From positions 35,357 to 99,356 of IMG/VR virus record IMGVR_UViG_3300005573_000071: DNA of 64,000 bases; one strand, written 5' to 3'. Positions 1 through 64,000 of the stretch are shown piece by piece. The position numbers and the translations under genes are program-made. Source of the stretch: a virus. A model generated the notes under the pieces. The model searched no databases. It saw only the letters and a program-made list of their open reading frames with translations, and was not told the DNA's origin. Each line of letters opens with the position of its first letter. Position 1 is the first letter of the stretch.

Positions 1-324
1 GTGATGGTAAAGGCGGTCAGCAAGTTAGTAGTGGTGATGAATTGCTTGATCTTCTGCGTAGCATGTTCAACGACTTCTCAGACACACGTAGCAATAGAAC
101 CAACTCCAGTAGTACTCCCATCAATACCAGAACGGCCGCAACTGAGTACCGATATTAATTGGTTCAAAGATTCCGAAGGCAATTATTGTGTGACAGCAGA
201 AGACGCACGCCGCTTATACCTAAACATTCGATTGTTAAGGAATTACGCAGACGACTTAAACGATTTTGCTATTGCGGTTACAAGCATTTGTGGAGTAGAG
301 AAAAATGGCGATTCCCACAAATAA
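1..324 (+). CDS. outer-membrane lipoprotein, o-spanin-like
   Basis: Hydrophobic N-terminus ending in lipobox-like FCVAC, Pro-rich linker (PTPVVLPSIPERP), then a helical domain with two Cys; start may be uncertain at the window edge. Confidence 0.55.
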   Translation: MMVKAVSKLVVVMNCLIFCVACSTTSQTHVAIEPTPVVLPSIPERPQLSTDINWFKDSEGNYCVTAEDARRLYLNIRLLRNYADDLNDFAIAVTSICGVEKNGDSHK

Positions 325-694
325 GATACGGGAGATCCAACGACTGATTGCTGTACTTCGTACGAAACGAATCTCAAAGAGTGAAGCTGTATATATTCTC
401 GATGAGTTGGAATACGCTTTTCGCTCAATTGCCGAACAAAGAGAAGTTAAGCCTACAACGAGTACTTTTCAGGAGCTTGCCGACCAACTTAACGGTCTTG
501 TTGAGTCTCTTGTTTCTTTATCCAAGCAACCCGAGAATGAATCTGTCGTCACCAATATTGCAACTCAAGCAATAGTATTACTTGGGAAAAATAAGATGTC
601 TCTTGTTGATACTACACGTGATAAACAATTGTTAGAGCAGTTGGAGAAAAGCGATAGAACGAAACGACTGTTGGCTAGATTCGCACGACGTTAA
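305..694 (+). CDS. hypothetical helical protein
   Basis: 129-aa ORF overlapping the previous gene; no recognised motif. Confidence 0.6.
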   Translation: MAIPTNKIREIQRLIAVLRTKRISKSEAVYILDELEYAFRSIAEQREVKPTTSTFQELADQLNGLVESLVSLSKQPENESVVTNIATQAIVLLGKNKMSLVDTTRDKQLLEQLEKSDRTKRLLARFARR

Positions 695-749
695 CATAAC
701 AAACTACTATATAAAATATTTTTGTATACTTCTAGATTAGGAGGGAGGC

Positions 750-3653
750 GTGATAATATTATCAAGTTGGGAAGTATCTTCGTCTGAAATTCTTTTGCGA
801 AAAGGTATCTTCCATCCTTTTGGTCTGTTCTCTGAGCAAATCTTCGGACCTAGAAAAGATTATAGATGTCAGTGCGGCAAGTTACAAGGCTTAGATTACC
901 TTGGTAAGAGGTGTGATGAGTGTAACGTACTTGTCGCACCTTCACTACTTCGTCGATATACGATGTCTCATATTCATCTGCCTTTCTCTATTATTCATCC
1001 TATGGCTATTATCTATCTGATGCCTCCCAGCAAGACTAATCTTTTACGGAATGTTGGAGACACTAAGACATATCAGATTTTGGAGGATTATATTCAATCA
1101 AATCCTTCTAAGTTTGCACAGTTCCAACGTTCGTTTCCGCTCTACTTAGATAAGATACCTGTATTGCCACCTACACTACGTCCTGTTACTTTTACAGCGA
1201 GCAATAGAATAAAGGATTTAGATCGCTTGAACACTTACTATCTCAATATTCTTAACATTCTAGAAAAGTATATTGTGACGGATGACGAAGCGGTTGTTAA
1301 TTTTACGAAACTCTCGATTCTGAAGGTTGCAGTTTCTTTGTATAAGTTGATTATACAGAAATTGACAAAGAAGGAAGGGTTGATACGTCAAAGTATACTT
1401 GGTAAGCGTAATGACTTCACAGGGCGTTCTGTTATAACTGTCGATCCTACTTTGACGGCAGATACTGCGAAGATTCCTTACAGAATACTAGTATCGTTAT
1501 TCCAGCTATATGTTGTGAATGAGTTAGCTCAAACTCGAGGAATGCTTACGGCTAGAGAAGCTGTAGATTCGTTTATACGAAATCCGCAGCTCTTATCTCT
1601 ATCTGTCCGGGAAGAGATCAAAGAGATTGTTGACCGATTGTGCGCACAACACTTTATTCTTCTGAATAGACAGCCTACCTTACATCTATCTTCGATACGT
1701 GCATTCCGTCCTATAGGTACAGATGCTGACGCGATAGGCATACCTATGATTGTTACTCCGGGCTATAATGCGGATTTTGATGGTGACACAATGGCTGTGT
1801 ACGCACCCCTTACAAAAGCAGCATTGATGGAAGCATCGTATATGACGTTTGATCAGTATCCGTACGCACCTGGCTCACGTAGATTCAACGCTGTCACACA
1901 AGATATCGTTGTGGGATTGTGGTACGTTACAAAAGATGTTGTAAGTTCAAATGGTACAAGTGTTGTTGAAGTTACGAATGATGTCGTGTTAGAGGAATTA
2001 CATCCGCATACATCTGTCTTTTGGAGAGGCAAAACAACGACTGCGGGAAGAGCATATATAGAGAGTTTATTGGATATTCCTATTAGTAAGCAACTATCGA
2101 AGTCTGCAATTTCGGAGTTACTTACAAATTGGATTGCGAAAGCATCGTCTGACACAATTGTGCCTACACTATATAAACTACAACGATACGCATTGAAGTA
2201 TGCCGCGTGTGTCACTATCTCGATTGACGATCTGATCGAAGGAGATCTTACTTGGAAGCGTAAGTATGAACATGTTTCAAAGTGGTCTATACCTACAGTT
2301 AAAGCATTTAGTAGTGATGCGAAACACGCAGTAGAAACGTTATCACTGAGTGAGAATATCGCTCCATTGTTACAATCGGGTGCTAGAGGTAAGCTGTCAC
2401 AGTGGTCACAAGTTGTTGCGCTTAGAGGCCTTGTAAGAAATAGTTTAGGTAAGTTGATCTTGCCACCCATACTATCTTCTCTTGTTGAGGGTTATACGCC
2501 TTCTGAGATGATACGGTCTGCTGCAGGAAATAGAAAGGGCGCTGTCGATAAAGCATTAAATACTGCTGTATCAGGTTATCTAGCACGTAAACTAGTGTTC
2601 TCTCTACAACATCTTATGCTTGGAGATACAGACGATTGTGGTACGAATATCTATCTTCCTTTCTTAGTAACTCCTCAGAATTACAAATCAATTATTGGGC
2701 GATATTTAGATGACGGAACTTATGTTACATATGAGAACGTCTCTTCGCTCATAGATCAAGAAGTAAGATTAAGATCTCCTATTGGGTGTAAGTCTGTTGA
2801 TTTCTGCAAGAAGTGTTATCCGTATGATTGGGGGAGATCTAAGTTTGTAGGTATAATTAGTGCACAATGTATTTCCGAGGTTGCTACACAGTTAGTAATG
2901 CGTACGTTCCATTTAGGAGGTGCAGCTACAGATACTAAGTTTATGAGTCTACCCGCGTGTGTTGATATTACAGATGACGATATTGTTGTAACAAACCAAC
3001 CCGTAAGGATTGAGTTGCCTTCCAGTGTTCCTGTTGATCCTGCGGGATACGTGATCGAAGAGTTTGACGTCAAGCTACATACAGATACGGACATCTCTGT
3101 GATAACGATTTCGGAAGGCACACGATGGCTGCTAGACACAGACAAAGATATGTTACCTCCTCAAACTCCTCTCTTTGTTATCTCTGTTAAGACAACAGAT
3201 CTAGCTACCGATCTTTCACACGTATCTAGACTTCTCAATAGCACATATATGACTACACTAGGTGACGCTCTGAACCAACTTACGAAGTTAGAAGAGACGT
3301 ATGCTAGATATCAGCAGCTCTTATCTATTCATTTTGAAGTTTTGTGGAGTGAACGGTTGCGGGATGTAACTAGAACGGATCAAGCCCTACGCTTCTCTCT
3401 TACGGATTTTGCTGTAGACAAACAGGTAAGACTAGAGAGCGTAGCAAATCTACCACACCAACGTTTGTTATTGAGTTTGTGTTTTGAGAACTTTAGAAAA
3501 TTCTTTACTTGTATGTTATCGTCGCAAGGTGGGAGTAAGATTTCTCCGCTGGAATATCTAATTCAGTCGAATCTAAGAGGACTTCAAGAGGATTTTGGGG
3601 CAGATGTAGTTGAAGAAAGTAAAGTAAGTATGTCACGAGAGGCAAGTGTATGA
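750..3653 (+). CDS. rpoC: phage multisubunit DNA-directed RNA polymerase beta' subunit
   Basis: GLFSEQIFGP-CQC..CDEC Zn site, IPVLPP, LGKRNDFTGRSVI, LLNRQPTLH, catalytic NADFDGD, bridge helix RKGAVDKALNTAVSGYLARKL, trigger loop TQLVMRTFHLGG; GGAGG RBS. Confidence 0.97.
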   Translation: MIILSSWEVSSSEILLRKGIFHPFGLFSEQIFGPRKDYRCQCGKLQGLDYLGKRCDECNVLVAPSLLRRYTMSHIHLPFSIIHPMAIIYLMPPSKTNLLRNVGDTKTYQILEDYIQSNPSKFAQFQRSFPLYLDKIPVLPPTLRPVTFTASNRIKDLDRLNTYYLNILNILEKYIVTDDEAVVNFTKLSILKVAVSLYKLIIQKLTKKEGLIRQSILGKRNDFTGRSVITVDPTLTADTAKIPYRILVSLFQLYVVNELAQTRGMLTAREAVDSFIRNPQLLSLSVREEIKEIVDRLCAQHFILLNRQPTLHLSSIRAFRPIGTDADAIGIPMIVTPGYNADFDGDTMAVYAPLTKAALMEASYMTFDQYPYAPGSRRFNAVTQDIVVGLWYVTKDVVSSNGTSVVEVTNDVVLEELHPHTSVFWRGKTTTAGRAYIESLLDIPISKQLSKSAISELLTNWIAKASSDTIVPTLYKLQRYALKYAACVTISIDDLIEGDLTWKRKYEHVSKWSIPTVKAFSSDAKHAVETLSLSENIAPLLQSGARGKLSQWSQVVALRGLVRNSLGKLILPPILSSLVEGYTPSEMIRSAAGNRKGAVDKALNTAVSGYLARKLVFSLQHLMLGDTDDCGTNIYLPFLVTPQNYKSIIGRYLDDGTYVTYENVSSLIDQEVRLRSPIGCKSVDFCKKCYPYDWGRSKFVGIISAQCISEVATQLVMRTFHLGGAATDTKFMSLPACVDITDDDIVVTNQPVRIELPSSVPVDPAGYVIEEFDVKLHTDTDISVITISEGTRWLLDTDKDMLPPQTPLFVISVKTTDLATDLSHVSRLLNSTYMTTLGDALNQLTKLEETYARYQQLLSIHFEVLWSERLRDVTRTDQALRFSLTDFAVDKQVRLESVANLPHQRLLLSLCFENFRKFFTCMLSSQGGSKISPLEYLIQSNLRGLQEDFGADVVEESKVSMSREASV

Positions 3654-4837
3654 ATGTATTAGAATGGCGAAAAGATGAAGTATCGGTTTGTTTAAGCTCT
3701 TTCTTACCACGTATTCTGGAGTGGTTTGCAGATAGTTGTAAGGATAAGTTGAAGACGTGGAAGTTGCGTCCAATTTCTGTACAGCATTCTACATACGGAT
3801 TTCATTTTACTAATGTAGTACTTGTTGTGTGCGAAACTGAGAACTCTCAACAATTCTCGTTTAAGTTACCTATACCTAATGAGGATGATGTTTTCATTGT
3901 TAATGATATAGCATGGATATTAGTGAATGAGTTAACCGATCAGTTAGTATCCTATCGTTATATTCCTGAGGATAAATTGTTGATCAGATGGCAGGGTTCA
4001 TTGTTTGCGGTTGTCGGAGATGAAAATGGTATACTGAGGATTAAAGACGAGAAAGTTCCTTTTTGGGTTCTACTCTACAATATCTTTACGAAAGATGAGC
4101 TCATTCAGAACGGACTGTATTTTGAGTTTGTGGATACTGAAAAGGTTGATTCGAAGTTCGCACGTTCTTTAGTATCTCAACCAAATTTGAGTGTGAAGTT
4201 GCCTACCCGCTACGAGTTTCTTACACCAATTCAACAGTTAGTGGTAAACTCGATGGTTCGGACACCTATTAAAGCGAAAGCGAAACTAAAGCAAGTTCCT
4301 AAACTGAATACAGACGTAGTTGAGTTTATTGAGCGGGAGTTGTTGGATCCTATTACGAGAGAGATTTACAATGTACGGACTGTGAAAGATCTACTTTATT
4401 TTACTATAAATGTGACGGAAGGAAAGCCGAAGACGACATTAACAGGTAGTAACTTGTACTTCAAGCGTGTAAGATCTTATGAGACGATAATGATAGCTCT
4501 TTATGAGAAATTGAGGGAGAACCAACAACAGCAGAAATATCAAAAGAAAGTCAAGATTGCTTCCGACTTTCTTTTGAAACGGCTCTTCACTTCACCTCAA
4601 CTTCAACGTCTCTTTGAGTACTTTGACCAAACGAATATGTTTAAGGAGATATCTCTACGATATAAGGTTGTTGTTCCTCTTGAGTACATTCCATACGATA
4701 TGCGAGATGTACACTATACTATGAGTAGTAACGTTTGTGTATATGATACTCCTGACGATGAGGGAATTGGTGCTAAGTTACAGTTTGCTGTTGATTGTGA
4801 GTTACAGCGTAATGGTATTTTTGTATTGAAGAATTAG
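3650..4837 (+). CDS. rpoB: RNA polymerase beta subunit, N-terminal part
   Basis: C-terminal FDQTNMFKEIS...MRDVHYT..NVCVYDTPDDEGIG matches bacterial beta FMDQTNPL..VRDVHPTH..CPIETPEGPNIG; overlaps the beta' stop (ATGA). Confidence 0.85.
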   Translation: MNVLEWRKDEVSVCLSSFLPRILEWFADSCKDKLKTWKLRPISVQHSTYGFHFTNVVLVVCETENSQQFSFKLPIPNEDDVFIVNDIAWILVNELTDQLVSYRYIPEDKLLIRWQGSLFAVVGDENGILRIKDEKVPFWVLLYNIFTKDELIQNGLYFEFVDTEKVDSKFARSLVSQPNLSVKLPTRYEFLTPIQQLVVNSMVRTPIKAKAKLKQVPKLNTDVVEFIERELLDPITREIYNVRTVKDLLYFTINVTEGKPKTTLTGSNLYFKRVRSYETIMIALYEKLRENQQQQKYQKKVKIASDFLLKRLFTSPQLQRLFEYFDQTNMFKEISLRYKVVVPLEYIPYDMRDVHYTMSSNVCVYDTPDDEGIGAKLQFAVDCELQRNGIFVLKN

Positions 4838-4851
4838 AGGGAGGTGAAGGT

Positions 4852-6615
4852 GTGATAATGAAGTCGGTATTGAGTAGCGCGTTAAGTTGTGTGCCGTTTT
4901 GTGCGCATGATGATGGTAATAGACTACAGATGGCAGCTAACTTCTTACGACAGAGCTTAGTTTTAGTGAATCCGCAACTTCCATACATAAGTACGTCTTA
5001 TTTACAAGAAGTTACAAAACTTACTACTTTTCTGAAGCAGGCAGCTGAAGATATACAGATCTTATATCGTAATGAAGAAATTGTTGTGTATAAATCATTG
5101 ACCACAGGTAAAGTCTATTTATATAGGATACCGTCCTCACTTTGGTCTGTATCTGTACAAGACACTGTTAAGGAAGGAGAGGTATTTGCACAACACACTG
5201 CCGTAAAGTTTGGTAGATATTGTGCTGGAGCGAACCTGAAAGTTGTATTCGCTCCTTACGAAGGTTGGAACTATGAAGACGCTATTGTTGTGAGCGAAAG
5301 TGGTGCTCAGAAACTAACAAGTCAGTATGTTAAGTCTTTCGAGTTGATATTAGAACCTAACGAAGTTCTTATGAAGTATCCTATAGTTGGAAGATTCTAT
5401 AAGAAAGGTGAGATACTATTCGAGTGGACGAGTGCTCCTAAGAATCCGATCAATGTTCTTTGCACCTCTGTAGATAAACGAAGAATTTTCGCGGATGCAG
5501 ACTTAGTTATCGAGCGGGTGTCTACGTATTATAAAAGTGAGAAGTATTTGGATTTGCATAAATCATCTCCGACAGTTCTTAAGTGGATAAAAGAGCATAA
5601 CAAGCCGAAAGCTGTCAAGACTTTGTTATCGTCTATCGATCCATCAATTGCTAAAGTTACTCCATTATACTTTCCTGAGAGCTACGAGTTAGTAGGCAAT
5701 CAAGACGCAATAGTTATAGTGGCACAAGCAAAAATAGTTCGTTCATTTTGTGTAGGGGATAAACTAGGTAATAGACACGGTAATAAGGGAGTTTGCTCTA
5801 TAATTGTACCAGATCGTTATGTAACAAGTAAAGATGGTTGGGTTCCAGATCTAGTTCTAAATCCATTAGGCGTTATCTCTCGTATGAATATTGGACAGAT
5901 CTTCGAGATGCATCTAGGAGAGGTATGTAGAGTTGTAGAAGAAAGAGTACGAGAGTTAGTAGAGTTTGAGAAATACGACGAAGCATTCAAGCTCTTACAG
6001 TCAATCGAGAAGATCACAAAAGGGACAATTCCATATCTACACTTGAAACTATCTGTGAAGGAACGATTGGCTCTACTACTTGAATTTGGTTTCACATTAG
6101 AGTTACCACTATACACACGTTCACCAAAAGAGATGATACGAAAATGTATGAAGCTGCTTGGAGTATCTCCTACTAAAGTATGGCGAATGGGTGCACTTGA
6201 GAGAGATTTTGGTTATGGTACTATGTATTTCATGTCGTTGGTACATACAGTGGAGTCAAAGTTTAGTACTCGTGCAGACGGACCGTATCATATTAAGACA
6301 TTACAGCCGTGTGATGACGAGTGTCATAGTTCTGGCCAACGATTAGGAGAAATGGAGATTTGGAACTTACTTGCATACGGAGCTATACATAATGTTGTCG
6401 AAACATTAGGATTCAAAGCGGATGATATAATTGCAAAAGAGAATATGATTTCACACTGTTTGAAAGTAGGTGAGCCACCCGTAGCTCCCGACTCGGTCTA
6501 TACAAACCACTCTTTATATTTGTATCTATACGCTCTTGGCGTAAACGTAGGAGGAGTATCCGTTTTATCTGATACGGATGTTGCACAGAAATGTCTTGAG
6601 TGGGGAGATTTGTAG
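4852..6615 (+). CDS. rpoB: RNA polymerase beta subunit, C-terminal part
   Basis: VPFCAHDDGNRLQMAANFLRQ, GWNYEDAIVVSE, GDKLGNRHGNKGV, NPLGVISRMNIGQ, GQRLGEMEIWNLLAYGA; own RBS. Confidence 0.96.
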   Translation: MIMKSVLSSALSCVPFCAHDDGNRLQMAANFLRQSLVLVNPQLPYISTSYLQEVTKLTTFLKQAAEDIQILYRNEEIVVYKSLTTGKVYLYRIPSSLWSVSVQDTVKEGEVFAQHTAVKFGRYCAGANLKVVFAPYEGWNYEDAIVVSESGAQKLTSQYVKSFELILEPNEVLMKYPIVGRFYKKGEILFEWTSAPKNPINVLCTSVDKRRIFADADLVIERVSTYYKSEKYLDLHKSSPTVLKWIKEHNKPKAVKTLLSSIDPSIAKVTPLYFPESYELVGNQDAIVIVAQAKIVRSFCVGDKLGNRHGNKGVCSIIVPDRYVTSKDGWVPDLVLNPLGVISRMNIGQIFEMHLGEVCRVVEERVRELVEFEKYDEAFKLLQSIEKITKGTIPYLHLKLSVKERLALLLEFGFTLELPLYTRSPKEMIRKCMKLLGVSPTKVWRMGALERDFGYGTMYFMSLVHTVESKFSTRADGPYHIKTLQPCDDECHSSGQRLGEMEIWNLLAYGAIHNVVETLGFKADDIIAKENMISHCLKVGEPPVAPDSVYTNHSLYLYLYALGVNVGGVSVLSDTDVAQKCLEWGDL

Positions 6616-6617
6616 CA

Positions 6618-7727
6618 ATGGCTTCCGGATTTGAGATAACCGGATATACAAAGAACGGCAATCCTATTTTGCTTACAAACAGAGTTATGAGTCTGATGAT
6701 CTTGAAGTCATCTGACTTAATCTCTCCTACTTTTGTGTTTACTTTTAAGCTTGATGACGATTTGCAGATTTCTCGAGACTTCTTTATGCTCAAAGAGATA
6801 GAGATTTTTTGGACGATTCCAAAGAGTCTCTCTTTTGCAGAGAAAGATGAGTTCGTAACTGCAAAGTTATATGTTGCGGACGTCTCATCTCAATCTGTAG
6901 GGATGCTTACAAGTACGGATACAGATACTAAACGTAGTGATGAAAGTACTCCTAGATATCTAGATGCAAATGTTACTTGTTATTTGCAAGACTCGTTAAT
7001 AGCGAAAGAGAGTATATCTTTGTTTAGTGAGCAAGTTAGTACGGAGAAATTGCTACGAGATATTGTGAAACGACCAAAGTATATCTCTCCTCCCGTAGTG
7101 CCTACGCTGAAGAATGTTTTCATCCCTAGTGTAGATAGATTACAAGCACTTTCGTATGTCGTATGTACATATGGTGTTTACGATACACCTGTTTTTGCGT
7201 CTTACGATATAGACGGCTTTTATCTGTATTCTTTGAAGGATACAGCACCTCCTAAACTTAAATTAGCGTATTTACCAAATCCTAACACTTCTAGAATTCC
7301 TCAAGATAGTATTATTGTGCAGTATGCGCAAGCATCTTACTCTGCAGCATCTCGCTCGTTTTATGCTCCTGCGTTTATACCTACCGTTGATTATGCGCAT
7401 AACGTTCTCTATGCAACAAAAGATCTAAGGTATCAACAACAACATTTACACGATTCGTTGATTGGATCAAGAGAGTTCGGTTCATCCTCCAACCTAAAGC
7501 ATCTCTATGACGAACTATTTCTAGAAGGATGTACATTAGTCACACGAACAGAATTTATGATAGATCCTCGAGTGTTAGTGTTGGGCACGAAAGTTGAGTT
7601 CTTTACGGACGAGACACGATTTGTACATCTACAAGGTACTTATACATTGACAACTGTTACTTATTCTTTATTATTATCTGGACGGCCTAGAGCTAGAGTA
7701 GAGATGAAGTTAAATAGACAGGAGTAG
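6618..7727 (+). CDS. putative baseplate hub protein (gp27/late-control-D like)
   Basis: About 370 aa, beta-rich, C-terminal LQGTYTLTTVTY..RVEMKL pattern typical of hub proteins; virion-gene context; start taken at ATG 6618. Confidence 0.45.
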   Translation: MASGFEITGYTKNGNPILLTNRVMSLMILKSSDLISPTFVFTFKLDDDLQISRDFFMLKEIEIFWTIPKSLSFAEKDEFVTAKLYVADVSSQSVGMLTSTDTDTKRSDESTPRYLDANVTCYLQDSLIAKESISLFSEQVSTEKLLRDIVKRPKYISPPVVPTLKNVFIPSVDRLQALSYVVCTYGVYDTPVFASYDIDGFYLYSLKDTAPPKLKLAYLPNPNTSRIPQDSIIVQYAQASYSAASRSFYAPAFIPTVDYAHNVLYATKDLRYQQQHLHDSLIGSREFGSSSNLKHLYDELFLEGCTLVTRTEFMIDPRVLVLGTKVEFFTDETRFVHLQGTYTLTTVTYSLLLSGRPRARVEMKLNRQE

Positions 7728-7733
7728 TAGTAG

Positions 7734-9374
7734 ATGCAAATTAAGAATGAGTATATCGTCGAATATCTAAAGTGCAAGAATGATCCCGTATACTTCATAA
7801 CACATTATTGCCGGGATTACACTTTGCCCGATAAACCTATTATCTCGAATTTGTATCCCAAACAACTAGAGATACTAGAAAAGTTTCTCAAAGATCATCG
7901 TGTTATACTATTGGGCTCTAGACAGGTAGGTAAGACAGTTTTGATTGTGTTTTTATGTTGTTGGTTATTATTATTCTTTCCTAATTATACAATAGCTGTT
8001 CTGTCTAGAAAGCAAGAGCATACGAATACGCTTGTTAAAGAGATTAGACTTGCTTTGGAAGCTCTACGTCCACCTTTTACTATTGATTTTAGTAATAAGG
8101 AACACGTTGTAAAGAAGATTGAGTCGTATATTGAACTTGCTAACGGTTCGAATGTAATTGCTATCTCAGTTCCAAAAGAGAATCCTGAAGAGGCTGGTAG
8201 AGGATTGAGAGCAGGCTTTATCTTTATAGACGAAGCTGCACATATCGTAAACTTAAAGAGAATCTTATCTGGTTTAACATATACTACAAATCGAATGTTT
8301 CTTAGGTACGAGCAAACCTCAGTACCGTACGGAATTGTAATCGGTAGCACGCCAAATAGAATGACGGGTGTAGGAGAAGTCTTCTTCCGAATGTGGCTAG
8401 AAGCTTCGAACGGTACTTCGAATTACGTACCCGTACGATTTCATTGGAAGGATGTTCCAGATTACAACGACGATTGGTACAAAGCAGTTACAAAAGATAA
8501 AGATCCTAGGGAAGTTGCTCAAGAATTGGATCTTATCTTCTTAGGCGATGAGTCGAGTTTCTTTCCAGATGATATTTTGATCAAACTGCAGCAAATTGAA
8601 GCCGTTGATCCTGCAGAAGAAGTTCTCGTTGATGGCTTTCCTATTATTTTGTATGAACCTCGATCGACTATAAACCGCGATGAGATTTATGTAGTTGGTG
8701 TTGATACCGCAACACGTACTGGAGACTCAAAGAGTGCTATTTATGTTATCAGATATTCAGACAAACAAATTGTTGCCGAGTTTGTGCATAAATGTTCGAC
8801 TACTACGTTGTGTAGAGCCGTAGAGAGACTTGCGCAGATATATAGAAGGTGTGCGATAATTGTAGAGTCAAATGGTGTCGGAAATCAAGTTGTGGAGTAT
8901 TGTTTAGAACACGAGTTTCTAAAACAACGTTTATTCTATACAAAGATCCGAAAAGGGAAGAAGGTAGAGACTCATTATGGTTGGGTCAACTCTACTAATG
9001 TAAGAGATCAGGTATTGAGTTGCATATATTCTTATGTATCAGATAACGTAGATACTCTCAGATCTTCTGTCTTAAGCCGTCAGCTAATGACTTTACGAAA
9101 TCGTGGGGGAAAGATTGTGGGTTCTCCAGATGATGCCGTTTTTGCGTTGGGAATGACTCTTTGGGCAACAAAGTATGCATCCGATACAATATTACGTTTA
9201 GTTGGCGATGAAAGTAAGATAACTACACCATTAGGTGGTGTAGAAGAACTATTTGCATATAGATATAGTAAAGGTGAAGATGAGATGATTACTACTACGA
9301 AAGACGAACGTCCGAGTGTAGATTTACTTGATGCTTTCTTTGAGAGTTTCACAGGAAGTAGGGAGATCCCATAA
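7734..9374 (+). CDS. terL: terminase large subunit (T4 gp17-like)
   Basis: EYLKCKNDPVYFI start, Walker A SRQVGKT, Walker B FIFIDEAA, STPN, nuclease VGVDTA and DDAVFA. Confidence 0.95.
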   Translation: MQIKNEYIVEYLKCKNDPVYFITHYCRDYTLPDKPIISNLYPKQLEILEKFLKDHRVILLGSRQVGKTVLIVFLCCWLLLFFPNYTIAVLSRKQEHTNTLVKEIRLALEALRPPFTIDFSNKEHVVKKIESYIELANGSNVIAISVPKENPEEAGRGLRAGFIFIDEAAHIVNLKRILSGLTYTTNRMFLRYEQTSVPYGIVIGSTPNRMTGVGEVFFRMWLEASNGTSNYVPVRFHWKDVPDYNDDWYKAVTKDKDPREVAQELDLIFLGDESSFFPDDILIKLQQIEAVDPAEEVLVDGFPIILYEPRSTINRDEIYVVGVDTATRTGDSKSAIYVIRYSDKQIVAEFVHKCSTTTLCRAVERLAQIYRRCAIIVESNGVGNQVVEYCLEHEFLKQRLFYTKIRKGKKVETHYGWVNSTNVRDQVLSCIYSYVSDNVDTLRSSVLSRQLMTLRNRGGKIVGSPDDAVFALGMTLWATKYASDTILRLVGDESKITTPLGGVEELFAYRYSKGEDEMITTTKDERPSVDLLDAFFESFTGSREIP

Positions 9375-12073
9375 TGGCACTCTCAGACGTATTCAGACGA
9401 ATAGCTGAGACGACGACAACACCCGAAGCGAGTATATTTGCTCCCACAACTACTTTCTCTGCTGTAGGAGAGTTAGTCCGCACATATAGTAAGCCGATGA
9501 GAGTTGTTTTGGGAAGTTTCAGAAAGGGAGCATCAGTAGAAGAAACTGTTAAAGGACTTTCGAAGGCTTTTAAGAAGTCGACGCCGATTGATATGTTACG
9601 GTTACAGAGAGAAGTTTTGAAGATAGTACCGAAAGAACTAGCGAGACTTCTAGAGCAGTTCTTTCATTCTCATTTGTTTAAAAATACAGAGATGTTTAGA
9701 CAAAAAGCGTTCGCTCGTTTAGCGGATACTGCTGAGTCTATAGAAGACACGTATGCAAGAACACTTCCACATTTAGTCGAAGATCAACAAGCATTCCACG
9801 AAGGTATGTTAACTGCGGTGTCGCCTTTAGGAATACTTACTAAGCCGCTTTTAGATATCATTAATACACCTCTTTTCAAGAAACCTTTAAGTTGGATATT
9901 CAAGCAGGTGAAAGAGAAGTTAGGTCTAGATAAGCTTTTTAAGGAGAAACTACCTTCTTTGTTAGGTACAGTTTTGGGAGGCGAGAAGACTTTCATCGGT
10001 AGATTCTTGAAAGATTTTAGTAAGTCTGCGGAGCGAAAACGTGAGGTAATGCAGCTAGAGAAGATCGCGTCAGCGATTAAAGATTACTTGCCTCCGCAAA
10101 TGCAGCAAGCATTTAGTTTAGCTCTGCAAGGTTACTACTATAGAGTCGACGAGCATTTTAGAAAACTAATCAATATCTTTACTAAACCACGAAAAGAAGA
10201 AGAAGAACAAAAATCGCTCTTAGAGAAGATCTTTGGTGCTCTTAAAGATCAAGGAGGTGCACTCGATGTAGGTAAACTTCTAGGAGTTGGTGAACCTACG
10301 AAAACTGTTCCTGTTACAGATAAACTAGAAGGAGTTCGAGAGCCGTTGAAGAAAGTTTTGGAAAGTTTGCAGTCAGAACGACGATTCGATAAAGAGGCGT
10401 TAAGAGAGTTACTAGAGAAAACTGTCGAGTCGTTGAAGAAAGTTTCGGAGGGCGTGCAACTAGAACAGCGATTCGATAAAGAGACGTTAGGTAAGTTGTT
10501 AGAGAAAACTGTCGAGTCGTTGAAGAAAGTTTCGGAGGGCGTGCAACTAGAACAGCGATTCGATAAAGAGACGTTAGGTAAGTTGTTAGAGAAAACTGTC
10601 GAGTCGTTGAAGAAAGTTTCGGAGGGCGTGCAACTAGAACAGCGATTCGATAAAGAGACGTTAGGTAAGTTGTTAGAGAAAACTGTCGAGTCTTGGAAGA
10701 ACGTGGGTGGACAAGTCTCCGACGAAGTGAAGACTATAATTAAGTATGTTACGGGTAGAGATTTAGCAAAAATTGATAAAGCTGCTCTCGTAGTTGAAAA
10801 GATTGCGGATATAATGAAACAAGAGCAAATCACTAAAGAAGACGTTATGAAAGTTCTGAAGACAGTGTTAGAACCAGAACCTATTGCTACTACGACTACT
10901 GTTTCAGCTCCTACGGCTACTTCGGTTTCTGCGGCTACGACTACATTTACGGTTCCTGAGAGCGTAACAAGTGTGCTCAACACTATTCACGAAGAGTTAA
11001 CTGCGATCAAAGACAAAGTGTTTAAGATTGATATGTCTGTTGAACGTTCGCAACGTGTTGACGAGAAGAAAGGTAAAGAAGAAAGGAAATGGAGAGCGTC
11101 ACTGAAGAAGTCTTTCGAACCTCTTAAGAAGCTTGAAGGGTTACATAAGTTGCTTGATAAGATAGGAACGCTCCTTACGTTTAAGGGTGTCTTTGATGTA
11201 GCTACGAAAGGTGTGAGTGGACTTACGAGTCTGCTTTCTGCGGGAGCAGGACTACTCTTTGGGAAAACTTTGTTTCGTAAGAAAGGAGTAGCTACGGCTG
11301 TTGAAACAGCAGCTGGTGTTGGAGCTGCTGCCGCGGGTGCTGAAACAGCTGCAGGCGCAGCACGTGCTTCAAAAGTGGGTAAGTTCTTACGATTTTTAGG
11401 TAAGGCTGGAAAACTCGGCTTTATCACAGCTCTTCTTTATGGAGGATCGCAACTTTTATTTGGTGATGGTGACGAAACTGCTTCAGGCGCAGAAGCTGGT
11501 GGCACTACTACGGGTAGACCTAGTTTAGGAAAGATACTTGGAGGCTTAGGAGGTGAGTTAGTCGGGGGTGCTATTGGAGGTAGAGTTATTGGTGGTCTAG
11601 CAGGACGTGTTCTCGGAGGCGCTTTAGGCACGTTCTTAGGGCCGGTAGGAACAATTGCGGGTTGGGCTATCGGTGGTTACTTAGGTAGTAAGTTAGGGGG
11701 TTTCTTAGGTGAGAAAGTAGGAGAACTTTTTAAAGGTTCAGAGGCTGAAGCATCAACAAGCGGGGGCGTGTTAAGTAGAACTGGTCAGCTACCTATAGAG
11801 AGGCCTGTCCAGACTGCAGAGAGCGTTACAACGGGTGCGATGATCTCGAACATCGAGCGGCCGCCAACAGAAATGTCTACGACACCGATGACACTTACGA
11901 GAGAAGATATTAGTGCGGCGATTGAACAAGCTTTGATAAACGTTATCACTCGATTCGGGTTTGATCAGTGGCCTAAACAACAATCTTTACAGATGCGACC
12001 TGTTATGGGACCTTCGATTCTACCTATTCCTTTGGATAGTCTTCTACAGTATACGCCCTTTGTTCGTTGGTGA
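9374..12073 (+). CDS. tail tape-measure-like protein
   Basis: 899 aa, helical, with Gly/Ala-rich hydrophobic C-terminal segment (GGALGTFLGPVGTIAGWAIGG) and internal 29-aa repeats. Confidence 0.65.
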   Translation: MALSDVFRRIAETTTTPEASIFAPTTTFSAVGELVRTYSKPMRVVLGSFRKGASVEETVKGLSKAFKKSTPIDMLRLQREVLKIVPKELARLLEQFFHSHLFKNTEMFRQKAFARLADTAESIEDTYARTLPHLVEDQQAFHEGMLTAVSPLGILTKPLLDIINTPLFKKPLSWIFKQVKEKLGLDKLFKEKLPSLLGTVLGGEKTFIGRFLKDFSKSAERKREVMQLEKIASAIKDYLPPQMQQAFSLALQGYYYRVDEHFRKLINIFTKPRKEEEEQKSLLEKIFGALKDQGGALDVGKLLGVGEPTKTVPVTDKLEGVREPLKKVLESLQSERRFDKEALRELLEKTVESLKKVSEGVQLEQRFDKETLGKLLEKTVESLKKVSEGVQLEQRFDKETLGKLLEKTVESLKKVSEGVQLEQRFDKETLGKLLEKTVESWKNVGGQVSDEVKTIIKYVTGRDLAKIDKAALVVEKIADIMKQEQITKEDVMKVLKTVLEPEPIATTTTVSAPTATSVSAATTTFTVPESVTSVLNTIHEELTAIKDKVFKIDMSVERSQRVDEKKGKEERKWRASLKKSFEPLKKLEGLHKLLDKIGTLLTFKGVFDVATKGVSGLTSLLSAGAGLLFGKTLFRKKGVATAVETAAGVGAAAAGAETAAGAARASKVGKFLRFLGKAGKLGFITALLYGGSQLLFGDGDETASGAEAGGTTTGRPSLGKILGGLGGELVGGAIGGRVIGGLAGRVLGGALGTFLGPVGTIAGWAIGGYLGSKLGGFLGEKVGELFKGSEAEASTSGGVLSRTGQLPIERPVQTAESVTTGAMISNIERPPTEMSTTPMTLTREDISAAIEQALINVITRFGFDQWPKQQSLQMRPVMGPSILPIPLDSLLQYTPFVRW
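10376..10692 (+). repeat. 87-bp coding tandem repeat, about 3.6 copies
   Basis: ATTCGATAAAGAG recurs at 10384, 10471, 10558 and 10645; unit EQRFDKETLGKLLEKTVESLKKVSEGVQL. Confidence 0.95.
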
Positions 12074-12137
12074 AGTTCATGTATTAGAAGTAAGAACATA
12101 AATTAGGCGTAGTAATTGAAAAGGAGGTATTTCGGAA

Positions 12138-12959
12138 ATGAAGAAATTTAAGACGTTCGATTTAGATGAACCACAAGAGTCTATCACGAAGAAAAATATC
12201 GTATCTAGTGGCGAGAAACTGTTCACACAACTTACTCCAGCAGAAGAAGAGATCCTTTCTGAGGTCTTTAGTACTCTCGAATATGTAGATAGTTTAGATG
12301 AGTTGAATACTGAAGTTTGGGACGACGAGAATCTTTTCGTAGAAACAGATGAGGATAGTTCGACTGATAAGGGACTTGGTAAATCTCTTCTTTCTCGTGA
12401 GTTCTTCGAAACTGCATTAACTGAGGAAGATGAAGACTTTGAAGCAGAAGAGGAGGAGGAGGAGCTCGGGTTTGGTGAAGAAGAACCAGAAGCTGGGGAG
12501 GAAGACGAAGAACTCAAAATAGACGGGGAAGAAGAAGAGCCCGAAATAGGTGAAGAAGAAGAGACTGAAGAAGACGAACTTTCTGAAAGCTTGTTGTTCG
12601 AAGAAGAATCCGAAGAGGAATACGAAAGCGGTGAAGACTTCGAACCTGAAGAGCCCGAAATAGGTGAAGAAGAAGAGACTGAAGAAGAGCCCGAAATAGG
12701 TGAAGAAGAAGAGACTGAAGAAGACGAACTTTCTGAAAGCTTGTTGTTCGAAGAAGAATCCGAAGAAGAGCCCGAGATAGAAGAAGAGCATGAAGAGGAA
12801 GAGCTCGAGCTTGGCGAAGATGAAGACCTTGAGAAAGAAGAAGAGCATGAAGAGGTGGAGCTCGGGTTTGGTGAAGAGGAACCAGAAGTTGAAGAAGAAG
12901 ACGAAGGACTCAAAATAGACGAGGAAGAAGAAGAGACTGAAGAAGAGTCTTTAGGGTAA
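12138..12959 (+). CDS. extremely acidic, Glu-rich repetitive protein
   Basis: AAGGAGGT RBS; C-terminal two thirds mostly E/D with duplicated blocks (EPEIGEEEETEEDELSESLLFEEESEEE x2). Confidence 0.85.
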   Translation: MKKFKTFDLDEPQESITKKNIVSSGEKLFTQLTPAEEEILSEVFSTLEYVDSLDELNTEVWDDENLFVETDEDSSTDKGLGKSLLSREFFETALTEEDEDFEAEEEEEELGFGEEEPEAGEEDEELKIDGEEEEPEIGEEEETEEDELSESLLFEEESEEEYESGEDFEPEEPEIGEEEETEEEPEIGEEEETEEDELSESLLFEEESEEEPEIEEEHEEEELELGEDEDLEKEEEHEEVELGFGEEEPEVEEEDEGLKIDEEEEETEEESLG

Positions 12960-12962
12960 AAC

Positions 12963-13361
12963 ATGTTTGATAATTCACTTAACGTGGCACTAGTTTGTGC
13001 CACGTTACTATTATTGTATATATTTATAGCACGTTTTGTTACTAAACTCGCTGCGTTTCTACGCGTAAAACATATTTTGGTAGATCTTCAGTTGTTGTTT
13101 GATAGTGTTTGGAGAGCTTATAGTGTGAAACATATTGCTCCGCTATTTGTAGTGAACGGTATTGAGAGCGAGAATTTAGAGGAGTTGCGTAGCCGATTCG
13201 TGAGGGAAGTCCTTTTGGTTCTGTCTCCGTCCTATAAGAAATTCTTACTACAGTGTTTTACACAAGAAGGTTTTGTTATCTACATCGGTAAGTATTTCGA
13301 TAGTAGATTATCAGATTATTTAGTAGAGAAAGAGGCTAACAATGTTGGAGAGATTACGTAA
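12963..13361 (+). CDS. hypothetical protein with N-terminal membrane anchor
   Basis: Hydrophobic residues about 7-25; coupled to the portal gene. Confidence 0.65.
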   Translation: MFDNSLNVALVCATLLLLYIFIARFVTKLAAFLRVKHILVDLQLLFDSVWRAYSVKHIAPLFVVNGIESENLEELRSRFVREVLLVLSPSYKKFLLQCFTQEGFVIYIGKYFDSRLSDYLVEKEANNVGEIT

Positions 13362-15132
13362 ACTAATATTTAAAGCAGACGAGGATATAGAACAAACGTT
13401 ACGAGACGTTAGTTCATATCTTGTCGATTATCGTTCAACAAGATATGAAACGTTATTTCGTGTAATTCGTCGTTTGTCGACTCAGGCTACAGATACGTCT
13501 ACTACTACAAGTTTAGACGTGTTTAGTAAGTTGTTGACTAGTGTTCGTGTTGAGCGTGATCGTCTTGACAGATATCGTCTGATCCGAGAGCTCTTACAAC
13601 GTCTGCCAGAGCTTGGGCAAGCTCTTCAGACTTATGTTGATAATGTATTATCTCCAGATGATTATTTAAAGGAGTCTCTCACTATACATACGGACGATAG
13701 CGAAATGAGGATTCTCGTACGTGAGTTACTAGACAAGTACGAAATCGAAGATCAATTAAATGTTATCGTAGCAAAAACGTTAGCATTTGGAGATTTCTTT
13801 GTAGAGATACGAGAGGCGGATCCTCTTGTGTCTCTTTCAGATACTGACGTCCTTGTATTCGACAAGGAAGGAAATACACAACTTACGACATTGAAAGAAG
13901 CGTTCTATCCTATACGAGAAGCTGATAATAACGATTCGGAAATGAAGTTCAGGTTCTTAGTGTTTTGGGAACCAGATAATGTTGTACCTATAATTTATAA
14001 AAATAGTGTAATCTGTTTTGTGGTAGTAAAGCCTTTAGGTAGGACTGCAACTTCTGCATCTCCAATGAGTGGAACGAACTCGTCTAACGAGCCGGTTATA
14101 AACGACTTTGTTTCGAAGATCATAAGTTTTGTTAGCACTAAAGATCCTCGGATTGTTAATGCTATACGCGAGAATCCACAATTGCACGTTGATCTTGCTA
14201 CTTTGGTAAGTAATTATTTGCTCGATAAAACATTGAATGAGAATAGTGTCTATGTTGTAATGCCTGAGAAGATGGAATACTTTAGACTACCGTCGGCTGT
14301 TCATTATCCGTACGGTGAGTCTATTTTTGCGCACATTTTAACAGCCGCAAGAAACTTAAGTATTTCTGAGTTAGCTATGTTGATCTATAGGCTTACACGT
14401 GCTCCTGAACGTCGTATCTTCAAAGTTGAAGTAGGCGGAGATAGGAATGTCACTAACTATATTCAGCAAGTAATCAGAAAGACGAAACAAAAAGAGGTAT
14501 ACCTGCAAAACCCACTTAGCATAGATCTTCTGGTGAGTGAGATGTCTTTCTTCGAGGACTATTATGTACCCGTAAAGGATGGTAAAGAGTTCTTCACTGT
14601 CGATACGACTCCCAGTGGAGATTTAGCTGCACGTATCGATGATATTGAATACCAACGTAAAAAAGTGATAAGTGGTACAGGTATACCACCTATCTATCTT
14701 ATACAAGAGGATACATCTGAGTCTAAATATACATTATCACAAGAGAATGTCAAGTTTGCTCGCACTATTGTACGCCTGCAAAAAGTGTTTAGTGCTCGTC
14801 TTACGTCGTTAGTAAGGAAATTAGGTGCTCTTACATTTCCAGATAAAGCATCTCGTCTTCAGACTGTGACTCTCGCATTTAGGCCACCTTTACAGATTCA
14901 GTTAGCTGTTCTGCAAGAGATCTTTACGTCTGTAAGCGAAATCGTAAATGCGTTGAGTGAGCTTCTTCCTGATGTCGAGAAGTCGAAGTTAGTAGAAAAG
15001 TATTTGTCATCGTTCGTGAGTACGGATGAGATACAAGAGTGGAAGCGAACAACAAAAATAGATAGTTTACTTGGTAAGAAACCATCAGGTGGAGGAGAAG
15101 CGGCGGAAGGAGGCGAAGAGGTAACATTCTAA
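13342..15132 (+). CDS. portal protein (T4 gp20-like)
   Basis: MLIYRLTRAPERRIFKVEVG, EDYYVP, IDDIEY..KK...GIPP and ENVKFARTIVRLQ are gp20 signatures. Confidence 0.95.
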   Translation: MLERLRKLIFKADEDIEQTLRDVSSYLVDYRSTRYETLFRVIRRLSTQATDTSTTTSLDVFSKLLTSVRVERDRLDRYRLIRELLQRLPELGQALQTYVDNVLSPDDYLKESLTIHTDDSEMRILVRELLDKYEIEDQLNVIVAKTLAFGDFFVEIREADPLVSLSDTDVLVFDKEGNTQLTTLKEAFYPIREADNNDSEMKFRFLVFWEPDNVVPIIYKNSVICFVVVKPLGRTATSASPMSGTNSSNEPVINDFVSKIISFVSTKDPRIVNAIRENPQLHVDLATLVSNYLLDKTLNENSVYVVMPEKMEYFRLPSAVHYPYGESIFAHILTAARNLSISELAMLIYRLTRAPERRIFKVEVGGDRNVTNYIQQVIRKTKQKEVYLQNPLSIDLLVSEMSFFEDYYVPVKDGKEFFTVDTTPSGDLAARIDDIEYQRKKVISGTGIPPIYLIQEDTSESKYTLSQENVKFARTIVRLQKVFSARLTSLVRKLGALTFPDKASRLQTVTLAFRPPLQIQLAVLQEIFTSVSEIVNALSELLPDVEKSKLVEKYLSSFVSTDEIQEWKRTTKIDSLLGKKPSGGGEAAEGGEEVTF

Positions 15133-15377
15133 TGACTAGAGATACTGTTCAGAAACTTCAACGGATTTATAAGTATTCCAAACAATTATTGGAAGTCGCC
15201 AAATTAGTTCACGGTCTTGATCCTGAGTTGTATATGTCAATTATTGAATACCATAATTTGGTGTGTGTATTGATAGATAATATCGAGATTTATGAAGATG
15301 CAGAACTAAACGAGATTATTGCAGAATTAGATATAACGCTTAGATCCCTTGTTCGTAGAATGCAACAGGAGGTATAG
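15132..15377 (+). CDS. small head-module protein (prohead core position)
   Basis: 81-aa ORF between portal and protease. Confidence 0.55.
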   Translation: MTRDTVQKLQRIYKYSKQLLEVAKLVHGLDPELYMSIIEYHNLVCVLIDNIEIYEDAELNEIIAELDITLRSLVRRMQQEV

Positions 15378-15379
15378 AT

Positions 15380-16099
15380 ATGCAACCAAATAGTCGTACC
15401 GTCTTCATATCCGAAGTGACATCAGTTCAAGTACCCGAGGTTATCAAAGAATCAAAGGAAGGCAAAAGTCGTAAGCTGACGTTCGTTGCTTGCTTACAGA
15501 CCTGTGATATTGTGAATTCTAATAGACGGATCTATCCTACTGAAGTAATGAAGCCTGTTATCGAAGCTGCTAAACAACGTGCACAAGGACGTAGTCTACT
15601 TGGTGAGTTAGATCATCCTCTCGACGAGTCGCCAAATCGGCAGGTTGTCGTATCATTGTCACAGGCTTCTCATTTGATTACATCTTTATGGTTCTCAGGA
15701 AATGAGATTCTAGGAAAGGGTGAAACGTTAACGACACCAAATGGCGCTATTATGTATTCTCTTATCAAGGATAAAGTGCCTGTAGGTTTCTCGTTACGTG
15801 CTCTTGGTAACCTCGAACCTAGTAAAGAACAGGATGGAGTATTCGTTGTTTCAAATCCTCTCTTTTTAGTAACTTATGACGCTGTTAGTAAACCATCACA
15901 TCCAGAAGCAGTTATTAGACAAGTTATGACGGAGAGCTATAGAGTTTGTACAAATGGAATTTGTACAGAATATGACGCAGATGGATACTTAGACTTTCTC
16001 TTCCACCAATTTTTGCGCGAAGAGTTAAGGAAGTATGGCTCGTCATCTAAGTTTGAGTCTCCTAGGTTTCGAACAAAATACGATAGACTAATACTTTAA
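15380..16099 (+). CDS. prohead core protease (T4 gp21, U9 family)
   Basis: NSNRRIY, LGELDHP, SHLIT, TPNG, GFSLRALG, TYDAVSKPS. Confidence 0.93.
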   Translation: MQPNSRTVFISEVTSVQVPEVIKESKEGKSRKLTFVACLQTCDIVNSNRRIYPTEVMKPVIEAAKQRAQGRSLLGELDHPLDESPNRQVVVSLSQASHLITSLWFSGNEILGKGETLTTPNGAIMYSLIKDKVPVGFSLRALGNLEPSKEQDGVFVVSNPLFLVTYDAVSKPSHPEAVIRQVMTESYRVCTNGICTEYDADGYLDFLFHQFLREELRKYGSSSKFESPRFRTKYDRLIL

Positions 16100-16117
16100 A
16101 AAGGAGGTAATTAGGCA

Positions 16118-17596
16118 ATGAACCTTTTCGAGACTAAAGAACTGCTCAAGGAATCGTATGCGTTCGTACGAGAGAACTACTCTATCGATCCGATCAAAGA
16201 TGGTACAAAAATTTATAAGCAGTCAAGTGCATATGGTGCATACGTAGATGCACTTGCACAAGGATTGTCTCCCAGAGACGAAGCAATGTTCAGACAGCTC
16301 GCAAAGAATTTAAGAGAGTATGTCTTACAGGAGGTTAATGTCACTCCTAACTATACTGCGTATAACCAGCTTTTGTTACCATTGCTCAGAATCTTCTTCC
16401 CAAGACTTGTTGCTAGAGAAGCAATCACAGTAGATCCTATCGATAAGCCATTCACAATTAAGTACTTCATTAAAGCTGTAGCAAAAACATCATCTGGAAC
16501 ACACGAGCTTCCAGATTACTCCGGACGAGTTTCCTCAGGCCCAATCATTCCGTTTACAACTCCAATTCCTGTTACAAGCGGTTCAGGAAGTGGAAATCTT
16601 GTTACACTCGCAGGACTTACTTCTGGTAGTGTACAGAGAGATGTAATCATTGTAAGCGTAACAGACGGTACAGATACTGTTACAGTTAATGTAGTTCCAG
16701 ATAATTTAAGTGGTGCTGCTACATTCTCAGTTACATATCCTACATCTGGAAACACAGATGATTTGATCGTAAACATTAATTTTGCTAACGGAGATGTAAG
16801 CATCATTTCTCGTGATGGTTACACTACAGGTGTATATTTTACTGGATCAGTTGCAATGGAGTCTAACGAGAATATGTCTGAAGTTGAGTTGAAGTTAGAG
16901 CCATATCAGATTTCGGCTTTAACTCGTAAACTCAACGTCAAATGGTCAATCGAATTTGAACAGGATGTAAAGGCTCTCTTTGATCTTGATGCACAAGCTC
17001 AGATGCTCAATATCTTAGGAGCTCAGATTGCAACAGATATCGACAAAGAGATCTTAAGTGACTTAATTGCAGCAACAAACTTAAGTGGTGGAATTCAGGC
17101 TTCATTCCCAAAGACACCACCTTCAGGATTCGCATTCGGTCCGAAACAGTGGTATGAGAACGTTGTTGTGCCTATTGATGCTATCGCAGGTAAGATCTAT
17201 GACAAGACTGCAATCGCACCCGCTAACACAATTATCTGCAATCCATTAGATGCTGCTATCTTCCAAGCAACGGGTGAGTACAGCAAAACAGGAGATCTAA
17301 CTGGTGGAGAATATGTAGGTACAACACCATATAAAGTAGGAGAGCTTGGTAACCAGTACAAGTTTCTCACTACACAGTTAATGCCCCAAGGAACAGCTCT
17401 TGTAATTCTCAACCCAGTTGAGCCTACAGCTGCAGTGTATGCATATATGCCATATATTCCTGTCACGATTTATCCTTGGCCAATGACTAACGTACCATCC
17501 GTTACATACATGACCAGATACGCAAAAAGAGTATTCAGACCGTTCGGTGTTGGTCGTTTGAACATTACACAGAGCGGACAGATCGTGCTCCCATAG
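16118..17596 (+). CDS. major capsid protein (T4 gp23-like)
   Basis: LLPLLRIFFPRLVA, TRKLNVKWSIEFEQDVKA, IATDIDKEI, YMPYIP, MTRYA; strong RBS and downstream terminator. Confidence 0.93.
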   Translation: MNLFETKELLKESYAFVRENYSIDPIKDGTKIYKQSSAYGAYVDALAQGLSPRDEAMFRQLAKNLREYVLQEVNVTPNYTAYNQLLLPLLRIFFPRLVAREAITVDPIDKPFTIKYFIKAVAKTSSGTHELPDYSGRVSSGPIIPFTTPIPVTSGSGSGNLVTLAGLTSGSVQRDVIIVSVTDGTDTVTVNVVPDNLSGAATFSVTYPTSGNTDDLIVNINFANGDVSIISRDGYTTGVYFTGSVAMESNENMSEVELKLEPYQISALTRKLNVKWSIEFEQDVKALFDLDAQAQMLNILGAQIATDIDKEILSDLIAATNLSGGIQASFPKTPPSGFAFGPKQWYENVVVPIDAIAGKIYDKTAIAPANTIICNPLDAAIFQATGEYSKTGDLTGGEYVGTTPYKVGELGNQYKFLTTQLMPQGTALVILNPVEPTAAVYAYMPYIPVTIYPWPMTNVPSVTYMTRYAKRVFRPFGVGRLNITQSGQIVLP

Positions 17597-17627
17597 TAAT
17601 ACTAGCCGGTATCATCACCTCTCTTGT

Positions 17628-17661
17628 AGCCCTCCTTGCCCTCCAGGAGGGCTTTTTTCTT
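17628..17661 (+). terminator. intrinsic terminator after major capsid gene
   Basis: AGCCCTCCT/AGGAGGGCT stem followed by a T-run. Confidence 0.85.
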
Positions 17662-17719
17662 TGCATTAGAACAAATAGTTAGATAAGAAACGAATGAAAA
17701 CTTTCGGAGGTAGAATAGA

Positions 17720-18694
17720 ATGTACAGTATACTTTTGTTGGAACAGCCAGTATCATCACAAGACAGAAGAGCTGCAGTAGAGACAAGAGCTGTTATTCGA
17801 TTTATTGACGATATAGGAAAGATGGTATCTAGGCAAGCTCTTAGTAAAGGTATAGTACACGTTGTTGGATCTGGCGTCACAAAAACAGGCGTAGCTACAG
17901 GAGGAATGATGGCTGCAACAGGCGCCTTCTTTAGATCAGTTCTTGGATCGCTGCGAAGAGAGTTAGTAGGTAAACAAGTGAAGTTTTTTAATGGTTATAT
18001 GACATTGAGTTCGAATATAGCGAGTAAGATACGTGCGGAGGTCAGAGAACAAGCTGATGACGAATACGGTGAGTATTCTTCTGAACCTACTCCAGGAGGA
18101 CAAAGTTGGTTGCGTCGTATATGGCGATTTATACTCAAGTTTGGATTATATTACGTTCTAGTATTCGTTATTGGTTTGGCTATTTTCATAGCTTTGCCTC
18201 TTCTGGGTTTAGGAGATCTAGCTAAAAAAATAGTAAATAAAGCTAGACGTTTTGCGGGTTGGCTAGCGGGGATAGAGAAAGAGAAGGTAGATAAACTGCA
18301 GAAAGAAGACATAGATAAGATAGGATCTAAATTAGCTCGTGGATTAATAAAGGCTCTTGCTACGTTAGAAACGTTTATGAACGATCTTATGGAGAAGTGG
18401 AAAGAGAAGTTGGAAGAGCTTAAGACAAATAACGCTTACAAGGAAGCGGGATTTCTAAAAGCTCTCTGGTTAACGGCAAATGCATATTTTGGAGTGGTTG
18501 CTGATAGACTTTCGACGGTTAAAGATGAGAAAGCTAAAACAGTTGGTTACCTCTTAGTCGCTCCTTTCATATTTCTAGCGATGTTGTTGAGAAAAGTACT
18601 ACCGTTAGGTATTATCAAGAAGCTTTTTGGGAGTGAGAAAGGGCAAGAAGGAACGTTAGAGAAAGAGCAAAAGCAAAACGAAACTAAGATATAG
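17720..18694 (+). CDS. hypothetical membrane-associated protein, possible virion internal/ejection protein
   Basis: Two hydrophobic segments, N-terminal LLE motif, located right after the capsid gene. Confidence 0.6.
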   Translation: MYSILLLEQPVSSQDRRAAVETRAVIRFIDDIGKMVSRQALSKGIVHVVGSGVTKTGVATGGMMAATGAFFRSVLGSLRRELVGKQVKFFNGYMTLSSNIASKIRAEVREQADDEYGEYSSEPTPGGQSWLRRIWRFILKFGLYYVLVFVIGLAIFIALPLLGLGDLAKKIVNKARRFAGWLAGIEKEKVDKLQKEDIDKIGSKLARGLIKALATLETFMNDLMEKWKEKLEELKTNNAYKEAGFLKALWLTANAYFGVVADRLSTVKDEKAKTVGYLLVAPFIFLAMLLRKVLPLGIIKKLFGSEKGQEGTLEKEQKQNETKI

Positions 18695-18728
18695 AGTCTT
18701 CTCGAATTAAGAAGTAGTCGTAAGTACG

Positions 18729-18768
18729 AGTTACAGTGATCTTAAGATAAGGATCACTGTAACTTTTT
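18729..18768 (+). terminator. intrinsic terminator ending the structural block
   Basis: Perfect 13-bp inverted repeat AGTTACAGTGATC/GATCACTGTAACT followed by TTTT. Confidence 0.85.
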
Positions 18769-19261
18769 GTGTCGTTTGTAGATTGGGTTTGAGCGATATA
18801 TATTTTAATATAAGAAGTAGAGTCTACCTATTCCGTCTCGGGTAGGTAGACTTAGAAAGGAGGTGTGTGTGATAGAATCAACGAAATCGGTTGTAACAAA
18901 AGAGAAGAAGATAAAACAACTCGCCCGCAAAAAGCGGGCTTTAATAAGAGAAGCTTTTTGCGTCGGCTTCCGTATAAAATTTAATAGGAGGGGTAAAATG
19001 GAGAGTTTCTAGACTGTGTCTTGTTATGCGGGCTATGTCTGCTAGCTCAGTTCCGCTTCGGTCGAGTTAGGAAGACAGCAACCGAAAAGCCCAATTTTTA
19101 CAACTAAGAGGCGAACAGCGGTAGAAATCAATTTACTAAAAGAGATCGAGATCCCTGTGCTAACTGATATTTTAGAGATTGCTCCGCTTACGAAAACAAT
19201 AGAAAAATTTATTATCAAGAAAGTCGTTAGTAGTTCAAAAAAAAACAAAAAGGAGGACAAT

Positions 19262-19493
19262 ATGTACGCATTTTTTAATAAGTGAAGAAGACGGTTACCA
19301 AGTTATTCGAGTGGTTAAACTGAAAGACGTAGAGATAGAAATAGAAGAAGACGGAGATTACGATGGTTACTACGACGAAGAAAGTATCGAGGATAAAATA
19401 GAAGAGGAAATAGGTATTTTCTATGCCGATGGGACTATTGACAGTAAATATCCTGTTTATGTAGACAAGTTTCTCGTGGAACGGGATGAGTAA
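19262..19493 (+). pseudogene. small acidic ORF frameshifted in a T6 run (or sequencing error)
   Basis: AAGGAGG RBS and ATG at 19262; removing one T from 19271-19276 joins MYAFLISEED... in frame to ORF 19311-19493. Confidence 0.6.
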
Positions 19494-19519
19494 TTACCAA
19501 CTTTACATAGGAGTGAATA

Positions 19520-21091
19520 ATGATAGACATCAATCTATTAAAAGAGATCGAGATTGAACTTCGATCTCAAAGTACGTTATCACGGGCTACGTGGGAAAAG
19601 CTTTCCGATTTGACAGATTGGGAGCTACGAATAGTTCAAGATTTTATGTTACGCGTAGAGCTCGCGAAACAGCATAACGATCTCAACTTCGTATACCGTA
19701 GATACGACATCGAACAGCCTCGTAGACGAGATATACCACCTAAAGATCTTCTTATAGTTACGCTCAAACGAAATGAGAAGGACACCGCTCTAACAGACGC
19801 CACTAATCGTCTTGTAGTTCCTACACATCTTAAATTTGACACACTCACTATATGGGGTATGTCGGTGACTGCTGGCAGAAACTTTGCTATAGAACACGCG
19901 TTGATTCACAATTTCGATCACGTACTCTTTATAGACGACGATATTATTGCTCCTAATACTGCTTTAATACAACTCTGGGATTTGATGTACAATATAGATT
20001 TACCTCCAGAGGTTCTTAAGTGCACGAACGGTAGACCATTAGTAGTAGCTGCTAACTACTACAGAAAATGCGAACCACTAGTAAGTGCGCATGTCTACGA
20101 ACAAGTGAGTGAGACACTAGGAGTATGCACTTCTGTCTGTGCTATGGGCTTCACACTCATTAACGTTAACGAGATCGCACGTTCCGTACCTCTACCATTA
20201 TTTTGGGAGTTTGGTGCTCCCGATGGTTATTGGACAATGGGCGAAGACGCATTCTTCACGAAAAATCTGATAGAGCGCATTCATACTTATCCCATCGTAG
20301 ACCTCTCGACTGAATGTCTCCACTACGATAAGCAGTGGAAAAGAGTCTTTGGTCGTAGAGATCCCAATATTACGTATGCTACTGGAATGATACTCGACTT
20401 CGAGACTATTCGTGTACCTCCCGCATATCCGCTAATTCTTATTGGTATACCTACACGTACGTCTACATCTCCGATAGCTGTAAACTTAGCGAAGATGGAG
20501 TTGCTACGTGGATACAGAACTGACGTAGTTAGAGTTAGTAATTATCCGGTGGATGAAGCACGCAATATACTTGCCCGAAAAGCGTTAGAAATGGGAGCTG
20601 AATATCTCTTATTCATCGACGACGATATTATTCCACCTACGGAAGGTCTCAATAATCTGATTCGGCATATTGAACAAGATAAGTCGATAGGAATGGTAGT
20701 CGGAGAATATACTACGAAAGGAGCAGACCCTTGGAGTGCTCATTTGATTCTACATCCTGAGACAGGTATCGTTACAGAGGTAGATCGCGTGTATACTTCT
20801 GGTGTTGTAGAGTGTAATTGGCTTACAGGACTTGGATTTGCACTTATTCGTACAGAAGTATTCAGACAGCTTACATATCCGTGGTTCAAATGTATTACTC
20901 ATCGCGGAGACAAAGAATTGAACGAGGATGCCTGGTTCTGTGAGAAGCTGCTCCACAACGGATATAGAATTCTGATAGATATGGATGCACCTTGTCTTCA
21001 TGTAAATTGGAATACAGGACAAGTGTTTTATCCACGAAATATGAACGAAGTATCTGGTATATGGGCTACGAATATTACCTATAAAGACTGA
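19520..21091 (+). CDS. glycosyltransferase with two tandem GT2/GT-A domains
   Basis: Two copies of (G/A)RN...LFIDDDII.P...G(F/L)GF.LI...(G/N)EDA(F/W)F...C.H. Confidence 0.85.
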   Translation: MIDINLLKEIEIELRSQSTLSRATWEKLSDLTDWELRIVQDFMLRVELAKQHNDLNFVYRRYDIEQPRRRDIPPKDLLIVTLKRNEKDTALTDATNRLVVPTHLKFDTLTIWGMSVTAGRNFAIEHALIHNFDHVLFIDDDIIAPNTALIQLWDLMYNIDLPPEVLKCTNGRPLVVAANYYRKCEPLVSAHVYEQVSETLGVCTSVCAMGFTLINVNEIARSVPLPLFWEFGAPDGYWTMGEDAFFTKNLIERIHTYPIVDLSTECLHYDKQWKRVFGRRDPNITYATGMILDFETIRVPPAYPLILIGIPTRTSTSPIAVNLAKMELLRGYRTDVVRVSNYPVDEARNILARKALEMGAEYLLFIDDDIIPPTEGLNNLIRHIEQDKSIGMVVGEYTTKGADPWSAHLILHPETGIVTEVDRVYTSGVVECNWLTGLGFALIRTEVFRQLTYPWFKCITHRGDKELNEDAWFCEKLLHNGYRILIDMDAPCLHVNWNTGQVFYPRNMNEVSGIWATNITYKD

Positions 21092-21106
21092 AAAGGAGAT
21101 GATATA

Positions 21107-21553
21107 ATGTACGCTTTCTTAGTAGACGAAGGAGATATAAAAGAGGATACAATGAACACTCCAGAAAAAAACTTATTGCAGGAGACGTTAAAAGAATTAA
21201 AAAAATATCATAGAACGGAGAAGGATGTCTTGTGGGTAGGAAGCGAAAGTTTCGGATGGTTCACGTGGAAAGACTTCGAAGAGCTAGCTGATACAGAATA
21301 CAATTCGGGGCATGGAACTCAAGAAGTTGCATGTGATCTATTGATTGTTGGCAGAGACTTTTGGTTGGAGAGAAAAGACTACGACGGCGCAGAATGTTGG
21401 ACGTTTAAAACTATGCCGAGCAGACCTGAAAATTACAGGAAGCCTGTTGTTTTGACGGTAACGCAAGCTAGAAAGAAGTTCAGAAAAGATATAAGGGGTT
21501 GGGCAACTTTAACGGAATTACATGATACAGAGATATGGGAAGACATTAAATAA
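21107..21553 (+). CDS. conserved phage hypothetical protein
   Basis: DVLWVG..YNSGHGTQEVACDLLIVG.DFWLER..YDGAECW pattern, recalled from other phage genomes; true start may be 21152. Confidence 0.7.
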   Translation: MYAFLVDEGDIKEDTMNTPEKNLLQETLKELKKYHRTEKDVLWVGSESFGWFTWKDFEELADTEYNSGHGTQEVACDLLIVGRDFWLERKDYDGAECWTFKTMPSRPENYRKPVVLTVTQARKKFRKDIRGWATLTELHDTEIWEDIK

Positions 21554-21609
21554 TACTCCCTGAATTGAGGGAGAACTATAGAAAGTAATAAACTAGAGAG
21601 GATGTAAAA

Positions 21610-21948
21610 ATGAAAAAAGAGGAGGAGAAGAAGTACTTAATTGATCAAGTTTATGCGTTAATGGCAGTGATAGAAAAAGAGTTTTTACAGGAAGAAACAA
21701 ATAAGGAAGAATCGGATGAATTTGTTGATATCTTTAAGGAGATTTGTAAAAGTGGAATACCTTTTAGCTTTAGTATGACACCAAGTCGGCTGGTTACGGT
21801 ATATTTATACGATAAAGACCGGAATAAAATATGGGATGGAAGTGGACTATTGAATGATTATAATGAGTTAATACGAAAGTTTATTGAGGCCATTCTGGAG
21901 TTTTATCCCGACAGTGAGTTTGCAATGAGGTTAAACAACCAAAAGTAG
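21610..21948 (+). CDS. hypothetical protein (AT-rich insert)
   Basis: 112-aa ORF with RBS. Confidence 0.6.
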   Translation: MKKEEEKKYLIDQVYALMAVIEKEFLQEETNKEESDEFVDIFKEICKSGIPFSFSMTPSRLVTVYLYDKDRNKIWDGSGLLNDYNELIRKFIEAILEFYPDSEFAMRLNNQK

Positions 21949-22015
21949 TTTAATTGTTTGTTTGGAGGAGAGGAATAGAAAATGAAAAGATGTGCAGAAA
22001 AGGGGGTAGATTGAT

Positions 22016-22321
22016 ATGTTAGCACTATGGGCAGTTACAGCTAGATTAAATACAGATCCTCAAATCAGCGTACCAAAGGATCTAAGAAGTTGGGCGTTAT
22101 CTCAAGTAGCTATAGCAACTTCGGATTGTCCCGGAGTCTTTAAAGTAGACGAGAACGGTATCTACTTCGTTGGGATCAAAGACAACGACTTCAGAAACTG
22201 TTTCGGTTGGTTACCGTTGAGTATGTCGTATGCCGATCCTTATCAAGCGATTCCTCAAGGAGACACTAAATGGTTCATACATCTTCTGACTACAAAAGGT
22301 TTCAAGGACGTATCGAGATAG
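22016..22321 (+). CDS. hypothetical protein
   Basis: 101-aa ORF with upstream G-rich RBS. Confidence 0.6.
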   Translation: MLALWAVTARLNTDPQISVPKDLRSWALSQVAIATSDCPGVFKVDENGIYFVGIKDNDFRNCFGWLPLSMSYADPYQAIPQGDTKWFIHLLTTKGFKDVSR

Positions 22322-22850
22322 TAAGGGGGACAGATGCGCAAAAAAATTAAGGAGGTCAAAAAGACGGAAGAAATGAAAAAAGACAATAATGTTAATGTTT
22401 CTGAAGAACTTTCTAAAAAATTCCGGAATATGGGTATGGGCATACTATAACTATATAAAGGTAATTAAAGACGCGATTAAAGATATAGAAAGTAAGAATA
22501 ATTATCAAAAATAGGAGGAGGAATTTCAATGAAAGAGATGGTAGATCCTGCAGTTATTCAAGAATTAGTAGTGTACGATCCCGATGTCGTAGATATGTCT
22601 TCTAAAGAACTCTGTCAACTTGTCGAAGCGTTGTACTCCACGGGGAAGCTCAACGAGACAGAGTATGAACGATATCAGATTCTAATAAGTGGGGGACTAT
22701 GAAAATGAAAAAGAAACACAAAATAAAGTTAGGACCTGACGTAGTATTGAGTATGAGACGCGGTAGGATATTTGTAGACAAGAAGAAGCAACACGATCGT
22801 ATATGGTGTAGATGTAAAGACCGAAAAAGCTTATACGGAGTGAAGAATCT

Positions 22851-23921
22851 ATGAAACCATACACGGTTCTGTTTGTCGATACTGGTCTTCGGTTGGAACC
22901 GAAGGTCTATCAAGTTAAACCAATTGGTGGTAGTGAGCTCTCGTTGCTACTATTAGCTGAAGGATTATGCGCACTAGGACACAGAACGATTATTCTGCAA
23001 CCAGAGCAACGTTACTATTGTAATGATCAATTCATAATAGATGATCTACGTAAACTGACCGAATACATACCGACAGCAGATCTCTTAGTACTTAATCGTG
23101 CACATATTGATCTCACGTTGATTCCAACTACACTCCCAATCTTCTATTTCTCACACGATGCTTACGACCAACAGATTCTGGATTGGCTTTCGTTTCCTAA
23201 TGTCATATCTCGACTAACGAAAATAATATGTGTAAGCGAATGGCAAGCGTACACGTTCAGGTTATATAGGAATATTCCCGCTGAAAAGCTTACTGTAGTT
23301 CCGAATGCGTGCTTTAAAGCTGAATGGTGTTGGGGGCATGAGCGTTCACAGAAGAATAACATATTGACATACGCATCGATTCCGTTCAAAGGGTTGCATA
23401 TGTTGCCCGATCTATTTTTCGATATTTGTATGAATACAAAAAGAGACGACCTAGAGTTGTGGATATTTTCTAGTTACAAACTGTACGATCGAGAAGACGA
23501 TGCTAAGACACACGCCGTGTTGAGTCAACTACGAAGAATGAAAGGCGTAAAACTTTTTCCACTACTCCCACCATCTGAACTCATAAACATGTTTAAGAAG
23601 GCACACGTCTATGTTCATCCGCAAACATACCACGAAACTTTTGGGATGGTTATAGCACAAGCAATGGCTACAGGCATGATACCCGTAAGTACATCAAAAG
23701 GTGCTCTTCCAGAGCTTATCTCGCACAACGAAAATGGATTACTGACTACAGGGCCTAATATAGAAGAGTATGATACGTGGGCAGAATTTGTAGATCTTGT
23801 GGCTACTGCTCTCGAGCCTTCTTCATATAAACTTTCACTGAAAGCTCAACGAGTTGTAGAGAAGTTCGATTATGTAAGAGTGGCAAATCAGTTTCTCACA
23901 ACAATAGGAGGATATATATGA
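22851..23921 (+). CDS. glycosyltransferase, GT-B fold (GT4-like)
   Basis: IGGSE, CVSEWQ, ETFGMVIAQAMATG, GALPE. Confidence 0.9.
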   Translation: MKPYTVLFVDTGLRLEPKVYQVKPIGGSELSLLLLAEGLCALGHRTIILQPEQRYYCNDQFIIDDLRKLTEYIPTADLLVLNRAHIDLTLIPTTLPIFYFSHDAYDQQILDWLSFPNVISRLTKIICVSEWQAYTFRLYRNIPAEKLTVVPNACFKAEWCWGHERSQKNNILTYASIPFKGLHMLPDLFFDICMNTKRDDLELWIFSSYKLYDREDDAKTHAVLSQLRRMKGVKLFPLLPPSELINMFKKAHVYVHPQTYHETFGMVIAQAMATGMIPVSTSKGALPELISHNENGLLTTGPNIEEYDTWAEFVDLVATALEPSSYKLSLKAQRVVEKFDYVRVANQFLTTIGGYI

Positions 23922-25039
23922 TTAGCATCCGACGTCAGAAGATAATTTACCAATTAGAACACGAATACGCATGCGATAACACGTTCAGCGAATTCGGAGA
24001 GAGCTTCGACGTTGCGAAGAACATACTTGTAGTTGGAGCTCCTGCGTATCGTGAGAAAGGAAAGGATGTAAAAGGAAGCGTATTCGTTTACACGAATGGA
24101 ACACTAGATGAACAGATGTCAATGGTATCTACTTTCTCTGGTCTTGGTGCAGCTGTAGCGATCTCTCCAAATGGATATAGAATCGCAGCTCTAGCCCGAG
24201 AGAGGAATCGGTCTACAATCTTGATCTTTCGAAAGAAAGAGACTTGGACTCTAGAAGGTATCGTTCCTTTAGCAGGAGAGAACGTGTCTCGTTGTTCGTT
24301 GTTCTTCTCTTCAGATAGTACGCGTTTGCATGTTGTGCAGCCTGTTTACAAATACGATGAGGGGACTCGAAGTTGGATCGGTATGATACACGTATATCGA
24401 TTAGCGGGCACGAAGTGGAAAGCTGAAACTGAGATAACCGAAGAAGGAGTACCCGAGTTAGGTTGGTTCAGTTCTCGTTTAGATATGACGACACTATTAC
24501 TATCGAGTAGAGAAGGAGATAGGCTATACACGTATGATACGGATACAAAATCGCTTAAGTTGCTGCAGCAGTTAGAGAAGAAAGCGTGGCGCCATTACTT
24601 TCATGTCACCGATGATTGGTTAGCAGCGTCTTATCCTTTACAAATGAAGAGTACAACAAACGAGGTTGGCGAAGTACATCTCTACCGAAGAGAAGGGAGC
24701 AACTACATTCCGTATACTATACTTACAGATGCGAACATAGGTTTCGGATCTTGTGTGCATATACACAAAAACTATTTACTTGTCGGAGCGCCTAATTACC
24801 GCGCTCATGGCTTCCACGATTTAGGTGCTATTATTGTATATGACCTGTCACAGCCTCAAGTTACACCTCTCCAACTTGTTGTAGTTCCAAATTTAGGTAA
24901 AAGTGCGCTATTCGGTGCTTGGTTCAAACACTACAATAACACCCTCTTCGTAGCTACACCATTTGTACGTAATTGGTCTGGCTCAGTTCTCAAATTCAGA
25001 TGTATCGAGAACGTGAAGCGGACTGAGGCGCAAAAATAA
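23918..25039 (+). CDS. FG-GAP-repeat beta-propeller protein
   Basis: FGESF..LVVGAP..GSVFVY, LGAAVAI, FGSCV..LLVGAP..GAIIVY, FG..LFVATP. Confidence 0.8.
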   Translation: MISIRRQKIIYQLEHEYACDNTFSEFGESFDVAKNILVVGAPAYREKGKDVKGSVFVYTNGTLDEQMSMVSTFSGLGAAVAISPNGYRIAALARERNRSTILIFRKKETWTLEGIVPLAGENVSRCSLFFSSDSTRLHVVQPVYKYDEGTRSWIGMIHVYRLAGTKWKAETEITEEGVPELGWFSSRLDMTTLLLSSREGDRLYTYDTDTKSLKLLQQLEKKAWRHYFHVTDDWLAASYPLQMKSTTNEVGEVHLYRREGSNYIPYTILTDANIGFGSCVHIHKNYLLVGAPNYRAHGFHDLGAIIVYDLSQPQVTPLQLVVVPNLGKSALFGAWFKHYNNTLFVATPFVRNWSGSVLKFRCIENVKRTEAQK

Positions 25040-25067
25040 TGATAAGAGAATAAATAGGGGGTATATT

Positions 25068-25418
25068 ATGTTATCTGTTATGTTTGTTAAAGACAGTGTC
25101 AAAATCGATAGGGAAAGAGCAAACAAACTTGAAGAGTTCTTTGCAGATGCTTCAGGTTCTCGCGGTGTAGAAATCATAACAGACGATAACGGAAACTTAG
25201 TTAACATTGAACTCCACGAGTCTTGGGAACCTGATGATGCTATCCTATTCACAACCAAGTTGCAGACGTGCATAATTTCGGGTATTGTCGATCTGTATTT
25301 TGAGGACGAATACGGAAACAGAGATTGGATTAGAGTTTTTCCAAGAGATCTAGAGAAATCTCTTCACTTACGGCAAGAGTGGGTTTATACAGGCTCAATT
25401 TGGATGGACGAACTATAA
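25068..25418 (+). CDS. hypothetical protein, paralog 1
   Basis: High identity to the next ORF (VKIDR..A..LEEFFA, ISG.VDLYFE). Confidence 0.75.
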   Translation: MLSVMFVKDSVKIDRERANKLEEFFADASGSRGVEIITDDNGNLVNIELHESWEPDDAILFTTKLQTCIISGIVDLYFEDEYGNRDWIRVFPRDLEKSLHLRQEWVYTGSIWMDEL

Positions 25419-25440
25419 AAAATGAGAAAGGAGTTTTGCT

Positions 25441-25800
25441 ATGAATGCATATCTGAAATTTGAATTTGCTGATAACGTAAAAATAGACAGAGCAAAAGCA
25501 GACGAACTTGAAGAGTTCTTTGCTAGTAACAATACAGGCGTCTCAGGTTTTCGTGGTGTGAAAATCATAACAGACATCGACGAAAATTTGATTGATATTG
25601 AACTCGACGAGTACTGGAACGACTTTACAGACGCATATGTGTTCGCAAAGAAATTACAGGAGTGTGTAATCTCCGGTTTTGTCGATCTATATTTTGAGTA
25701 CGAAGACGGAGACAGTGAGTGGATTCGCATTCTACCAAAGGATTTAAGTGACCTCCTTCATTTCCGCAGAGAATGGACTTTTGCTGGAAGAATTTATTAA
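25441..25800 (+). CDS. hypothetical protein, paralog 2
   Basis: Tandem duplicate of 25068-25418. Confidence 0.75.
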   Translation: MNAYLKFEFADNVKIDRAKADELEEFFASNNTGVSGFRGVKIITDIDENLIDIELDEYWNDFTDAYVFAKKLQECVISGFVDLYFEYEDGDSEWIRILPKDLSDLLHFRREWTFAGRIY

Positions 25801-25850
25801 GGATATTTAGAACTATTTTGTTGACAAACTAAAAAGAAAGGAGGTGAGAT

Positions 25851-26099
25851 ATGATAAACTTTCGGGATTTTTTAGAAGAGCAATTCAAAGATGAAGAATC
25901 TAAGATGAAGTTCAATGAAGGACTTAGAAAGCTACGTATTAAGGTAGGACTAGAATATCGCCGAGAGAGGGGTGCTCGAACAGAAGAAATTAAAAGAAGA
26001 AATTTAATGAGAAAAATGAGACTAAGGGATAAGTTTTTTGAAAAAAGAATGAAGGAAAGGGAGGTTAAAAGTGGAGAAAGACAACGTTCAGAGGAATGA
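25851..26099 (+). CDS. basic hypothetical protein, N-terminus resembles XRE/antitoxin-type regulators
   Basis: MINFRDFLEEQFKDEE start; strong RBS; no intact HTH seen. Confidence 0.4.
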   Translation: MINFRDFLEEQFKDEESKMKFNEGLRKLRIKVGLEYRRERGARTEEIKRRNLMRKMRLRDKFFEKRMKEREVKSGERQRSEE

Positions 26100-26251
26100 T
26101 GTCTTGTCTATTCCGAATTCTGAAATTCAGGAGAACCTAGAGGAAATTAGTAGCTCACTTTATTTATGGGCGCACTATGTAAAAACAATTTAAGATATGG
26201 AAGATAAGAAGAGTAAGAAGAACGCGAACAAAAGATAGAAGGGAGGTACTA

Positions 26252-26585
26252 TTGGAACTTAAGTCTATTACACTTTCTCTTGGTCCGCTTTTAGGTGTTC
26301 ATAAAGAGTATGAGCCCGTAGCAAAGTCTATCGTGAAGAATATATTGAGTAAATTCGGGGTTCGACACTTCGTTTGTAGACAAACTCGTTTCTATCAGAA
26401 TCGATGGTAAGTTAGTAGTAGCAGTTTATGACCTCTCTGAGATGTTAGTTATCGACATAGAATCTATCCTTTCGGACGGCACGTTGCCTTCGCAATTGAC
26501 TACCGATAAATTCGAGTGTAAGATTCGGTTCTCTACAGCACATACATTAGAACTCACAATAAAAGAGAATGCAGCTAAATCTTAA
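26252..26585 (+). pseudogene. frameshifted hypothetical ORF (extra G in GGGG 26357-26360, or sequencing error)
   Basis: GGGAGG RBS plus TTG; removing one G gives one continuous ORF of about 110 aa ending over the cheY start. Confidence 0.55.
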
Positions 26586-26973
26586 GGTTAGAGTTCTTGT
26601 TGTTGATGATTTTCCGACGATGAGAAGGATCGTCAGAAACCTTCTTAGACAGTTAGGTTTCGAGAATGTTGACGAAGCAGAAAATGGAGAAGATGCTCTC
26701 AAGAAACTTCGAAGTGCTGAGTATGGACTTGTAGTATCAGACTGGAACATGCCAGTTATGGAAGGCATAGAACTTTTAAAAAATGTTAGAAGTGACCCAC
26801 AGCTTAAAGATATACCTTTCTTAATGGTCACAGCAGAAGCCGAAAAAGAAAAAGTAATTGAAGCAATAAAATCAGGAGTTGATAACTATATTGTTAAACC
26901 TTTCACAGGAGAAGTTTTAAAGGAAAAGCTTGAAAAAATTGCTCAGAAGAAGAGCGTACTGAGGTGTGATTGA
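26569..26973 (+). CDS. cheY: chemotaxis response regulator CheY
   Basis: VLVVDDFPTMRRIVRNLL, phosphoacceptor SDWNMP, MVTAEA, NYIVKPFT; standalone receiver domain. Confidence 0.95.
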   Translation: MQLNLKVRVLVVDDFPTMRRIVRNLLRQLGFENVDEAENGEDALKKLRSAEYGLVVSDWNMPVMEGIELLKNVRSDPQLKDIPFLMVTAEAEKEKVIEAIKSGVDNYIVKPFTGEVLKEKLEKIAQKKSVLRCD

Positions 26974-27199
26974 TATGAGACGCTTACAGCGGTATGTTGC
27001 ATTAGTTGTGGTAGAAGATAGTTCAGGAAGATCGAAGATACTTCGAGTTATCGACAGTATAGACGAAGAGGCTGTTTACGAATGCCTCGCCAATGAGTAT
27101 CAAGATTTTATGTTAGCTGCAGTAGTTCTAACTGTGGATGAGTTTCGGAGACTGCAATCCTTGAATCCTGACGAGACACTTCTCCTATCCGTCAACTAA
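26966..27199 (+). CDS. hypothetical protein
   Basis: 77-aa ORF with GAGGTG RBS. Confidence 0.55.
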   Translation: MIDMRRLQRYVALVVVEDSSGRSKILRVIDSIDEEAVYECLANEYQDFMLAAVVLTVDEFRRLQSLNPDETLLLSVN

Positions 27200-27267
27200 C
27201 AACAAACGTATAAGAAAAATAACTATGCCTTCGTTGAAGGCATATATCTTTTATATGGAGGTATAGT

Positions 27268-27609
27268 ATGAGTGGAGTAAAGAAGCAATTAGTTAAAAGT
27301 GCGTACCTTGCACTTAAAGATTGCTTAAGTGCTTGGTTACGTATTGACATAAGCAAAGAGGAAGAAGCGGAAGTCAGGGACACTTATAACTTCTTGTCGG
27401 AAGTCGTAGTTCTAATAGAAAGAGATGAAGCAGACCTGGAGAAGTTAGTGCACCAATTGTTAGCTAGCCGTAAAAACTATGCTACACAACTTCAGACGTT
27501 GAAAAAGAATGTAGAACAGAAGCAGATTCAGCATAAGATGGTAGATCAGCTTGTTAAGAGCTACGAGACGTTGCTTCAACGAATCGATATGTTAAGGATG
27601 TCACGATGA
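27268..27609 (+). CDS. coiled-coil hypothetical protein
   Basis: GGAGG RBS; coupled to the sbcC N-half. Confidence 0.65.
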   Translation: MSGVKKQLVKSAYLALKDCLSAWLRIDISKEEEAEVRDTYNFLSEVVVLIERDEADLEKLVHQLLASRKNYATQLQTLKKNVEQKQIQHKMVDQLVKSYETLLQRIDMLRMSR

Positions 27610-28730
27610 AGCTTACTTTGAGGAATTTCCAGTGTCATAAGCATGCGGAGTTAGAACTGAGTCCTCTAACGTTCTTAATAGGTCCAAGTAATACGGGTAA
27701 GAGTGCATACGTTCGTGCTATCGGATTTCTTACGGGTCAACTTTCGTTAGGCGCTAGCCGACTTGTCACTCGTGGACAGAAAACGATGTCGGTGAGCCTA
27801 CAAACAGATTCACATATATACGAGCGGATGCTCGACAAAGACGGTGTGCACTGTAAGCTTGACGATACAGTGTACCCTCGAATGGGAGTTAACGTACCAG
27901 ATGAGTTCACAAAACTCGCAACTATTCAGTTTCAGTTCGAGCCGTTCTTCTTAGTAACAGATGCACCATCTGATGTATTCAAAAAGATATCTACTGTACT
28001 GGATCTCGAGAAGTTGGATAATCTCACGAAATTGATTACATCTGACGTCAACGCTCTAAGATCCTCTTTGAAAGTAGACATTGAGTCTTATCAAGAACTT
28101 ACACAACGCTTACATATTGTTGAGAACATTCACAATCAATATAGAGTACTAGAACAGATTAAGTTCGCTACACTACTTTCGCTTACCAACGACTTTCGGA
28201 AGAGGCTGATCGATCTATATAGAACTAAACTTCAACTTCTCAAACAACTCTGGAAGACGCACGTATACTATATCTACACTAAGTTACTCTTTCTGCTGAA
28301 AGCACTCCAGCAGTTACGGTACTGGAAGACTATTGTACTAACGCAGAAGCTACGATTGTTGAATCAGCTGTATGCCCACATAAAAGTGTTGCACGTCTAC
28401 AAACTACGAATCTGGATCTATAGATGTTGTATGCTTATACATCTATTTGATCGAGTACAGAGTCTGATAAAAGCGATTATACACAGTCGAGTATTGTTAA
28501 ACTTACGGAAACTACTGTTATATTTAGTCTACATAAAACAGCGTGAGAAATATGTTGGCCTTCGACTTTCCTACGGAATTTACGGTTTATATTTACACTT
28601 GTTACGTCTAACTCAGACCGCTCAACTCGAACGGCTTGAGGATTTGATACAAATCTGTGAGAAGCTCGCAACAATACGCAATAGAAGATGTCCTACGTGT
28701 GGACAGCAATTACCTGAGGTGCAAATATGA
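27606..28730 (+). CDS. sbcC: SbcC/Rad50-like ATPase, N-terminal half
   Basis: LRNFQCH, Walker A GPSNTGKS, Q-loop QFQFEPFF, long helical arm, zinc hook CPTCGQ at the C-terminus; no Walker B. Confidence 0.85.
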   Translation: MKLTLRNFQCHKHAELELSPLTFLIGPSNTGKSAYVRAIGFLTGQLSLGASRLVTRGQKTMSVSLQTDSHIYERMLDKDGVHCKLDDTVYPRMGVNVPDEFTKLATIQFQFEPFFLVTDAPSDVFKKISTVLDLEKLDNLTKLITSDVNALRSSLKVDIESYQELTQRLHIVENIHNQYRVLEQIKFATLLSLTNDFRKRLIDLYRTKLQLLKQLWKTHVYYIYTKLLFLLKALQQLRYWKTIVLTQKLRLLNQLYAHIKVLHVYKLRIWIYRCCMLIHLFDRVQSLIKAIIHSRVLLNLRKLLLYLVYIKQREKYVGLRLSYGIYGLYLHLLRLTQTAQLERLEDLIQICEKLATIRNRRCPTCGQQLPEVQI

Positions 28731-29110
28731 ACTTTTCTCAAATTCTTAGACGTGCTATTGACGTGTTAAGACCTAAATATGTCTCACTCCAATTGGTAAC
28801 TATAGGAAAGAGTAAGGTAGTGATACTTCCACCAACCGTTTCTGAATTCAAACTACGATTGCTTGAGCTCAATATCATTTGGAATAAATTCTCTATTGTC
28901 TACGTGTGCTTACATCACGCGGAGTATGTAAAAGGTTTCGCAATACTATACATGTGTGATGACGCCTTAATTCATAAATGCTCAAGATGGAAACTCTTTA
29001 GCGCCCATCTAACAGACGTTATCGTTCCGCTCTCAGCGATGACTCTTCAGTCACTATATCCGACGTTGAAACATCAGCCATTAGGTATTCCTGTGGAGGA
29101 CTTACTATGA
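28727..29110 (+). CDS. hypothetical protein
   Basis: Translationally coupled between sbcC-N and sbcD. Confidence 0.6.
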   Translation: MNFSQILRRAIDVLRPKYVSLQLVTIGKSKVVILPPTVSEFKLRLLELNIIWNKFSIVYVCLHHAEYVKGFAILYMCDDALIHKCSRWKLFSAHLTDVIVPLSAMTLQSLYPTLKHQPLGIPVEDLL

Positions 29111-29904
29111 AGATAGGTTTCATAGGAGATCTACATTTACAGAAAGCTCAACCACCTAGTAGAGCAGATGACTGGGTAGAGACGACATACCGCAAAATTA
29201 GTTGGCTGAATACTGTACCTGTAGACATTCTAGTCTGTACAGGAGATCTAGTAACACAACGTCCTCTTACAGTATCTACACTTTTGTTTGCATTTCGTAT
29301 TTTAGCACAAATTCAGAAACCGTTTTACTCGATTGTTGGCAACCACGATCAGATCACGACGACTGATAGTGTATTGGATCTTGTGCCGTCTATACATTCG
29401 TTAGACGTAGTTGAAATAGACGATGTTGTTATATTTGGTGTCCCATATGGACAAACAGCCTATCCGGTTCCTGTACCAGATAGATTCAATATATTGGTGT
29501 TGCATGAGATGATTACTCCTGCGACGAAAGAGTTACTAGGCTGCTATCATACACCAAAAGTGAAAGGCTTCGACTTATATATAGTTGGACACTATCACGA
29601 ACCCTTTGTACTTACGACACCTGAAGGTAAAGATGTTATCAATCCTGGAGTAGTATTGAGAGGTCGAGCGGATGAGGCAGACATACAAAGTAAATTAGTT
29701 ATCTTCGATACTGAAACAAAAAGTGTTGAATTTGTAGATATTCCGCAAGCTCGGAATGTCTTCGTAGAACGTGTTGAGACAGTACTCGAACACGTTGTGT
29801 ACACATTACGAGATCTACAACATATTACACTATCTAATTGGCTAGAAGAAGCTCCAGAAGACATCAAACCTATCTTGATGGAGTATGTCATTAAAGTGAA
29901 ATAA
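29107..29904 (+). CDS. sbcD: SbcD/Mre11-like metallophosphoesterase nuclease
   Basis: GDLH, TGDL, GNHD, LHE, GHYH, NPG motifs. Confidence 0.9.
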   Translation: MKIGFIGDLHLQKAQPPSRADDWVETTYRKISWLNTVPVDILVCTGDLVTQRPLTVSTLLFAFRILAQIQKPFYSIVGNHDQITTTDSVLDLVPSIHSLDVVEIDDVVIFGVPYGQTAYPVPVPDRFNILVLHEMITPATKELLGCYHTPKVKGFDLYIVGHYHEPFVLTTPEGKDVINPGVVLRGRADEADIQSKLVIFDTETKSVEFVDIPQARNVFVERVETVLEHVVYTLRDLQHITLSNWLEEAPEDIKPILMEYVIKVK

Positions 29905-29952
29905 AGAAGCAAATAGAAAATCGTATAGTAAGAGTTATGGAGGGACATTCTA

Positions 29953-30159
29953 ATGCAATATGCAAGCGTTGACAACGTTACTTTGTCTGTAGACGATTTG
30001 ATAATGAAGCTAGGATCGTTGACAGTAGAGAAAATGGAATTGGAGAAGAGACTACAAAATCTAACGAAGAAATACAACGAACTATCTGACATGTTAAATC
30101 AAGAGAGGTTGAAAGTAGCAAAATTAGAGGAGAAGTTGAATGATAGTAAGACTGAATAA
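29953..30159 (+). CDS. small coiled-coil protein
   Basis: GGAGGG RBS, heptad pattern. Confidence 0.6.
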   Translation: MQYASVDNVTLSVDDLIMKLGSLTVEKMELEKRLQNLTKKYNELSDMLNQERLKVAKLEEKLNDSKTE

Positions 30160-30392
30160 AATATATACATGAACTCACTACACGAAGAAATTCAGTTTTA
30201 TATCAACGTAGTACTATTACAGATAGAAGAATATTATTATAAGGAGGAATAAAAGATGGAAAACTTTCTTGAGTCATCTTTGAGTCTCTTACTTTTTATG
30301 TCGGGAATATGTGGTATCATGCTTGTACTGACGTCTGTTGACTGGGTCTCCGAGAAAATCCTTAGGAAGTAATATTTTGAAGGAGGAATAAA

Positions 30393-30824
30393 ATGAGACT
30401 AAGAGTTATCGACCACTTCGATGCTGCACATCGTTTATTGCAGTATCAAGGTAAGTGTGCGAATCTACACGGACATACCTGGGTCGTAGAAGTAGGTATC
30501 GATATTGACATTCGTCAGATCACTTCCGTAGGCTTCGCAATCGACTTCGGAGATCTCAAACTTATTGTGAAGAGTGTGTTAGAAGAATACGATCACGCGT
30601 TCCTTGTTAATAGGACTGATCCTATTTGTGCTAATATGAGCTCTACACGGTTAATACAACTTGACGGAAATCCCACAGCAGAAACGCTTGCGATACAAAT
30701 ACTGAAAGACTTACGACAAGAACTAAGAGAGCGAGAGTTGACTGGAGTTACAGTCGCAGAAGTTACAGTTTGGGAATCTCCGAAAGCGGGCGTAACAGTC
30801 TACAATCGGGAGGTAGCAGAATGA
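30393..30824 (+). CDS. queD: 6-carboxytetrahydropterin synthase
   Basis: FDAAHRL..KCANLHGHTW, DFGDLK, DHAFL, NPTAE, VWES. Confidence 0.95.
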   Translation: MRLRVIDHFDAAHRLLQYQGKCANLHGHTWVVEVGIDIDIRQITSVGFAIDFGDLKLIVKSVLEEYDHAFLVNRTDPICANMSSTRLIQLDGNPTAETLAIQILKDLRQELRERELTGVTVAEVTVWESPKAGVTVYNREVAE

Positions 30825-31153
30825 CAAAAGAAATAGAACTACAGATTAATTTGTTGAAGAATGAGCTACAAAAATTAGGATTTAAGAGTGTTGAGGACGC
30901 GATGAAGTATGTTGAAAGTGTCGACATACAGAAGTTGAAAGACGAACTCATAGTGATGGAGAATATTATGAAAGATCTTCCGTCTATCACAACAGTGATG
31001 ACGGAAATAAAGATGATAGAAAAAGAATTACAAGAGTTGGGTGTAACAGACATTGAGGAATTCATGCAACAAACGAAAGATGTTGACGTTGCTAGTGTCG
31101 TGTATGAGATCAAAAACTTGCAAGAACAGATTAAGGAGCTAAAAATAATTTAA
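30821..31153 (+). CDS. coiled-coil protein with internal duplication
   Basis: ELQKLGFKSVEDAM / ELQELGVTDIEEFM; GGGAGG RBS before ATG 30821. Confidence 0.65.
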   Translation: MTKEIELQINLLKNELQKLGFKSVEDAMKYVESVDIQKLKDELIVMENIMKDLPSITTVMTEIKMIEKELQELGVTDIEEFMQQTKDVDVASVVYEIKNLQEQIKELKII

Positions 31154-31163
31154 GGGGGGTGTT

Positions 31164-31442
31164 ATGCGAGTATATTGGAAAGTTAAGAACGATCCACGGG
31201 TAGACAAGAATTTTTGTCCTGCCTGTGGTACGACACTTACACATAACCTAATCCCGGCCTCTAAGGAGGCTAGCTGGCGATGCCGAAATTGCGGTTGGGA
31301 GGTAATAGCTCGACATCCTTTTCCAAGAGTATCTGAGGATATTGTAAGTTGCTATGAATATCCTTGGTTGATTAAAGACAACGGAAAGACAGGATGGATC
31401 TCTCCAGAAGTAGAAGCGGAAGAGAAAGGAGGTAAGCTGTAA
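31164..31442 (+). CDS. zinc-ribbon protein
   Basis: CPACG...CRNCG. Confidence 0.7.
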   Translation: MRVYWKVKNDPRVDKNFCPACGTTLTHNLIPASKEASWRCRNCGWEVIARHPFPRVSEDIVSCYEYPWLIKDNGKTGWISPEVEAEEKGGKL

Positions 31443-32926
31443 TGTGCATGTTACTTGGTTGGGCGGGAAAAGTACCTCTTCGCCCAAGTCACGAGTTTAT
31501 ACAATACATTGATAGACGCGGTAGAGATGCGTTTGGTGTTTACACACCAAAAACAGGTAAAATTACAGCATTCTCAAAAGACGCGTTTCTAAACAAAGTT
31601 ACGGATATAGAAGATGAAGTAGCTTTATTTGTAGGTAGAGCTGTTCCCGCGACAGAGTATCACGGTCACAAATACATTAGCAGCAAAGACACTCAACCCT
31701 TCATAAAAGGTGACTGGGTTGTAACACATAACGGATTACTACATAATGACACTGTGCTCGGGAAGAAGTATAAGCTACGTCGTCCTACCAAAGTTGATTC
31801 TTTCGTTATTGCATCTCTTCTAGATCGTTTCACAGTATCAAATACGTCTGCTCCTGATACTGTGACTAAAGTATTGGATGAAATCGAAGGATCATACGCT
31901 CTTGCAATCTACAACTCCAAGCAAAATTATCTCGCACTAGTAACGAACTTTATGCCACTTTACTATAAACTTACTAATGATACTATCTACTGGTCTTCAC
32001 TTCCTATTGAAGATATTACAACACCTCTTGAGCCATATTCGGGACTCCATATTTTTTTAAATGAACCTTCTGGTATCAAAGTTTCTCCATTCACACTAAA
32101 GACAACTCTAGACTTTAATAAAGTTGGTGTTGTATGTAGTGGGGGTATGGATAGTGTAACCGCACTACGCCTCTATCAGGTTCTCGGTTTCGATGTTACA
32201 CTTATTCATTTTAGCTATGGACAAGCAGCACAAGTCGTTGAGGATTATGTCACCACACAGATCGCGGACACATACGGCATACGCAAAATAACGCTTGATG
32301 TACAAGATTTATTCAAGCATTTCACGAGTGTGCTACTAAAAGCTAAACAGATCCCCGACAAAGCAGCTAGACTACTTGATGCCGAAGGTACATACAGTTA
32401 CGTTCCTGCCAGAAATCTCATCTTTGCAGCTATTGGTTTAGGAGTTTGTGAAGAGTTAGACCTCGGCCGTTTAGTTATATCTGGTAATTTAGATGATGGG
32501 GGTGGCTATCCAGATAACAATTACCCATTCTTCAAGTATCTCGACTACGTGAGTGCGTTATCACTTAATCAGCGACATAAGGTGAGATTTGAAGCACCTT
32601 TCGTACATCTAACGAAAAAAGAGATTTTAGAGATTGCATTTGCAACTGGTACACCTCTTCACATGACTGCGAGTTGCTACTATCCTAAACTAGAGGAAGA
32701 TAACAAGATAATATATTGCGGAAGTTGCGGGTGCGATAAGCTGAGAGTAGAGAGCTTTAAAGCTTTAGGTTATGTCGATCCGGTTAAGTATAGAATGTCA
32801 CAGAAATGGGGAAGACGAAAAAGTCTATGGAAGCATCCGCAATGGGCGGATCGAGTGAACAATATTAACTTAAGAATGTTGGAGGCTGAGATTCCTTACT
32901 TCGAGTATTTAGACATCAAAAAATAA
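31442..32926 (+). CDS. queC: Gat-QueC fusion (Ntn glutamine amidotransferase plus 7-cyano-7-deazaguanine synthase)
   Basis: N-terminal MC, RGRDAFG, QPF, HNG, VDS (class II GATase); SGGMDS, YVPARN, YPD, SCY, CGSCGC (QueC). Confidence 0.93.
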   Translation: MCMLLGWAGKVPLRPSHEFIQYIDRRGRDAFGVYTPKTGKITAFSKDAFLNKVTDIEDEVALFVGRAVPATEYHGHKYISSKDTQPFIKGDWVVTHNGLLHNDTVLGKKYKLRRPTKVDSFVIASLLDRFTVSNTSAPDTVTKVLDEIEGSYALAIYNSKQNYLALVTNFMPLYYKLTNDTIYWSSLPIEDITTPLEPYSGLHIFLNEPSGIKVSPFTLKTTLDFNKVGVVCSGGMDSVTALRLYQVLGFDVTLIHFSYGQAAQVVEDYVTTQIADTYGIRKITLDVQDLFKHFTSVLLKAKQIPDKAARLLDAEGTYSYVPARNLIFAAIGLGVCEELDLGRLVISGNLDDGGGYPDNNYPFFKYLDYVSALSLNQRHKVRFEAPFVHLTKKEILEIAFATGTPLHMTASCYYPKLEEDNKIIYCGSCGCDKLRVESFKALGYVDPVKYRMSQKWGRRKSLWKHPQWADRVNNINLRMLEAEIPYFEYLDIKK

Positions 32927-32955
32927 ACAAAAATTATAAGACTGGAGAGTATTGA

Positions 32956-33633
32956 ATGTTAATCGGGGTCTCGGGTACGCATGGCACGGGCAAATCGTTG
33001 TTTTTGTACGAGCTACGAAAGCATCTCAAAAAACCTACAAAACTTATTACTGAGTTGTACCGAGAGATAATCGCACGGACGCCTGTCAGTAGATTTACAG
33101 ACGGAGCGCTTCAAGATCTCGCGACATTCGAGATGTATGTACGCCACGAGATGATCTTAGAAGCTCTCAAAGAAGAGAAGATTGTTTTAGTTGATCGGCA
33201 TCCAGTTGACGCTCTCGTTTACGCTAAGTTCTTCGGCGCAAATGTTACAAAAGTAGAGTCTATTCTAAAAGAGCAATTGCCTTTATGGGAAGATGCTATT
33301 ATTGTTGGTTTTCTTTTTGGGTTTGAGTATACTATACCTCCACGACTCCTCAAGCCTCTACGAGACGATCCCGTTCGTAGAGAGACACTAAGACTTACTA
33401 ACTACTCTACGTTAGATAATGCTGTCATAGAGTTCGAGCGACTCTACTTGCAAACCGTCCAAGAACTGCAGATCCCGATGAAGATTTTCAAGTTGTCAGA
33501 TTATATAACACAACCTATAACGGAGACGTATACAGCTCGCAATACGACTGCAATCGAGTATATTTTAGCAGAGACTGGTAGTCGGGCACAAAAAATACAG
33601 GAGGTGGAAAGTAATGTTCGTAGATCTGCATAG
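32956..33633 (+). CDS. P-loop nucleotide kinase-like protein
   Basis: GTHGTGKS, VDRHPVDALVY. Confidence 0.8.
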   Translation: MLIGVSGTHGTGKSLFLYELRKHLKKPTKLITELYREIIARTPVSRFTDGALQDLATFEMYVRHEMILEALKEEKIVLVDRHPVDALVYAKFFGANVTKVESILKEQLPLWEDAIIVGFLFGFEYTIPPRLLKPLRDDPVRRETLRLTNYSTLDNAVIEFERLYLQTVQELQIPMKIFKLSDYITQPITETYTARNTTAIEYILAETGSRAQKIQEVESNVRRSA

Positions 33634-33838
33634 AGGATATGTTTGTATAGATTGTGATGCTATCTTTGATCCGTCTGATTATCGAGACGCTAGCAAAGAG
33701 ATTCAATGTCCTAGATGTGCTTCTAGAGTCGCAATACCACTTACGCGGTGGCTTAGAGCATTAGGTATGACGGCACTTGAAGCTTATATTCGGGAGGAAG
33801 CATGTCGAGTGACATCAGCAGAATCTTTAGAGAACTAG
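33614..33838 (+). CDS. zinc-ribbon protein
   Basis: CIDC...CPRC. Confidence 0.65.
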   Translation: MFVDLHRGYVCIDCDAIFDPSDYRDASKEIQCPRCASRVAIPLTRWLRALGMTALEAYIREEACRVTSAESLEN

Positions 33839-35061
33839 AAAAGATACAAAATCTTCGTACACTCCGCGAGAAACTATCTGCACTTCAATCTTTATTGACC
33901 TCTCCTCACTCGCAACTATTGAAAGAGGTTATTGATTTTACTTATAATTATAAAAAGAAATATTTTGTGAGGGCACCTATATCAGAAACGCACATTCCGA
34001 CAGCACCCATTCGAGAAGACCCGAATCAAACTTGGTCTCGATTTAAGGAGCTCTTGACACAATTACAGCAACGACCAAAGAACGCACGAATGCTCGTACT
34101 CCAATTCTTCAATTCTATTCCTGTGGAGGATCACGTTAAATGGTATGTACGAATCTTGAATAGAGACTTAAAGATCGGGATTGGAGAAGATTCTCTAAAG
34201 AAATTATTTGCCGGAGTTATCGCAGATGTTCCAGTTATGCTAGCAGATCTGTATGATCCAAAAATGAAGTTACCGGATGAAGTTATAATAGAACCTAAAT
34301 ACGATGGTGTTCGTGTTGTATTGATAGTAGAAAATGGTGATGTGATTGCTCTTACACGGAATGGGAAGCGTGTGGAGAATATAGAGAATTTACTCCTAAC
34401 AGCTAACTGTAAGCTTCCGGATGGCGTGTATGATAGCGAAGCATTCGATTCTTCTTGGAATGTTACACTCTCCGCGATTACGAAAGCAGGAGCACCTAAC
34501 ATACACACTATCAGACTTAACGTCTTCGACTACTTGACACTCGAAGAGTGGAGACGAAGATCTTCTCATATCCCACTTCTATCTAGAAAACATAGACTTG
34601 AACAAGTATTACGAAATGTGGATTGCAAGTATGTAAGGAAAGTGCCGTATTTCATAGTTGATCAGTCTGGAATAAATAAGTACTACGAACGCTTTACGAA
34701 GGAAGGATTCGAAGGTGCAATCATAAAAGATCCAAACTCTTACTATCTCTTCAAACGAAGTAACGCTTGGTTGAAGCTTAAGGAAAGAGATGTGCAAGCA
34801 TACAAAGTTGTGGGTGCGGAAGTTGGTACGGGAAAGTATACTCACGTCTTAGGAGCGCTTATCGTACAAGACAGAGACGGAACAACGTTTAAGGTCGGAG
34901 GTGGCTTCACAGATAAACAAAGAAAAGAGTTTTGGGAGAATAGGAATAGCTTGATCGGACAATGTGTAGAAGTTGTTCTCTTTCCGTCTAAACAAAAGGC
35001 GTCGAAAGCGTCTTTTCCTGTGTTTCTTAGATTTCGTCCAGATTTAGGCGGCGAATGTTAG
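33802..35061 (+). CDS. lig: ATP-dependent DNA ligase
   Basis: EPKYDGVR, FDYL, EGAIIKD, WLKLK, OB domain VGGGFTD..FPVFLRFR. Confidence 0.95.
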   Translation: MSSDISRIFRELEKIQNLRTLREKLSALQSLLTSPHSQLLKEVIDFTYNYKKKYFVRAPISETHIPTAPIREDPNQTWSRFKELLTQLQQRPKNARMLVLQFFNSIPVEDHVKWYVRILNRDLKIGIGEDSLKKLFAGVIADVPVMLADLYDPKMKLPDEVIIEPKYDGVRVVLIVENGDVIALTRNGKRVENIENLLLTANCKLPDGVYDSEAFDSSWNVTLSAITKAGAPNIHTIRLNVFDYLTLEEWRRRSSHIPLLSRKHRLEQVLRNVDCKYVRKVPYFIVDQSGINKYYERFTKEGFEGAIIKDPNSYYLFKRSNAWLKLKERDVQAYKVVGAEVGTGKYTHVLGALIVQDRDGTTFKVGGGFTDKQRKEFWENRNSLIGQCVEVVLFPSKQKASKASFPVFLRFRPDLGGEC

Positions 35062-35079
35062 TTACTAAGGAGGGCAGTT

Positions 35080-35310
35080 ATGGAAGACGCAACCGTAAAA
35101 GTTTTAAGCGAAGAGGTATTTAGCACACGTACTATTCGTTTTGAGATTACTGTTGGAGATCAATTAGGTTTCGGAGATGTTATAATTACTAGACGTAGCA
35201 CAGATACGCATGAAGATGTCGATTACCGTATTGAGTGGGAGCAACCCATTATGGGTATCACCGATGATCTCGTCATCGATATGGTACTCGAAGAGGTTAG
35301 AAGCTATTGA
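35080..35310 (+). CDS. hypothetical protein
   Basis: 76-aa ORF with AGGAGG RBS. Confidence 0.6.
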   Translation: MEDATVKVLSEEVFSTRTIRFEITVGDQLGFGDVIITRRSTDTHEDVDYRIEWEQPIMGITDDLVIDMVLEEVRSY

Positions 35311-35329
35311 AAATAGAAGAGGAGGAAAG

Positions 35330-35647
35330 ATGACACTACAAGGCGCTACACTAACTAAGAAGAAAGCGGAAGAGATTCAACAAAGAATTGAATATACAAG
35401 TATCGGCTGGGGACATACATTCGTTCATGTAACTCCTAATGGAGGTGTACATTATACGGGTAAAGCAACGAAAACGAATGCGTTGTTCATTGAGCTTCCT
35501 GCTGGCAGAGGACAATATATTCTCGTCGTCCTATACGAATATCCGAAGGGTGTGATAATGCATATTTATGAAACAAAGACGAATGCACATACACGTGCTC
35601 AACACGCGATCATAGAAATAATTAACATCTTAAAAGAGAAAGACTAG
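35330..35647 (+). CDS. hypothetical protein
   Basis: GGAGG RBS before ATG 35330 (ORF track start 35210 is probably too long). Confidence 0.6.
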   Translation: MTLQGATLTKKKAEEIQQRIEYTSIGWGHTFVHVTPNGGVHYTGKATKTNALFIELPAGRGQYILVVLYEYPKGVIMHIYETKTNAHTRAQHAIIEIINILKEKD

Positions 35648-35649
35648 TT

Positions 35650-36078
35650 ATGCGGATGTGGATGGTTCAACCTCAAATTTTGTGTGATCAGCACTTACTG
35701 GGCGAGCATTGTGAGATTCATATGTTCATCGGTACACTCGAAAAGGGAGTAAAGATTGACGGTTACGCTAAAAGAAATCTTGTTGAACCTTGCTCATTTC
35801 TTGTGAGACATGAAGAGTTAACAGAAGAGATGGAACGTAGAGGTATGAAACATCGCACTCCCTTAGAATATAAACAAGAGCTCATCGAACGTTTGCCTTA
35901 CGAGATAAAGAATTGCAAGATAGACAGATCTGAATCGCTTGCTGAGCTCATACGGAGATGCGAAAAATGTAGAAGAAACTATATACAGTTTCTAACCGAG
36001 CGAAAGGAGGCTATAAATGAAAAAATTGCTTGCATGGGCTCAGACAGTAGCTCGGAACACAGAGACGTTTCCACTTGA
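35650..36078 (+). CDS. pyrimidine-dimer DNA glycosylase/endonuclease V-like protein
   Basis: MRMW..P..LCDQHLLGEH.E and RHEEL..EM.RRG..H pattern. Confidence 0.75.
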   Translation: MRMWMVQPQILCDQHLLGEHCEIHMFIGTLEKGVKIDGYAKRNLVEPCSFLVRHEELTEEMERRGMKHRTPLEYKQELIERLPYEIKNCKIDRSESLAELIRRCEKCRRNYIQFLTERKEAINEKIACMGSDSSSEHRDVST

Positions 36079-36892
36079 CGAAGATGAGGTTGTATCGGCT
36101 ACACTATACGGCATTACTAAATACATTAAAGATTTTTTAGCTGGTAAGTTTATGGGAGTCCATAAACCGTTGCTAGCTAAATACATACGAACCGAAATAT
36201 TGAACACACGACAGTGTCTACTTACCGTAGGACGAAACTGGTTCAATACCGTCGATATGTATGGAGACAACGACATTACTCTCGTACCAGATACTCACAC
36301 TACAGATCCGTATTATTGTCTGCTACGAAAAGAGGTTGCTAGAGCTGTACTAACATCGAGCAAATTAACGCCGAAACATAAAGCTCTCTTTATTTTGCTA
36401 AACGTCGGTTGGAGTTGGAGGGATTCATGTGAGTTGTGCAAAATCTTTAAAGTGAACAGTCAAGGCTTAAGTCAGCTTTGGCGAGAACTACAAAGTTATG
36501 TCAAAGAAGATCTCCTATTGCTGAGATCAAACAGATACTACGAGAGAAGACAACGCCGGCAGATTCTCGTACGTTCGAAGAGTAAGTTACAACAGCTACG
36601 TAAGATGCTCTTAGATACATATGAGAAACTGCAAGCTACAAACGAGAAGTCCAGACTAAGAAAGAGGTTGAAAGCTATATACCGCGAAATAGCATACGTT
36701 TTAGAGACGCTCGCCGACAAATGCGAAGAGTTCAGAGATTATCATAACGCTTTCGTTTCTATCCTATCTGGAAGTGACTATGTTCATACAAATACGCTCT
36801 TTAAGATAGACGAAGTCATTGATCTTATAGATCCGACAATTGAGGATGATTACGTACAATCACAGCTAAGAATAGGTGTAGAATGCAAGTGA
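36017..36892 (+). CDS. putative divergent sigma70-family factor
   Basis: Region-2-like DEDEVVSATLYGITKYIKDF..KF..YIRTEILN and region-4-like LTPKHKALFIL..ELCKIFKVNSQGLSQLW. Confidence 0.5.
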   Translation: MKKLLAWAQTVARNTETFPLDEDEVVSATLYGITKYIKDFLAGKFMGVHKPLLAKYIRTEILNTRQCLLTVGRNWFNTVDMYGDNDITLVPDTHTTDPYYCLLRKEVARAVLTSSKLTPKHKALFILLNVGWSWRDSCELCKIFKVNSQGLSQLWRELQSYVKEDLLLLRSNRYYERRQRRQILVRSKSKLQQLRKMLLDTYEKLQATNEKSRLRKRLKAIYREIAYVLETLADKCEEFRDYHNAFVSILSGSDYVHTNTLFKIDEVIDLIDPTIEDDYVQSQLRIGVECK

Positions 36893-39609
36893 AAGATATC
36901 AACAGGAAGATAATTTGTGGTCTTTGGTGGGCATTACTATTTAGGACGCCAGATCCCACAAAACAGCCGCCGCATCCTCATGCTGAAGTTGACGGTACTA
37001 CTCTTGCACGATCATACTTACGAGACTTACCGCAGAGAGATATTCTGGAGTTACATCCTCCTACGGTTGAACTCGTTGCAAGTTTAGTGGACACCTACGA
37101 CAAAGAACTTTGTTATAAGTGGTATCATCTCTTTAGAGAAGAAGTATGTAAAAAGTGTCCGTATTATGAGTTAGAGGATCAATGGGTAGGTAGTAGTTAT
37201 ACTAACAAAGATCGTCCGAGATTGATTGTCGTAGGACAAGCTCCTGGAGCCGACGAAGTAGATGATGGGCGTCCGTTCGTAGGTCCAGCGGGTAAGTATT
37301 TGTGGAAACGTTTAGGAGAAATAAATGTCGTTAGAAGTGACATATATGTTACGAACTCAGTCAAATGCAGACCTCCGAAGGATGCTGAACCTACTACAGA
37401 AGCGTTAACTTGTTGTACACCACTCTTGTATGAAGAACTAAAACAGTTACCCGACTTGCTTGTAATAGCAGCAGGTAAAGTTGCTGTGAGAGCTACTACT
37501 CATCTGAAAACGTTTAGAATTGACGACTATGCTGGCGGTTGTATAGACTCGCAGATCACTCACCACAATATATTCGTATTGAAACATCCAGCATCCGTTT
37601 TACGTTCTGGATCGTTATGGATTGACAGACAGTACAGAGATCATGTTAATCAGCTTCAACGAGTGCTATCTGGAGAAGAATTCAAACACTCACTACCTTC
37701 ATTCGAAGTTGTAGATAGTCTTGCAAAATTTGATGAGTTCGAGCTGAAAGTTAGACAGCAGCCTATATGTGCTATAGATATAGAAACAACGGGATTAGGT
37801 TTCGAAGACGAGATTGTGTCTGTAGCAATAAGTAATAATTTAGGTACTTGGGTGTTCCCTGTTCTTACGCATCCTTATCTAATAGACAAACTAAGACAAG
37901 TCCTACCTACACTAAAACTAATCGCACACAACGCTATATTCGATATCTGCATGATAAACTATAGGTGGGATCTAGAATGTGACGTATATTGGGATACAAT
38001 GCAATTTCAACACTTACTTGACGAAGAAGGAGAGCTAGGGCTGAATATACTCGCTGTTCGTATGGTAGGTGCTCCTCCAGGTTTCAAAGAGAAAGGAGAT
38101 AAGTTTTGGCGAATCAAAGATCTCGCTGCACATCTCAAAGAACACAAAGAAGATTTAAGCACATTCTTGGAGTACAATGCTACTGACGCATACTATACTT
38201 ATAAAGTTTATCTCGCGCAACAGAAACACCCAGAGTACGCCCACGTAATCAATTTCCATAACATATTCACACTTCCTGTACTTAACATGTTCATCGATAT
38301 CAATAAGTTTGGCGCTCCTATTGACGTATACCAGATGATAGAACTCAACAAACATTTCTCTACAGAGATCTCAAATCTCGAACAAGAATTATTTGCTATA
38401 GTAGGATCATCATTCAGGCATAGGAGTACTCAAGAACTAGCAAACGTATTGAGATTATTAGGAGTTACAGAAGAGCAGACAGGTAAAACAGATACGGGTA
38501 GAATGAAGTTGACGCAGGACGTAATCGAGAAATTATCAGAAGCTGAAAACGAGAAAGTGGCACTCTTAGCTCAGAAAATACTTGAGATACGAAAGCTCGA
38601 AAAACTAAGAGATACATACATACGCCAATTGAGCAATTATATTTACACGAATGCATATACGAAAGTTCCTAGTGTCTCGCCTGTGTTTAAGCTACATGCA
38701 TCTAAGACATATCGTATCAATACAGAGAATCCGAACATCCACAATATACCAAGAGGTTCTCAACTAAAGAAATTATTTGCTGCTCCTGAAGGATATGTCA
38801 TTCTAGGATCAGACTACGAAAGTGCGGAAGCGTTTCACGCTGCAAGTATTAGTGGAGAATCGAAAGTAATTGAGTTTGTTCTAGATCCCACAAAAGATCA
38901 GCATAGATATACAGCTGCTCGCGTTTTTGGTATATCTGAAGATCAGGTAACAAAAGATCAGCGGACGACAGCAAAGCTTGTATGGTTTTGTTTACAATAT
39001 GGTGGTACGGAACACGCCGTTGCTCGAGACTTGAACATCTCATATGAAGAGGCTATGAAAATTGTTAACGGGATCAGAAAGACGTATCCTAGACTTTTTC
39101 ATACTCTCGATAGTTTTATTGCAGTAGCTAAAACAAATAAAAGATTAGTGAATAGATTTGGAGCTGTTAGGAGATTCAAAATTTGGGAAGGACAATTTGC
39201 ATCTTCGAATGCTAGACAAGCACTTAACTTTCCAATTCAAAGTGAAGTGTCTATCTATTGTCATTTAGCAGCTTATGATCTACATCTTATTATGAAAGAA
39301 GTTGGCTTGGAGAATTGGAGAATCTTATTCACTATCCACGACGCTATTTACACTCTCGTGAAAAAAGAGTTGGCAAGTCTGGCTGCTGCAATTATGAAGA
39401 AAGTGATGGAGCTACCTCGATATGGTATGTACCTACTAACAAGCCCTGAAGTTGGGCCTACTTGGTACGATTTACATCCTCTCGAAGGTACTGAGAAAGA
39501 GTTATACGATAGTTTCTTAGTCCAACCATTAGATGAATTAATTAGGAGGATAATATTAGATGTCGAACGTGATACGAGTAACGAACTTAGAGTTTCTTAC
39601 TACGTGTGA
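36883..39609 (+). CDS. polA: family A DNA polymerase with N-terminal family-4 uracil-DNA glycosylase and 3'-5' exonuclease domains
   Basis: UDG: CKKC, GQAPG, PFVG, KCRPP, HPA; exo: DIETTG, HNAIFD, YNATDA; pol: DYESAE, RTTAK..F..QYG, NFPIQS, IHDA. Confidence 0.93.
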   Translation: MQVKDINRKIICGLWWALLFRTPDPTKQPPHPHAEVDGTTLARSYLRDLPQRDILELHPPTVELVASLVDTYDKELCYKWYHLFREEVCKKCPYYELEDQWVGSSYTNKDRPRLIVVGQAPGADEVDDGRPFVGPAGKYLWKRLGEINVVRSDIYVTNSVKCRPPKDAEPTTEALTCCTPLLYEELKQLPDLLVIAAGKVAVRATTHLKTFRIDDYAGGCIDSQITHHNIFVLKHPASVLRSGSLWIDRQYRDHVNQLQRVLSGEEFKHSLPSFEVVDSLAKFDEFELKVRQQPICAIDIETTGLGFEDEIVSVAISNNLGTWVFPVLTHPYLIDKLRQVLPTLKLIAHNAIFDICMINYRWDLECDVYWDTMQFQHLLDEEGELGLNILAVRMVGAPPGFKEKGDKFWRIKDLAAHLKEHKEDLSTFLEYNATDAYYTYKVYLAQQKHPEYAHVINFHNIFTLPVLNMFIDINKFGAPIDVYQMIELNKHFSTEISNLEQELFAIVGSSFRHRSTQELANVLRLLGVTEEQTGKTDTGRMKLTQDVIEKLSEAENEKVALLAQKILEIRKLEKLRDTYIRQLSNYIYTNAYTKVPSVSPVFKLHASKTYRINTENPNIHNIPRGSQLKKLFAAPEGYVILGSDYESAEAFHAASISGESKVIEFVLDPTKDQHRYTAARVFGISEDQVTKDQRTTAKLVWFCLQYGGTEHAVARDLNISYEEAMKIVNGIRKTYPRLFHTLDSFIAVAKTNKRLVNRFGAVRRFKIWEGQFASSNARQALNFPIQSEVSIYCHLAAYDLHLIMKEVGLENWRILFTIHDAIYTLVKKELASLAAAIMKKVMELPRYGMYLLTSPEVGPTWYDLHPLEGTEKELYDSFLVQPLDELIRRIILDVERDTSNELRVSYYV

Positions 39610-40264
39610 AGCCAGATTCGGTTTCTCGATACTAGACTTTCCGCAGAAGTCTTCGCTAGCCGCAGAACGAGGAACGTATTTGCATGATGTCTTCCATAAA
39701 GTTATTACTGCTGATGCTTCTGTAGCATCGTTGCCTCCTCGTTCCCCGTATAACGATGATCTCACACAGTTTCAAACGAAGATTCAAGAGTGGTGGAATA
39801 GTTACACCAAACAAATTGTTCTAGCAGAACAGAGATTACAAATACCTATCGATGGAAGCTTCATACTTAGTGGAAAGCCAGACGTAATTGTGCAGCTAGA
39901 GGACACAACACTAAAAATAATTGACTTAAAAACGGGAAAGGATGTAGAGCACTACCTCTATTCATCCCAGCTTCCTTTGTATAGTTTCTTAGTCACTTAT
40001 TCACTAAAACTTCCAAAACCGCCAATTCGTGTATCTATACTGAATGTCGAAGGTATGGAGTACGAACGAACGTTAAGCACATCTGACTTCGAGTATGCGT
40101 ACACATTAGCTCAACTGGGTGTGAAGCTGATCAATCGCGGTGTATTCCAGAAATCATTCGGGTGTTCGTATTGTGATTTCTATGAATATTGTATAGAAAT
40201 AACTAAGAACTATATAACATTTGAACAACTAAAACAACTAAGGGACAGAGCGACCAAGGAGTAA
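39560..40264 (+). CDS. PD-(D/E)XK exonuclease (Cas4/RecB-like)
   Basis: RGTYLH, E, GKPD, IIDLKTG, QLPLY, CSYCDF..YC. Confidence 0.85.
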   Translation: MSNVIRVTNLEFLTTCEARFGFSILDFPQKSSLAAERGTYLHDVFHKVITADASVASLPPRSPYNDDLTQFQTKIQEWWNSYTKQIVLAEQRLQIPIDGSFILSGKPDVIVQLEDTTLKIIDLKTGKDVEHYLYSSQLPLYSFLVTYSLKLPKPPIRVSILNVEGMEYERTLSTSDFEYAYTLAQLGVKLINRGVFQKSFGCSYCDFYEYCIEITKNYITFEQLKQLRDRATKE

Positions 40265-40278
40265 GAAATGGAGGTGCA

Positions 40279-40707
40279 ATGGAAGACTTACTAGTTTACT
40301 CTGAAAAATCTAAATTTCCTTCGAAAGGCTATGACGACGATGCAGGAATCGATCTCTACATCTACGAAGACATTACGTTCCAACCTCTCGAAACAAAAGA
40401 ACTGCCAATTGATACACGTATTCTGATTCCGAAGAACTATTTTGGTTACATAGTACCACGCTCATCGTATAGGAGACTAGGCCTAGTAGCGTTAGCAATC
40501 ATCGATGCTAATTATACAGGAGAACTTCGAGTTGTGACTACATATGTAGGCAAACAGCCACTTACGCTAAAAGCAGGCGAACGTCCCGTACAATTGATTC
40601 TCTTACCCGTTCATTACGCCCGACTTACGAGTGTGAAGTCTATCGAAGAGTTTAAGGTTGATGGGAATATGAGAGGTGACTGTGGACTAGGAAGCACTGG
40701 AAGGTAG
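40279..40707 (+). CDS. dut: dUTPase
   Basis: DAGIDL, PRSS, IDANYTGE, RGDCGLGSTG. Confidence 0.93.
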   Translation: MEDLLVYSEKSKFPSKGYDDDAGIDLYIYEDITFQPLETKELPIDTRILIPKNYFGYIVPRSSYRRLGLVALAIIDANYTGELRVVTTYVGKQPLTLKAGERPVQLILLPVHYARLTSVKSIEEFKVDGNMRGDCGLGSTGR

Positions 40708-40712
40708 GAAAA

Positions 40713-41099
40713 ATGCATACATTCATAGTAACTACATCGTTAGAGTTTCTCTTTGCAGTCGTAGTCTTAACAAAGTTCGTATTGCCTGAGTCAGTTTCTA
40801 ACACCGCAATCATTATATACTTACTCTTACGAACATGGCTATCACTCTCATACATATTTGGTGCGAAGATTTGTGCTGGATATCTGAAAGCGAGATTTCC
40901 ACGAACCGCATTCGTAGACTTCGTACGAGATTCGAATATGTACGCATCTGTAACAGCGGGTGTTCTCGCTGGTGTACTACACACTATAGGAATACTCCCG
41001 TTACTTTTCGCTGCTCTGTACTTCCTAACGGTTGCTCTCAATCAATTAGGATATGTAGTTATCCTATACGTATACGATAAAGTAGAGCCGATACACTAG
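40713..41099 (+). CDS. multi-pass membrane protein
   Basis: Three or four hydrophobic segments. Confidence 0.6.
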   Translation: MHTFIVTTSLEFLFAVVVLTKFVLPESVSNTAIIIYLLLRTWLSLSYIFGAKICAGYLKARFPRTAFVDFVRDSNMYASVTAGVLAGVLHTIGILPLLFAALYFLTVALNQLGYVVILYVYDKVEPIH

Positions 41100-41116
41100 A
41101 CGGAGGGGGAAGCGAA

Positions 41117-41647
41117 GTGAATAAGAGTGCGAAGATCGTAGACTTCGTTCTAGTGTTATTATCTAAGCACCCAGACGGGCTTGCGGCAAGAGATATTCTT
41201 AACGAAGTTCAGAAGACGTTCGGGATCACAGCCGTAGCCTTCCGACTTCTAGCCAACCGTTATCTGAAAGACAAAGTAACAAAAACGATTATGCGACAAG
41301 GTAATAAATTTGATGGTTGGCTATGGAAAGTCAAAACTGCTAACGATAACAACGGTAACGACAACCTCTCAACTTATAGGAATCGTTGGGTAGAATACGC
41401 GAGAGTTATATTAGATAACTATACTAACGGTGACATGCAGCCTCGTTGTCGTACGTGCAGATTTCTTAAACACGATAGCAAACTGATTTGGTGTGAGCTC
41501 TCGAAGCTAGGAGGACAAGCATTCGATATCGTAAAGATGAAAGAAGAACTTAATCGAAACAAGGCGGGGTCTTTCTCGAGTGAGCTCATCGAATTCGGCA
41601 GAATGCTAAAGAAATATGAACGATGTAGAGTATACGAAGAGAAGTAA
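41117..41647 (+). CDS. winged-helix plus Cys-cluster protein
   Basis: HPDGLAARDIL wHTH-like start; CRTC..C..C. Confidence 0.5.
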   Translation: MNKSAKIVDFVLVLLSKHPDGLAARDILNEVQKTFGITAVAFRLLANRYLKDKVTKTIMRQGNKFDGWLWKVKTANDNNGNDNLSTYRNRWVEYARVILDNYTNGDMQPRCRTCRFLKHDSKLIWCELSKLGGQAFDIVKMKEELNRNKAGSFSSELIEFGRMLKKYERCRVYEEK

Positions 41648-41744
41648 ACAAAACTAATCACCATTCTGCAGAAACTATTCTACGTAGGCCTCAGTATACG
41701 CATTTTTATTCCATAAATAAACAAAAACAAGCAGGAGGGCTAAA

Positions 41745-42743
41745 ATGTATACGCTTCAGCAGGTCTCGGGCGACGAGATCATAACAAATCGGGAGGTATA
41801 TGAACCTCATCTTCCAACGTTAGTAGACGTGTTGAACCTATCACGTGTCAAAAGAAAGCCGGAGCTCCTTTTCTCGTTATTGGAAGGGCCTAAGTTCAGA
41901 AACCTCAAATTTAGTATGTTAACATACGAAGGTAAAATGATAGGTTTTACAAAATATACGAACTATCCTTGCGAAACTGCAACTACGTGGGCTAAGATAC
42001 TTACAGACCACGGCTTCATTACTCGAGACTTTCGTACGTGGATTGCTGACGCTCCAACTCCTCTCTCAAATGAAATCGAGGTCTTCAAAAATGAGATGTT
42101 TAAAGTAAACAGGCATATTATAGTAGACTTCCTATCCAGAAAATGGACTGAGTTCACATCTCTACTCCGAATGGTTTGTGTAAACAGAGCATACTTCCCA
42201 GAGAAGTCATACTCATATAATACGTTTCTGGATAAGAACGTGAATCTCCAACAACTTGTTACAAAACCAAACACGACGATACCAACAGTAATGCAACTAC
42301 GTGCCCACCTAAGAGCACTAGTTAATGAGAAAGCAGTTGCTGAAGATATCCTTACAGCATACTCCGCAGTAAAGTCGCTACCAGAGCAACCAGAGCATCA
42401 TAACACACTTAAAGAAGCTCTTCTCGATATCTTCGAAGCGTATGAACTACACACACAACCAACGTCATCTGTTGACTCAGAAAACAGGCGTATCTTTGCT
42501 GTACAGATCCAGCCTTTAGATTGGAGAAGGACTGCAATTCACGATACGCTAAAGAAATGGGATGTATGGAACCACGCAACATACATAATCTCTCGTGCAG
42601 AAGAAAGCGGTGTGGATATCGATGTGATACGAGCAGCTAACGTTAAAGTCAGTGCGATACTCAGTGTAAAACAACCAATAGTGATAGCTCGAAAGAAAGA
42701 GATGCCGCAGCCACCACTAACAACAGAATCAGCACAAGTATAA
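41745..42743 (+). CDS. hypothetical protein (DUF932-like features)
   Basis: LRMVCVN and WDVWNHATY resemble DUF932-type motifs. Confidence 0.45.
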   Translation: MYTLQQVSGDEIITNREVYEPHLPTLVDVLNLSRVKRKPELLFSLLEGPKFRNLKFSMLTYEGKMIGFTKYTNYPCETATTWAKILTDHGFITRDFRTWIADAPTPLSNEIEVFKNEMFKVNRHIIVDFLSRKWTEFTSLLRMVCVNRAYFPEKSYSYNTFLDKNVNLQQLVTKPNTTIPTVMQLRAHLRALVNEKAVAEDILTAYSAVKSLPEQPEHHNTLKEALLDIFEAYELHTQPTSSVDSENRRIFAVQIQPLDWRRTAIHDTLKKWDVWNHATYIISRAEESGVDIDVIRAANVKVSAILSVKQPIVIARKKEMPQPPLTTESAQV

Positions 42744-42757
42744 TTGTTAACGTAATA

Positions 42758-43486
42758 ATGTTAGTTCTTCGTAATCTTACAGGACGTTGGATCAGAGAGG
42801 ACGAGTTTCGAACAAACTGTCCTTTCTGTAGTGATACGAAAGAACATCTTTACGTGTCTACATCGAAACGTTGTTTTTACTGCTTCCGTTGTGGTATTCG
42901 TGGAAGATATGAAACTGATAATTCACCACAACAGAAGCAGACTCCTAAACATATACTCGAGAACTTCGATCTTCGTCAACCTTCACAACAACATATACAA
43001 TATCTTCAGACTCGCTTACGACCAACGGAGATACTACAATTCAGACCAATGAGCTGTCCGATATATCCGTCTTATGTATTCTCGTTATTCTCACGTCCGA
43101 TAGTAGGTAGAGCAATAGATGACACCGAGCCAAAATACAGAATTCTCTCGAAAGAAGAGCTCCGTTTGTTCGGGCATGAATATGTTGACTTCAACGAGCC
43201 GCTTATTCTAGTAGAAGGAATCTTCGATCTATTCGCAGTCAGACGTAGCTATCCGAATGTGGTCGCACTACTTGGAAAACAGATCTCTAAACCGACATTC
43301 ACATTTCTAGCGTGCAAACGTCCAACACAAATACTAATACTTCTAGATAGTGACGTCAAAGAAAAAGAAGTACAGAAACTTGCAAATACTATCTCACAAA
43401 TCACGGATGTTCGAATTATCAAATTAGAAGGAGGTGATCCATGGGACAACAGAGATCTAAACTTCTCCCAATTCGTGAGAGATTAA
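42758..43486 (+). CDS. DNA primase (Zn finger plus TOPRIM)
   Basis: CPFC..H..CFRC, LVEGIFD, LDSD. Confidence 0.9.
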   Translation: MLVLRNLTGRWIREDEFRTNCPFCSDTKEHLYVSTSKRCFYCFRCGIRGRYETDNSPQQKQTPKHILENFDLRQPSQQHIQYLQTRLRPTEILQFRPMSCPIYPSYVFSLFSRPIVGRAIDDTEPKYRILSKEELRLFGHEYVDFNEPLILVEGIFDLFAVRRSYPNVVALLGKQISKPTFTFLACKRPTQILILLDSDVKEKEVQKLANTISQITDVRIIKLEGGDPWDNRDLNFSQFVRD

Positions 43487-43770
43487 TACAAATACTCGAG
43501 CCGCTACTTGACACTCTCGAACGAAAACATATCGAATACGGAGACACATATACGGTTACGACAGAAGTACTATGTGTTCTCTTTCGACACAAAATCGAAA
43601 ACGGAAAGTTCGTTTTCTCACGCGAAGATCTTCAGCATATGCTCGCGATTACACGAACAATCGACAAACTCTGTAGAGTTACTCACGGCAATAAAGGAGA
43701 AGAAAACGCGTGGCTAGACATAGCCGGCTATGCGCTACTAGAGCTGCAACGAGCTCTAGACGAAGAATGA
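43441..43770 (+). CDS. nucleotide-modification-associated alpha-helical domain protein (Nmad1/DUF6378-like)
   Basis: RKHIEYGD..DKLCR..WLDIAGYA. Confidence 0.7.
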   Translation: MGQQRSKLLPIRERLIQILEPLLDTLERKHIEYGDTYTVTTEVLCVLFRHKIENGKFVFSREDLQHMLAITRTIDKLCRVTHGNKGEENAWLDIAGYALLELQRALDEE

Positions 43771-43777
43771 AACAAAA

Positions 43778-44575
43778 ATGGAGGAAGTAATGTCACAGCA
43801 AAAACAAACAGCACCATCATCAAACTACTTAAAGGAGTTTTTAGATGGTACAACTGTCTCACAGAGCGCTAGTTATTTTGTACCACAAATGGGACAAAAC
43901 TTAATCAGAATCGTTGTGAAAGGCACACCAATTACGCAGATGAGAGAGCACTTCATTAAATGGAGTGCAGCTTGCTTCGGACAGAGATGTCCTATCTGCT
44001 ATATCGCGTCAAAGTACAATCTCCAAGATTGGGCTGCAAGAGAAATGAGAATGGTATACGTTGCCGACCTTACGAATCCACAACCACTTATCAAGCTCTT
44101 CTCATTTGGGCCGATGATAGCAAGTAAACTTAATTTACTTGCGAGAAACTACGACATACTCGATCCAAAGCACGGAATTGTGCTACTGCTCCAAAGGACA
44201 GGACAAGGAAGAAATACAAAATACGAAATACTTCCGAAAGAGCCTTTAGACTTAACATCACTCCCGGATTACAACATAGAATATGAATCCTTAATACCAC
44301 TTGAAGAAATACCACAGAAAAGAATAGAAGAAACAAAGTCTTCACTTATCAGGAATTTCGAAGCTTACCTACCGCCAGATATATTCAACGCAGTTGTCAC
44401 AGACCTAAAGGAGCGTGGGTATCTCCAAATGCTTGACATCGATGAATCACTCGTTGGTCTCGATTCAACACCGCAAACTCTACAGACAACCGAGCCGCCA
44501 CTCATAGGGTCTCAACCTACGATCGAAGACATTCAGAGCGTACAAGACATTCTCAAGAAACTTAAGAAACAATAA
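43778..44575 (+). CDS. single-stranded DNA-binding protein (gp32-like)
   Basis: H..C..CPIC Zn site, DPKHG..RTGQGRNTKY; adjacent to recA. Confidence 0.75.
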   Translation: MEEVMSQQKQTAPSSNYLKEFLDGTTVSQSASYFVPQMGQNLIRIVVKGTPITQMREHFIKWSAACFGQRCPICYIASKYNLQDWAAREMRMVYVADLTNPQPLIKLFSFGPMIASKLNLLARNYDILDPKHGIVLLLQRTGQGRNTKYEILPKEPLDLTSLPDYNIEYESLIPLEEIPQKRIEETKSSLIRNFEAYLPPDIFNAVVTDLKERGYLQMLDIDESLVGLDSTPQTLQTTEPPLIGSQPTIEDIQSVQDILKKLKKQ

Positions 44576-44640
44576 GTAGTAATTGTCAGAAGGAAGAGGA
44601 TAGCATTCTCTTCCTTCTTTCTGAATAAGAAGGAGGAACT

Positions 44641-45912
44641 ATGACATCCCTATTCGAAAAACTACAGATTCCTACAGTAGAAGAAACAGATGTCTCTGAA
44701 GTAACAGAAGTTATACCAACAAATATAATTCCGTTAGACATCGCATTAGGTATAGGCGGATTTCCCAGAGGTAGATTATCTGCTATTGTTGGAACTTATA
44801 GCACAGGCAAAAGTTCGATAGGCGTAATCTTAGCAAGAAACAATCTACGATTAGGCGGAAAGACGTTGATAATCGATACCGAGTTCACATATGAAAAGTT
44901 CAGACTAACTCAATTCAACGTTCCTATCAAGTCGAAAGATATTGCTGTATTACAGAATTGGAGGGGAGACGTACTGACCGCAGAGAAGACTGAGTCAATC
45001 TTAATCACAACGTTGAAAGTTGCTAAACCTGAGGATAAACTGTTAATCGTTTGGGACACCATAAGTAGTACGCCTCTAGAAGCTGAACTTACAGAACGTG
45101 AAGATAAAGACAAACTAATGGGAAGACATTCGCGTATTCTCTCTCGTCTTCTTCGTACGATACCAAAAGATATAGCAGAAAAGAATGTCACAATTGTGAT
45201 GATCGTGCAGCCAAAGATCGATCCTATGACGGGCACAACAACCTACTTAGGCGAGAAACCTATTAAGTTCCACTCTTCGATATTAGTGAACTTAAGTCGA
45301 TACTCAAAAGATGAATCAAAGATGGTAGTAGGATTCGACGTACAGAAAAACAAGTGTGCTCCACCATTCACAAAAGGTAAATTTACACTCTATCTTCATT
45401 CTGGTATTGACTATATATCTGGTTGGGATGCAGCTGTAGGTAAAGCTACAGCATTTTATCAATTAGGGGACGTTAGTGTAAAACGTACTGAGAGCGGACT
45501 TCTTTTGCTCAAGAAGAAAACTTTAATTGAGACGATGATCACAGAGAAACTTTTCAGAAGAATTCCATATCGAATACTCTTAGAAGAAAATGATGTGTAC
45601 GCCTACCGACCAACGACTAATGATACAAATAAGATCAAAGAAAATGATGTGCACGTCTATCAATTAGCGACTAATGATATAAATGAGATCAAAGAAAATG
45701 ATGTGTACGCCCACCAACTAGCAGTTAATAATATAAATAAGATCGAAGATGCTATGTACAACGATGATGCACACGCCTGTCAATCAACGACTAATGATAC
45801 AAATGATACACACAACGATAATACACACAACTCTAGTGCGTTCGACTATGATACGTACGACTATGATACGTACGACTATGACGCGGGCGACTTTGATGCG
45901 TTCGACGACTAA
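44641..45912 (+). CDS. recA: RecA/UvsX-like recombinase with repetitive acidic tail
   Basis: LDIALGIGGFPRGR, Walker A GTYSTGKS, IDTE, IVWDTI, KFHSS, KNKCAPPF. Confidence 0.92.
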   Translation: MTSLFEKLQIPTVEETDVSEVTEVIPTNIIPLDIALGIGGFPRGRLSAIVGTYSTGKSSIGVILARNNLRLGGKTLIIDTEFTYEKFRLTQFNVPIKSKDIAVLQNWRGDVLTAEKTESILITTLKVAKPEDKLLIVWDTISSTPLEAELTEREDKDKLMGRHSRILSRLLRTIPKDIAEKNVTIVMIVQPKIDPMTGTTTYLGEKPIKFHSSILVNLSRYSKDESKMVVGFDVQKNKCAPPFTKGKFTLYLHSGIDYISGWDAAVGKATAFYQLGDVSVKRTESGLLLLKKKTLIETMITEKLFRRIPYRILLEENDVYAYRPTTNDTNKIKENDVHVYQLATNDINEIKENDVYAHQLAVNNINKIEDAMYNDDAHACQSTTNDTNDTHNDNTHNSSAFDYDTYDYDTYDYDAGDFDAFDD

Positions 45913-45935
45913 TGATATAAATGAGATCGAAGAAG
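45586..45935 (+). repeat. degenerate 54-bp and 15-bp tandem repeats at recA 3' end
   Basis: GAAAATGATGTG recurs every 54 bp (45586, 45640, 45694); GACTATGATACGTAC repeated near 45844-45880. Confidence 0.85.
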
Positions 45936-46015
45936 ATGTTGAAAACGTTGTAGAAGAGAATGTCGAACAATAAAAAGTATGATGTATACCTTTAGTATAT
46001 AGTATTTACGAAGAT

Positions 46016-46074
46016 CCTTACTACGAAGAGTTCCTTTCTACTATCCTCTATAGTAATAACTCTTCGTAGTAGGG
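46016..46074 (+). promoter_or_regulatory. long stem-loop upstream of the dpdA-like/queE genes
   Basis: 14-bp perfect stem TACTACGAAGAGTT/AACTCTTCGTAGTA plus inner TACTAT/ATAGTA stem; no U-tract. Confidence 0.6.
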
Positions 46075-46119
46075 AGGAAGTAATGTTATTATTGCCAAAA
46101 CTACGAAAGAGGTGAAGAC

Positions 46120-46812
46120 ATGATAATTCATCATCGGATCCCGTTTGAACACAAACACCTTACTAAGAATATAGCAGTTATAGCAAGTGACTATCAAAAT
46201 GATGCTCGTTGGAGAGATTGGCTACAATCTTCTGATAGACTTAACCATAAAATCTTCTTTGATAACGCTGTCTTTGAGCATTGTCCGATTTCTATCGACC
46301 AGTATTTGAAAGCTGTCAACGAAGTCAAACCTATTCTATGGATTCTCCCGGATATATTCAACGATCCAAAAGGTACTATATCACTTACAAAAAGTATCTT
46401 ACCCTCACTTTCGGATTCACAGAAAGCTACTGCAGCTCTTGTAATATCATCGATTAGGCTTGACTATCTTGATGGATTAGCAGAGATACTAACTTCAGGT
46501 ATCTCTTGGGTTGGTGTGCCATATGTACCTAACATAGAAAGGTTCAGTGTAGTAGCACATATTATCTCTCTATTTCCATCTGTCAAAATACACTTGCTTG
46601 GTGCACTCTCTCCTTTTGAACTGCGACTCTATCGTAAAATCAAAAACGTCAAAAGCTGTGACACTTCGATAGCACTTACTACATCCGCAAAGTCACAGTT
46701 ATTCATAAATAACGAATGGCACAAAGAGACAGTTATCGACGTATCCAACTATAAAGATATAGACACAAACTACTTCGTTCAAAATATGAAATTTCTAGAG
46801 GAGGGAGTATAG
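46120..46812 (+). CDS. TGT-fold protein, DpdA-like DNA 7-deazaguanine transglycosylase candidate
   Basis: FFDNAVFE, ILPD, IHLLG, SCDTS; overlaps queE. Confidence 0.6.
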   Translation: MIIHHRIPFEHKHLTKNIAVIASDYQNDARWRDWLQSSDRLNHKIFFDNAVFEHCPISIDQYLKAVNEVKPILWILPDIFNDPKGTISLTKSILPSLSDSQKATAALVISSIRLDYLDGLAEILTSGISWVGVPYVPNIERFSVVAHIISLFPSVKIHLLGALSPFELRLYRKIKNVKSCDTSIALTTSAKSQLFINNEWHKETVIDVSNYKDIDTNYFVQNMKFLEEGV

Positions 46813-47441
46813 TGCAACATTCATTAGCAGAATACTTTATAAGTATTCAAGGAGAAGCGTTCTGGGTAGGCAGACGTGCTCTCTTTCTTCGCTACACAGA
46901 GTGTAATCTGAACTGCTCATTTTGTGATACTCCACAGAAAGCAATTCAGAATTATAGTCTTACTATACAAGATATACAAAAAACTGTAGAAGAATCAAAT
47001 ATTAAACATCTTGTTATAACTGGTGGAGAACCGTTTCTCAAGAAAGACTGCTTAGACGAAGTTCTCGAGACATTCTCAACGCTTACGATCGAGATCGAGA
47101 CAAACGGCCTGTTGATTCCGCAACTATACGAGCTACGACCTAATGTGTATCTCAACGTGTCGCCAAAGGTAGTATTTGCTTCTCTCTATTCGAAAGAACA
47201 CTTACAGTATCTAGCATCTCTACCCCGCACGATCTTTAAGTTTCCTGTGGATAAGTCCTCGTTATCAGCAACTCTTAATTTTATCGACGTAATGGGATTA
47301 GATCCCGACAAAATCTACCTGATGCCTCTTAGCAGGAACTACACGGAATATATACTGAATGCGGATATTGTCCTTAAAGAAGCGATCGAGAGAGGCTTCA
47401 ACTTCTCACCCAGACTTCATTTGATTCAAAACGTAAAGTAA
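46812..47441 (+). CDS. queE: 7-carboxy-7-deazaguanine synthase (radical SAM)
   Basis: SIQGE, CNLNCSFCDT, ITGGEP, IETNG, VSPK, SPRLH. Confidence 0.95.
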   Translation: MQHSLAEYFISIQGEAFWVGRRALFLRYTECNLNCSFCDTPQKAIQNYSLTIQDIQKTVEESNIKHLVITGGEPFLKKDCLDEVLETFSTLTIEIETNGLLIPQLYELRPNVYLNVSPKVVFASLYSKEHLQYLASLPRTIFKFPVDKSSLSATLNFIDVMGLDPDKIYLMPLSRNYTEYILNADIVLKEAIERGFNFSPRLHLIQNVK

Positions 47442-47459
47442 TTTAGAACGGAGGTAAAT

Positions 47460-47729
47460 ATGGAAGAGCAAAAACTTACAAACGTATCTGATGTACCATA
47501 TCCATTAATTACTGAAGGGCAACCAAAGTCAACAATTGTAGCTAAAACAAAAGAATGGATTGGGCGCAAATTCGGTATAGTAGTTATGTGGATTCTCATC
47601 GGTATGTTCCTAGGTTCTTTTATCTCATATAAATTCTTCCAGTGGCGAATCAACGAGAGTATTCAAGTAGGTGGATTTGTGTACGAGCATAAAGTTTACG
47701 ACGTAACTGAAAGACTTCTGAAGAAATGA
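47460..47729 (+). CDS. single-pass membrane protein
   Basis: One TM segment; directly upstream of the transglycosylase. Confidence 0.6.
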   Translation: MEEQKLTNVSDVPYPLITEGQPKSTIVAKTKEWIGRKFGIVVMWILIGMFLGSFISYKFFQWRINESIQVGGFVYEHKVYDVTERLLKK

Positions 47730-48217
47730 TGTTCATTGTAAGAGTAGGTATAAGTGGAGTTGTCTTCGTGCTATCACTTCTCTTGTGGCTACAGACGTCT
47801 GTACTTATAACACCATTCAATCCGAGTATTCCTGAAAACATAGAAGTAGATCGAATCTCTCAGTTCTTTCGGATTCAGACAACGTTAGCTCAAAAGATTG
47901 TAGAGATTAGCAGAGATGAAGGACTCCCACCATCACTAGTAGCAGCACTTATCTACTCGGAATCTTCATTTCGTCCGAATGCTGTCTCTCCGAAGAACTA
48001 CTACGGACTTACACAAGTTCCTTGGCATATTCCTTATCAAGACATCAATATACGATTGGGCATCCGAATTCTTAAGGAGAAATTACGGATAACTAGAGGA
48101 GACCTTCTAACCGCTCTCAAACTCTACAAAGGCTACGAGCTCAACGATCCAAGAGGGCACGAACAAGCGCAGAAAGTGATTAACCTAATGAAACAACTCG
48201 AACGCCAACAACGATAG
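47726..48217 (+). CDS. lytic transglycosylase (SLT) with N-terminal anchor
   Basis: ALIYSESSFRPNAVS..GLTQV, NIRLG, AL..Y. Confidence 0.88.
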   Translation: MMFIVRVGISGVVFVLSLLLWLQTSVLITPFNPSIPENIEVDRISQFFRIQTTLAQKIVEISRDEGLPPSLVAALIYSESSFRPNAVSPKNYYGLTQVPWHIPYQDINIRLGIRILKEKLRITRGDLLTALKLYKGYELNDPRGHEQAQKVINLMKQLERQQR

Positions 48218-48245
48218 TTTTCAACTAGAAAAATTACTTATAAGA

Positions 48246-48659
48246 ATGGAGGGCAAAACAGTGTTAAGGTTACTACCTTTACTTCTCTTCTTAGTTTTAT
48301 TATTAGGAGGATGTAGCGGAAAGAGTAACGATACTATGCAAGCAAAACCCCCAGAACTTCCGCAAATACTACAATTCGAAGAGTTTGGAACACGAATAAC
48401 ATTTCACACAAATTCACTTGAATATTACATCACGAATGAAGGATTAAGTGTAAAAACTCCTCCTCTCTCAGGGTATGATTGGGCTATTCATATCGATTGT
48501 CATTATGGTACATACTTTCTCTATAAAAGCGAGTTCGTAAATGGTGAACTCGTTGGACAACATATTACTCGAACTTTTCCTCGTTTAGATCCTAAAAACC
48601 TAGTGGAAAGAGTTTGTGAATATGCTCTCTTTAGAGCAAAACAAGGAGAAGAAAAATGA
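48246..48659 (+). CDS. lipoprotein
   Basis: Lipobox LGGC; true start probably GTG 48261. Confidence 0.75.
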   Translation: MEGKTVLRLLPLLLFLVLLLGGCSGKSNDTMQAKPPELPQILQFEEFGTRITFHTNSLEYYITNEGLSVKTPPLSGYDWAIHIDCHYGTYFLYKSEFVNGELVGQHITRTFPRLDPKNLVERVCEYALFRAKQGEEK

Positions 48660-49066
48660 AACGCCTACTAACATTAGCAATTTTATTTCTAGTACTAACA
48701 CTCGTTGGATGTAAACAGCTACGTGCTAATACTCAACATCCGACAATTAAGATCGATGACTATAAAATTACGTTACTCACGCAATACGCGGTCTTCTCAT
48801 ACAGATATGAATTTTCACCAACGCTACAAGTCAGCATTCCCGGAGTAATCGTATCCCAAAATCAGAACGTTAACGTTATAATCGATTGTACACACAAGCG
48901 TATAAGAGCTGAGAGACAAATTGAGAAATACGATCTATATTTCGACAGAAGAGAGACTGTCACATCTGCAAAGTTCTCACAAGTTAATAATAAAGACAGA
49001 GAACTGCTCGAGAAAGCATGCGAAGGCGCAGCAAAAAACGTACAAAGAGCTGCGTTAGGTCTCTAA
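48656..49066 (+). CDS. lipoprotein
   Basis: MKR + hydrophobic core + LVGC lipobox. Confidence 0.8.
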   Translation: MKRLLTLAILFLVLTLVGCKQLRANTQHPTIKIDDYKITLLTQYAVFSYRYEFSPTLQVSIPGVIVSQNQNVNVIIDCTHKRIRAERQIEKYDLYFDRRETVTSAKFSQVNNKDRELLEKACEGAAKNVQRAALGL

Positions 49067-49078
49067 TGGAGAACGTAT

Positions 49079-49303
49079 ATGTATACAGAATCAACAACAA
49101 TATTACAATACGGACCCGGATCTAATTACGGTTATGTATGTGGTGGATATACGCACGGTAATACTAACGACAGTATCTCCACTATAGACCGCTTTCAGTT
49201 TCCATTCGATAGTGGTACCGCAAATTATGTAGGTAATTCGAGTGGAAGTAGAGATGCATTAAGCGCTACCGATGGAGTAGACTTTACGACAATGTTTGTA
49301 TGA
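49079..49303 (+). CDS. Kelch-like propeller family member, 1 blade
   Basis: Same N-cap (YGPGSNYGYVCGG) and C-cap (ATDGVDF.TMFV) as the 53.5-58.5 kb genes, with a single repeat. Confidence 0.8.
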   Translation: MYTESTTILQYGPGSNYGYVCGGYTHGNTNDSISTIDRFQFPFDSGTANYVGNSSGSRDALSATDGVDFTTMFV

Positions 49304-49325
49304 TCAAAATAAAGGAGGGACATAA

Positions 49326-49508
49326 ATGACATATGAACATATGAAGAATCTGAAAAAAATATTGAGTGTCTTACTCAAAGACGAAGAGGTCGAGCAAGAA
49401 CAAATACCGATCACAGAAAAACAACCTACGCAACTTAACTTGTTTGACGACATAGAGAACGAAAAAGAAGTACATAGAAAAACCAATGAAGATCGAAGTC
49501 AGAGATGA
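49326..49508 (+). CDS. small hypothetical protein
   Basis: AGGAGG RBS; contains QLNLF, a clamp-binding-like motif. Confidence 0.5.
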   Translation: MTYEHMKNLKKILSVLLKDEEVEQEQIPITEKQPTQLNLFDDIENEKEVHRKTNEDRSQR

Positions 49509-50781
49509 GAACTTTGCAGTACTAAAAGAGCATACTAAAGAGGAATGGACACAGATTAGGTCTCTTCTCTCTTATAAAACTCAAACGTTTATAAGAGGAA
49601 GATGGACTGCTATTCCTCACTACTTGATTCACGGTAAGACGAAAGTCTTTCCTACAGGCCTACTGCACATCATAACAAGTAAGTTCAAAGTAGAGATAGC
49701 CGATCTTCGTCCTAAACGCATACCAATTACTCTACCCGAAAATATTCCTCTCGATACATACCAGAAACAGATAATGCGTGATGCCTTACGCTATCAACGT
49801 GCTATCGTTAATGTACCTACAGGTGCTGGTAAGACGTATACATTCTCAACGTTTGCGGCATATATTGATAGACCAACTATCATAATCACTCCTACTCAAG
49901 AGATACTTAGTCAAGTTGTTGAGCATATTACAAAATACACAACAGACATACGAGTTATGTGGAACACATCTCACACTACTTTTGATAAACGTATAATAGT
50001 AACAACAAGTGGCACACTGAACTCTCGATTCGACTTCCTCAAAGAAGAAGGCAAAAAGATAGAAGTAATGATTAGTGATGAAGCTCATTTCTACGGAGCC
50101 GATTCGTTCTTCAGAATAAGCCATCTGTTTCCGAATGCCTGGATTCGTTTAGGCTTCAGCGGTACACCAATAGGTCGTTCTGATAATGCAGACTTAAGAA
50201 CACTAAGTGTGTTCTCTCCCCATATCGTAACCTATCAAGGAGAAATAGAAAGAATAGTACCCGTAAAAGTTTTTCTAGTAGATTACTGTAGCAACGCAAG
50301 ATGGAGTGATCCCGAAGATTACGAACAACTACTGGAAGACGTAGAGCGTCAAGAAGCGATTGTGGAGCTAATAAATATCCTCAGGAAAGAAAAGTTGACA
50401 CCTTATCTCGTATTTGTTGATAGAATCAAATACGGAGAAACACTTTCAGAAAAGCTTTCGATTCCGCTCATTACATCTACCTCACTCGAGCGAGACACAA
50501 TCTTCGACGATCTCAGAAACGAAAAGTTAGAAGGTATCGTAACTACAATTGGATGGATAGGTTTAGACATACCTAATCTGAAAGCAGTAGTGAATACTTC
50601 ACGAGAGACTACGTCTATTAGTCTAGGACAAAAAGCTGGCCGTGTCAGACGTAAAATGGGAAAGGATGTAGGCATCGTATTCGACTTTCTAGATCGTGGA
50701 AGACTACCAAGTAGATGGGCCCGTAAGAGGCGAAAGACATACGAAAGCTTAGGATTCGAAGTAATACAAACAAAACTTTAA
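49486..50781 (+). CDS. superfamily 2 helicase (UvsW-like)
   Basis: YQ, PTGAGKT, DEAH, SGTP, GLDIP, QKAGRVRR. Confidence 0.92.
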   Translation: MKIEVRDENFAVLKEHTKEEWTQIRSLLSYKTQTFIRGRWTAIPHYLIHGKTKVFPTGLLHIITSKFKVEIADLRPKRIPITLPENIPLDTYQKQIMRDALRYQRAIVNVPTGAGKTYTFSTFAAYIDRPTIIITPTQEILSQVVEHITKYTTDIRVMWNTSHTTFDKRIIVTTSGTLNSRFDFLKEEGKKIEVMISDEAHFYGADSFFRISHLFPNAWIRLGFSGTPIGRSDNADLRTLSVFSPHIVTYQGEIERIVPVKVFLVDYCSNARWSDPEDYEQLLEDVERQEAIVELINILRKEKLTPYLVFVDRIKYGETLSEKLSIPLITSTSLERDTIFDDLRNEKLEGIVTTIGWIGLDIPNLKAVVNTSRETTSISLGQKAGRVRRKMGKDVGIVFDFLDRGRLPSRWARKRRKTYESLGFEVIQTKL

Positions 50782-50797
50782 AGTAAAAAGGAGGGAT

Positions 50798-51724
50798 TTG
50801 ATGGAAGAGCAAAAACAGACCACAGAGCTCACAGAGCTAACAAACATTACTAAAAATATTTTCAATGCACTCGCTAAAGACGAGCAACTTGTATCATCTC
50901 TGCCCGTTGAACTTAATCAGAAACTGGTGGAGGTCACAGATATAATTTCTCAGAATAAAACACTGCCACAACTATACGGAGACATACTTACAGAAATTCC
51001 AGTATCTCAATCATTGTTTCAAGATGTATGCGTACAATACGAAATCCACTTCACACCACACCGCAAACTGAGACAGGCTATGTTAGAACTAGACGGTAGA
51101 CTGAGAGCACTCTATGCCGCAAAAGATGGACACGCAGAAGCATATTATAAAGTAGAGCAGACGAAATTGAGACTCGAAGAGCTCGAGAACGAGCTCGCAT
51201 CCGTAACAGATGACTTTGAGAGACGGAGACTAGAACTTCGAATAGGTAAGTTAAGATACGAACTCGAAAAGAAGCAAAGAGACCTTGAGAACGCAATTCA
51301 CTTAGTAAAAGATGCAATGTTGAAAGTAGCGATGCATCAAACACTAATAGACCGTCTTAAGAAAGAAGTAGAAGAAAGCGGTCTGAGCTTTGAAGAAGCT
51401 GAAATGGTATACTTTGTAATGTATTTCACAAAGGATGCAGAAGTACAGCTCCGTACGATGGGTAGAGTAGATACAGGAACGTTTGGTGCTATAGCACAAT
51501 TACCCGAGGGCATACGAAAGAAGGTATTATGGAACATCGAATTCATAAGAAAGAAGCTCCAAGAAGAAAACTACAACGGAGATTATCTACATATCGTCTA
51601 CAGAGACATCTTATTACCAAAGAAGACTGGAGAGAACGAGATAGAAGGATGCAACGTCAAAGAGTTCACCGGTCTAGAGCCCATTAAAGTACTAGCTAAA
51701 AGCGACGGACAGACACCAGAATAG
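50798..51724 (+). CDS. conserved coiled-coil phage protein
   Basis: TPHRKLRQAMLEL followed by long heptads. Confidence 0.75.
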   Translation: MMEEQKQTTELTELTNITKNIFNALAKDEQLVSSLPVELNQKLVEVTDIISQNKTLPQLYGDILTEIPVSQSLFQDVCVQYEIHFTPHRKLRQAMLELDGRLRALYAAKDGHAEAYYKVEQTKLRLEELENELASVTDDFERRRLELRIGKLRYELEKKQRDLENAIHLVKDAMLKVAMHQTLIDRLKKEVEESGLSFEEAEMVYFVMYFTKDAEVQLRTMGRVDTGTFGAIAQLPEGIRKKVLWNIEFIRKKLQEENYNGDYLHIVYRDILLPKKTGENEIEGCNVKEFTGLEPIKVLAKSDGQTPE

Positions 51725-51820
51725 TAGAAGAGTACGAAATGTTTTAGTTATAAGAGTGCCGAATGTTTAGCTATCAACTAAGCATTCGGCACAAATCTTT
51801 GAAAAAGGAGGATCCTATCA

Positions 51821-52153
51821 ATGACTTCAAATGACAAACAGCCACAAGAAAAATCCTTAAGAGATAATATATACGTAATCTTATATGATATCGTTGACGA
51901 TGAAGTGACACTAAGAATCGTTCGTATGAAGGATGATGTTAATCCTAACACTTACATACTAGAACCAAATATTGGCAGTACAGACTTGAAATACTACGAT
52001 CCTGTAGCTATTGAGTCAGCGATCGAAGAAGAAGTTGCACTTATTAGTTTAGGTCCAAACAAAAAGGATATTAGTGTTAGAGTATACTCCGACTACAATC
52101 TTCTTCTTAAGAAGGAACTAACTGTCACATGGGAAGAAAAAGACGTCAACTAA
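51821..52153 (+). CDS. hypothetical protein
   Basis: AGGAGG RBS, 110 aa. Confidence 0.6.
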   Translation: MTSNDKQPQEKSLRDNIYVILYDIVDDEVTLRIVRMKDDVNPNTYILEPNIGSTDLKYYDPVAIESAIEEEVALISLGPNKKDISVRVYSDYNLLLKKELTVTWEEKDVN

Positions 52154-52527
52154 CTCTATCGGATATAATTATAATACTTCTTTGTATAACCGCCACTCTT
52201 ACTATCGTCTCGTATGCTACGACTCCGGCTATCTCATTCTTCTCACAATTACATACAATCGAAACACGCTATGTCAAAGTTACGATACAAGACTCAGGAT
52301 ATCATCTTCTTACAGAGCAACCAATATTCGATATGCCTGTTCGTATAGAAACTAGAGACGGAATGACATATCCCGGAATAATAACTATCAATTGTAGTAA
52401 GCGAACATACACTATACATTCTTACTATATCAATACGACTACAAAATTACCTCGGGGAAGATTACAAGACTTCCTCGAGGACTATTGTATACGATTTCCG
52501 TCTTCGTATAGACATGTTATAAGATAA
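52129..52527 (+). CDS. membrane-anchored protein related to the 48.2-49.1 kb lipoproteins
   Basis: N-terminal TM; ITINC...L..YC Cys pattern. Confidence 0.55.
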   Translation: MGRKRRQLTLSDIIIILLCITATLTIVSYATTPAISFFSQLHTIETRYVKVTIQDSGYHLLTEQPIFDMPVRIETRDGMTYPGIITINCSKRTYTIHSYYINTTTKLPRGRLQDFLEDYCIRFPSSYRHVIR

Positions 52528-52541
52528 ATGGAGGTATATTA

Positions 52542-53474
52542 ATGCGAATGTCCGATGAAGAATTCGTACATAGATATCATAAAGCTTTGGAATTACACCT
52601 ACGGGGTTATACATTAGCGGGTGCTATACGGAGATTCGAACTACCTACAAATTGGAGGACACGAGCTAAGAAACTAGGCCTTCCGGGCAAGTTACTTGAA
52701 CTCGCATTGGGATTCGAATACCCCGACTTCGAAACGAAGTGGCAGAATCTCATAGACGAGTTCTTAAGCTACGAAACATGTTATTCGCGGCCTAGCGTAC
52801 ATGCTCTCTTTGTAAAACATTTCCCTGACTATCCGTTTTCATTCGAAGTCGCAAGTCAGTATGCAAAGTACTTAAATCTTCCAATGCCGTCTCAATTAAT
52901 CAAACAACGAAAGGAGAGTAAGAAGATGATACCTCTTAAAGAACTATACGAACGAAAACCGGAAGTTCGAGCAATCGCGGAAAGCGTAATTGAAAATAGA
53001 TTAGAGAAGTACATACTCCGCTATCTCTTTACGAGAGAACCAAAAACATTAGAAAGATATTTTCCATCCGGGTGGACTTATATTTCGAAAGAAGGTAAGC
53101 CGTACATAAGACTTACGATCTGTCAGAATACGCAACCAGTGACTGAGTTAGTTAAAAGCAACATAGAGCAGCTATTCGCAAAATCGAAGGTAAGCGTTCC
53201 TAACATCGATGTACTATGGAAGTCACCTAATCTCTACGTAGACATTGAACTTCAGTCAACAATGTTCATTCTTTTAGCAACAAGTGATATTCTTGATACA
53301 TACGAATTAGATCCTACGATAGCTTCACAGATTCTCAATACCGACGACGAGAACGATCTTGCTGATCTACTATACGACGAAATCGATGATGATACGCTCA
53401 TAGAACACCTTCGACTAAGAAAAGTATACCAACAAATATTCTCAGATCTTGCAACATCACTAACTACAAGTTGA
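52542..53474 (+). CDS. hypothetical protein, possible N-terminal HTH
   Basis: GGAGGT RBS; ALELHLRGYTLAGAIRRF. Confidence 0.65.
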   Translation: MRMSDEEFVHRYHKALELHLRGYTLAGAIRRFELPTNWRTRAKKLGLPGKLLELALGFEYPDFETKWQNLIDEFLSYETCYSRPSVHALFVKHFPDYPFSFEVASQYAKYLNLPMPSQLIKQRKESKKMIPLKELYERKPEVRAIAESVIENRLEKYILRYLFTREPKTLERYFPSGWTYISKEGKPYIRLTICQNTQPVTELVKSNIEQLFAKSKVSVPNIDVLWKSPNLYVDIELQSTMFILLATSDILDTYELDPTIASQILNTDDENDLADLLYDEIDDDTLIEHLRLRKVYQQIFSDLATSLTTS

Positions 53475-53519
53475 CGAAAAAGAGCATACAAAAATCCCTA
53501 AAAAAATGGAGGGCGTATA

Positions 53520-53888
53520 ATGTATACAGACTCAAATTCAACAACACAACGATATGGGTCTGGATCTAACTATGGTTGAGGTTGGAATGGCGGTTATAGA
53601 GGCTTTTACAGTATCTCTACTATAGACCGTTTCCAATTTCCATTCGATAGTGGAACTGCAAATAAAGTTGGTAATTTAAGTGGAAATAGACGTTTCTCAA
53701 GTGCTAACAATAGCAGTACATACGGTTATGTATGCGGAGGTGAAGATTCCAACTACTATCTCTCTACCATAGACCACGTCCAATTTCCATTTGATAATGG
53801 TACAACAAATCTGGTAGGCAACTTAAGCGAAGATAGAGCGTTATTAGGTGCTACAGATGGCGTAGACTTCGTAACAATGTTTGTGTAA
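53520..53888 (+). pseudogene. Kelch-like propeller family member, 2 blades, inactivated
   Basis: ATG 53520 with RBS; a 9-nt deletion in GYVCGG creates in-frame TGA at 53577-53579; frame otherwise intact to ...DFVTMFV. Confidence 0.85.
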
Positions 53889-53949
53889 TTGTAACTAATA
53901 AGATAATAAACAAAACACAAAAACGTACAAAAAATCTCCAAAATGAGGA

Positions 53950-54885
53950 GTGTATATGTGTACAAACTCAAATCTAACGACACAGCGATATGGACCTGGA
54001 TCAAATTATGGTTATGTATGTGGAGGATCACGTAGTAGTAACTATTTCTCTACCATAGATCGCTTCCAGTTTCCATTTGATAGTGGTACAACAAATCAGG
54101 TGGGCAATCTGAGTGGAAGTAGAAAAGAGTCAAGTGCTAATAATAGTAGTACATACGGTTATGTATGCGGAGGATATAGTAGTCAAATCCTCTCAGTCAT
54201 AAACCGCTTTCAGTTTCCATTTGATAGCGGTACTGCAAACCACGTAGGTAATTTGTGTAGGAACAGAAAACAACTATGCGCCAATAATAGCAGTACACAT
54301 GGTTATGTATGTGGTGGAACAGAAATCTTCTGGATTTCTACTATAGATCGCTTTCAATTTCCGTTTGATGAAGGTACAGCAAATCTGATAGGCAATTTGA
54401 GTAGACGTAGAAGTTGGTCGAGTGCTAACAATAGTAGTACATACGGTTATGTATGTGGTAGTTGGTATAGCATCTTAGACCGTTTCCAATTTCCATTCGA
54501 TAATGGCTCAGTAAGTCAGGTAGGCAATTTAAGTGAGGATAGAACAGGCTTAAGTACTAACAATAGTAGTACGTACGGATATGTATGTGGTGGGCATAGT
54601 AGTAATGGCATTCTTTCTGCCATAGATCGCTTTCAGTTTCCATTTGATAGTGGTACAGCAAATCAAGTGGGTAATTTGAGTGGAAGTAGAACGTTATTAA
54701 GTGCTAATAATAGTAGCACACACGGTTACGTATGTGGTGGATGGATTGGTGATCCTCTCTCCATTATAGACTGCTTTCAATTTCCATTCGATAGTGGTAC
54801 AGCAAGTCAGATAGGCAATTTGAGTGGAAGTAGAAACGACTTGAGTGCTATAGATGGTGTAGACTTCGTGACAATGTTTGTATGA
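53950..54885 (+). CDS. Kelch-like beta-propeller, 6 blades
   Basis: Six GYVCGG-(variable)-STIDRFQFPFD-GNLS..R..SANNSST repeats. Confidence 0.9.
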   Translation: MYMCTNSNLTTQRYGPGSNYGYVCGGSRSSNYFSTIDRFQFPFDSGTTNQVGNLSGSRKESSANNSSTYGYVCGGYSSQILSVINRFQFPFDSGTANHVGNLCRNRKQLCANNSSTHGYVCGGTEIFWISTIDRFQFPFDEGTANLIGNLSRRRSWSSANNSSTYGYVCGSWYSILDRFQFPFDNGSVSQVGNLSEDRTGLSTNNSSTYGYVCGGHSSNGILSAIDRFQFPFDSGTANQVGNLSGSRTLLSANNSSTHGYVCGGWIGDPLSIIDCFQFPFDSGTASQIGNLSGSRNDLSAIDGVDFVTMFV

Positions 54886-54929
54886 ATAAGAGACAACAAA
54901 TTAAGTCTCTAAAAATAGAGAGGTGTATA

Positions 54930-55922
54930 ATGTATATAGCAGATGCAAATTCAACAACACAACAATATGGACCAGGATCAAATTATGGTTATGTATGCGG
55001 AGGATATAGTGGAGACGGAAATAAAGCATCTTGGTACTCTATTATAGACCGTTTCCAATTTCCGTTTGATAGTGGTACTGCAAATAAAGTTGGTAACTTA
55101 AGTAGACGCAGACGTGGCTCAAGCGCTAATAATAGTAGTACGTACGGGTATGTATATGGTGGAGACAGTGGATATAATGATACTACGGTTTCTACTATAG
55201 ACCGCTTTCAGTTTCCATTTGATAGCGGTACTGCAAATAAAGTTGGTAATTTAAGCAAACGTAGGAGTGCATCAGCCGCCAATAATAGTAGCACGTACGG
55301 TTACGTATGTGGCGGTGATTACGGATACTACAATAACTATCTCTTTATCATAGACCGCTTCCAATTTTCATTCGATAGTGGAACTACAAATCAAGTAGGC
55401 AACCTAAGTGGAAGTAGAAGTGACTTGAGTGCTAACAATAGTAGCACATACGGTTATGTATGCGGAGGATTTAGGGGTGGATACCAAATCGTAGACGTGT
55501 ACTCCACTATAGACCGCTTCCAATTTCCATTCGATAGTGGTACTGCAAATCAAGTAGGTAATTTGAGCGTAAGTAGAGAATGGTTAAGTGCTAACAACAG
55601 TAGCACACACAGCTATGTATGTGGTGGGTATAATCATTATAATGGCACTCTCTCTACTATAGATCGCTTTCAGTTTCCTTTTGATAGTGGCACTGCAAAT
55701 CATGTAGGTAATTTGAGTAGGAATAACAGTTGCTCAAGTGCTAACAATAGTAGCGTATATGGTTATGTATGTGGTGGTGGAAGTGATGATTTCAGTTCTA
55801 CTATAGACCGCTTCCAGTTTCCGTTTGATAGTAGCATTACAAGTTATGTAGGTAATTTAAGTGGAAGTAGGGATGCATTAAGCGCTGTAGATGGTGTAGA
55901 CTTTGTAACGATGTTTGTATGA
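54930..55922 (+). CDS. Kelch-like beta-propeller, 6 blades
   Basis: Six repeats; start at ATG 54930 after GAGGTG, by homology to paralogs. Confidence 0.9.
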   Translation: MYIADANSTTQQYGPGSNYGYVCGGYSGDGNKASWYSIIDRFQFPFDSGTANKVGNLSRRRRGSSANNSSTYGYVYGGDSGYNDTTVSTIDRFQFPFDSGTANKVGNLSKRRSASAANNSSTYGYVCGGDYGYYNNYLFIIDRFQFSFDSGTTNQVGNLSGSRSDLSANNSSTYGYVCGGFRGGYQIVDVYSTIDRFQFPFDSGTANQVGNLSVSREWLSANNSSTHSYVCGGYNHYNGTLSTIDRFQFPFDSGTANHVGNLSRNNSCSSANNSSVYGYVCGGGSDDFSSTIDRFQFPFDSSITSYVGNLSGSRDALSAVDGVDFVTMFV

Positions 55923-55958
55923 ATAATAAGAGACAATATTTACTAAGTATCTAAAAAA

Positions 55959-56471
55959 ATGTATATGTATACAGAATCGACAGCACAACGATACGGTCCG
56001 GGGTCTAACTATGGTTACGTATATGGCGGATGGGATAGCTCTCACATTTTCTCTACCATAGACCGCTTCCAATTCCCATTTGATAGTGGTACGGCAAGTC
56101 ATGTAGGTAATTTGAGTGGAAGCAGAGAATGGCTAAGTGCTAACAATAGTAGCACATACGGTTATGTATGTGGAGGAACTTCAGTCTTCTCATGGATCTC
56201 TACCATAGACCGCTTCCAATTTCCATTTGATGATGGTACTACAAATCGGGTAGGCAATTTGAGTGAAAGTAGAAGCGATTTGAGTGCTAATAATAGTAGC
56301 ACATACGGTTATGTATGCGGAGGATGGAATAAGAGTGACAATTTCTCTATTATAGATCGCGTTCAATTTCCATTCGATGGTGGTACTACAAACTACGTAG
56401 GTGATTTGAGTGGAAGAAGAAGTGCGCTGAGTGCTACAGATGGCGTAGACTTCGTAACAATGTTTGTGTAA
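55959..56471 (+). CDS. Kelch-like propeller family member, 3 blades
   Basis: Three repeats with both caps. Confidence 0.88.
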   Translation: MYMYTESTAQRYGPGSNYGYVYGGWDSSHIFSTIDRFQFPFDSGTASHVGNLSGSREWLSANNSSTYGYVCGGTSVFSWISTIDRFQFPFDDGTTNRVGNLSESRSDLSANNSSTYGYVCGGWNKSDNFSIIDRVQFPFDGGTTNYVGDLSGRRSALSATDGVDFVTMFV

Positions 56472-56534
56472 TTGTAAGCTAACAAAACAACAAACAAAAA
56501 ACGTACAAAAAATCTCCAAAATGGAGGGCGTAAT

Positions 56535-57533
56535 ATGCAAAATCCAACAACACAACAATATGGACCAGGATCTAATTATGGTTATGTATGTGGCGGATCA
56601 CGCGGATATAGTTCTTACTCTACTATAGACCGCTTCCAATTTTCATTCGATAGTGGTACTGCGAATAAAGTTGGCAACTTAAGTAGACGTAGATATGACT
56701 CAAGTGCTAACAATAGTAGTACGTACGGATATGTATGCGGAGGAATTGCAGTCACACGAACTTTCGTCTTATGGACCTCAGCCTCATGGACCTCTATCAT
56801 AGACCGCTTTCAGTTTCCATTTGATGAGGGTACAACAAATTATGTAGGCAATTTGTGTAGACTTAGATGCTGGTCGGGAGCTAATAATAGTAGCACACAC
56901 GGATATGTAAGCGGAGGATATAATAGTAACTACTATCTCGCTACTATAGACCGCTTCCAGTTTTCGTTTGATAGTGGTACTGCAAATCAAATAGGTAATT
57001 TAAGTGGAAGTAGAGAACGGGTTAGTGCCAACAATAGTAGTACACATGGTTATGTATGCGGAGGATATAGTCGTAACAATCTCTCTACTATAGACAGATT
57101 CCAGTTTCCATTCGATAGTGGTACTGCAGATTTTGTGTGTAAGTTAAGTAGAAGTAGAGAGAGCTTAAGTGCTAACAATAGTAGTACGTACGGTTATGTA
57201 TACGGCGGATGGAGTGTAAGCTGTGGTCACGTCCCTATCATAGACCGCTTCCAATTTCTATTCGATGATGGTGTTGCAAGTCAGGTAGGTGATTTGAGTG
57301 GGAGTAGAAGCTGGTCGGGCGCTAATAATAGTAGCACACACGGATATGTATGCGGAGGATATTATAGTTTCCAGATGCATCAGGGTAGTCTCGACTGCTA
57401 CCACTACTCTACTATAGATCGCGTCCAATTCCCATTCGATGGTGGTACTGCAAATTATGTAGGCAATTTGAGTGGAAAAAGAAGTGCGCTGAGTGCTACA
57501 GATGGCGTAGACTTCGTAACAATGTTTGTGTAA
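56535..57533 (+). CDS. Kelch-like beta-propeller, 6 blades
   Basis: Six repeats, two with 16-aa loops. Confidence 0.9.
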   Translation: MQNPTTQQYGPGSNYGYVCGGSRGYSSYSTIDRFQFSFDSGTANKVGNLSRRRYDSSANNSSTYGYVCGGIAVTRTFVLWTSASWTSIIDRFQFPFDEGTTNYVGNLCRLRCWSGANNSSTHGYVSGGYNSNYYLATIDRFQFSFDSGTANQIGNLSGSRERVSANNSSTHGYVCGGYSRNNLSTIDRFQFPFDSGTADFVCKLSRSRESLSANNSSTYGYVYGGWSVSCGHVPIIDRFQFLFDDGVASQVGDLSGSRSWSGANNSSTHGYVCGGYYSFQMHQGSLDCYHYSTIDRVQFPFDGGTANYVGNLSGKRSALSATDGVDFVTMFV

Positions 57534-57595
57534 TTGTAAAGCTAATAAAACAATAAACAAAACGTATAAGAATCTCTAAAATGGAGAGCGTAATA

Positions 57596-58547
57596 ATGTA
57601 TACAGACTCAAATTCAACAGCACAACGATATGGACCAGGATCTAACTATGGTTACGCATGTGGAGGTTGGGATAGCTATAACCGTCTCTCTACTATAGAC
57701 CGCTTTCAGTTTCCATTCGATAACGGTACCACAAATCAAGTAGGTAATTTGAGGGAGAGTAGATTTGCTTCAAGTGCTAACAATAGTAGTACATACGGAT
57801 ATATATATATGTGGTGGTAGTCGTATCTCTACTATAGATCGCTTCCAGTTTCCGTTCGATAGTGGTACCACAAATCAGGTAGGCAATCTGAGCGAAGATA
57901 GAAACAGACTATGTGCCAACAATAGTAGCACACGCGGATATGTATACGGAGGATGGAATAGCGGTTATAGCAGTCATAACGATCTCTCTATCATAGACCG
58001 CTTTCTGTTTCCATTCGATAGTGGTACTGCAAAACATATAGGCAATCTGAGCGAAAACAAAAGCAGACTATGTGCTAACAACAGTAGCACACACGGATAT
58101 GTATGTGGCAGTGGTAGTTGCAACTCTACCATAGACCGCTTCCAGTTTCCATTTGATGATGGTACAGCAAATTATGTAGGTAACTTGAGTGGAAGCAGAG
58201 GTTGGCTAAGTGCTAACAACAGTAGTACATATGGTTACGTATGTGGTGGAATTGATAGTAGTTATTACCCCTCCTCTACTATAGACCGCTTTCAGTTTCC
58301 TTTTGATAGTGGTACAGCAAATCAAGTAGGTAATTTGAGTGGACGTAGAGCGTTCCTGAGTGCCAATAATAGTAGCATACACGGATATGTATGCAGCGGA
58401 TGGAATAAGAGTGATAATCTCTCTACTATAGACCGCTTTCAGTTTCCATTCGATAGTGGAACTACAAATCAAGTGGGCAACTTAAGTGGAAGTAGAAGCG
58501 ACTTGAGTGCTATAGATGGTGTAGACTTTGCGACAATGTTTGTGTAA
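57596..58547 (+). pseudogene. Kelch-like beta-propeller, 6 blades, frameshifted at an (AT)6 tract
   Basis: ORFs 57581-57820 and 57765-58547 join if (AT)6 at 57799-57810 becomes (AT)4 or (AT)7. Confidence 0.85.
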
Positions 58548-58593
58548 CAATTCTGATCTTTTAGAAACTATCCGTATACACTCAATAAAATAC

Positions 58594-58634
58594 TAGTGAA
58601 GAGCATATCCAACCGTTAGATGTGCTCTTCACTA
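58594..58634 (+). promoter_or_regulatory. stem-loop closing the propeller array
   Basis: TAGTGAAGAGCA/TGCTCTTCACTA inverted repeat; no U-tract on +. Confidence 0.6.
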
Positions 58635-58656
58635 AAGAAAAAGTAAGAGGAACAAT

Positions 58657-59034
58657 ATGAAACCCGGATTGGAAGCATTAAAACGGACTATAATAATTCT
58701 ATCTTTGTTGGGAGTACTTCTACAAGCAGCTTCAGACGAGCCTTCACAAATACGAATAGCGGATATCGTTTGGCTCTTGATCATAGGAACTATAAATGTA
58801 ATAGACATCGTCCGTCCACATCACTTAACTATCTTCGAGAAAGGCGTACGAATCGTGATAATGGCGCTCACTAACTTCATCTTGATAAGAATGATTGAAG
58901 GAGTCATTCCTTTTGAGCTACTTGAGTTCGTCTACTGTCTACTCGTAATGTATGTTTTCATTGCAGATGTATTCTACTGGAAACAATTTTATACTCTAAC
59001 TACGGAGGAGGACAGCAAAAATGAAAATAAATGA
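58657..59034 (+). CDS. four-TM membrane protein
   Basis: Four hydrophobic segments. Confidence 0.65.
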   Translation: MKPGLEALKRTIIILSLLGVLLQAASDEPSQIRIADIVWLLIIGTINVIDIVRPHHLTIFEKGVRIVIMALTNFILIRMIEGVIPFELLEFVYCLLVMYVFIADVFYWKQFYTLTTEEDSKNENK

Positions 59035-59431
59035 GATACATCAACTTATTGAGAATGAGTTACGAATTACTGAAGAAAATCTCGACAAGTGCATGTTAGA
59101 ACAAGGAGCGTTATTCGCAAACTACGCAGTTCGACTTGCGGCTCTCAGAGCTAAATATGATATAAAGAAAGTAGAATTGCAAGCACTCGAAGCAACACTT
59201 GGTAGAGAATACAGAGAAAAACTAACGAAAGTAACAGAAAAAGCAGTCGAGGAAGCTGTCATGAGCGACGAACGTTGGAAGCAAGCGAACGAAGAACTCA
59301 TTAACGTCAAAGAAGATATGTTGATCATCGAAGCGATCGTTAACGCTCTCATACAAAAGAAAGAAATGTTAGTTGCATATACGAATCTAATAAAAACGAG
59401 ATCGTTTCAAGGAGAACGGAATGGCTCATGA
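59021..59431 (+). CDS. UvsY-like recombination mediator
   Basis: 136-aa helical protein, NLDKCMLEQ..KVTEKAVE..D..W..ALIQKKEML pattern. Confidence 0.65.
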   Translation: MKINEIHQLIENELRITEENLDKCMLEQGALFANYAVRLAALRAKYDIKKVELQALEATLGREYREKLTKVTEKAVEEAVMSDERWKQANEELINVKEDMLIIEAIVNALIQKKEMLVAYTNLIKTRSFQGERNGS

Positions 59432-59648
59432 GTTATTTAGTAAGCTCCATAGATGGCTTCCCAGACACGAAATCTCAAAAGCGATCGACTACTATACGAC
59501 ATACGATAGTATTACGTATGCAGCTCTATACATACTATCTGTAACTAACAACTATTATTTGGCAGGACACCTTTCTGAGAGCGAGTACGAGAATATCGTA
59601 CAGCTATTAAGCGCATACGAGCCATCTATAGACAGAATATTATATTAA
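59421..59648 (+). CDS. hypothetical protein
   Basis: Coupled ORF with RBS. Confidence 0.55.
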   Translation: MAHELFSKLHRWLPRHEISKAIDYYTTYDSITYAALYILSVTNNYYLAGHLSESEYENIVQLLSAYEPSIDRILY

Positions 59649-59668
59649 TAAAAAGTAAGAGGTACAAA

Positions 59669-59890
59669 GTGAAAAAGTTCAGAGTAATAAGAGTGCACAT
59701 AATAGGTGAACGTACTGTATATAAAAATCCTACGCGTATGTACAAGTTTCTCATAGACCCAAATGGACTTGAGGCATTTGTAGTCCTAAAAGACGAAGAT
59801 GGAAAAATGGACATAGAGCTTGCTACAGATATACACTACGACTACTCACTTCTCAAGACAGAAGAAGGATTGTTTGCAGTTAAGAAATAG
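59669..59890 (+). CDS. hypothetical protein
   Basis: GAGG RBS, 73 aa. Confidence 0.55.
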   Translation: MKKFRVIRVHIIGERTVYKNPTRMYKFLIDPNGLEAFVVLKDEDGKMDIELATDIHYDYSLLKTEEGLFAVKK

Positions 59891-59903
59891 TGCTGGAGGA
59901 AAA

Positions 59904-60452
59904 ATGTATAAAGATCTTACGATTTATCTCAATCATCTGAGAACACAAACGAATGAGCTATCCACGAGAATCCAACAAACGCAAGAACTGATGGAGAAAC
60001 TACAAAAAGCTGCCGACTATCTCAAAGCTGTAAAAACAAATATAATCAAAGAGACAATCGAGATATCAACTTCGATCGTTAACTCTCTTATACAAATACT
60101 CGGGCCAGAGTATAGTTTCACTGCAACTATCGAAGAAGACAAATTGAAGTTCAAGATCCTAAAGAATGGTATTGAGTTCGATCCGAAGTACGAACTTGGG
60201 GGTGGAGTCTTAGATCTCATAAGTTTGGGTCTTAGACTTAGTCTCTGGGCTATCTCTTCTAGAGCACCGTTGTTAGTACTCGATGAGCCTTTACGATATC
60301 TCTCCCGCGAGTATAAGCCAGCAGTAACTAACTTCTTGTCCCAATTATGCCAAACGCTTGATTTACGTATACTCATCATAACACATGATCCCGAGTTAAT
60401 AACTGAATCTGAGAACGTCATCGTCTACAGTACTAGAAATCGCGAAAACTAA
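59904..60452 (+). CDS. sbcC: SbcC/Rad50-like ATPase, C-terminal half
   Basis: Short coiled coil, signature LGGG, LGLRL, Walker B/D-loop LLVLDEP, H-loop IITHD; GGAGG RBS before ATG 59904. Confidence 0.88.
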   Translation: MYKDLTIYLNHLRTQTNELSTRIQQTQELMEKLQKAADYLKAVKTNIIKETIEISTSIVNSLIQILGPEYSFTATIEEDKLKFKILKNGIEFDPKYELGGGVLDLISLGLRLSLWAISSRAPLLVLDEPLRYLSREYKPAVTNFLSQLCQTLDLRILIITHDPELITESENVIVYSTRNREN

Positions 60453-60477
60453 CAAATCAAATAGACAAACTTTAGAC

Positions 60478-61080
60478 GTGAGAGGAGGAATGATGCGATG
60501 GTATGGTAAATGGGCGGGTGAACCTAGAGGAATTCCAGAAGACACTACACGATGTATTGTATCTACTATCGACGAAAAAACAAAACTGTCAAAACAATGC
60601 GGTCGAAAGAGAGGATACGGACCTAACGGCTTATTCTGTAAGCAACACGCAGACATGCTCACACGTAGCATAAAGTTACAGATACCAGAAGACGAGCCTG
60701 AAGCGAATCCGAACGTGAATCCTACGGATACGATAGATATCATAAAGAAAACTTTTGCGGAACTGAAAGAGCAAATTGAGGTTGCAGTCAGAATAGCAAA
60801 AACTCAAGACGTATACGAAGGCGCAGAACATCTCAGAAAACACGCCATATCAACTTACGAACGTTGTAACGAAGTCATAAGTATCTTACTCAGTAACTTC
60901 GACAACGTGACAACAAAAAAACTAGGACTATACAAACTTGCTCCTGACTTCTATAGTTTCTTGCCTACGTCAATAAAGAGAGACATTCCTTACGAAGAGA
61001 TTACTAAGAAAGTGGAGAAGCTTGAGAGTGCGATCATAGACGAGGTAGAAAAACTATGTAGAACGCAGGAGATAAAATGA
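60478..61080 (+). CDS. hypothetical protein with N-terminal Cys/His Zn-binding-like domain
   Basis: RC..QC.RKRGYG..GLFCKQH; start probably 60490. Confidence 0.6.
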   Translation: MRGGMMRWYGKWAGEPRGIPEDTTRCIVSTIDEKTKLSKQCGRKRGYGPNGLFCKQHADMLTRSIKLQIPEDEPEANPNVNPTDTIDIIKKTFAELKEQIEVAVRIAKTQDVYEGAEHLRKHAISTYERCNEVISILLSNFDNVTTKKLGLYKLAPDFYSFLPTSIKRDIPYEEITKKVEKLESAIIDEVEKLCRTQEIK

Positions 61081-61508
61081 AAGGAGTACGCCTTCTAGAA
61101 AGATTAACTAATTTATACAAACGTATTTGTGCTAAAAAAAAAGTAGAGGATGCTAATAGTTTTATTGCGTTAAGTGAACTCTACACGGATTCACTCGAAC
61201 TTACAAATCACATCAACATTAAAATTGGAGAGACTCTAGTCCGAGTATTGAGGGATATTATCCCTGATATTGAATATCAACAAGGAGATATCGATTCAGA
61301 CTGGACCGTAATTTATCTACGCTCGGAGACATATGAAAAACGTCTTAGTGAAGATACGGACGAATACTCTGAACCGCTCGACGTGATTATCTCGAGCATA
61401 TTTCCTCAACTACAACATTATATCAGCTCTTATATTTGGCTTACACAAGAAGAAGCGACTTGTATACGCGCAAAACTCGTCCGATGGAAGGAGGGACGTA
61501 AATGTTAG
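61077..61508 (+). CDS. hypothetical protein
   Basis: Coupled ORF with RBS. Confidence 0.6.
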   Translation: MKGVRLLERLTNLYKRICAKKKVEDANSFIALSELYTDSLELTNHINIKIGETLVRVLRDIIPDIEYQQGDIDSDWTVIYLRSETYEKRLSEDTDEYSEPLDVIISSIFPQLQHYISSYIWLTQEEATCIRAKLVRWKEGRKC

Positions 61509-61723
61509 AAGAAGCATCACCAAGAAAATTTGGGTGGATTTGTCCTAAATGTTCCAGAGTATTTTCTCCAGCCATACTCATTTGTCCGTTTTGTACGTCA
61601 AAAGAAGAGACTATAAACGAACAGTGTGACCACATTTGGGAAGAGTTTAGTATATTCGATCCTGAAGTACAGCAAGTACGAATACTACGTAGGTGTGTCA
61701 AGTGTGGTCGTCTCACTGTATAA
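61502..61723 (+). CDS. zinc-finger protein
   Basis: GWICPKC..CPFC, CDH..CVKC. Confidence 0.65.
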   Translation: MLEEASPRKFGWICPKCSRVFSPAILICPFCTSKEETINEQCDHIWEEFSIFDPEVQQVRILRRCVKCGRLTV

Positions 61724-61758
61724 CAAACGAACGTAAATCGTCAATAGGAGTATAAAAA

Positions 61759-62001
61759 ATGAAGACTAACAATCTTGCTGAAATACTCTTAGAGAGTAAA
61801 AGTATATTTCCCGATCTCGTTGAATATACACTTATTGATCAACTACGTACTCATTCAATACAAATTCAAGATGAAGAACTCGAACACGAACTCAAACGAA
61901 TGCTCAAAGCTATCGACTACGCACTAGTTCACACACAACTTACTCCAAAACAAAAACAGTACTTCAAACGACTACGGAGAGCAGTCAAGGATGCTTTGTA
62001 A
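61759..62001 (+). CDS. hypothetical protein
   Basis: AGGAG RBS, 80 aa. Confidence 0.55.
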   Translation: MKTNNLAEILLESKSIFPDLVEYTLIDQLRTHSIQIQDEELEHELKRMLKAIDYALVHTQLTPKQKQYFKRLRRAVKDAL

Positions 62002-62070
62002 CACACTGTAAGCTTACTTGTGATTTATTAGTTCTAAGTCTAGAATCTACCGTAGAAAGGTGGTGAAAAT

Positions 62071-62406
62071 ATGAATTGGTTTTCATCTCTTGTGGATACC
62101 GCAAAACGGATCGTAGCGAATATCGTTGATGCTATCGAGAAGCTCGTCAACCAAATCAGCAATCAAATCAACAACCAAATCAGTAACGAACTCGACGCAA
62201 AAAATACTATTACATCTGAAGAGATAGCTGATAGCGAAAACACATCTACCAAAGAAACTCCTCGTCGTATAGAAGCCGTAACTCGTACGATCGTCAATCT
62301 ATTCGTTTCTATTGCAGTTCTCGTTGAAGTCATATATCGTGTAATAAGCACGATAGTTCAATGTTTAGGCTCACTTTCAACTGCAGCAACAGTAGCGGCT
62401 GCTTAA
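62071..62406 (+). CDS. hypothetical protein with C-terminal hydrophobic segment
   Basis: RBS, 111 aa. Confidence 0.55.
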   Translation: MNWFSSLVDTAKRIVANIVDAIEKLVNQISNQINNQISNELDAKNTITSEEIADSENTSTKETPRRIEAVTRTIVNLFVSIAVLVEVIYRVISTIVQCLGSLSTAATVAAA

Positions 62407-62514
62407 GAAGCACACTCGTCTTATATCAACTACCCGAAGAAGGAACAATCCCTTAGAAAGCAAAAAATCTAAGACTTCTGTTAGTCTTAGAGTAACTTTT
62501 CTAGGGAGGCGAAA

Positions 62515-63297
62515 ATGTTTGAAGTATTGTTACCTTCTTCTGGTAAAAAAGTTAATGTACGCGGGCTAACTCTCAAAGAAGAACTTATGCTTCAATCTTC
62601 TCTGCTAATTGAAAATCAATCGCTCTATACAAAATTCACACGCTTAGCAGAGATATGTCATAACGCTATTCAGAGCGAGATACCTTTATCTGCTTGGCTT
62701 AAGCAGACAACAGAAAACGATCTGCATGTTATTTGTTATGGTATATACTATGACACTTACGGTCCAAAGCTCAAACTAACTGTTACATGCCCTAACTGCA
62801 ACATACCAAATCCGGAGATAATAGTCAATTTAGATAAGATAGAATTATCAGGACAAGTCAACACCGAAGGTGTTGATATTTTCTCGAATACGAATGTTGT
62901 ACTCTCAACCGGGTTGGAAGTAGTACTTCATCCGTATATTACATTCGACGATCAACTGATAATTCTTACGCAAACTACAGCAGAAGATCTAGTATCTGAA
63001 AAACAATTAGCTGCAGCTAAGTTTGCTACTATCGAAGAAGTGAAATACCAAAACAAAAACTATAAACGGCCTAGCTACACAGAAACAGAGAAGATTGCTC
63101 CTTGGCTAGATATGTTAAGTAACCTCACTGGAGAAGTTCCACTCAAAGAGTTCAACGAAAAAGTGAATCCTCAGCCGTCTCCGTATACACTTACATTCAC
63201 TATACCATTCAATTGTAAGAAGTGTAAGAAGCAGTCAAAAGTCGAACTCAACTTTTTTCGATATCTGCTGGAGAGTGTTATTCCAGGAGCGCGTTAA
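62515..63297 (+). CDS. baseplate hub assembly protein (T4 gp26-like)
   Basis: LPSSGKKV.VRGLTLKEE, TYG..CPNC, C-terminal CKKC..LNFF. Confidence 0.8.
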   Translation: MFEVLLPSSGKKVNVRGLTLKEELMLQSSLLIENQSLYTKFTRLAEICHNAIQSEIPLSAWLKQTTENDLHVICYGIYYDTYGPKLKLTVTCPNCNIPNPEIIVNLDKIELSGQVNTEGVDIFSNTNVVLSTGLEVVLHPYITFDDQLIILTQTTAEDLVSEKQLAAAKFATIEEVKYQNKNYKRPSYTETEKIAPWLDMLSNLTGEVPLKEFNEKVNPQPSPYTLTFTIPFNCKKCKKQSKVELNFFRYLLESVIPGAR

Positions 63298-63547
63298 TTG
63301 GAAACTACCCGCGACAGCTATCTACTTCTTCAAACTAACAGATATTTGGTGGATGACTCCTCGTCAATTGGACTCTCTATTAGTAGAACTTAACAAAATA
63401 GAGGAAGAAACAGGTCTAGTGAAATCTCAACTCGTTCCACTTTGGCTTGTAAATGCATTCGGCAAGAAAGGTAGACATAGAAAAGTTGACCTTCGATCTA
63501 CTAATGCATTAGAACAACTAAAACTACTTTTAGCAGGGAAGAAATGA
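63275..63547 (+). CDS. baseplate assembly chaperone (gp51-like)
   Basis: DIWWMTPRQLD pattern directly after the gp26-like gene. Confidence 0.5.
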   Translation: MLFQERVNWKLPATAIYFFKLTDIWWMTPRQLDSLLVELNKIEEETGLVKSQLVPLWLVNAFGKKGRHRKVDLRSTNALEQLKLLLAGKK

Positions 63548-63550
63548 AGT

Positions 63551-63952
63551 ATGAGTAACATCTTTCTGAAGAGAGAACTTATCTCTCAAACACTCAAAAC
63601 ACAAGCAACAGACATCGACTATCTACGTCATGATCTCAAAACAGTATTGACAGACGTTAAGCGTGTTATTCAGCAATTGTTTGCTATCTTACGTACACCA
63701 AAAGGTTCGATCTTCAGAGCTAGAGAGTTAGGCTCGAATCTTTACTTATATGAATTTAGGCAGTTAGAAGAAGACACTAGCGGAATGCTAGCCCAAGAAC
63801 TCAAACTAGACTTAGAACGACAAATCACAGGTCTTACAGTAAGAGAGATGTCTTTCTCTCAAGACGTCTCCAAGAAAAAAATTGTTATCAATCTCGTTAT
63901 AGAGGTCGATAACAAAAGCTATATACTACCGCCTATCGAGACTTCTCTTTAG
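63551..63952 (+). CDS. baseplate wedge/sheath initiator (gp25-like)
   Basis: ILRTPKGS..RELGSNLYLYEF. Confidence 0.85.
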   Translation: MSNIFLKRELISQTLKTQATDIDYLRHDLKTVLTDVKRVIQQLFAILRTPKGSIFRARELGSNLYLYEFRQLEEDTSGMLAQELKLDLERQITGLTVREMSFSQDVSKKKIVINLVIEVDNKSYILPPIETSL

Positions 63953-63974
63953 GTCTTAACGTATCAGAAGACTA

Positions 63975-64000
63975 GCGAGTGCGGCTCATGCCGCACTCGC
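63975..64000 (+). terminator. GC-rich hairpin, probable terminator (tail beyond window)
   Basis: GCGAGTGCGGC/GCCGCACTCGC 11-bp stem. Confidence 0.6.

Follow-up and report, generated by a model that had tools for sequence, protein, structure and literature searches.

Phage multisubunit RNA polymerases function without alpha and sigma subunits. Gp23-capsid phages with unsplit beta and beta' subunits have been described as the multi-subunit RNAP-encoding Caudovirales, or mReC (Weinheimer & Aylward 2020, PMC7481178), in a text that says nothing of paired RNA polymerases, of the order of the genes, of a beta in two parts, or of packaging in the virion. The cultured Cobetia phage Carin-5 (PV155638), which has hypermodified DNA (PMC12686479), carries sigma, beta', and beta genes in that order. 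An earlier note on the DNA studied here had started from the premise that T4-like phages use the host RNA polymerase, which overlooks both the published mReC (PMC7481178) and Carin-5. That Gp23-capsid phages can encode beta and beta' is already known since 2020, and what is added here is the pairing of two polymerases in one phage and the splitting of one beta subunit.

The window, a stretch of 64,000 nucleotides (positions 35,357 to 99,356 of IMG/VR record IMGVR_UViG_3300005573_000071), comes from an uncultured hot-spring jumbo myovirus with a Gp23-type capsid, a Gp20-type portal, a T4-type terminase, and a tail sheath, and the record itself (locus label G000) is 99 kb long, about 35% of the genome. 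In Pfam searches the major capsid protein (MCP) matched Gp23 (PF07068) with an E value of 1e-33, Terminase_6N was found in the large terminase TerL (E 1e-9; PF03237), and Portal_T4 and Peptidase_S77 were found as well, making up a head and packaging set of T4 type; the tail sheath gene lies at L006:4649-7174. Identity to named T4-like phages is just about 25%. The phage also encodes Gat-QueC, suggesting that its DNA is probably modified with 7-deazaguanine. It shares with the mReC the source among uncultured tailed phages of metagenomes and IMG/VR, the capsid (PF07068) and terminase (PF03237) families, beta and beta' chains of full length with the NADxDGD motif, and an RNA polymerase branch apart from cellular enzymes, and a beta and a NADxDGD-bearing beta', each of at least 800 aa, stand on one contig. 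The phage fits the published description of the mReC lineage, a link made via that description and not via the list of 97 original mReC contigs; the taxon numbers of two IMG/VR relatives are absent from the supplements of Weinheimer & Aylward 2020. Unlike in the published mReC description, there are two paralogous pairs here, and one beta is split.

This phage owns two multisubunit RNA polymerases, and positions 750 to 6615 of the window encode, on the plus strand, the catalytic core of the compact enzyme (set 2), which consists of three polypeptides. An unsplit beta' of 967 aa (750 to 3653; Pfam Rpb1 domains 1, 2, 4, and 5) is followed by betaN, the N-terminal half of beta as a polypeptide of its own (3650 to 4837, 395 aa; Rpb2 fork domain at residues 324-384), and by betaC, the catalytic C-terminal half (4852 to 6615, 587 aa; Pfam Rpb2 domains 6 and 7). 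Alignment to Salmonella RpoC bears out the claim that the motifs of beta' are intact, namely the N-terminal zinc ribbon, NADFDGD, the bridge helix, a second zinc site, and a trigger loop with its His, and alignment to Salmonella RpoB does the same for beta, with YDTPDDEG at the ETPEG position in addition to HDDGNR, GDKLGNRHGNKG, and GEMEIW in betaC. The reading of these motifs as bacterial-like rather than archaeal agrees with our searches, in which bacterial NCBIfam models scored above archaeal ones and the best PDB sequence matches were bacterial subunits (1e-76 and 1e-48, against 1e-21 for archaeal ones). Measured against the NCBIfam equivalog cut-offs, the scores amount to about one third or less: the rpoC model gave 340 bits on beta' (cut-off 963.5), and the rpoB model gave 226 bits on betaC (cut-off 896) and no match on betaN. 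Orthologs of this beta' are 97%, 51%, and 41-43% identical to it. The order of beta' before beta, the reverse of the cellular genes, is as previously stated, and so is the lack of an alpha gene in the window; indeed, alpha and sigma domains (PF01000, PF04542, and PF04545) had no match at E <= 1 anywhere in the 99-kb record, which makes up about 35% of the genome, and genes for sigma, alpha, or other subunits could lie elsewhere. The earlier note's picture of a compact, phage-owned RNA polymerase core of bacterial type is supported, and of its phrase "a minimal phage RNAP" the compact core stands while the idea of a sole polymerase does not, as an unsplit second pair lies 5.8 kb upstream, outside the window.

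The split of beta is confirmed as genuine. At the junction (plus strand, 4835 to 4860) the TAG stop of betaN (4835-4837) is followed by a ribosome-binding site, GGAGGTGA, at 4840-4847 and by a new start, GTG at 4852 or ATG at 4858, and the sequence can be read directly to show that betaN and betaC lie in different reading frames. An assembly artefact is excluded by contigs of the independent DNA runs X3 and X4, which have no indel at the junction. The layout is identical in a 97% relative (L008), and six diverged lineages all have the split at one and the same residue; five more proteins that consist of betaC only, with identities of 42-51%, begin at that residue, and the betaN ortholog in L189 terminates at it. 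This recurrence, together with the stop, ribosome-binding site, and new start, places a real division at the boundary of the fork and external domains, where a short linker stands in place of the external-1 segment that bacteria have (E. coli residues 566 and 673 lie on either side of it). The sister lineage L009 has a fused beta of 976 aa, with whose residues 1-395 betaN is colinear, and in the beta tree this fused form nests as sister to the split form of the window (support 94), showing that a small clade acquired the split at its base and that one re-fusion followed. An AlphaFold2 model of betaN (pLDDT 82, pTM 0.83) accompanies these data, and the best PDB match of betaN, the closest to it in structure, is the stand-alone betaN chain of the AR9 nonvirion RNA polymerase (nvRNAP; 7S00_c, E 1e-11), with bacterial beta subunits next; betaC is 23% identical to AR9 nvRNAP betaC from residue 14 on (E 1e-24). 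The division of beta at the AR9 position can be demonstrated to be both young and reversible.

The second pair (set 1; G000 23504-30303) is unsplit and encodes a beta' of 975 aa, which is without the zinc ribbon, and a beta of 1291 aa, against a total of 982 aa in two pieces for the set 2 beta. As in set 2, its beta' is a single open reading frame (ORF) that includes the double-psi beta-barrel, bridge helix, and trigger loop, and a gene for an SNF2 helicase lies upstream. The two sets are 26-28% identical to each other. In the beta' tree both belong to a phage-only clade (59 rows) that is separated from long bacterial beta' sequences, such as those of Salmonella and Staphylococcus, with an SH-aLRT support of 99, set 2 in its clade A and set 1 in its clade C; phage beta subunits likewise stand apart from bacterial beta (support 100), and the set 1 beta clusters with large-type betas. 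These separate trees of beta and beta', which cover part of the phylogeny that had been proposed as a check, set the phage subunits apart from bacterial RpoB and RpoC and do not nest them among these. These trees were built under LG+G4 with short searches, and phiKZ subunits, too diverged and barely detected by Pfam, were left out; AR9 betaC sits on a long branch, and its position in the beta tree is unreliable. An AU test rejects set 1 and set 2 as a single clade (p 0.0007), and sequence comparison in this way shows the two pairs to be old paralogs rather than recent copies.

Both types recur in IMG/VR phage contigs, in which we found 66 compact and 43 large pairs, every one ordered beta' then beta, with at least 14 contigs carrying one of each. 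Compact-type beta' retains the zinc ribbon, which large-type beta' has lost, and large-type beta has an additional N-terminal region of about 380 aa. TerL lies 7-10 kb downstream of compact pairs in other loci, and the large pair of L140 and L142 comes immediately after the portal, protease, and MCP genes. The neighbors conserved beside main-group IMG/VR pairs (ThiF-like, FolE2, and unknowns) have no BLAST-level homologs in the 99-kb record.

Around the compact pair, the genes are tightly spaced. The run from beta' onward has a 4-nt overlap of beta' and betaN, the 14-nt gap with the ribosome-binding site, and then gaps of 2 and 6 nt, and the earlier note was right that it continues into a hub-like gene and TerL, the former starting 2 nt after the beta stop (6615) with an ATG at 6618, the start used by the Atlas record and by 369-aa homologs. 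This 369-aa gene (6618 to 7727, plus strand) has no Pfam or PHROG match and is a candidate, possibly, for a baseplate hub, a lead that comes from Atlas feature and structure neighbors (GpP-like, Gp44-like, YqbQ, and Phage_GPD; scores 0.96-0.97, TM 0.65), with a poor AlphaFold2 model of its product (pLDDT 46); a homolog occupies the same place in L009 and L189. The T4-type large terminase that follows (7734 to 9374, plus strand; Pfam Terminase_6N) is about 25% identical to TerL of T4-like cyanophages and rhizobiophages. Directly upstream of beta', a 129-aa ORF (305 to 694, plus strand) is without Pfam or PHROG match; it is conserved in L008 and was not detected in L009, and a contig from an RNA library (625-1180) bridges its junction with beta'. 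The 291-aa ORF at 36017-36892 had no Pfam match at E <= 0.01.

Between 750 and 12980 the plus strand has no terminator-like site whose stem exceeds 9 pairs, with weaker ones of 5-9 pairs present, and the two RNA polymerase pairs, which lie on the same strand with nothing that is clearly a terminator in between, may share their timing. Sigma-70-like promoters are not enriched over shuffled sequence (37 versus 43.9 expected and 33 versus 50 expected), and intergenic k-mer enrichment is dominated by AGGAGG. As for a candidate phage promoter motif, 6 of 11 occurrences of GAACAAA are intergenic (p 3e-4 before correction, not significant after it), and this GAACA-type word is only loosely like the AR9 late motif AACA-N6-TA. 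Contigs from the RNA libraries, in which DNA may be present and which tell nothing of strand or level, cover the RNA polymerase genes and cross three gene junctions, with 3733-4214 uncovered by contigs of both RNA runs.

Our results lead us to propose, as the best explanation of the whole and on balance a probable one, a two-polymerase phage program in which the compact pair is made late and is the likelier virion enzyme while the large pair is nonvirion. Like phiKZ and AR9, the phage would run both polymerases with neither alpha nor sigma. Because the compact pair is coupled to the hub-like, terminase, and head genes, it may be made late, and the same gene context suggests that the compact enzyme could be packaged in the virion; it would be the better candidate for carriage in the particle to start the next infection, leaving the large pair as the nonvirion enzyme. 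The probable 7-deazaguanine modification of the DNA may make a self-encoded polymerase necessary.

The roles could be reversed, the large pair being carried in the virion and the compact split pair serving as a nonvirion polymerase of middle or late genes, which we consider unlikely. The compact beta is split as in the AR9 nonvirion enzyme, the N-terminal extra of about 380 aa in large-type beta could serve packaging or ejection, and the SNF2 helicase adjoins set 1, a predicted helicase being present in phiKZ virions (PMC13282480). The position of the large pair by the head genes in L140 and L142 also points away from the compact pair as virion enzyme. Against such a reversal, TerL is linked to the compact pair in this clade and at several other compact-pair loci. 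A scheme in which neither enzyme is packaged, host RNA polymerase reading the early genes and the phage enzymes taking over later as T7 RNA polymerase or N4 RNAPII do, appears improbable: it would accommodate the arrangement of both pairs in a single co-directional array in which no evident terminator separates them, and the sigma gene beside beta' in Carin-5 suggests that part of the group initiates by another logic, but sigma-70-like promoters are at or below the shuffle level, sigma was not found in the 99 kb, and known two-enzyme phage multisubunit systems all use one as virion enzyme (PMC7598289).

Far less credible than either is a recent capture of host rpoC and rpoB or a bacterial misjoin, with the split as an assembly error or pseudogene. 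The best single-sequence matches are indeed bacterial subunits, at about 30% identity; however, the model scores fall far below the equivalog cut-offs, the phage subunits form a clade apart from the bacterial ones (support 99), and the gene order is the reverse of that in cells. TerL synteny in four independent contigs speaks against a misjoin, and the suspicion of a chimera at 6.6 kb is contradicted both by contigs of the two independent DNA runs, which bridge 600-7800, and by the order beta', beta, a 375-aa gene, and TerL in L008, L009, and L189. The same X3 and X4 contigs, with no indel at the split, and the conservation of the split residue in lineages just 42-51% identical leave no place for an assembly error or a pseudogene. 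Host capture, misjoin, and artefactual split are refuted by clade, synteny, contigs, and conserved split together.

Compared with phiKZ and AR9, this lineage is simpler, with its two adjacent gene pairs, its beta' chains left whole, and its compact subunits, and the occurrence of split and fused beta within one small clade serves as a natural experiment for asking if the split matters. Iyer et al. (PMC7824862) have argued that fragmented phage subunits are ancestral, and a young, reversible split at the AR9 position bears on that dispute. If two polymerases are general in mReC, the layout would extend well beyond the nucleus-forming jumbo phages. A broader reading, which we offer tentatively and regard as doubtful, is that a host-independent, phiKZ-like program runs throughout mReC and that the AR9 and phiKZ fragments derive from unsplit pairs. 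Were it true, one virion and one nonvirion polymerase would serve hypermodified DNA across mReC, fragmentation in AR9 and phiKZ would have come about by repeated cuts at few permissive linkers, and the hot-spring clade, with its cut at the AR9 site and one re-fused lineage, would show that process under way; split phage subunits would then be derived and not pre-LUCA relics.

Among known systems, the euryarchaeal B''/B' division had been named as a parallel, and this holds in that both splits follow the fork domain (Rpb2_3), with betaC matching the 599-position archaeal B model from model position 349. The window sequences, however, are of bacterial type, the external domains after the split are largely deleted here, and the window split is independent in origin from the euryarchaeal one; AR9 nvRNAP, cut in the same linker, is the more relevant parallel. 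Carin-5 shares adjacent, unsplit beta' (1083 aa) and beta (927 aa) genes in the same order, and its RNA polymerase branches with the phage clade in the beta' tree, but it has an annotated sigma gene directly upstream of beta', a genome of 154 kb, and, by Pfam, just one beta' and one beta gene; its sigma factor has no homolog among the 2869 ORFs of the loci searched. The phiKZ-like phages (Chimalliviridae) have in common with this phage two paralogous RNA polymerases, an independence of host sigma and alpha that is probable here, and an SNF2-type helicase near the RNA polymerase genes (PMC7824862), and differ in their own MCP type, in beta' and beta made of 4-5 polypeptides, and in the chimallin nucleus, in contrast to the Gp23-type capsid and unsplit beta' found here. 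AR9 differs in that its beta' is split too and its subunit genes are scattered, whereas here the beta' subunits are single chains, the genes of each pair are adjacent, and the set 1 beta is unsplit; sequence similarity to AR9 is 22-23%. In other respects AR9 and PBS1 come close: they are jumbo myoviruses with two multisubunit polymerases and no alpha or sigma found (PMC5312081, PMC7598289), as in the 99 kb searched here, no deposited phage ranks above them as a capsid match (26.7% identity over 67% of the MCP), the same linker, which runs from the fork to the HDD-GNR region, is where the AR9 beta is cut (PDB 7S00), and the DNA is noncanonical in both phages, with dU in AR9 and probably 7-deazaguanine here.

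The phage encodes two complete RNA polymerase catalytic cores. The compact one lies at 750-6615 of the window as three co-directional plus-strand ORFs, namely, β' (750-3653, 967 aa; Pfam Rpb1 domains 1, 2, 4, and 5), βN (3650-4837, 395 aa, with the Rpb2 fork domain at its end), and βC (4852-6615, 587 aa; Rpb2 domains 6 and 7). Alignment to Salmonella RpoC recovers an N-terminal zinc ribbon, NADFDGD, the bridge helix, a second zinc site with all four cysteines, and a trigger loop with its histidine, and alignment to Salmonella RpoB places YDTPDDEG at the ETPEG position and recovers HDDGNR, GDKLGNRHGNKG, and GEMEIW. NCBIfam bacterial models score above archaeal ones, at no more than about one-third of the equivalog cutoffs (rpoC, 340 versus 963.5 bits), and bacterial subunits are the best PDB sequence matches (1e-76 and 1e-48), followed by archaeal (1e-21) and AR9 (1e-16) subunits. 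Since motifs, domains, and bacterial-type scores agree, the earlier note was correct in all testable details of its observation, a compact β' with intact catalytic motifs and bacterial-like rather than archaeal subunits; its interpretation stands only in part.

The polymerase in the window is one of two, a second, large pair having been found outside it. The source record (99,356 bases, of which the window is bases 35357-99356; completeness estimate, ~35%) carries a second β' (record 23504-26431, 975 aa, GGDFDGD, without the zinc ribbon) and an unsplit β of 1,291 aa (record 26428-30303, equal to 8428-12303 of L007, which is record 18001-36500), with an SNF2-type helicase gene 3.9 kb upstream of the pair. 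The two sets share 28% and 26% identity. In a 70-row β' tree, the phage proteins form a single clade separate from bacterial β' (SH-aLRT 99), so the compact β' does not nest among cellular RpoC; within this clade, the compact β' falls in clade A, clade B is a large group of ~900-aa proteins, and the large β' falls in clade C among many ~1,000-aa proteins. An AU test, on a group named after the tree was seen, rejected the two sets as a single clade (p 0.0007), and by these sequence comparisons they are old paralogs.

Two scans of IMG/VR yielded 160 loci, and labeling of their ORFs revealed two recurrent gene pairs, both ordered β' to β: compact pairs (n = 66; β' of ~885 to 930 aa with the zinc ribbon, β of ~1,000 aa), the type of the window's set, and large pairs (n = 43; β' of ~1,000 aa without it, β of ~1,360 aa), the type of the second set. 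Because at least 14 contigs hold one pair of each, tens of kilobases apart, compact and large polymerases are a recurrent combination among these phages. The two-pair layout is also present in the related contigs L008, L009, and L188. In L188 (Ga0308409_1000279, a 96% relative), the large β (L188:369-4209) has lost 26 nt between short TTGAT repeats and is thereby broken into two ORFs (653 and 633 aa); the strain may be defective, this may be another type of split, or the assembly may be in error. Other IMG/VR loci (L054, L057, L060-L065, L069-L071, and others) hold single ORFs of ~2,000 to 2,400 aa that begin ~3.5 kb upstream and match β' in their C-terminal half, probably fused β-β' proteins of another viral group.

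The split of the compact β is genuine. As junction sequence and Pfam domains confirm, β is divided between the ETPEG-position motif and HDDGNR, with a start for each part: βN ends in TAG at 4835-4837, GGAGGTGA lies at 4840-4847, and βC starts at GTG 4852 or ATG 4858 in a different frame. Contigs from two independent DNA runs cross 600-7800 at ~95.6% identity with indels at 718 and 7723 only, leaving the junction free of indels and arguing against both an assembly artifact and a chimera at ~6.6 kb, two of the concerns attached to the original claim. The same layout is found in L008 (IMG/VR, 97% identical), five more βC-only proteins, at 42 to 51% identity, share the start residue exactly, and in L189, from another metagenome (β' 42% identical), βN ends at the matching residue and a separate 573-aa βC comes next. 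L189 also has an additional 142-aa ORF, unrelated to βN, between β' and βN (L189:3602-4030). Split β is confined to a small hot-spring clade within this phage group, in which one lineage from two sources (L009 and P0122) has a fused β of 974 to 976 aa, colinear with βN plus βC. In the β tree, the fused form is nested as sister to the window's split form (support 94), with the rest of the clade split; a basal split with one re-fusion takes two events, against at least four for independent splits.

By itself, βN matches no NCBIfam model, and BLAST finds no similarity between it and the large β or AR9 βN. A four-ortholog βN profile matches compact-type β over its first ~400 residues and large-type β over ~405 to 770. 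Large-type β (L007:8428-12303; IMG/VR) has ~380 to 400 additional N-terminal residues without counterpart in compact β. The AF2 model of βN is good (pLDDT 82, pTM 0.83; 38-row alignment), and its best PDB match is 7S00 chain c of the AR9 non-virion polymerase core (E 1e-11, TM 0.61/0.52), AR9's own stand-alone N-terminal β piece, with bacterial β subunits next. All the phage β proteins lack most of the segment equivalent to E. coli ~585 to 655; the compact β is cut in the short linker remaining there, and the cut in AR9 non-virion β falls in this linker too, within ~11 residues.

No α or σ domains were found in the 99-kb record (~35% of the genome), in line with the reported lack of an α subunit in the window, and σ70-like promoters do not exceed their frequency in shuffled sequence. 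L007 1-18500 (record 18001-36500) has 33 such matches, fewer than the 50.0 in shuffles (sd 6.9). The genes for β', βN, βC, a 369-aa protein, TerL, and an 899-aa protein are tightly packed (successively, a 4-nt overlap, a 14-nt gap with a ribosome-binding site, a 2-nt gap, a 6-nt gap, and a 1-nt overlap). The polymerase genes thus do run on as the earlier note described; by its Atlas neighbors only, the 369-aa product is a candidate hub-like protein. Plus-strand terminator-like sites of >9 stem pairs are absent before 12980, where weaker ones are present, and clear terminator-like hairpins lie at 12980, at 17628, immediately past the end of the capsid gene, and at 18728. Hot-spring RNA-library contigs cover genes of the polymerase region across three gene junctions, which is compatible with transcription but not proof of it.

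We propose that the compact enzyme would be made late alongside structural proteins, which would make it the better virion-polymerase candidate; it might then be carried in the virion as the early polymerase, and the large pair would be the non-virion enzyme, a division of labor like that of phiKZ and AR9. This assignment is tentative, and we judge it somewhat more likely to be wrong than right: the large pair comes after the head genes in contigs L140 and L142, one co-directional array contains both pairs, and a promoter motif search returned nothing significant.

Pfam identifies a Gp23 capsid, Gp20-type portal, prohead protease, T4-type TerL, and tail sheath, with only ~25% identity to named T4-like phages. 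Of the deposited phages, AR9/PBS1 give the highest-ranked capsid match, with 26.7% identity across 67% of its length. DNA matches come from hot-spring and microbial-mat metagenomes. A glutamine amidotransferase-QueC fusion (window 31442-32926; Pfam E 1e-38) suggests that the DNA is modified with 7-deazaguanine. FolE2 lies just downstream of the compact pair in the main IMG/VR group. AR9 DNA contains dU, and that of the cultured Cobetia phage Carin-5, whose genes run σ-β'-β with β' before β as here, contains hypermodified T (PMC12686479); phage-owned multisubunit polymerases and noncanonical DNA may go together. Also encoded are a 908-aa family A DNA polymerase that has a UDG-superfamily domain at its N terminus and also includes a 3'-5' exonuclease domain (window 36883-39609), an ATP-dependent DNA ligase (window 33802-35061), a LigD-type 3'-phosphoesterase (L007:15555-16097), and NrdD, an anaerobic ribonucleotide reductase that carries an ATP-cone (L006:11277-13391).

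Full-length β' of 1,127 to 1,192 aa with NADFDGD is present in MN988525 (Rhizobium phage RHph_Y65) and MW073017 (Vibrio phage Va2), and Pfam Rpb2_6 was not found anywhere in either genome; either β' stands alone there or β is too diverged for detection. Weinheimer and Aylward (2020) described multisubunit RNAP-encoding Caudovirales (mReC), 97 metagenomic contigs that combine PF07068 capsids and PF03237 terminases with full-length β and β' branching separately from cellular ones (PMC7481178); one further paper was found to use the name. Compared by description, our phage fits, and it is probably a member of this published but little-studied lineage. The text of that paper is silent on a second copy, on any split, and on virions and phiKZ, and in the published work found there are neither paired compact and large polymerases nor a clade-specific, AR9-like, once-reverted β split. 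Iyer et al. (2021) regarded Gp23-capsid jumbo phages as being without RNA polymerase and fragmented phiKZ-type subunits as possible pre-LUCA relics (PMC7824862); the recent origin and reversibility of the split in this clade speak for at least this β cut being derived.
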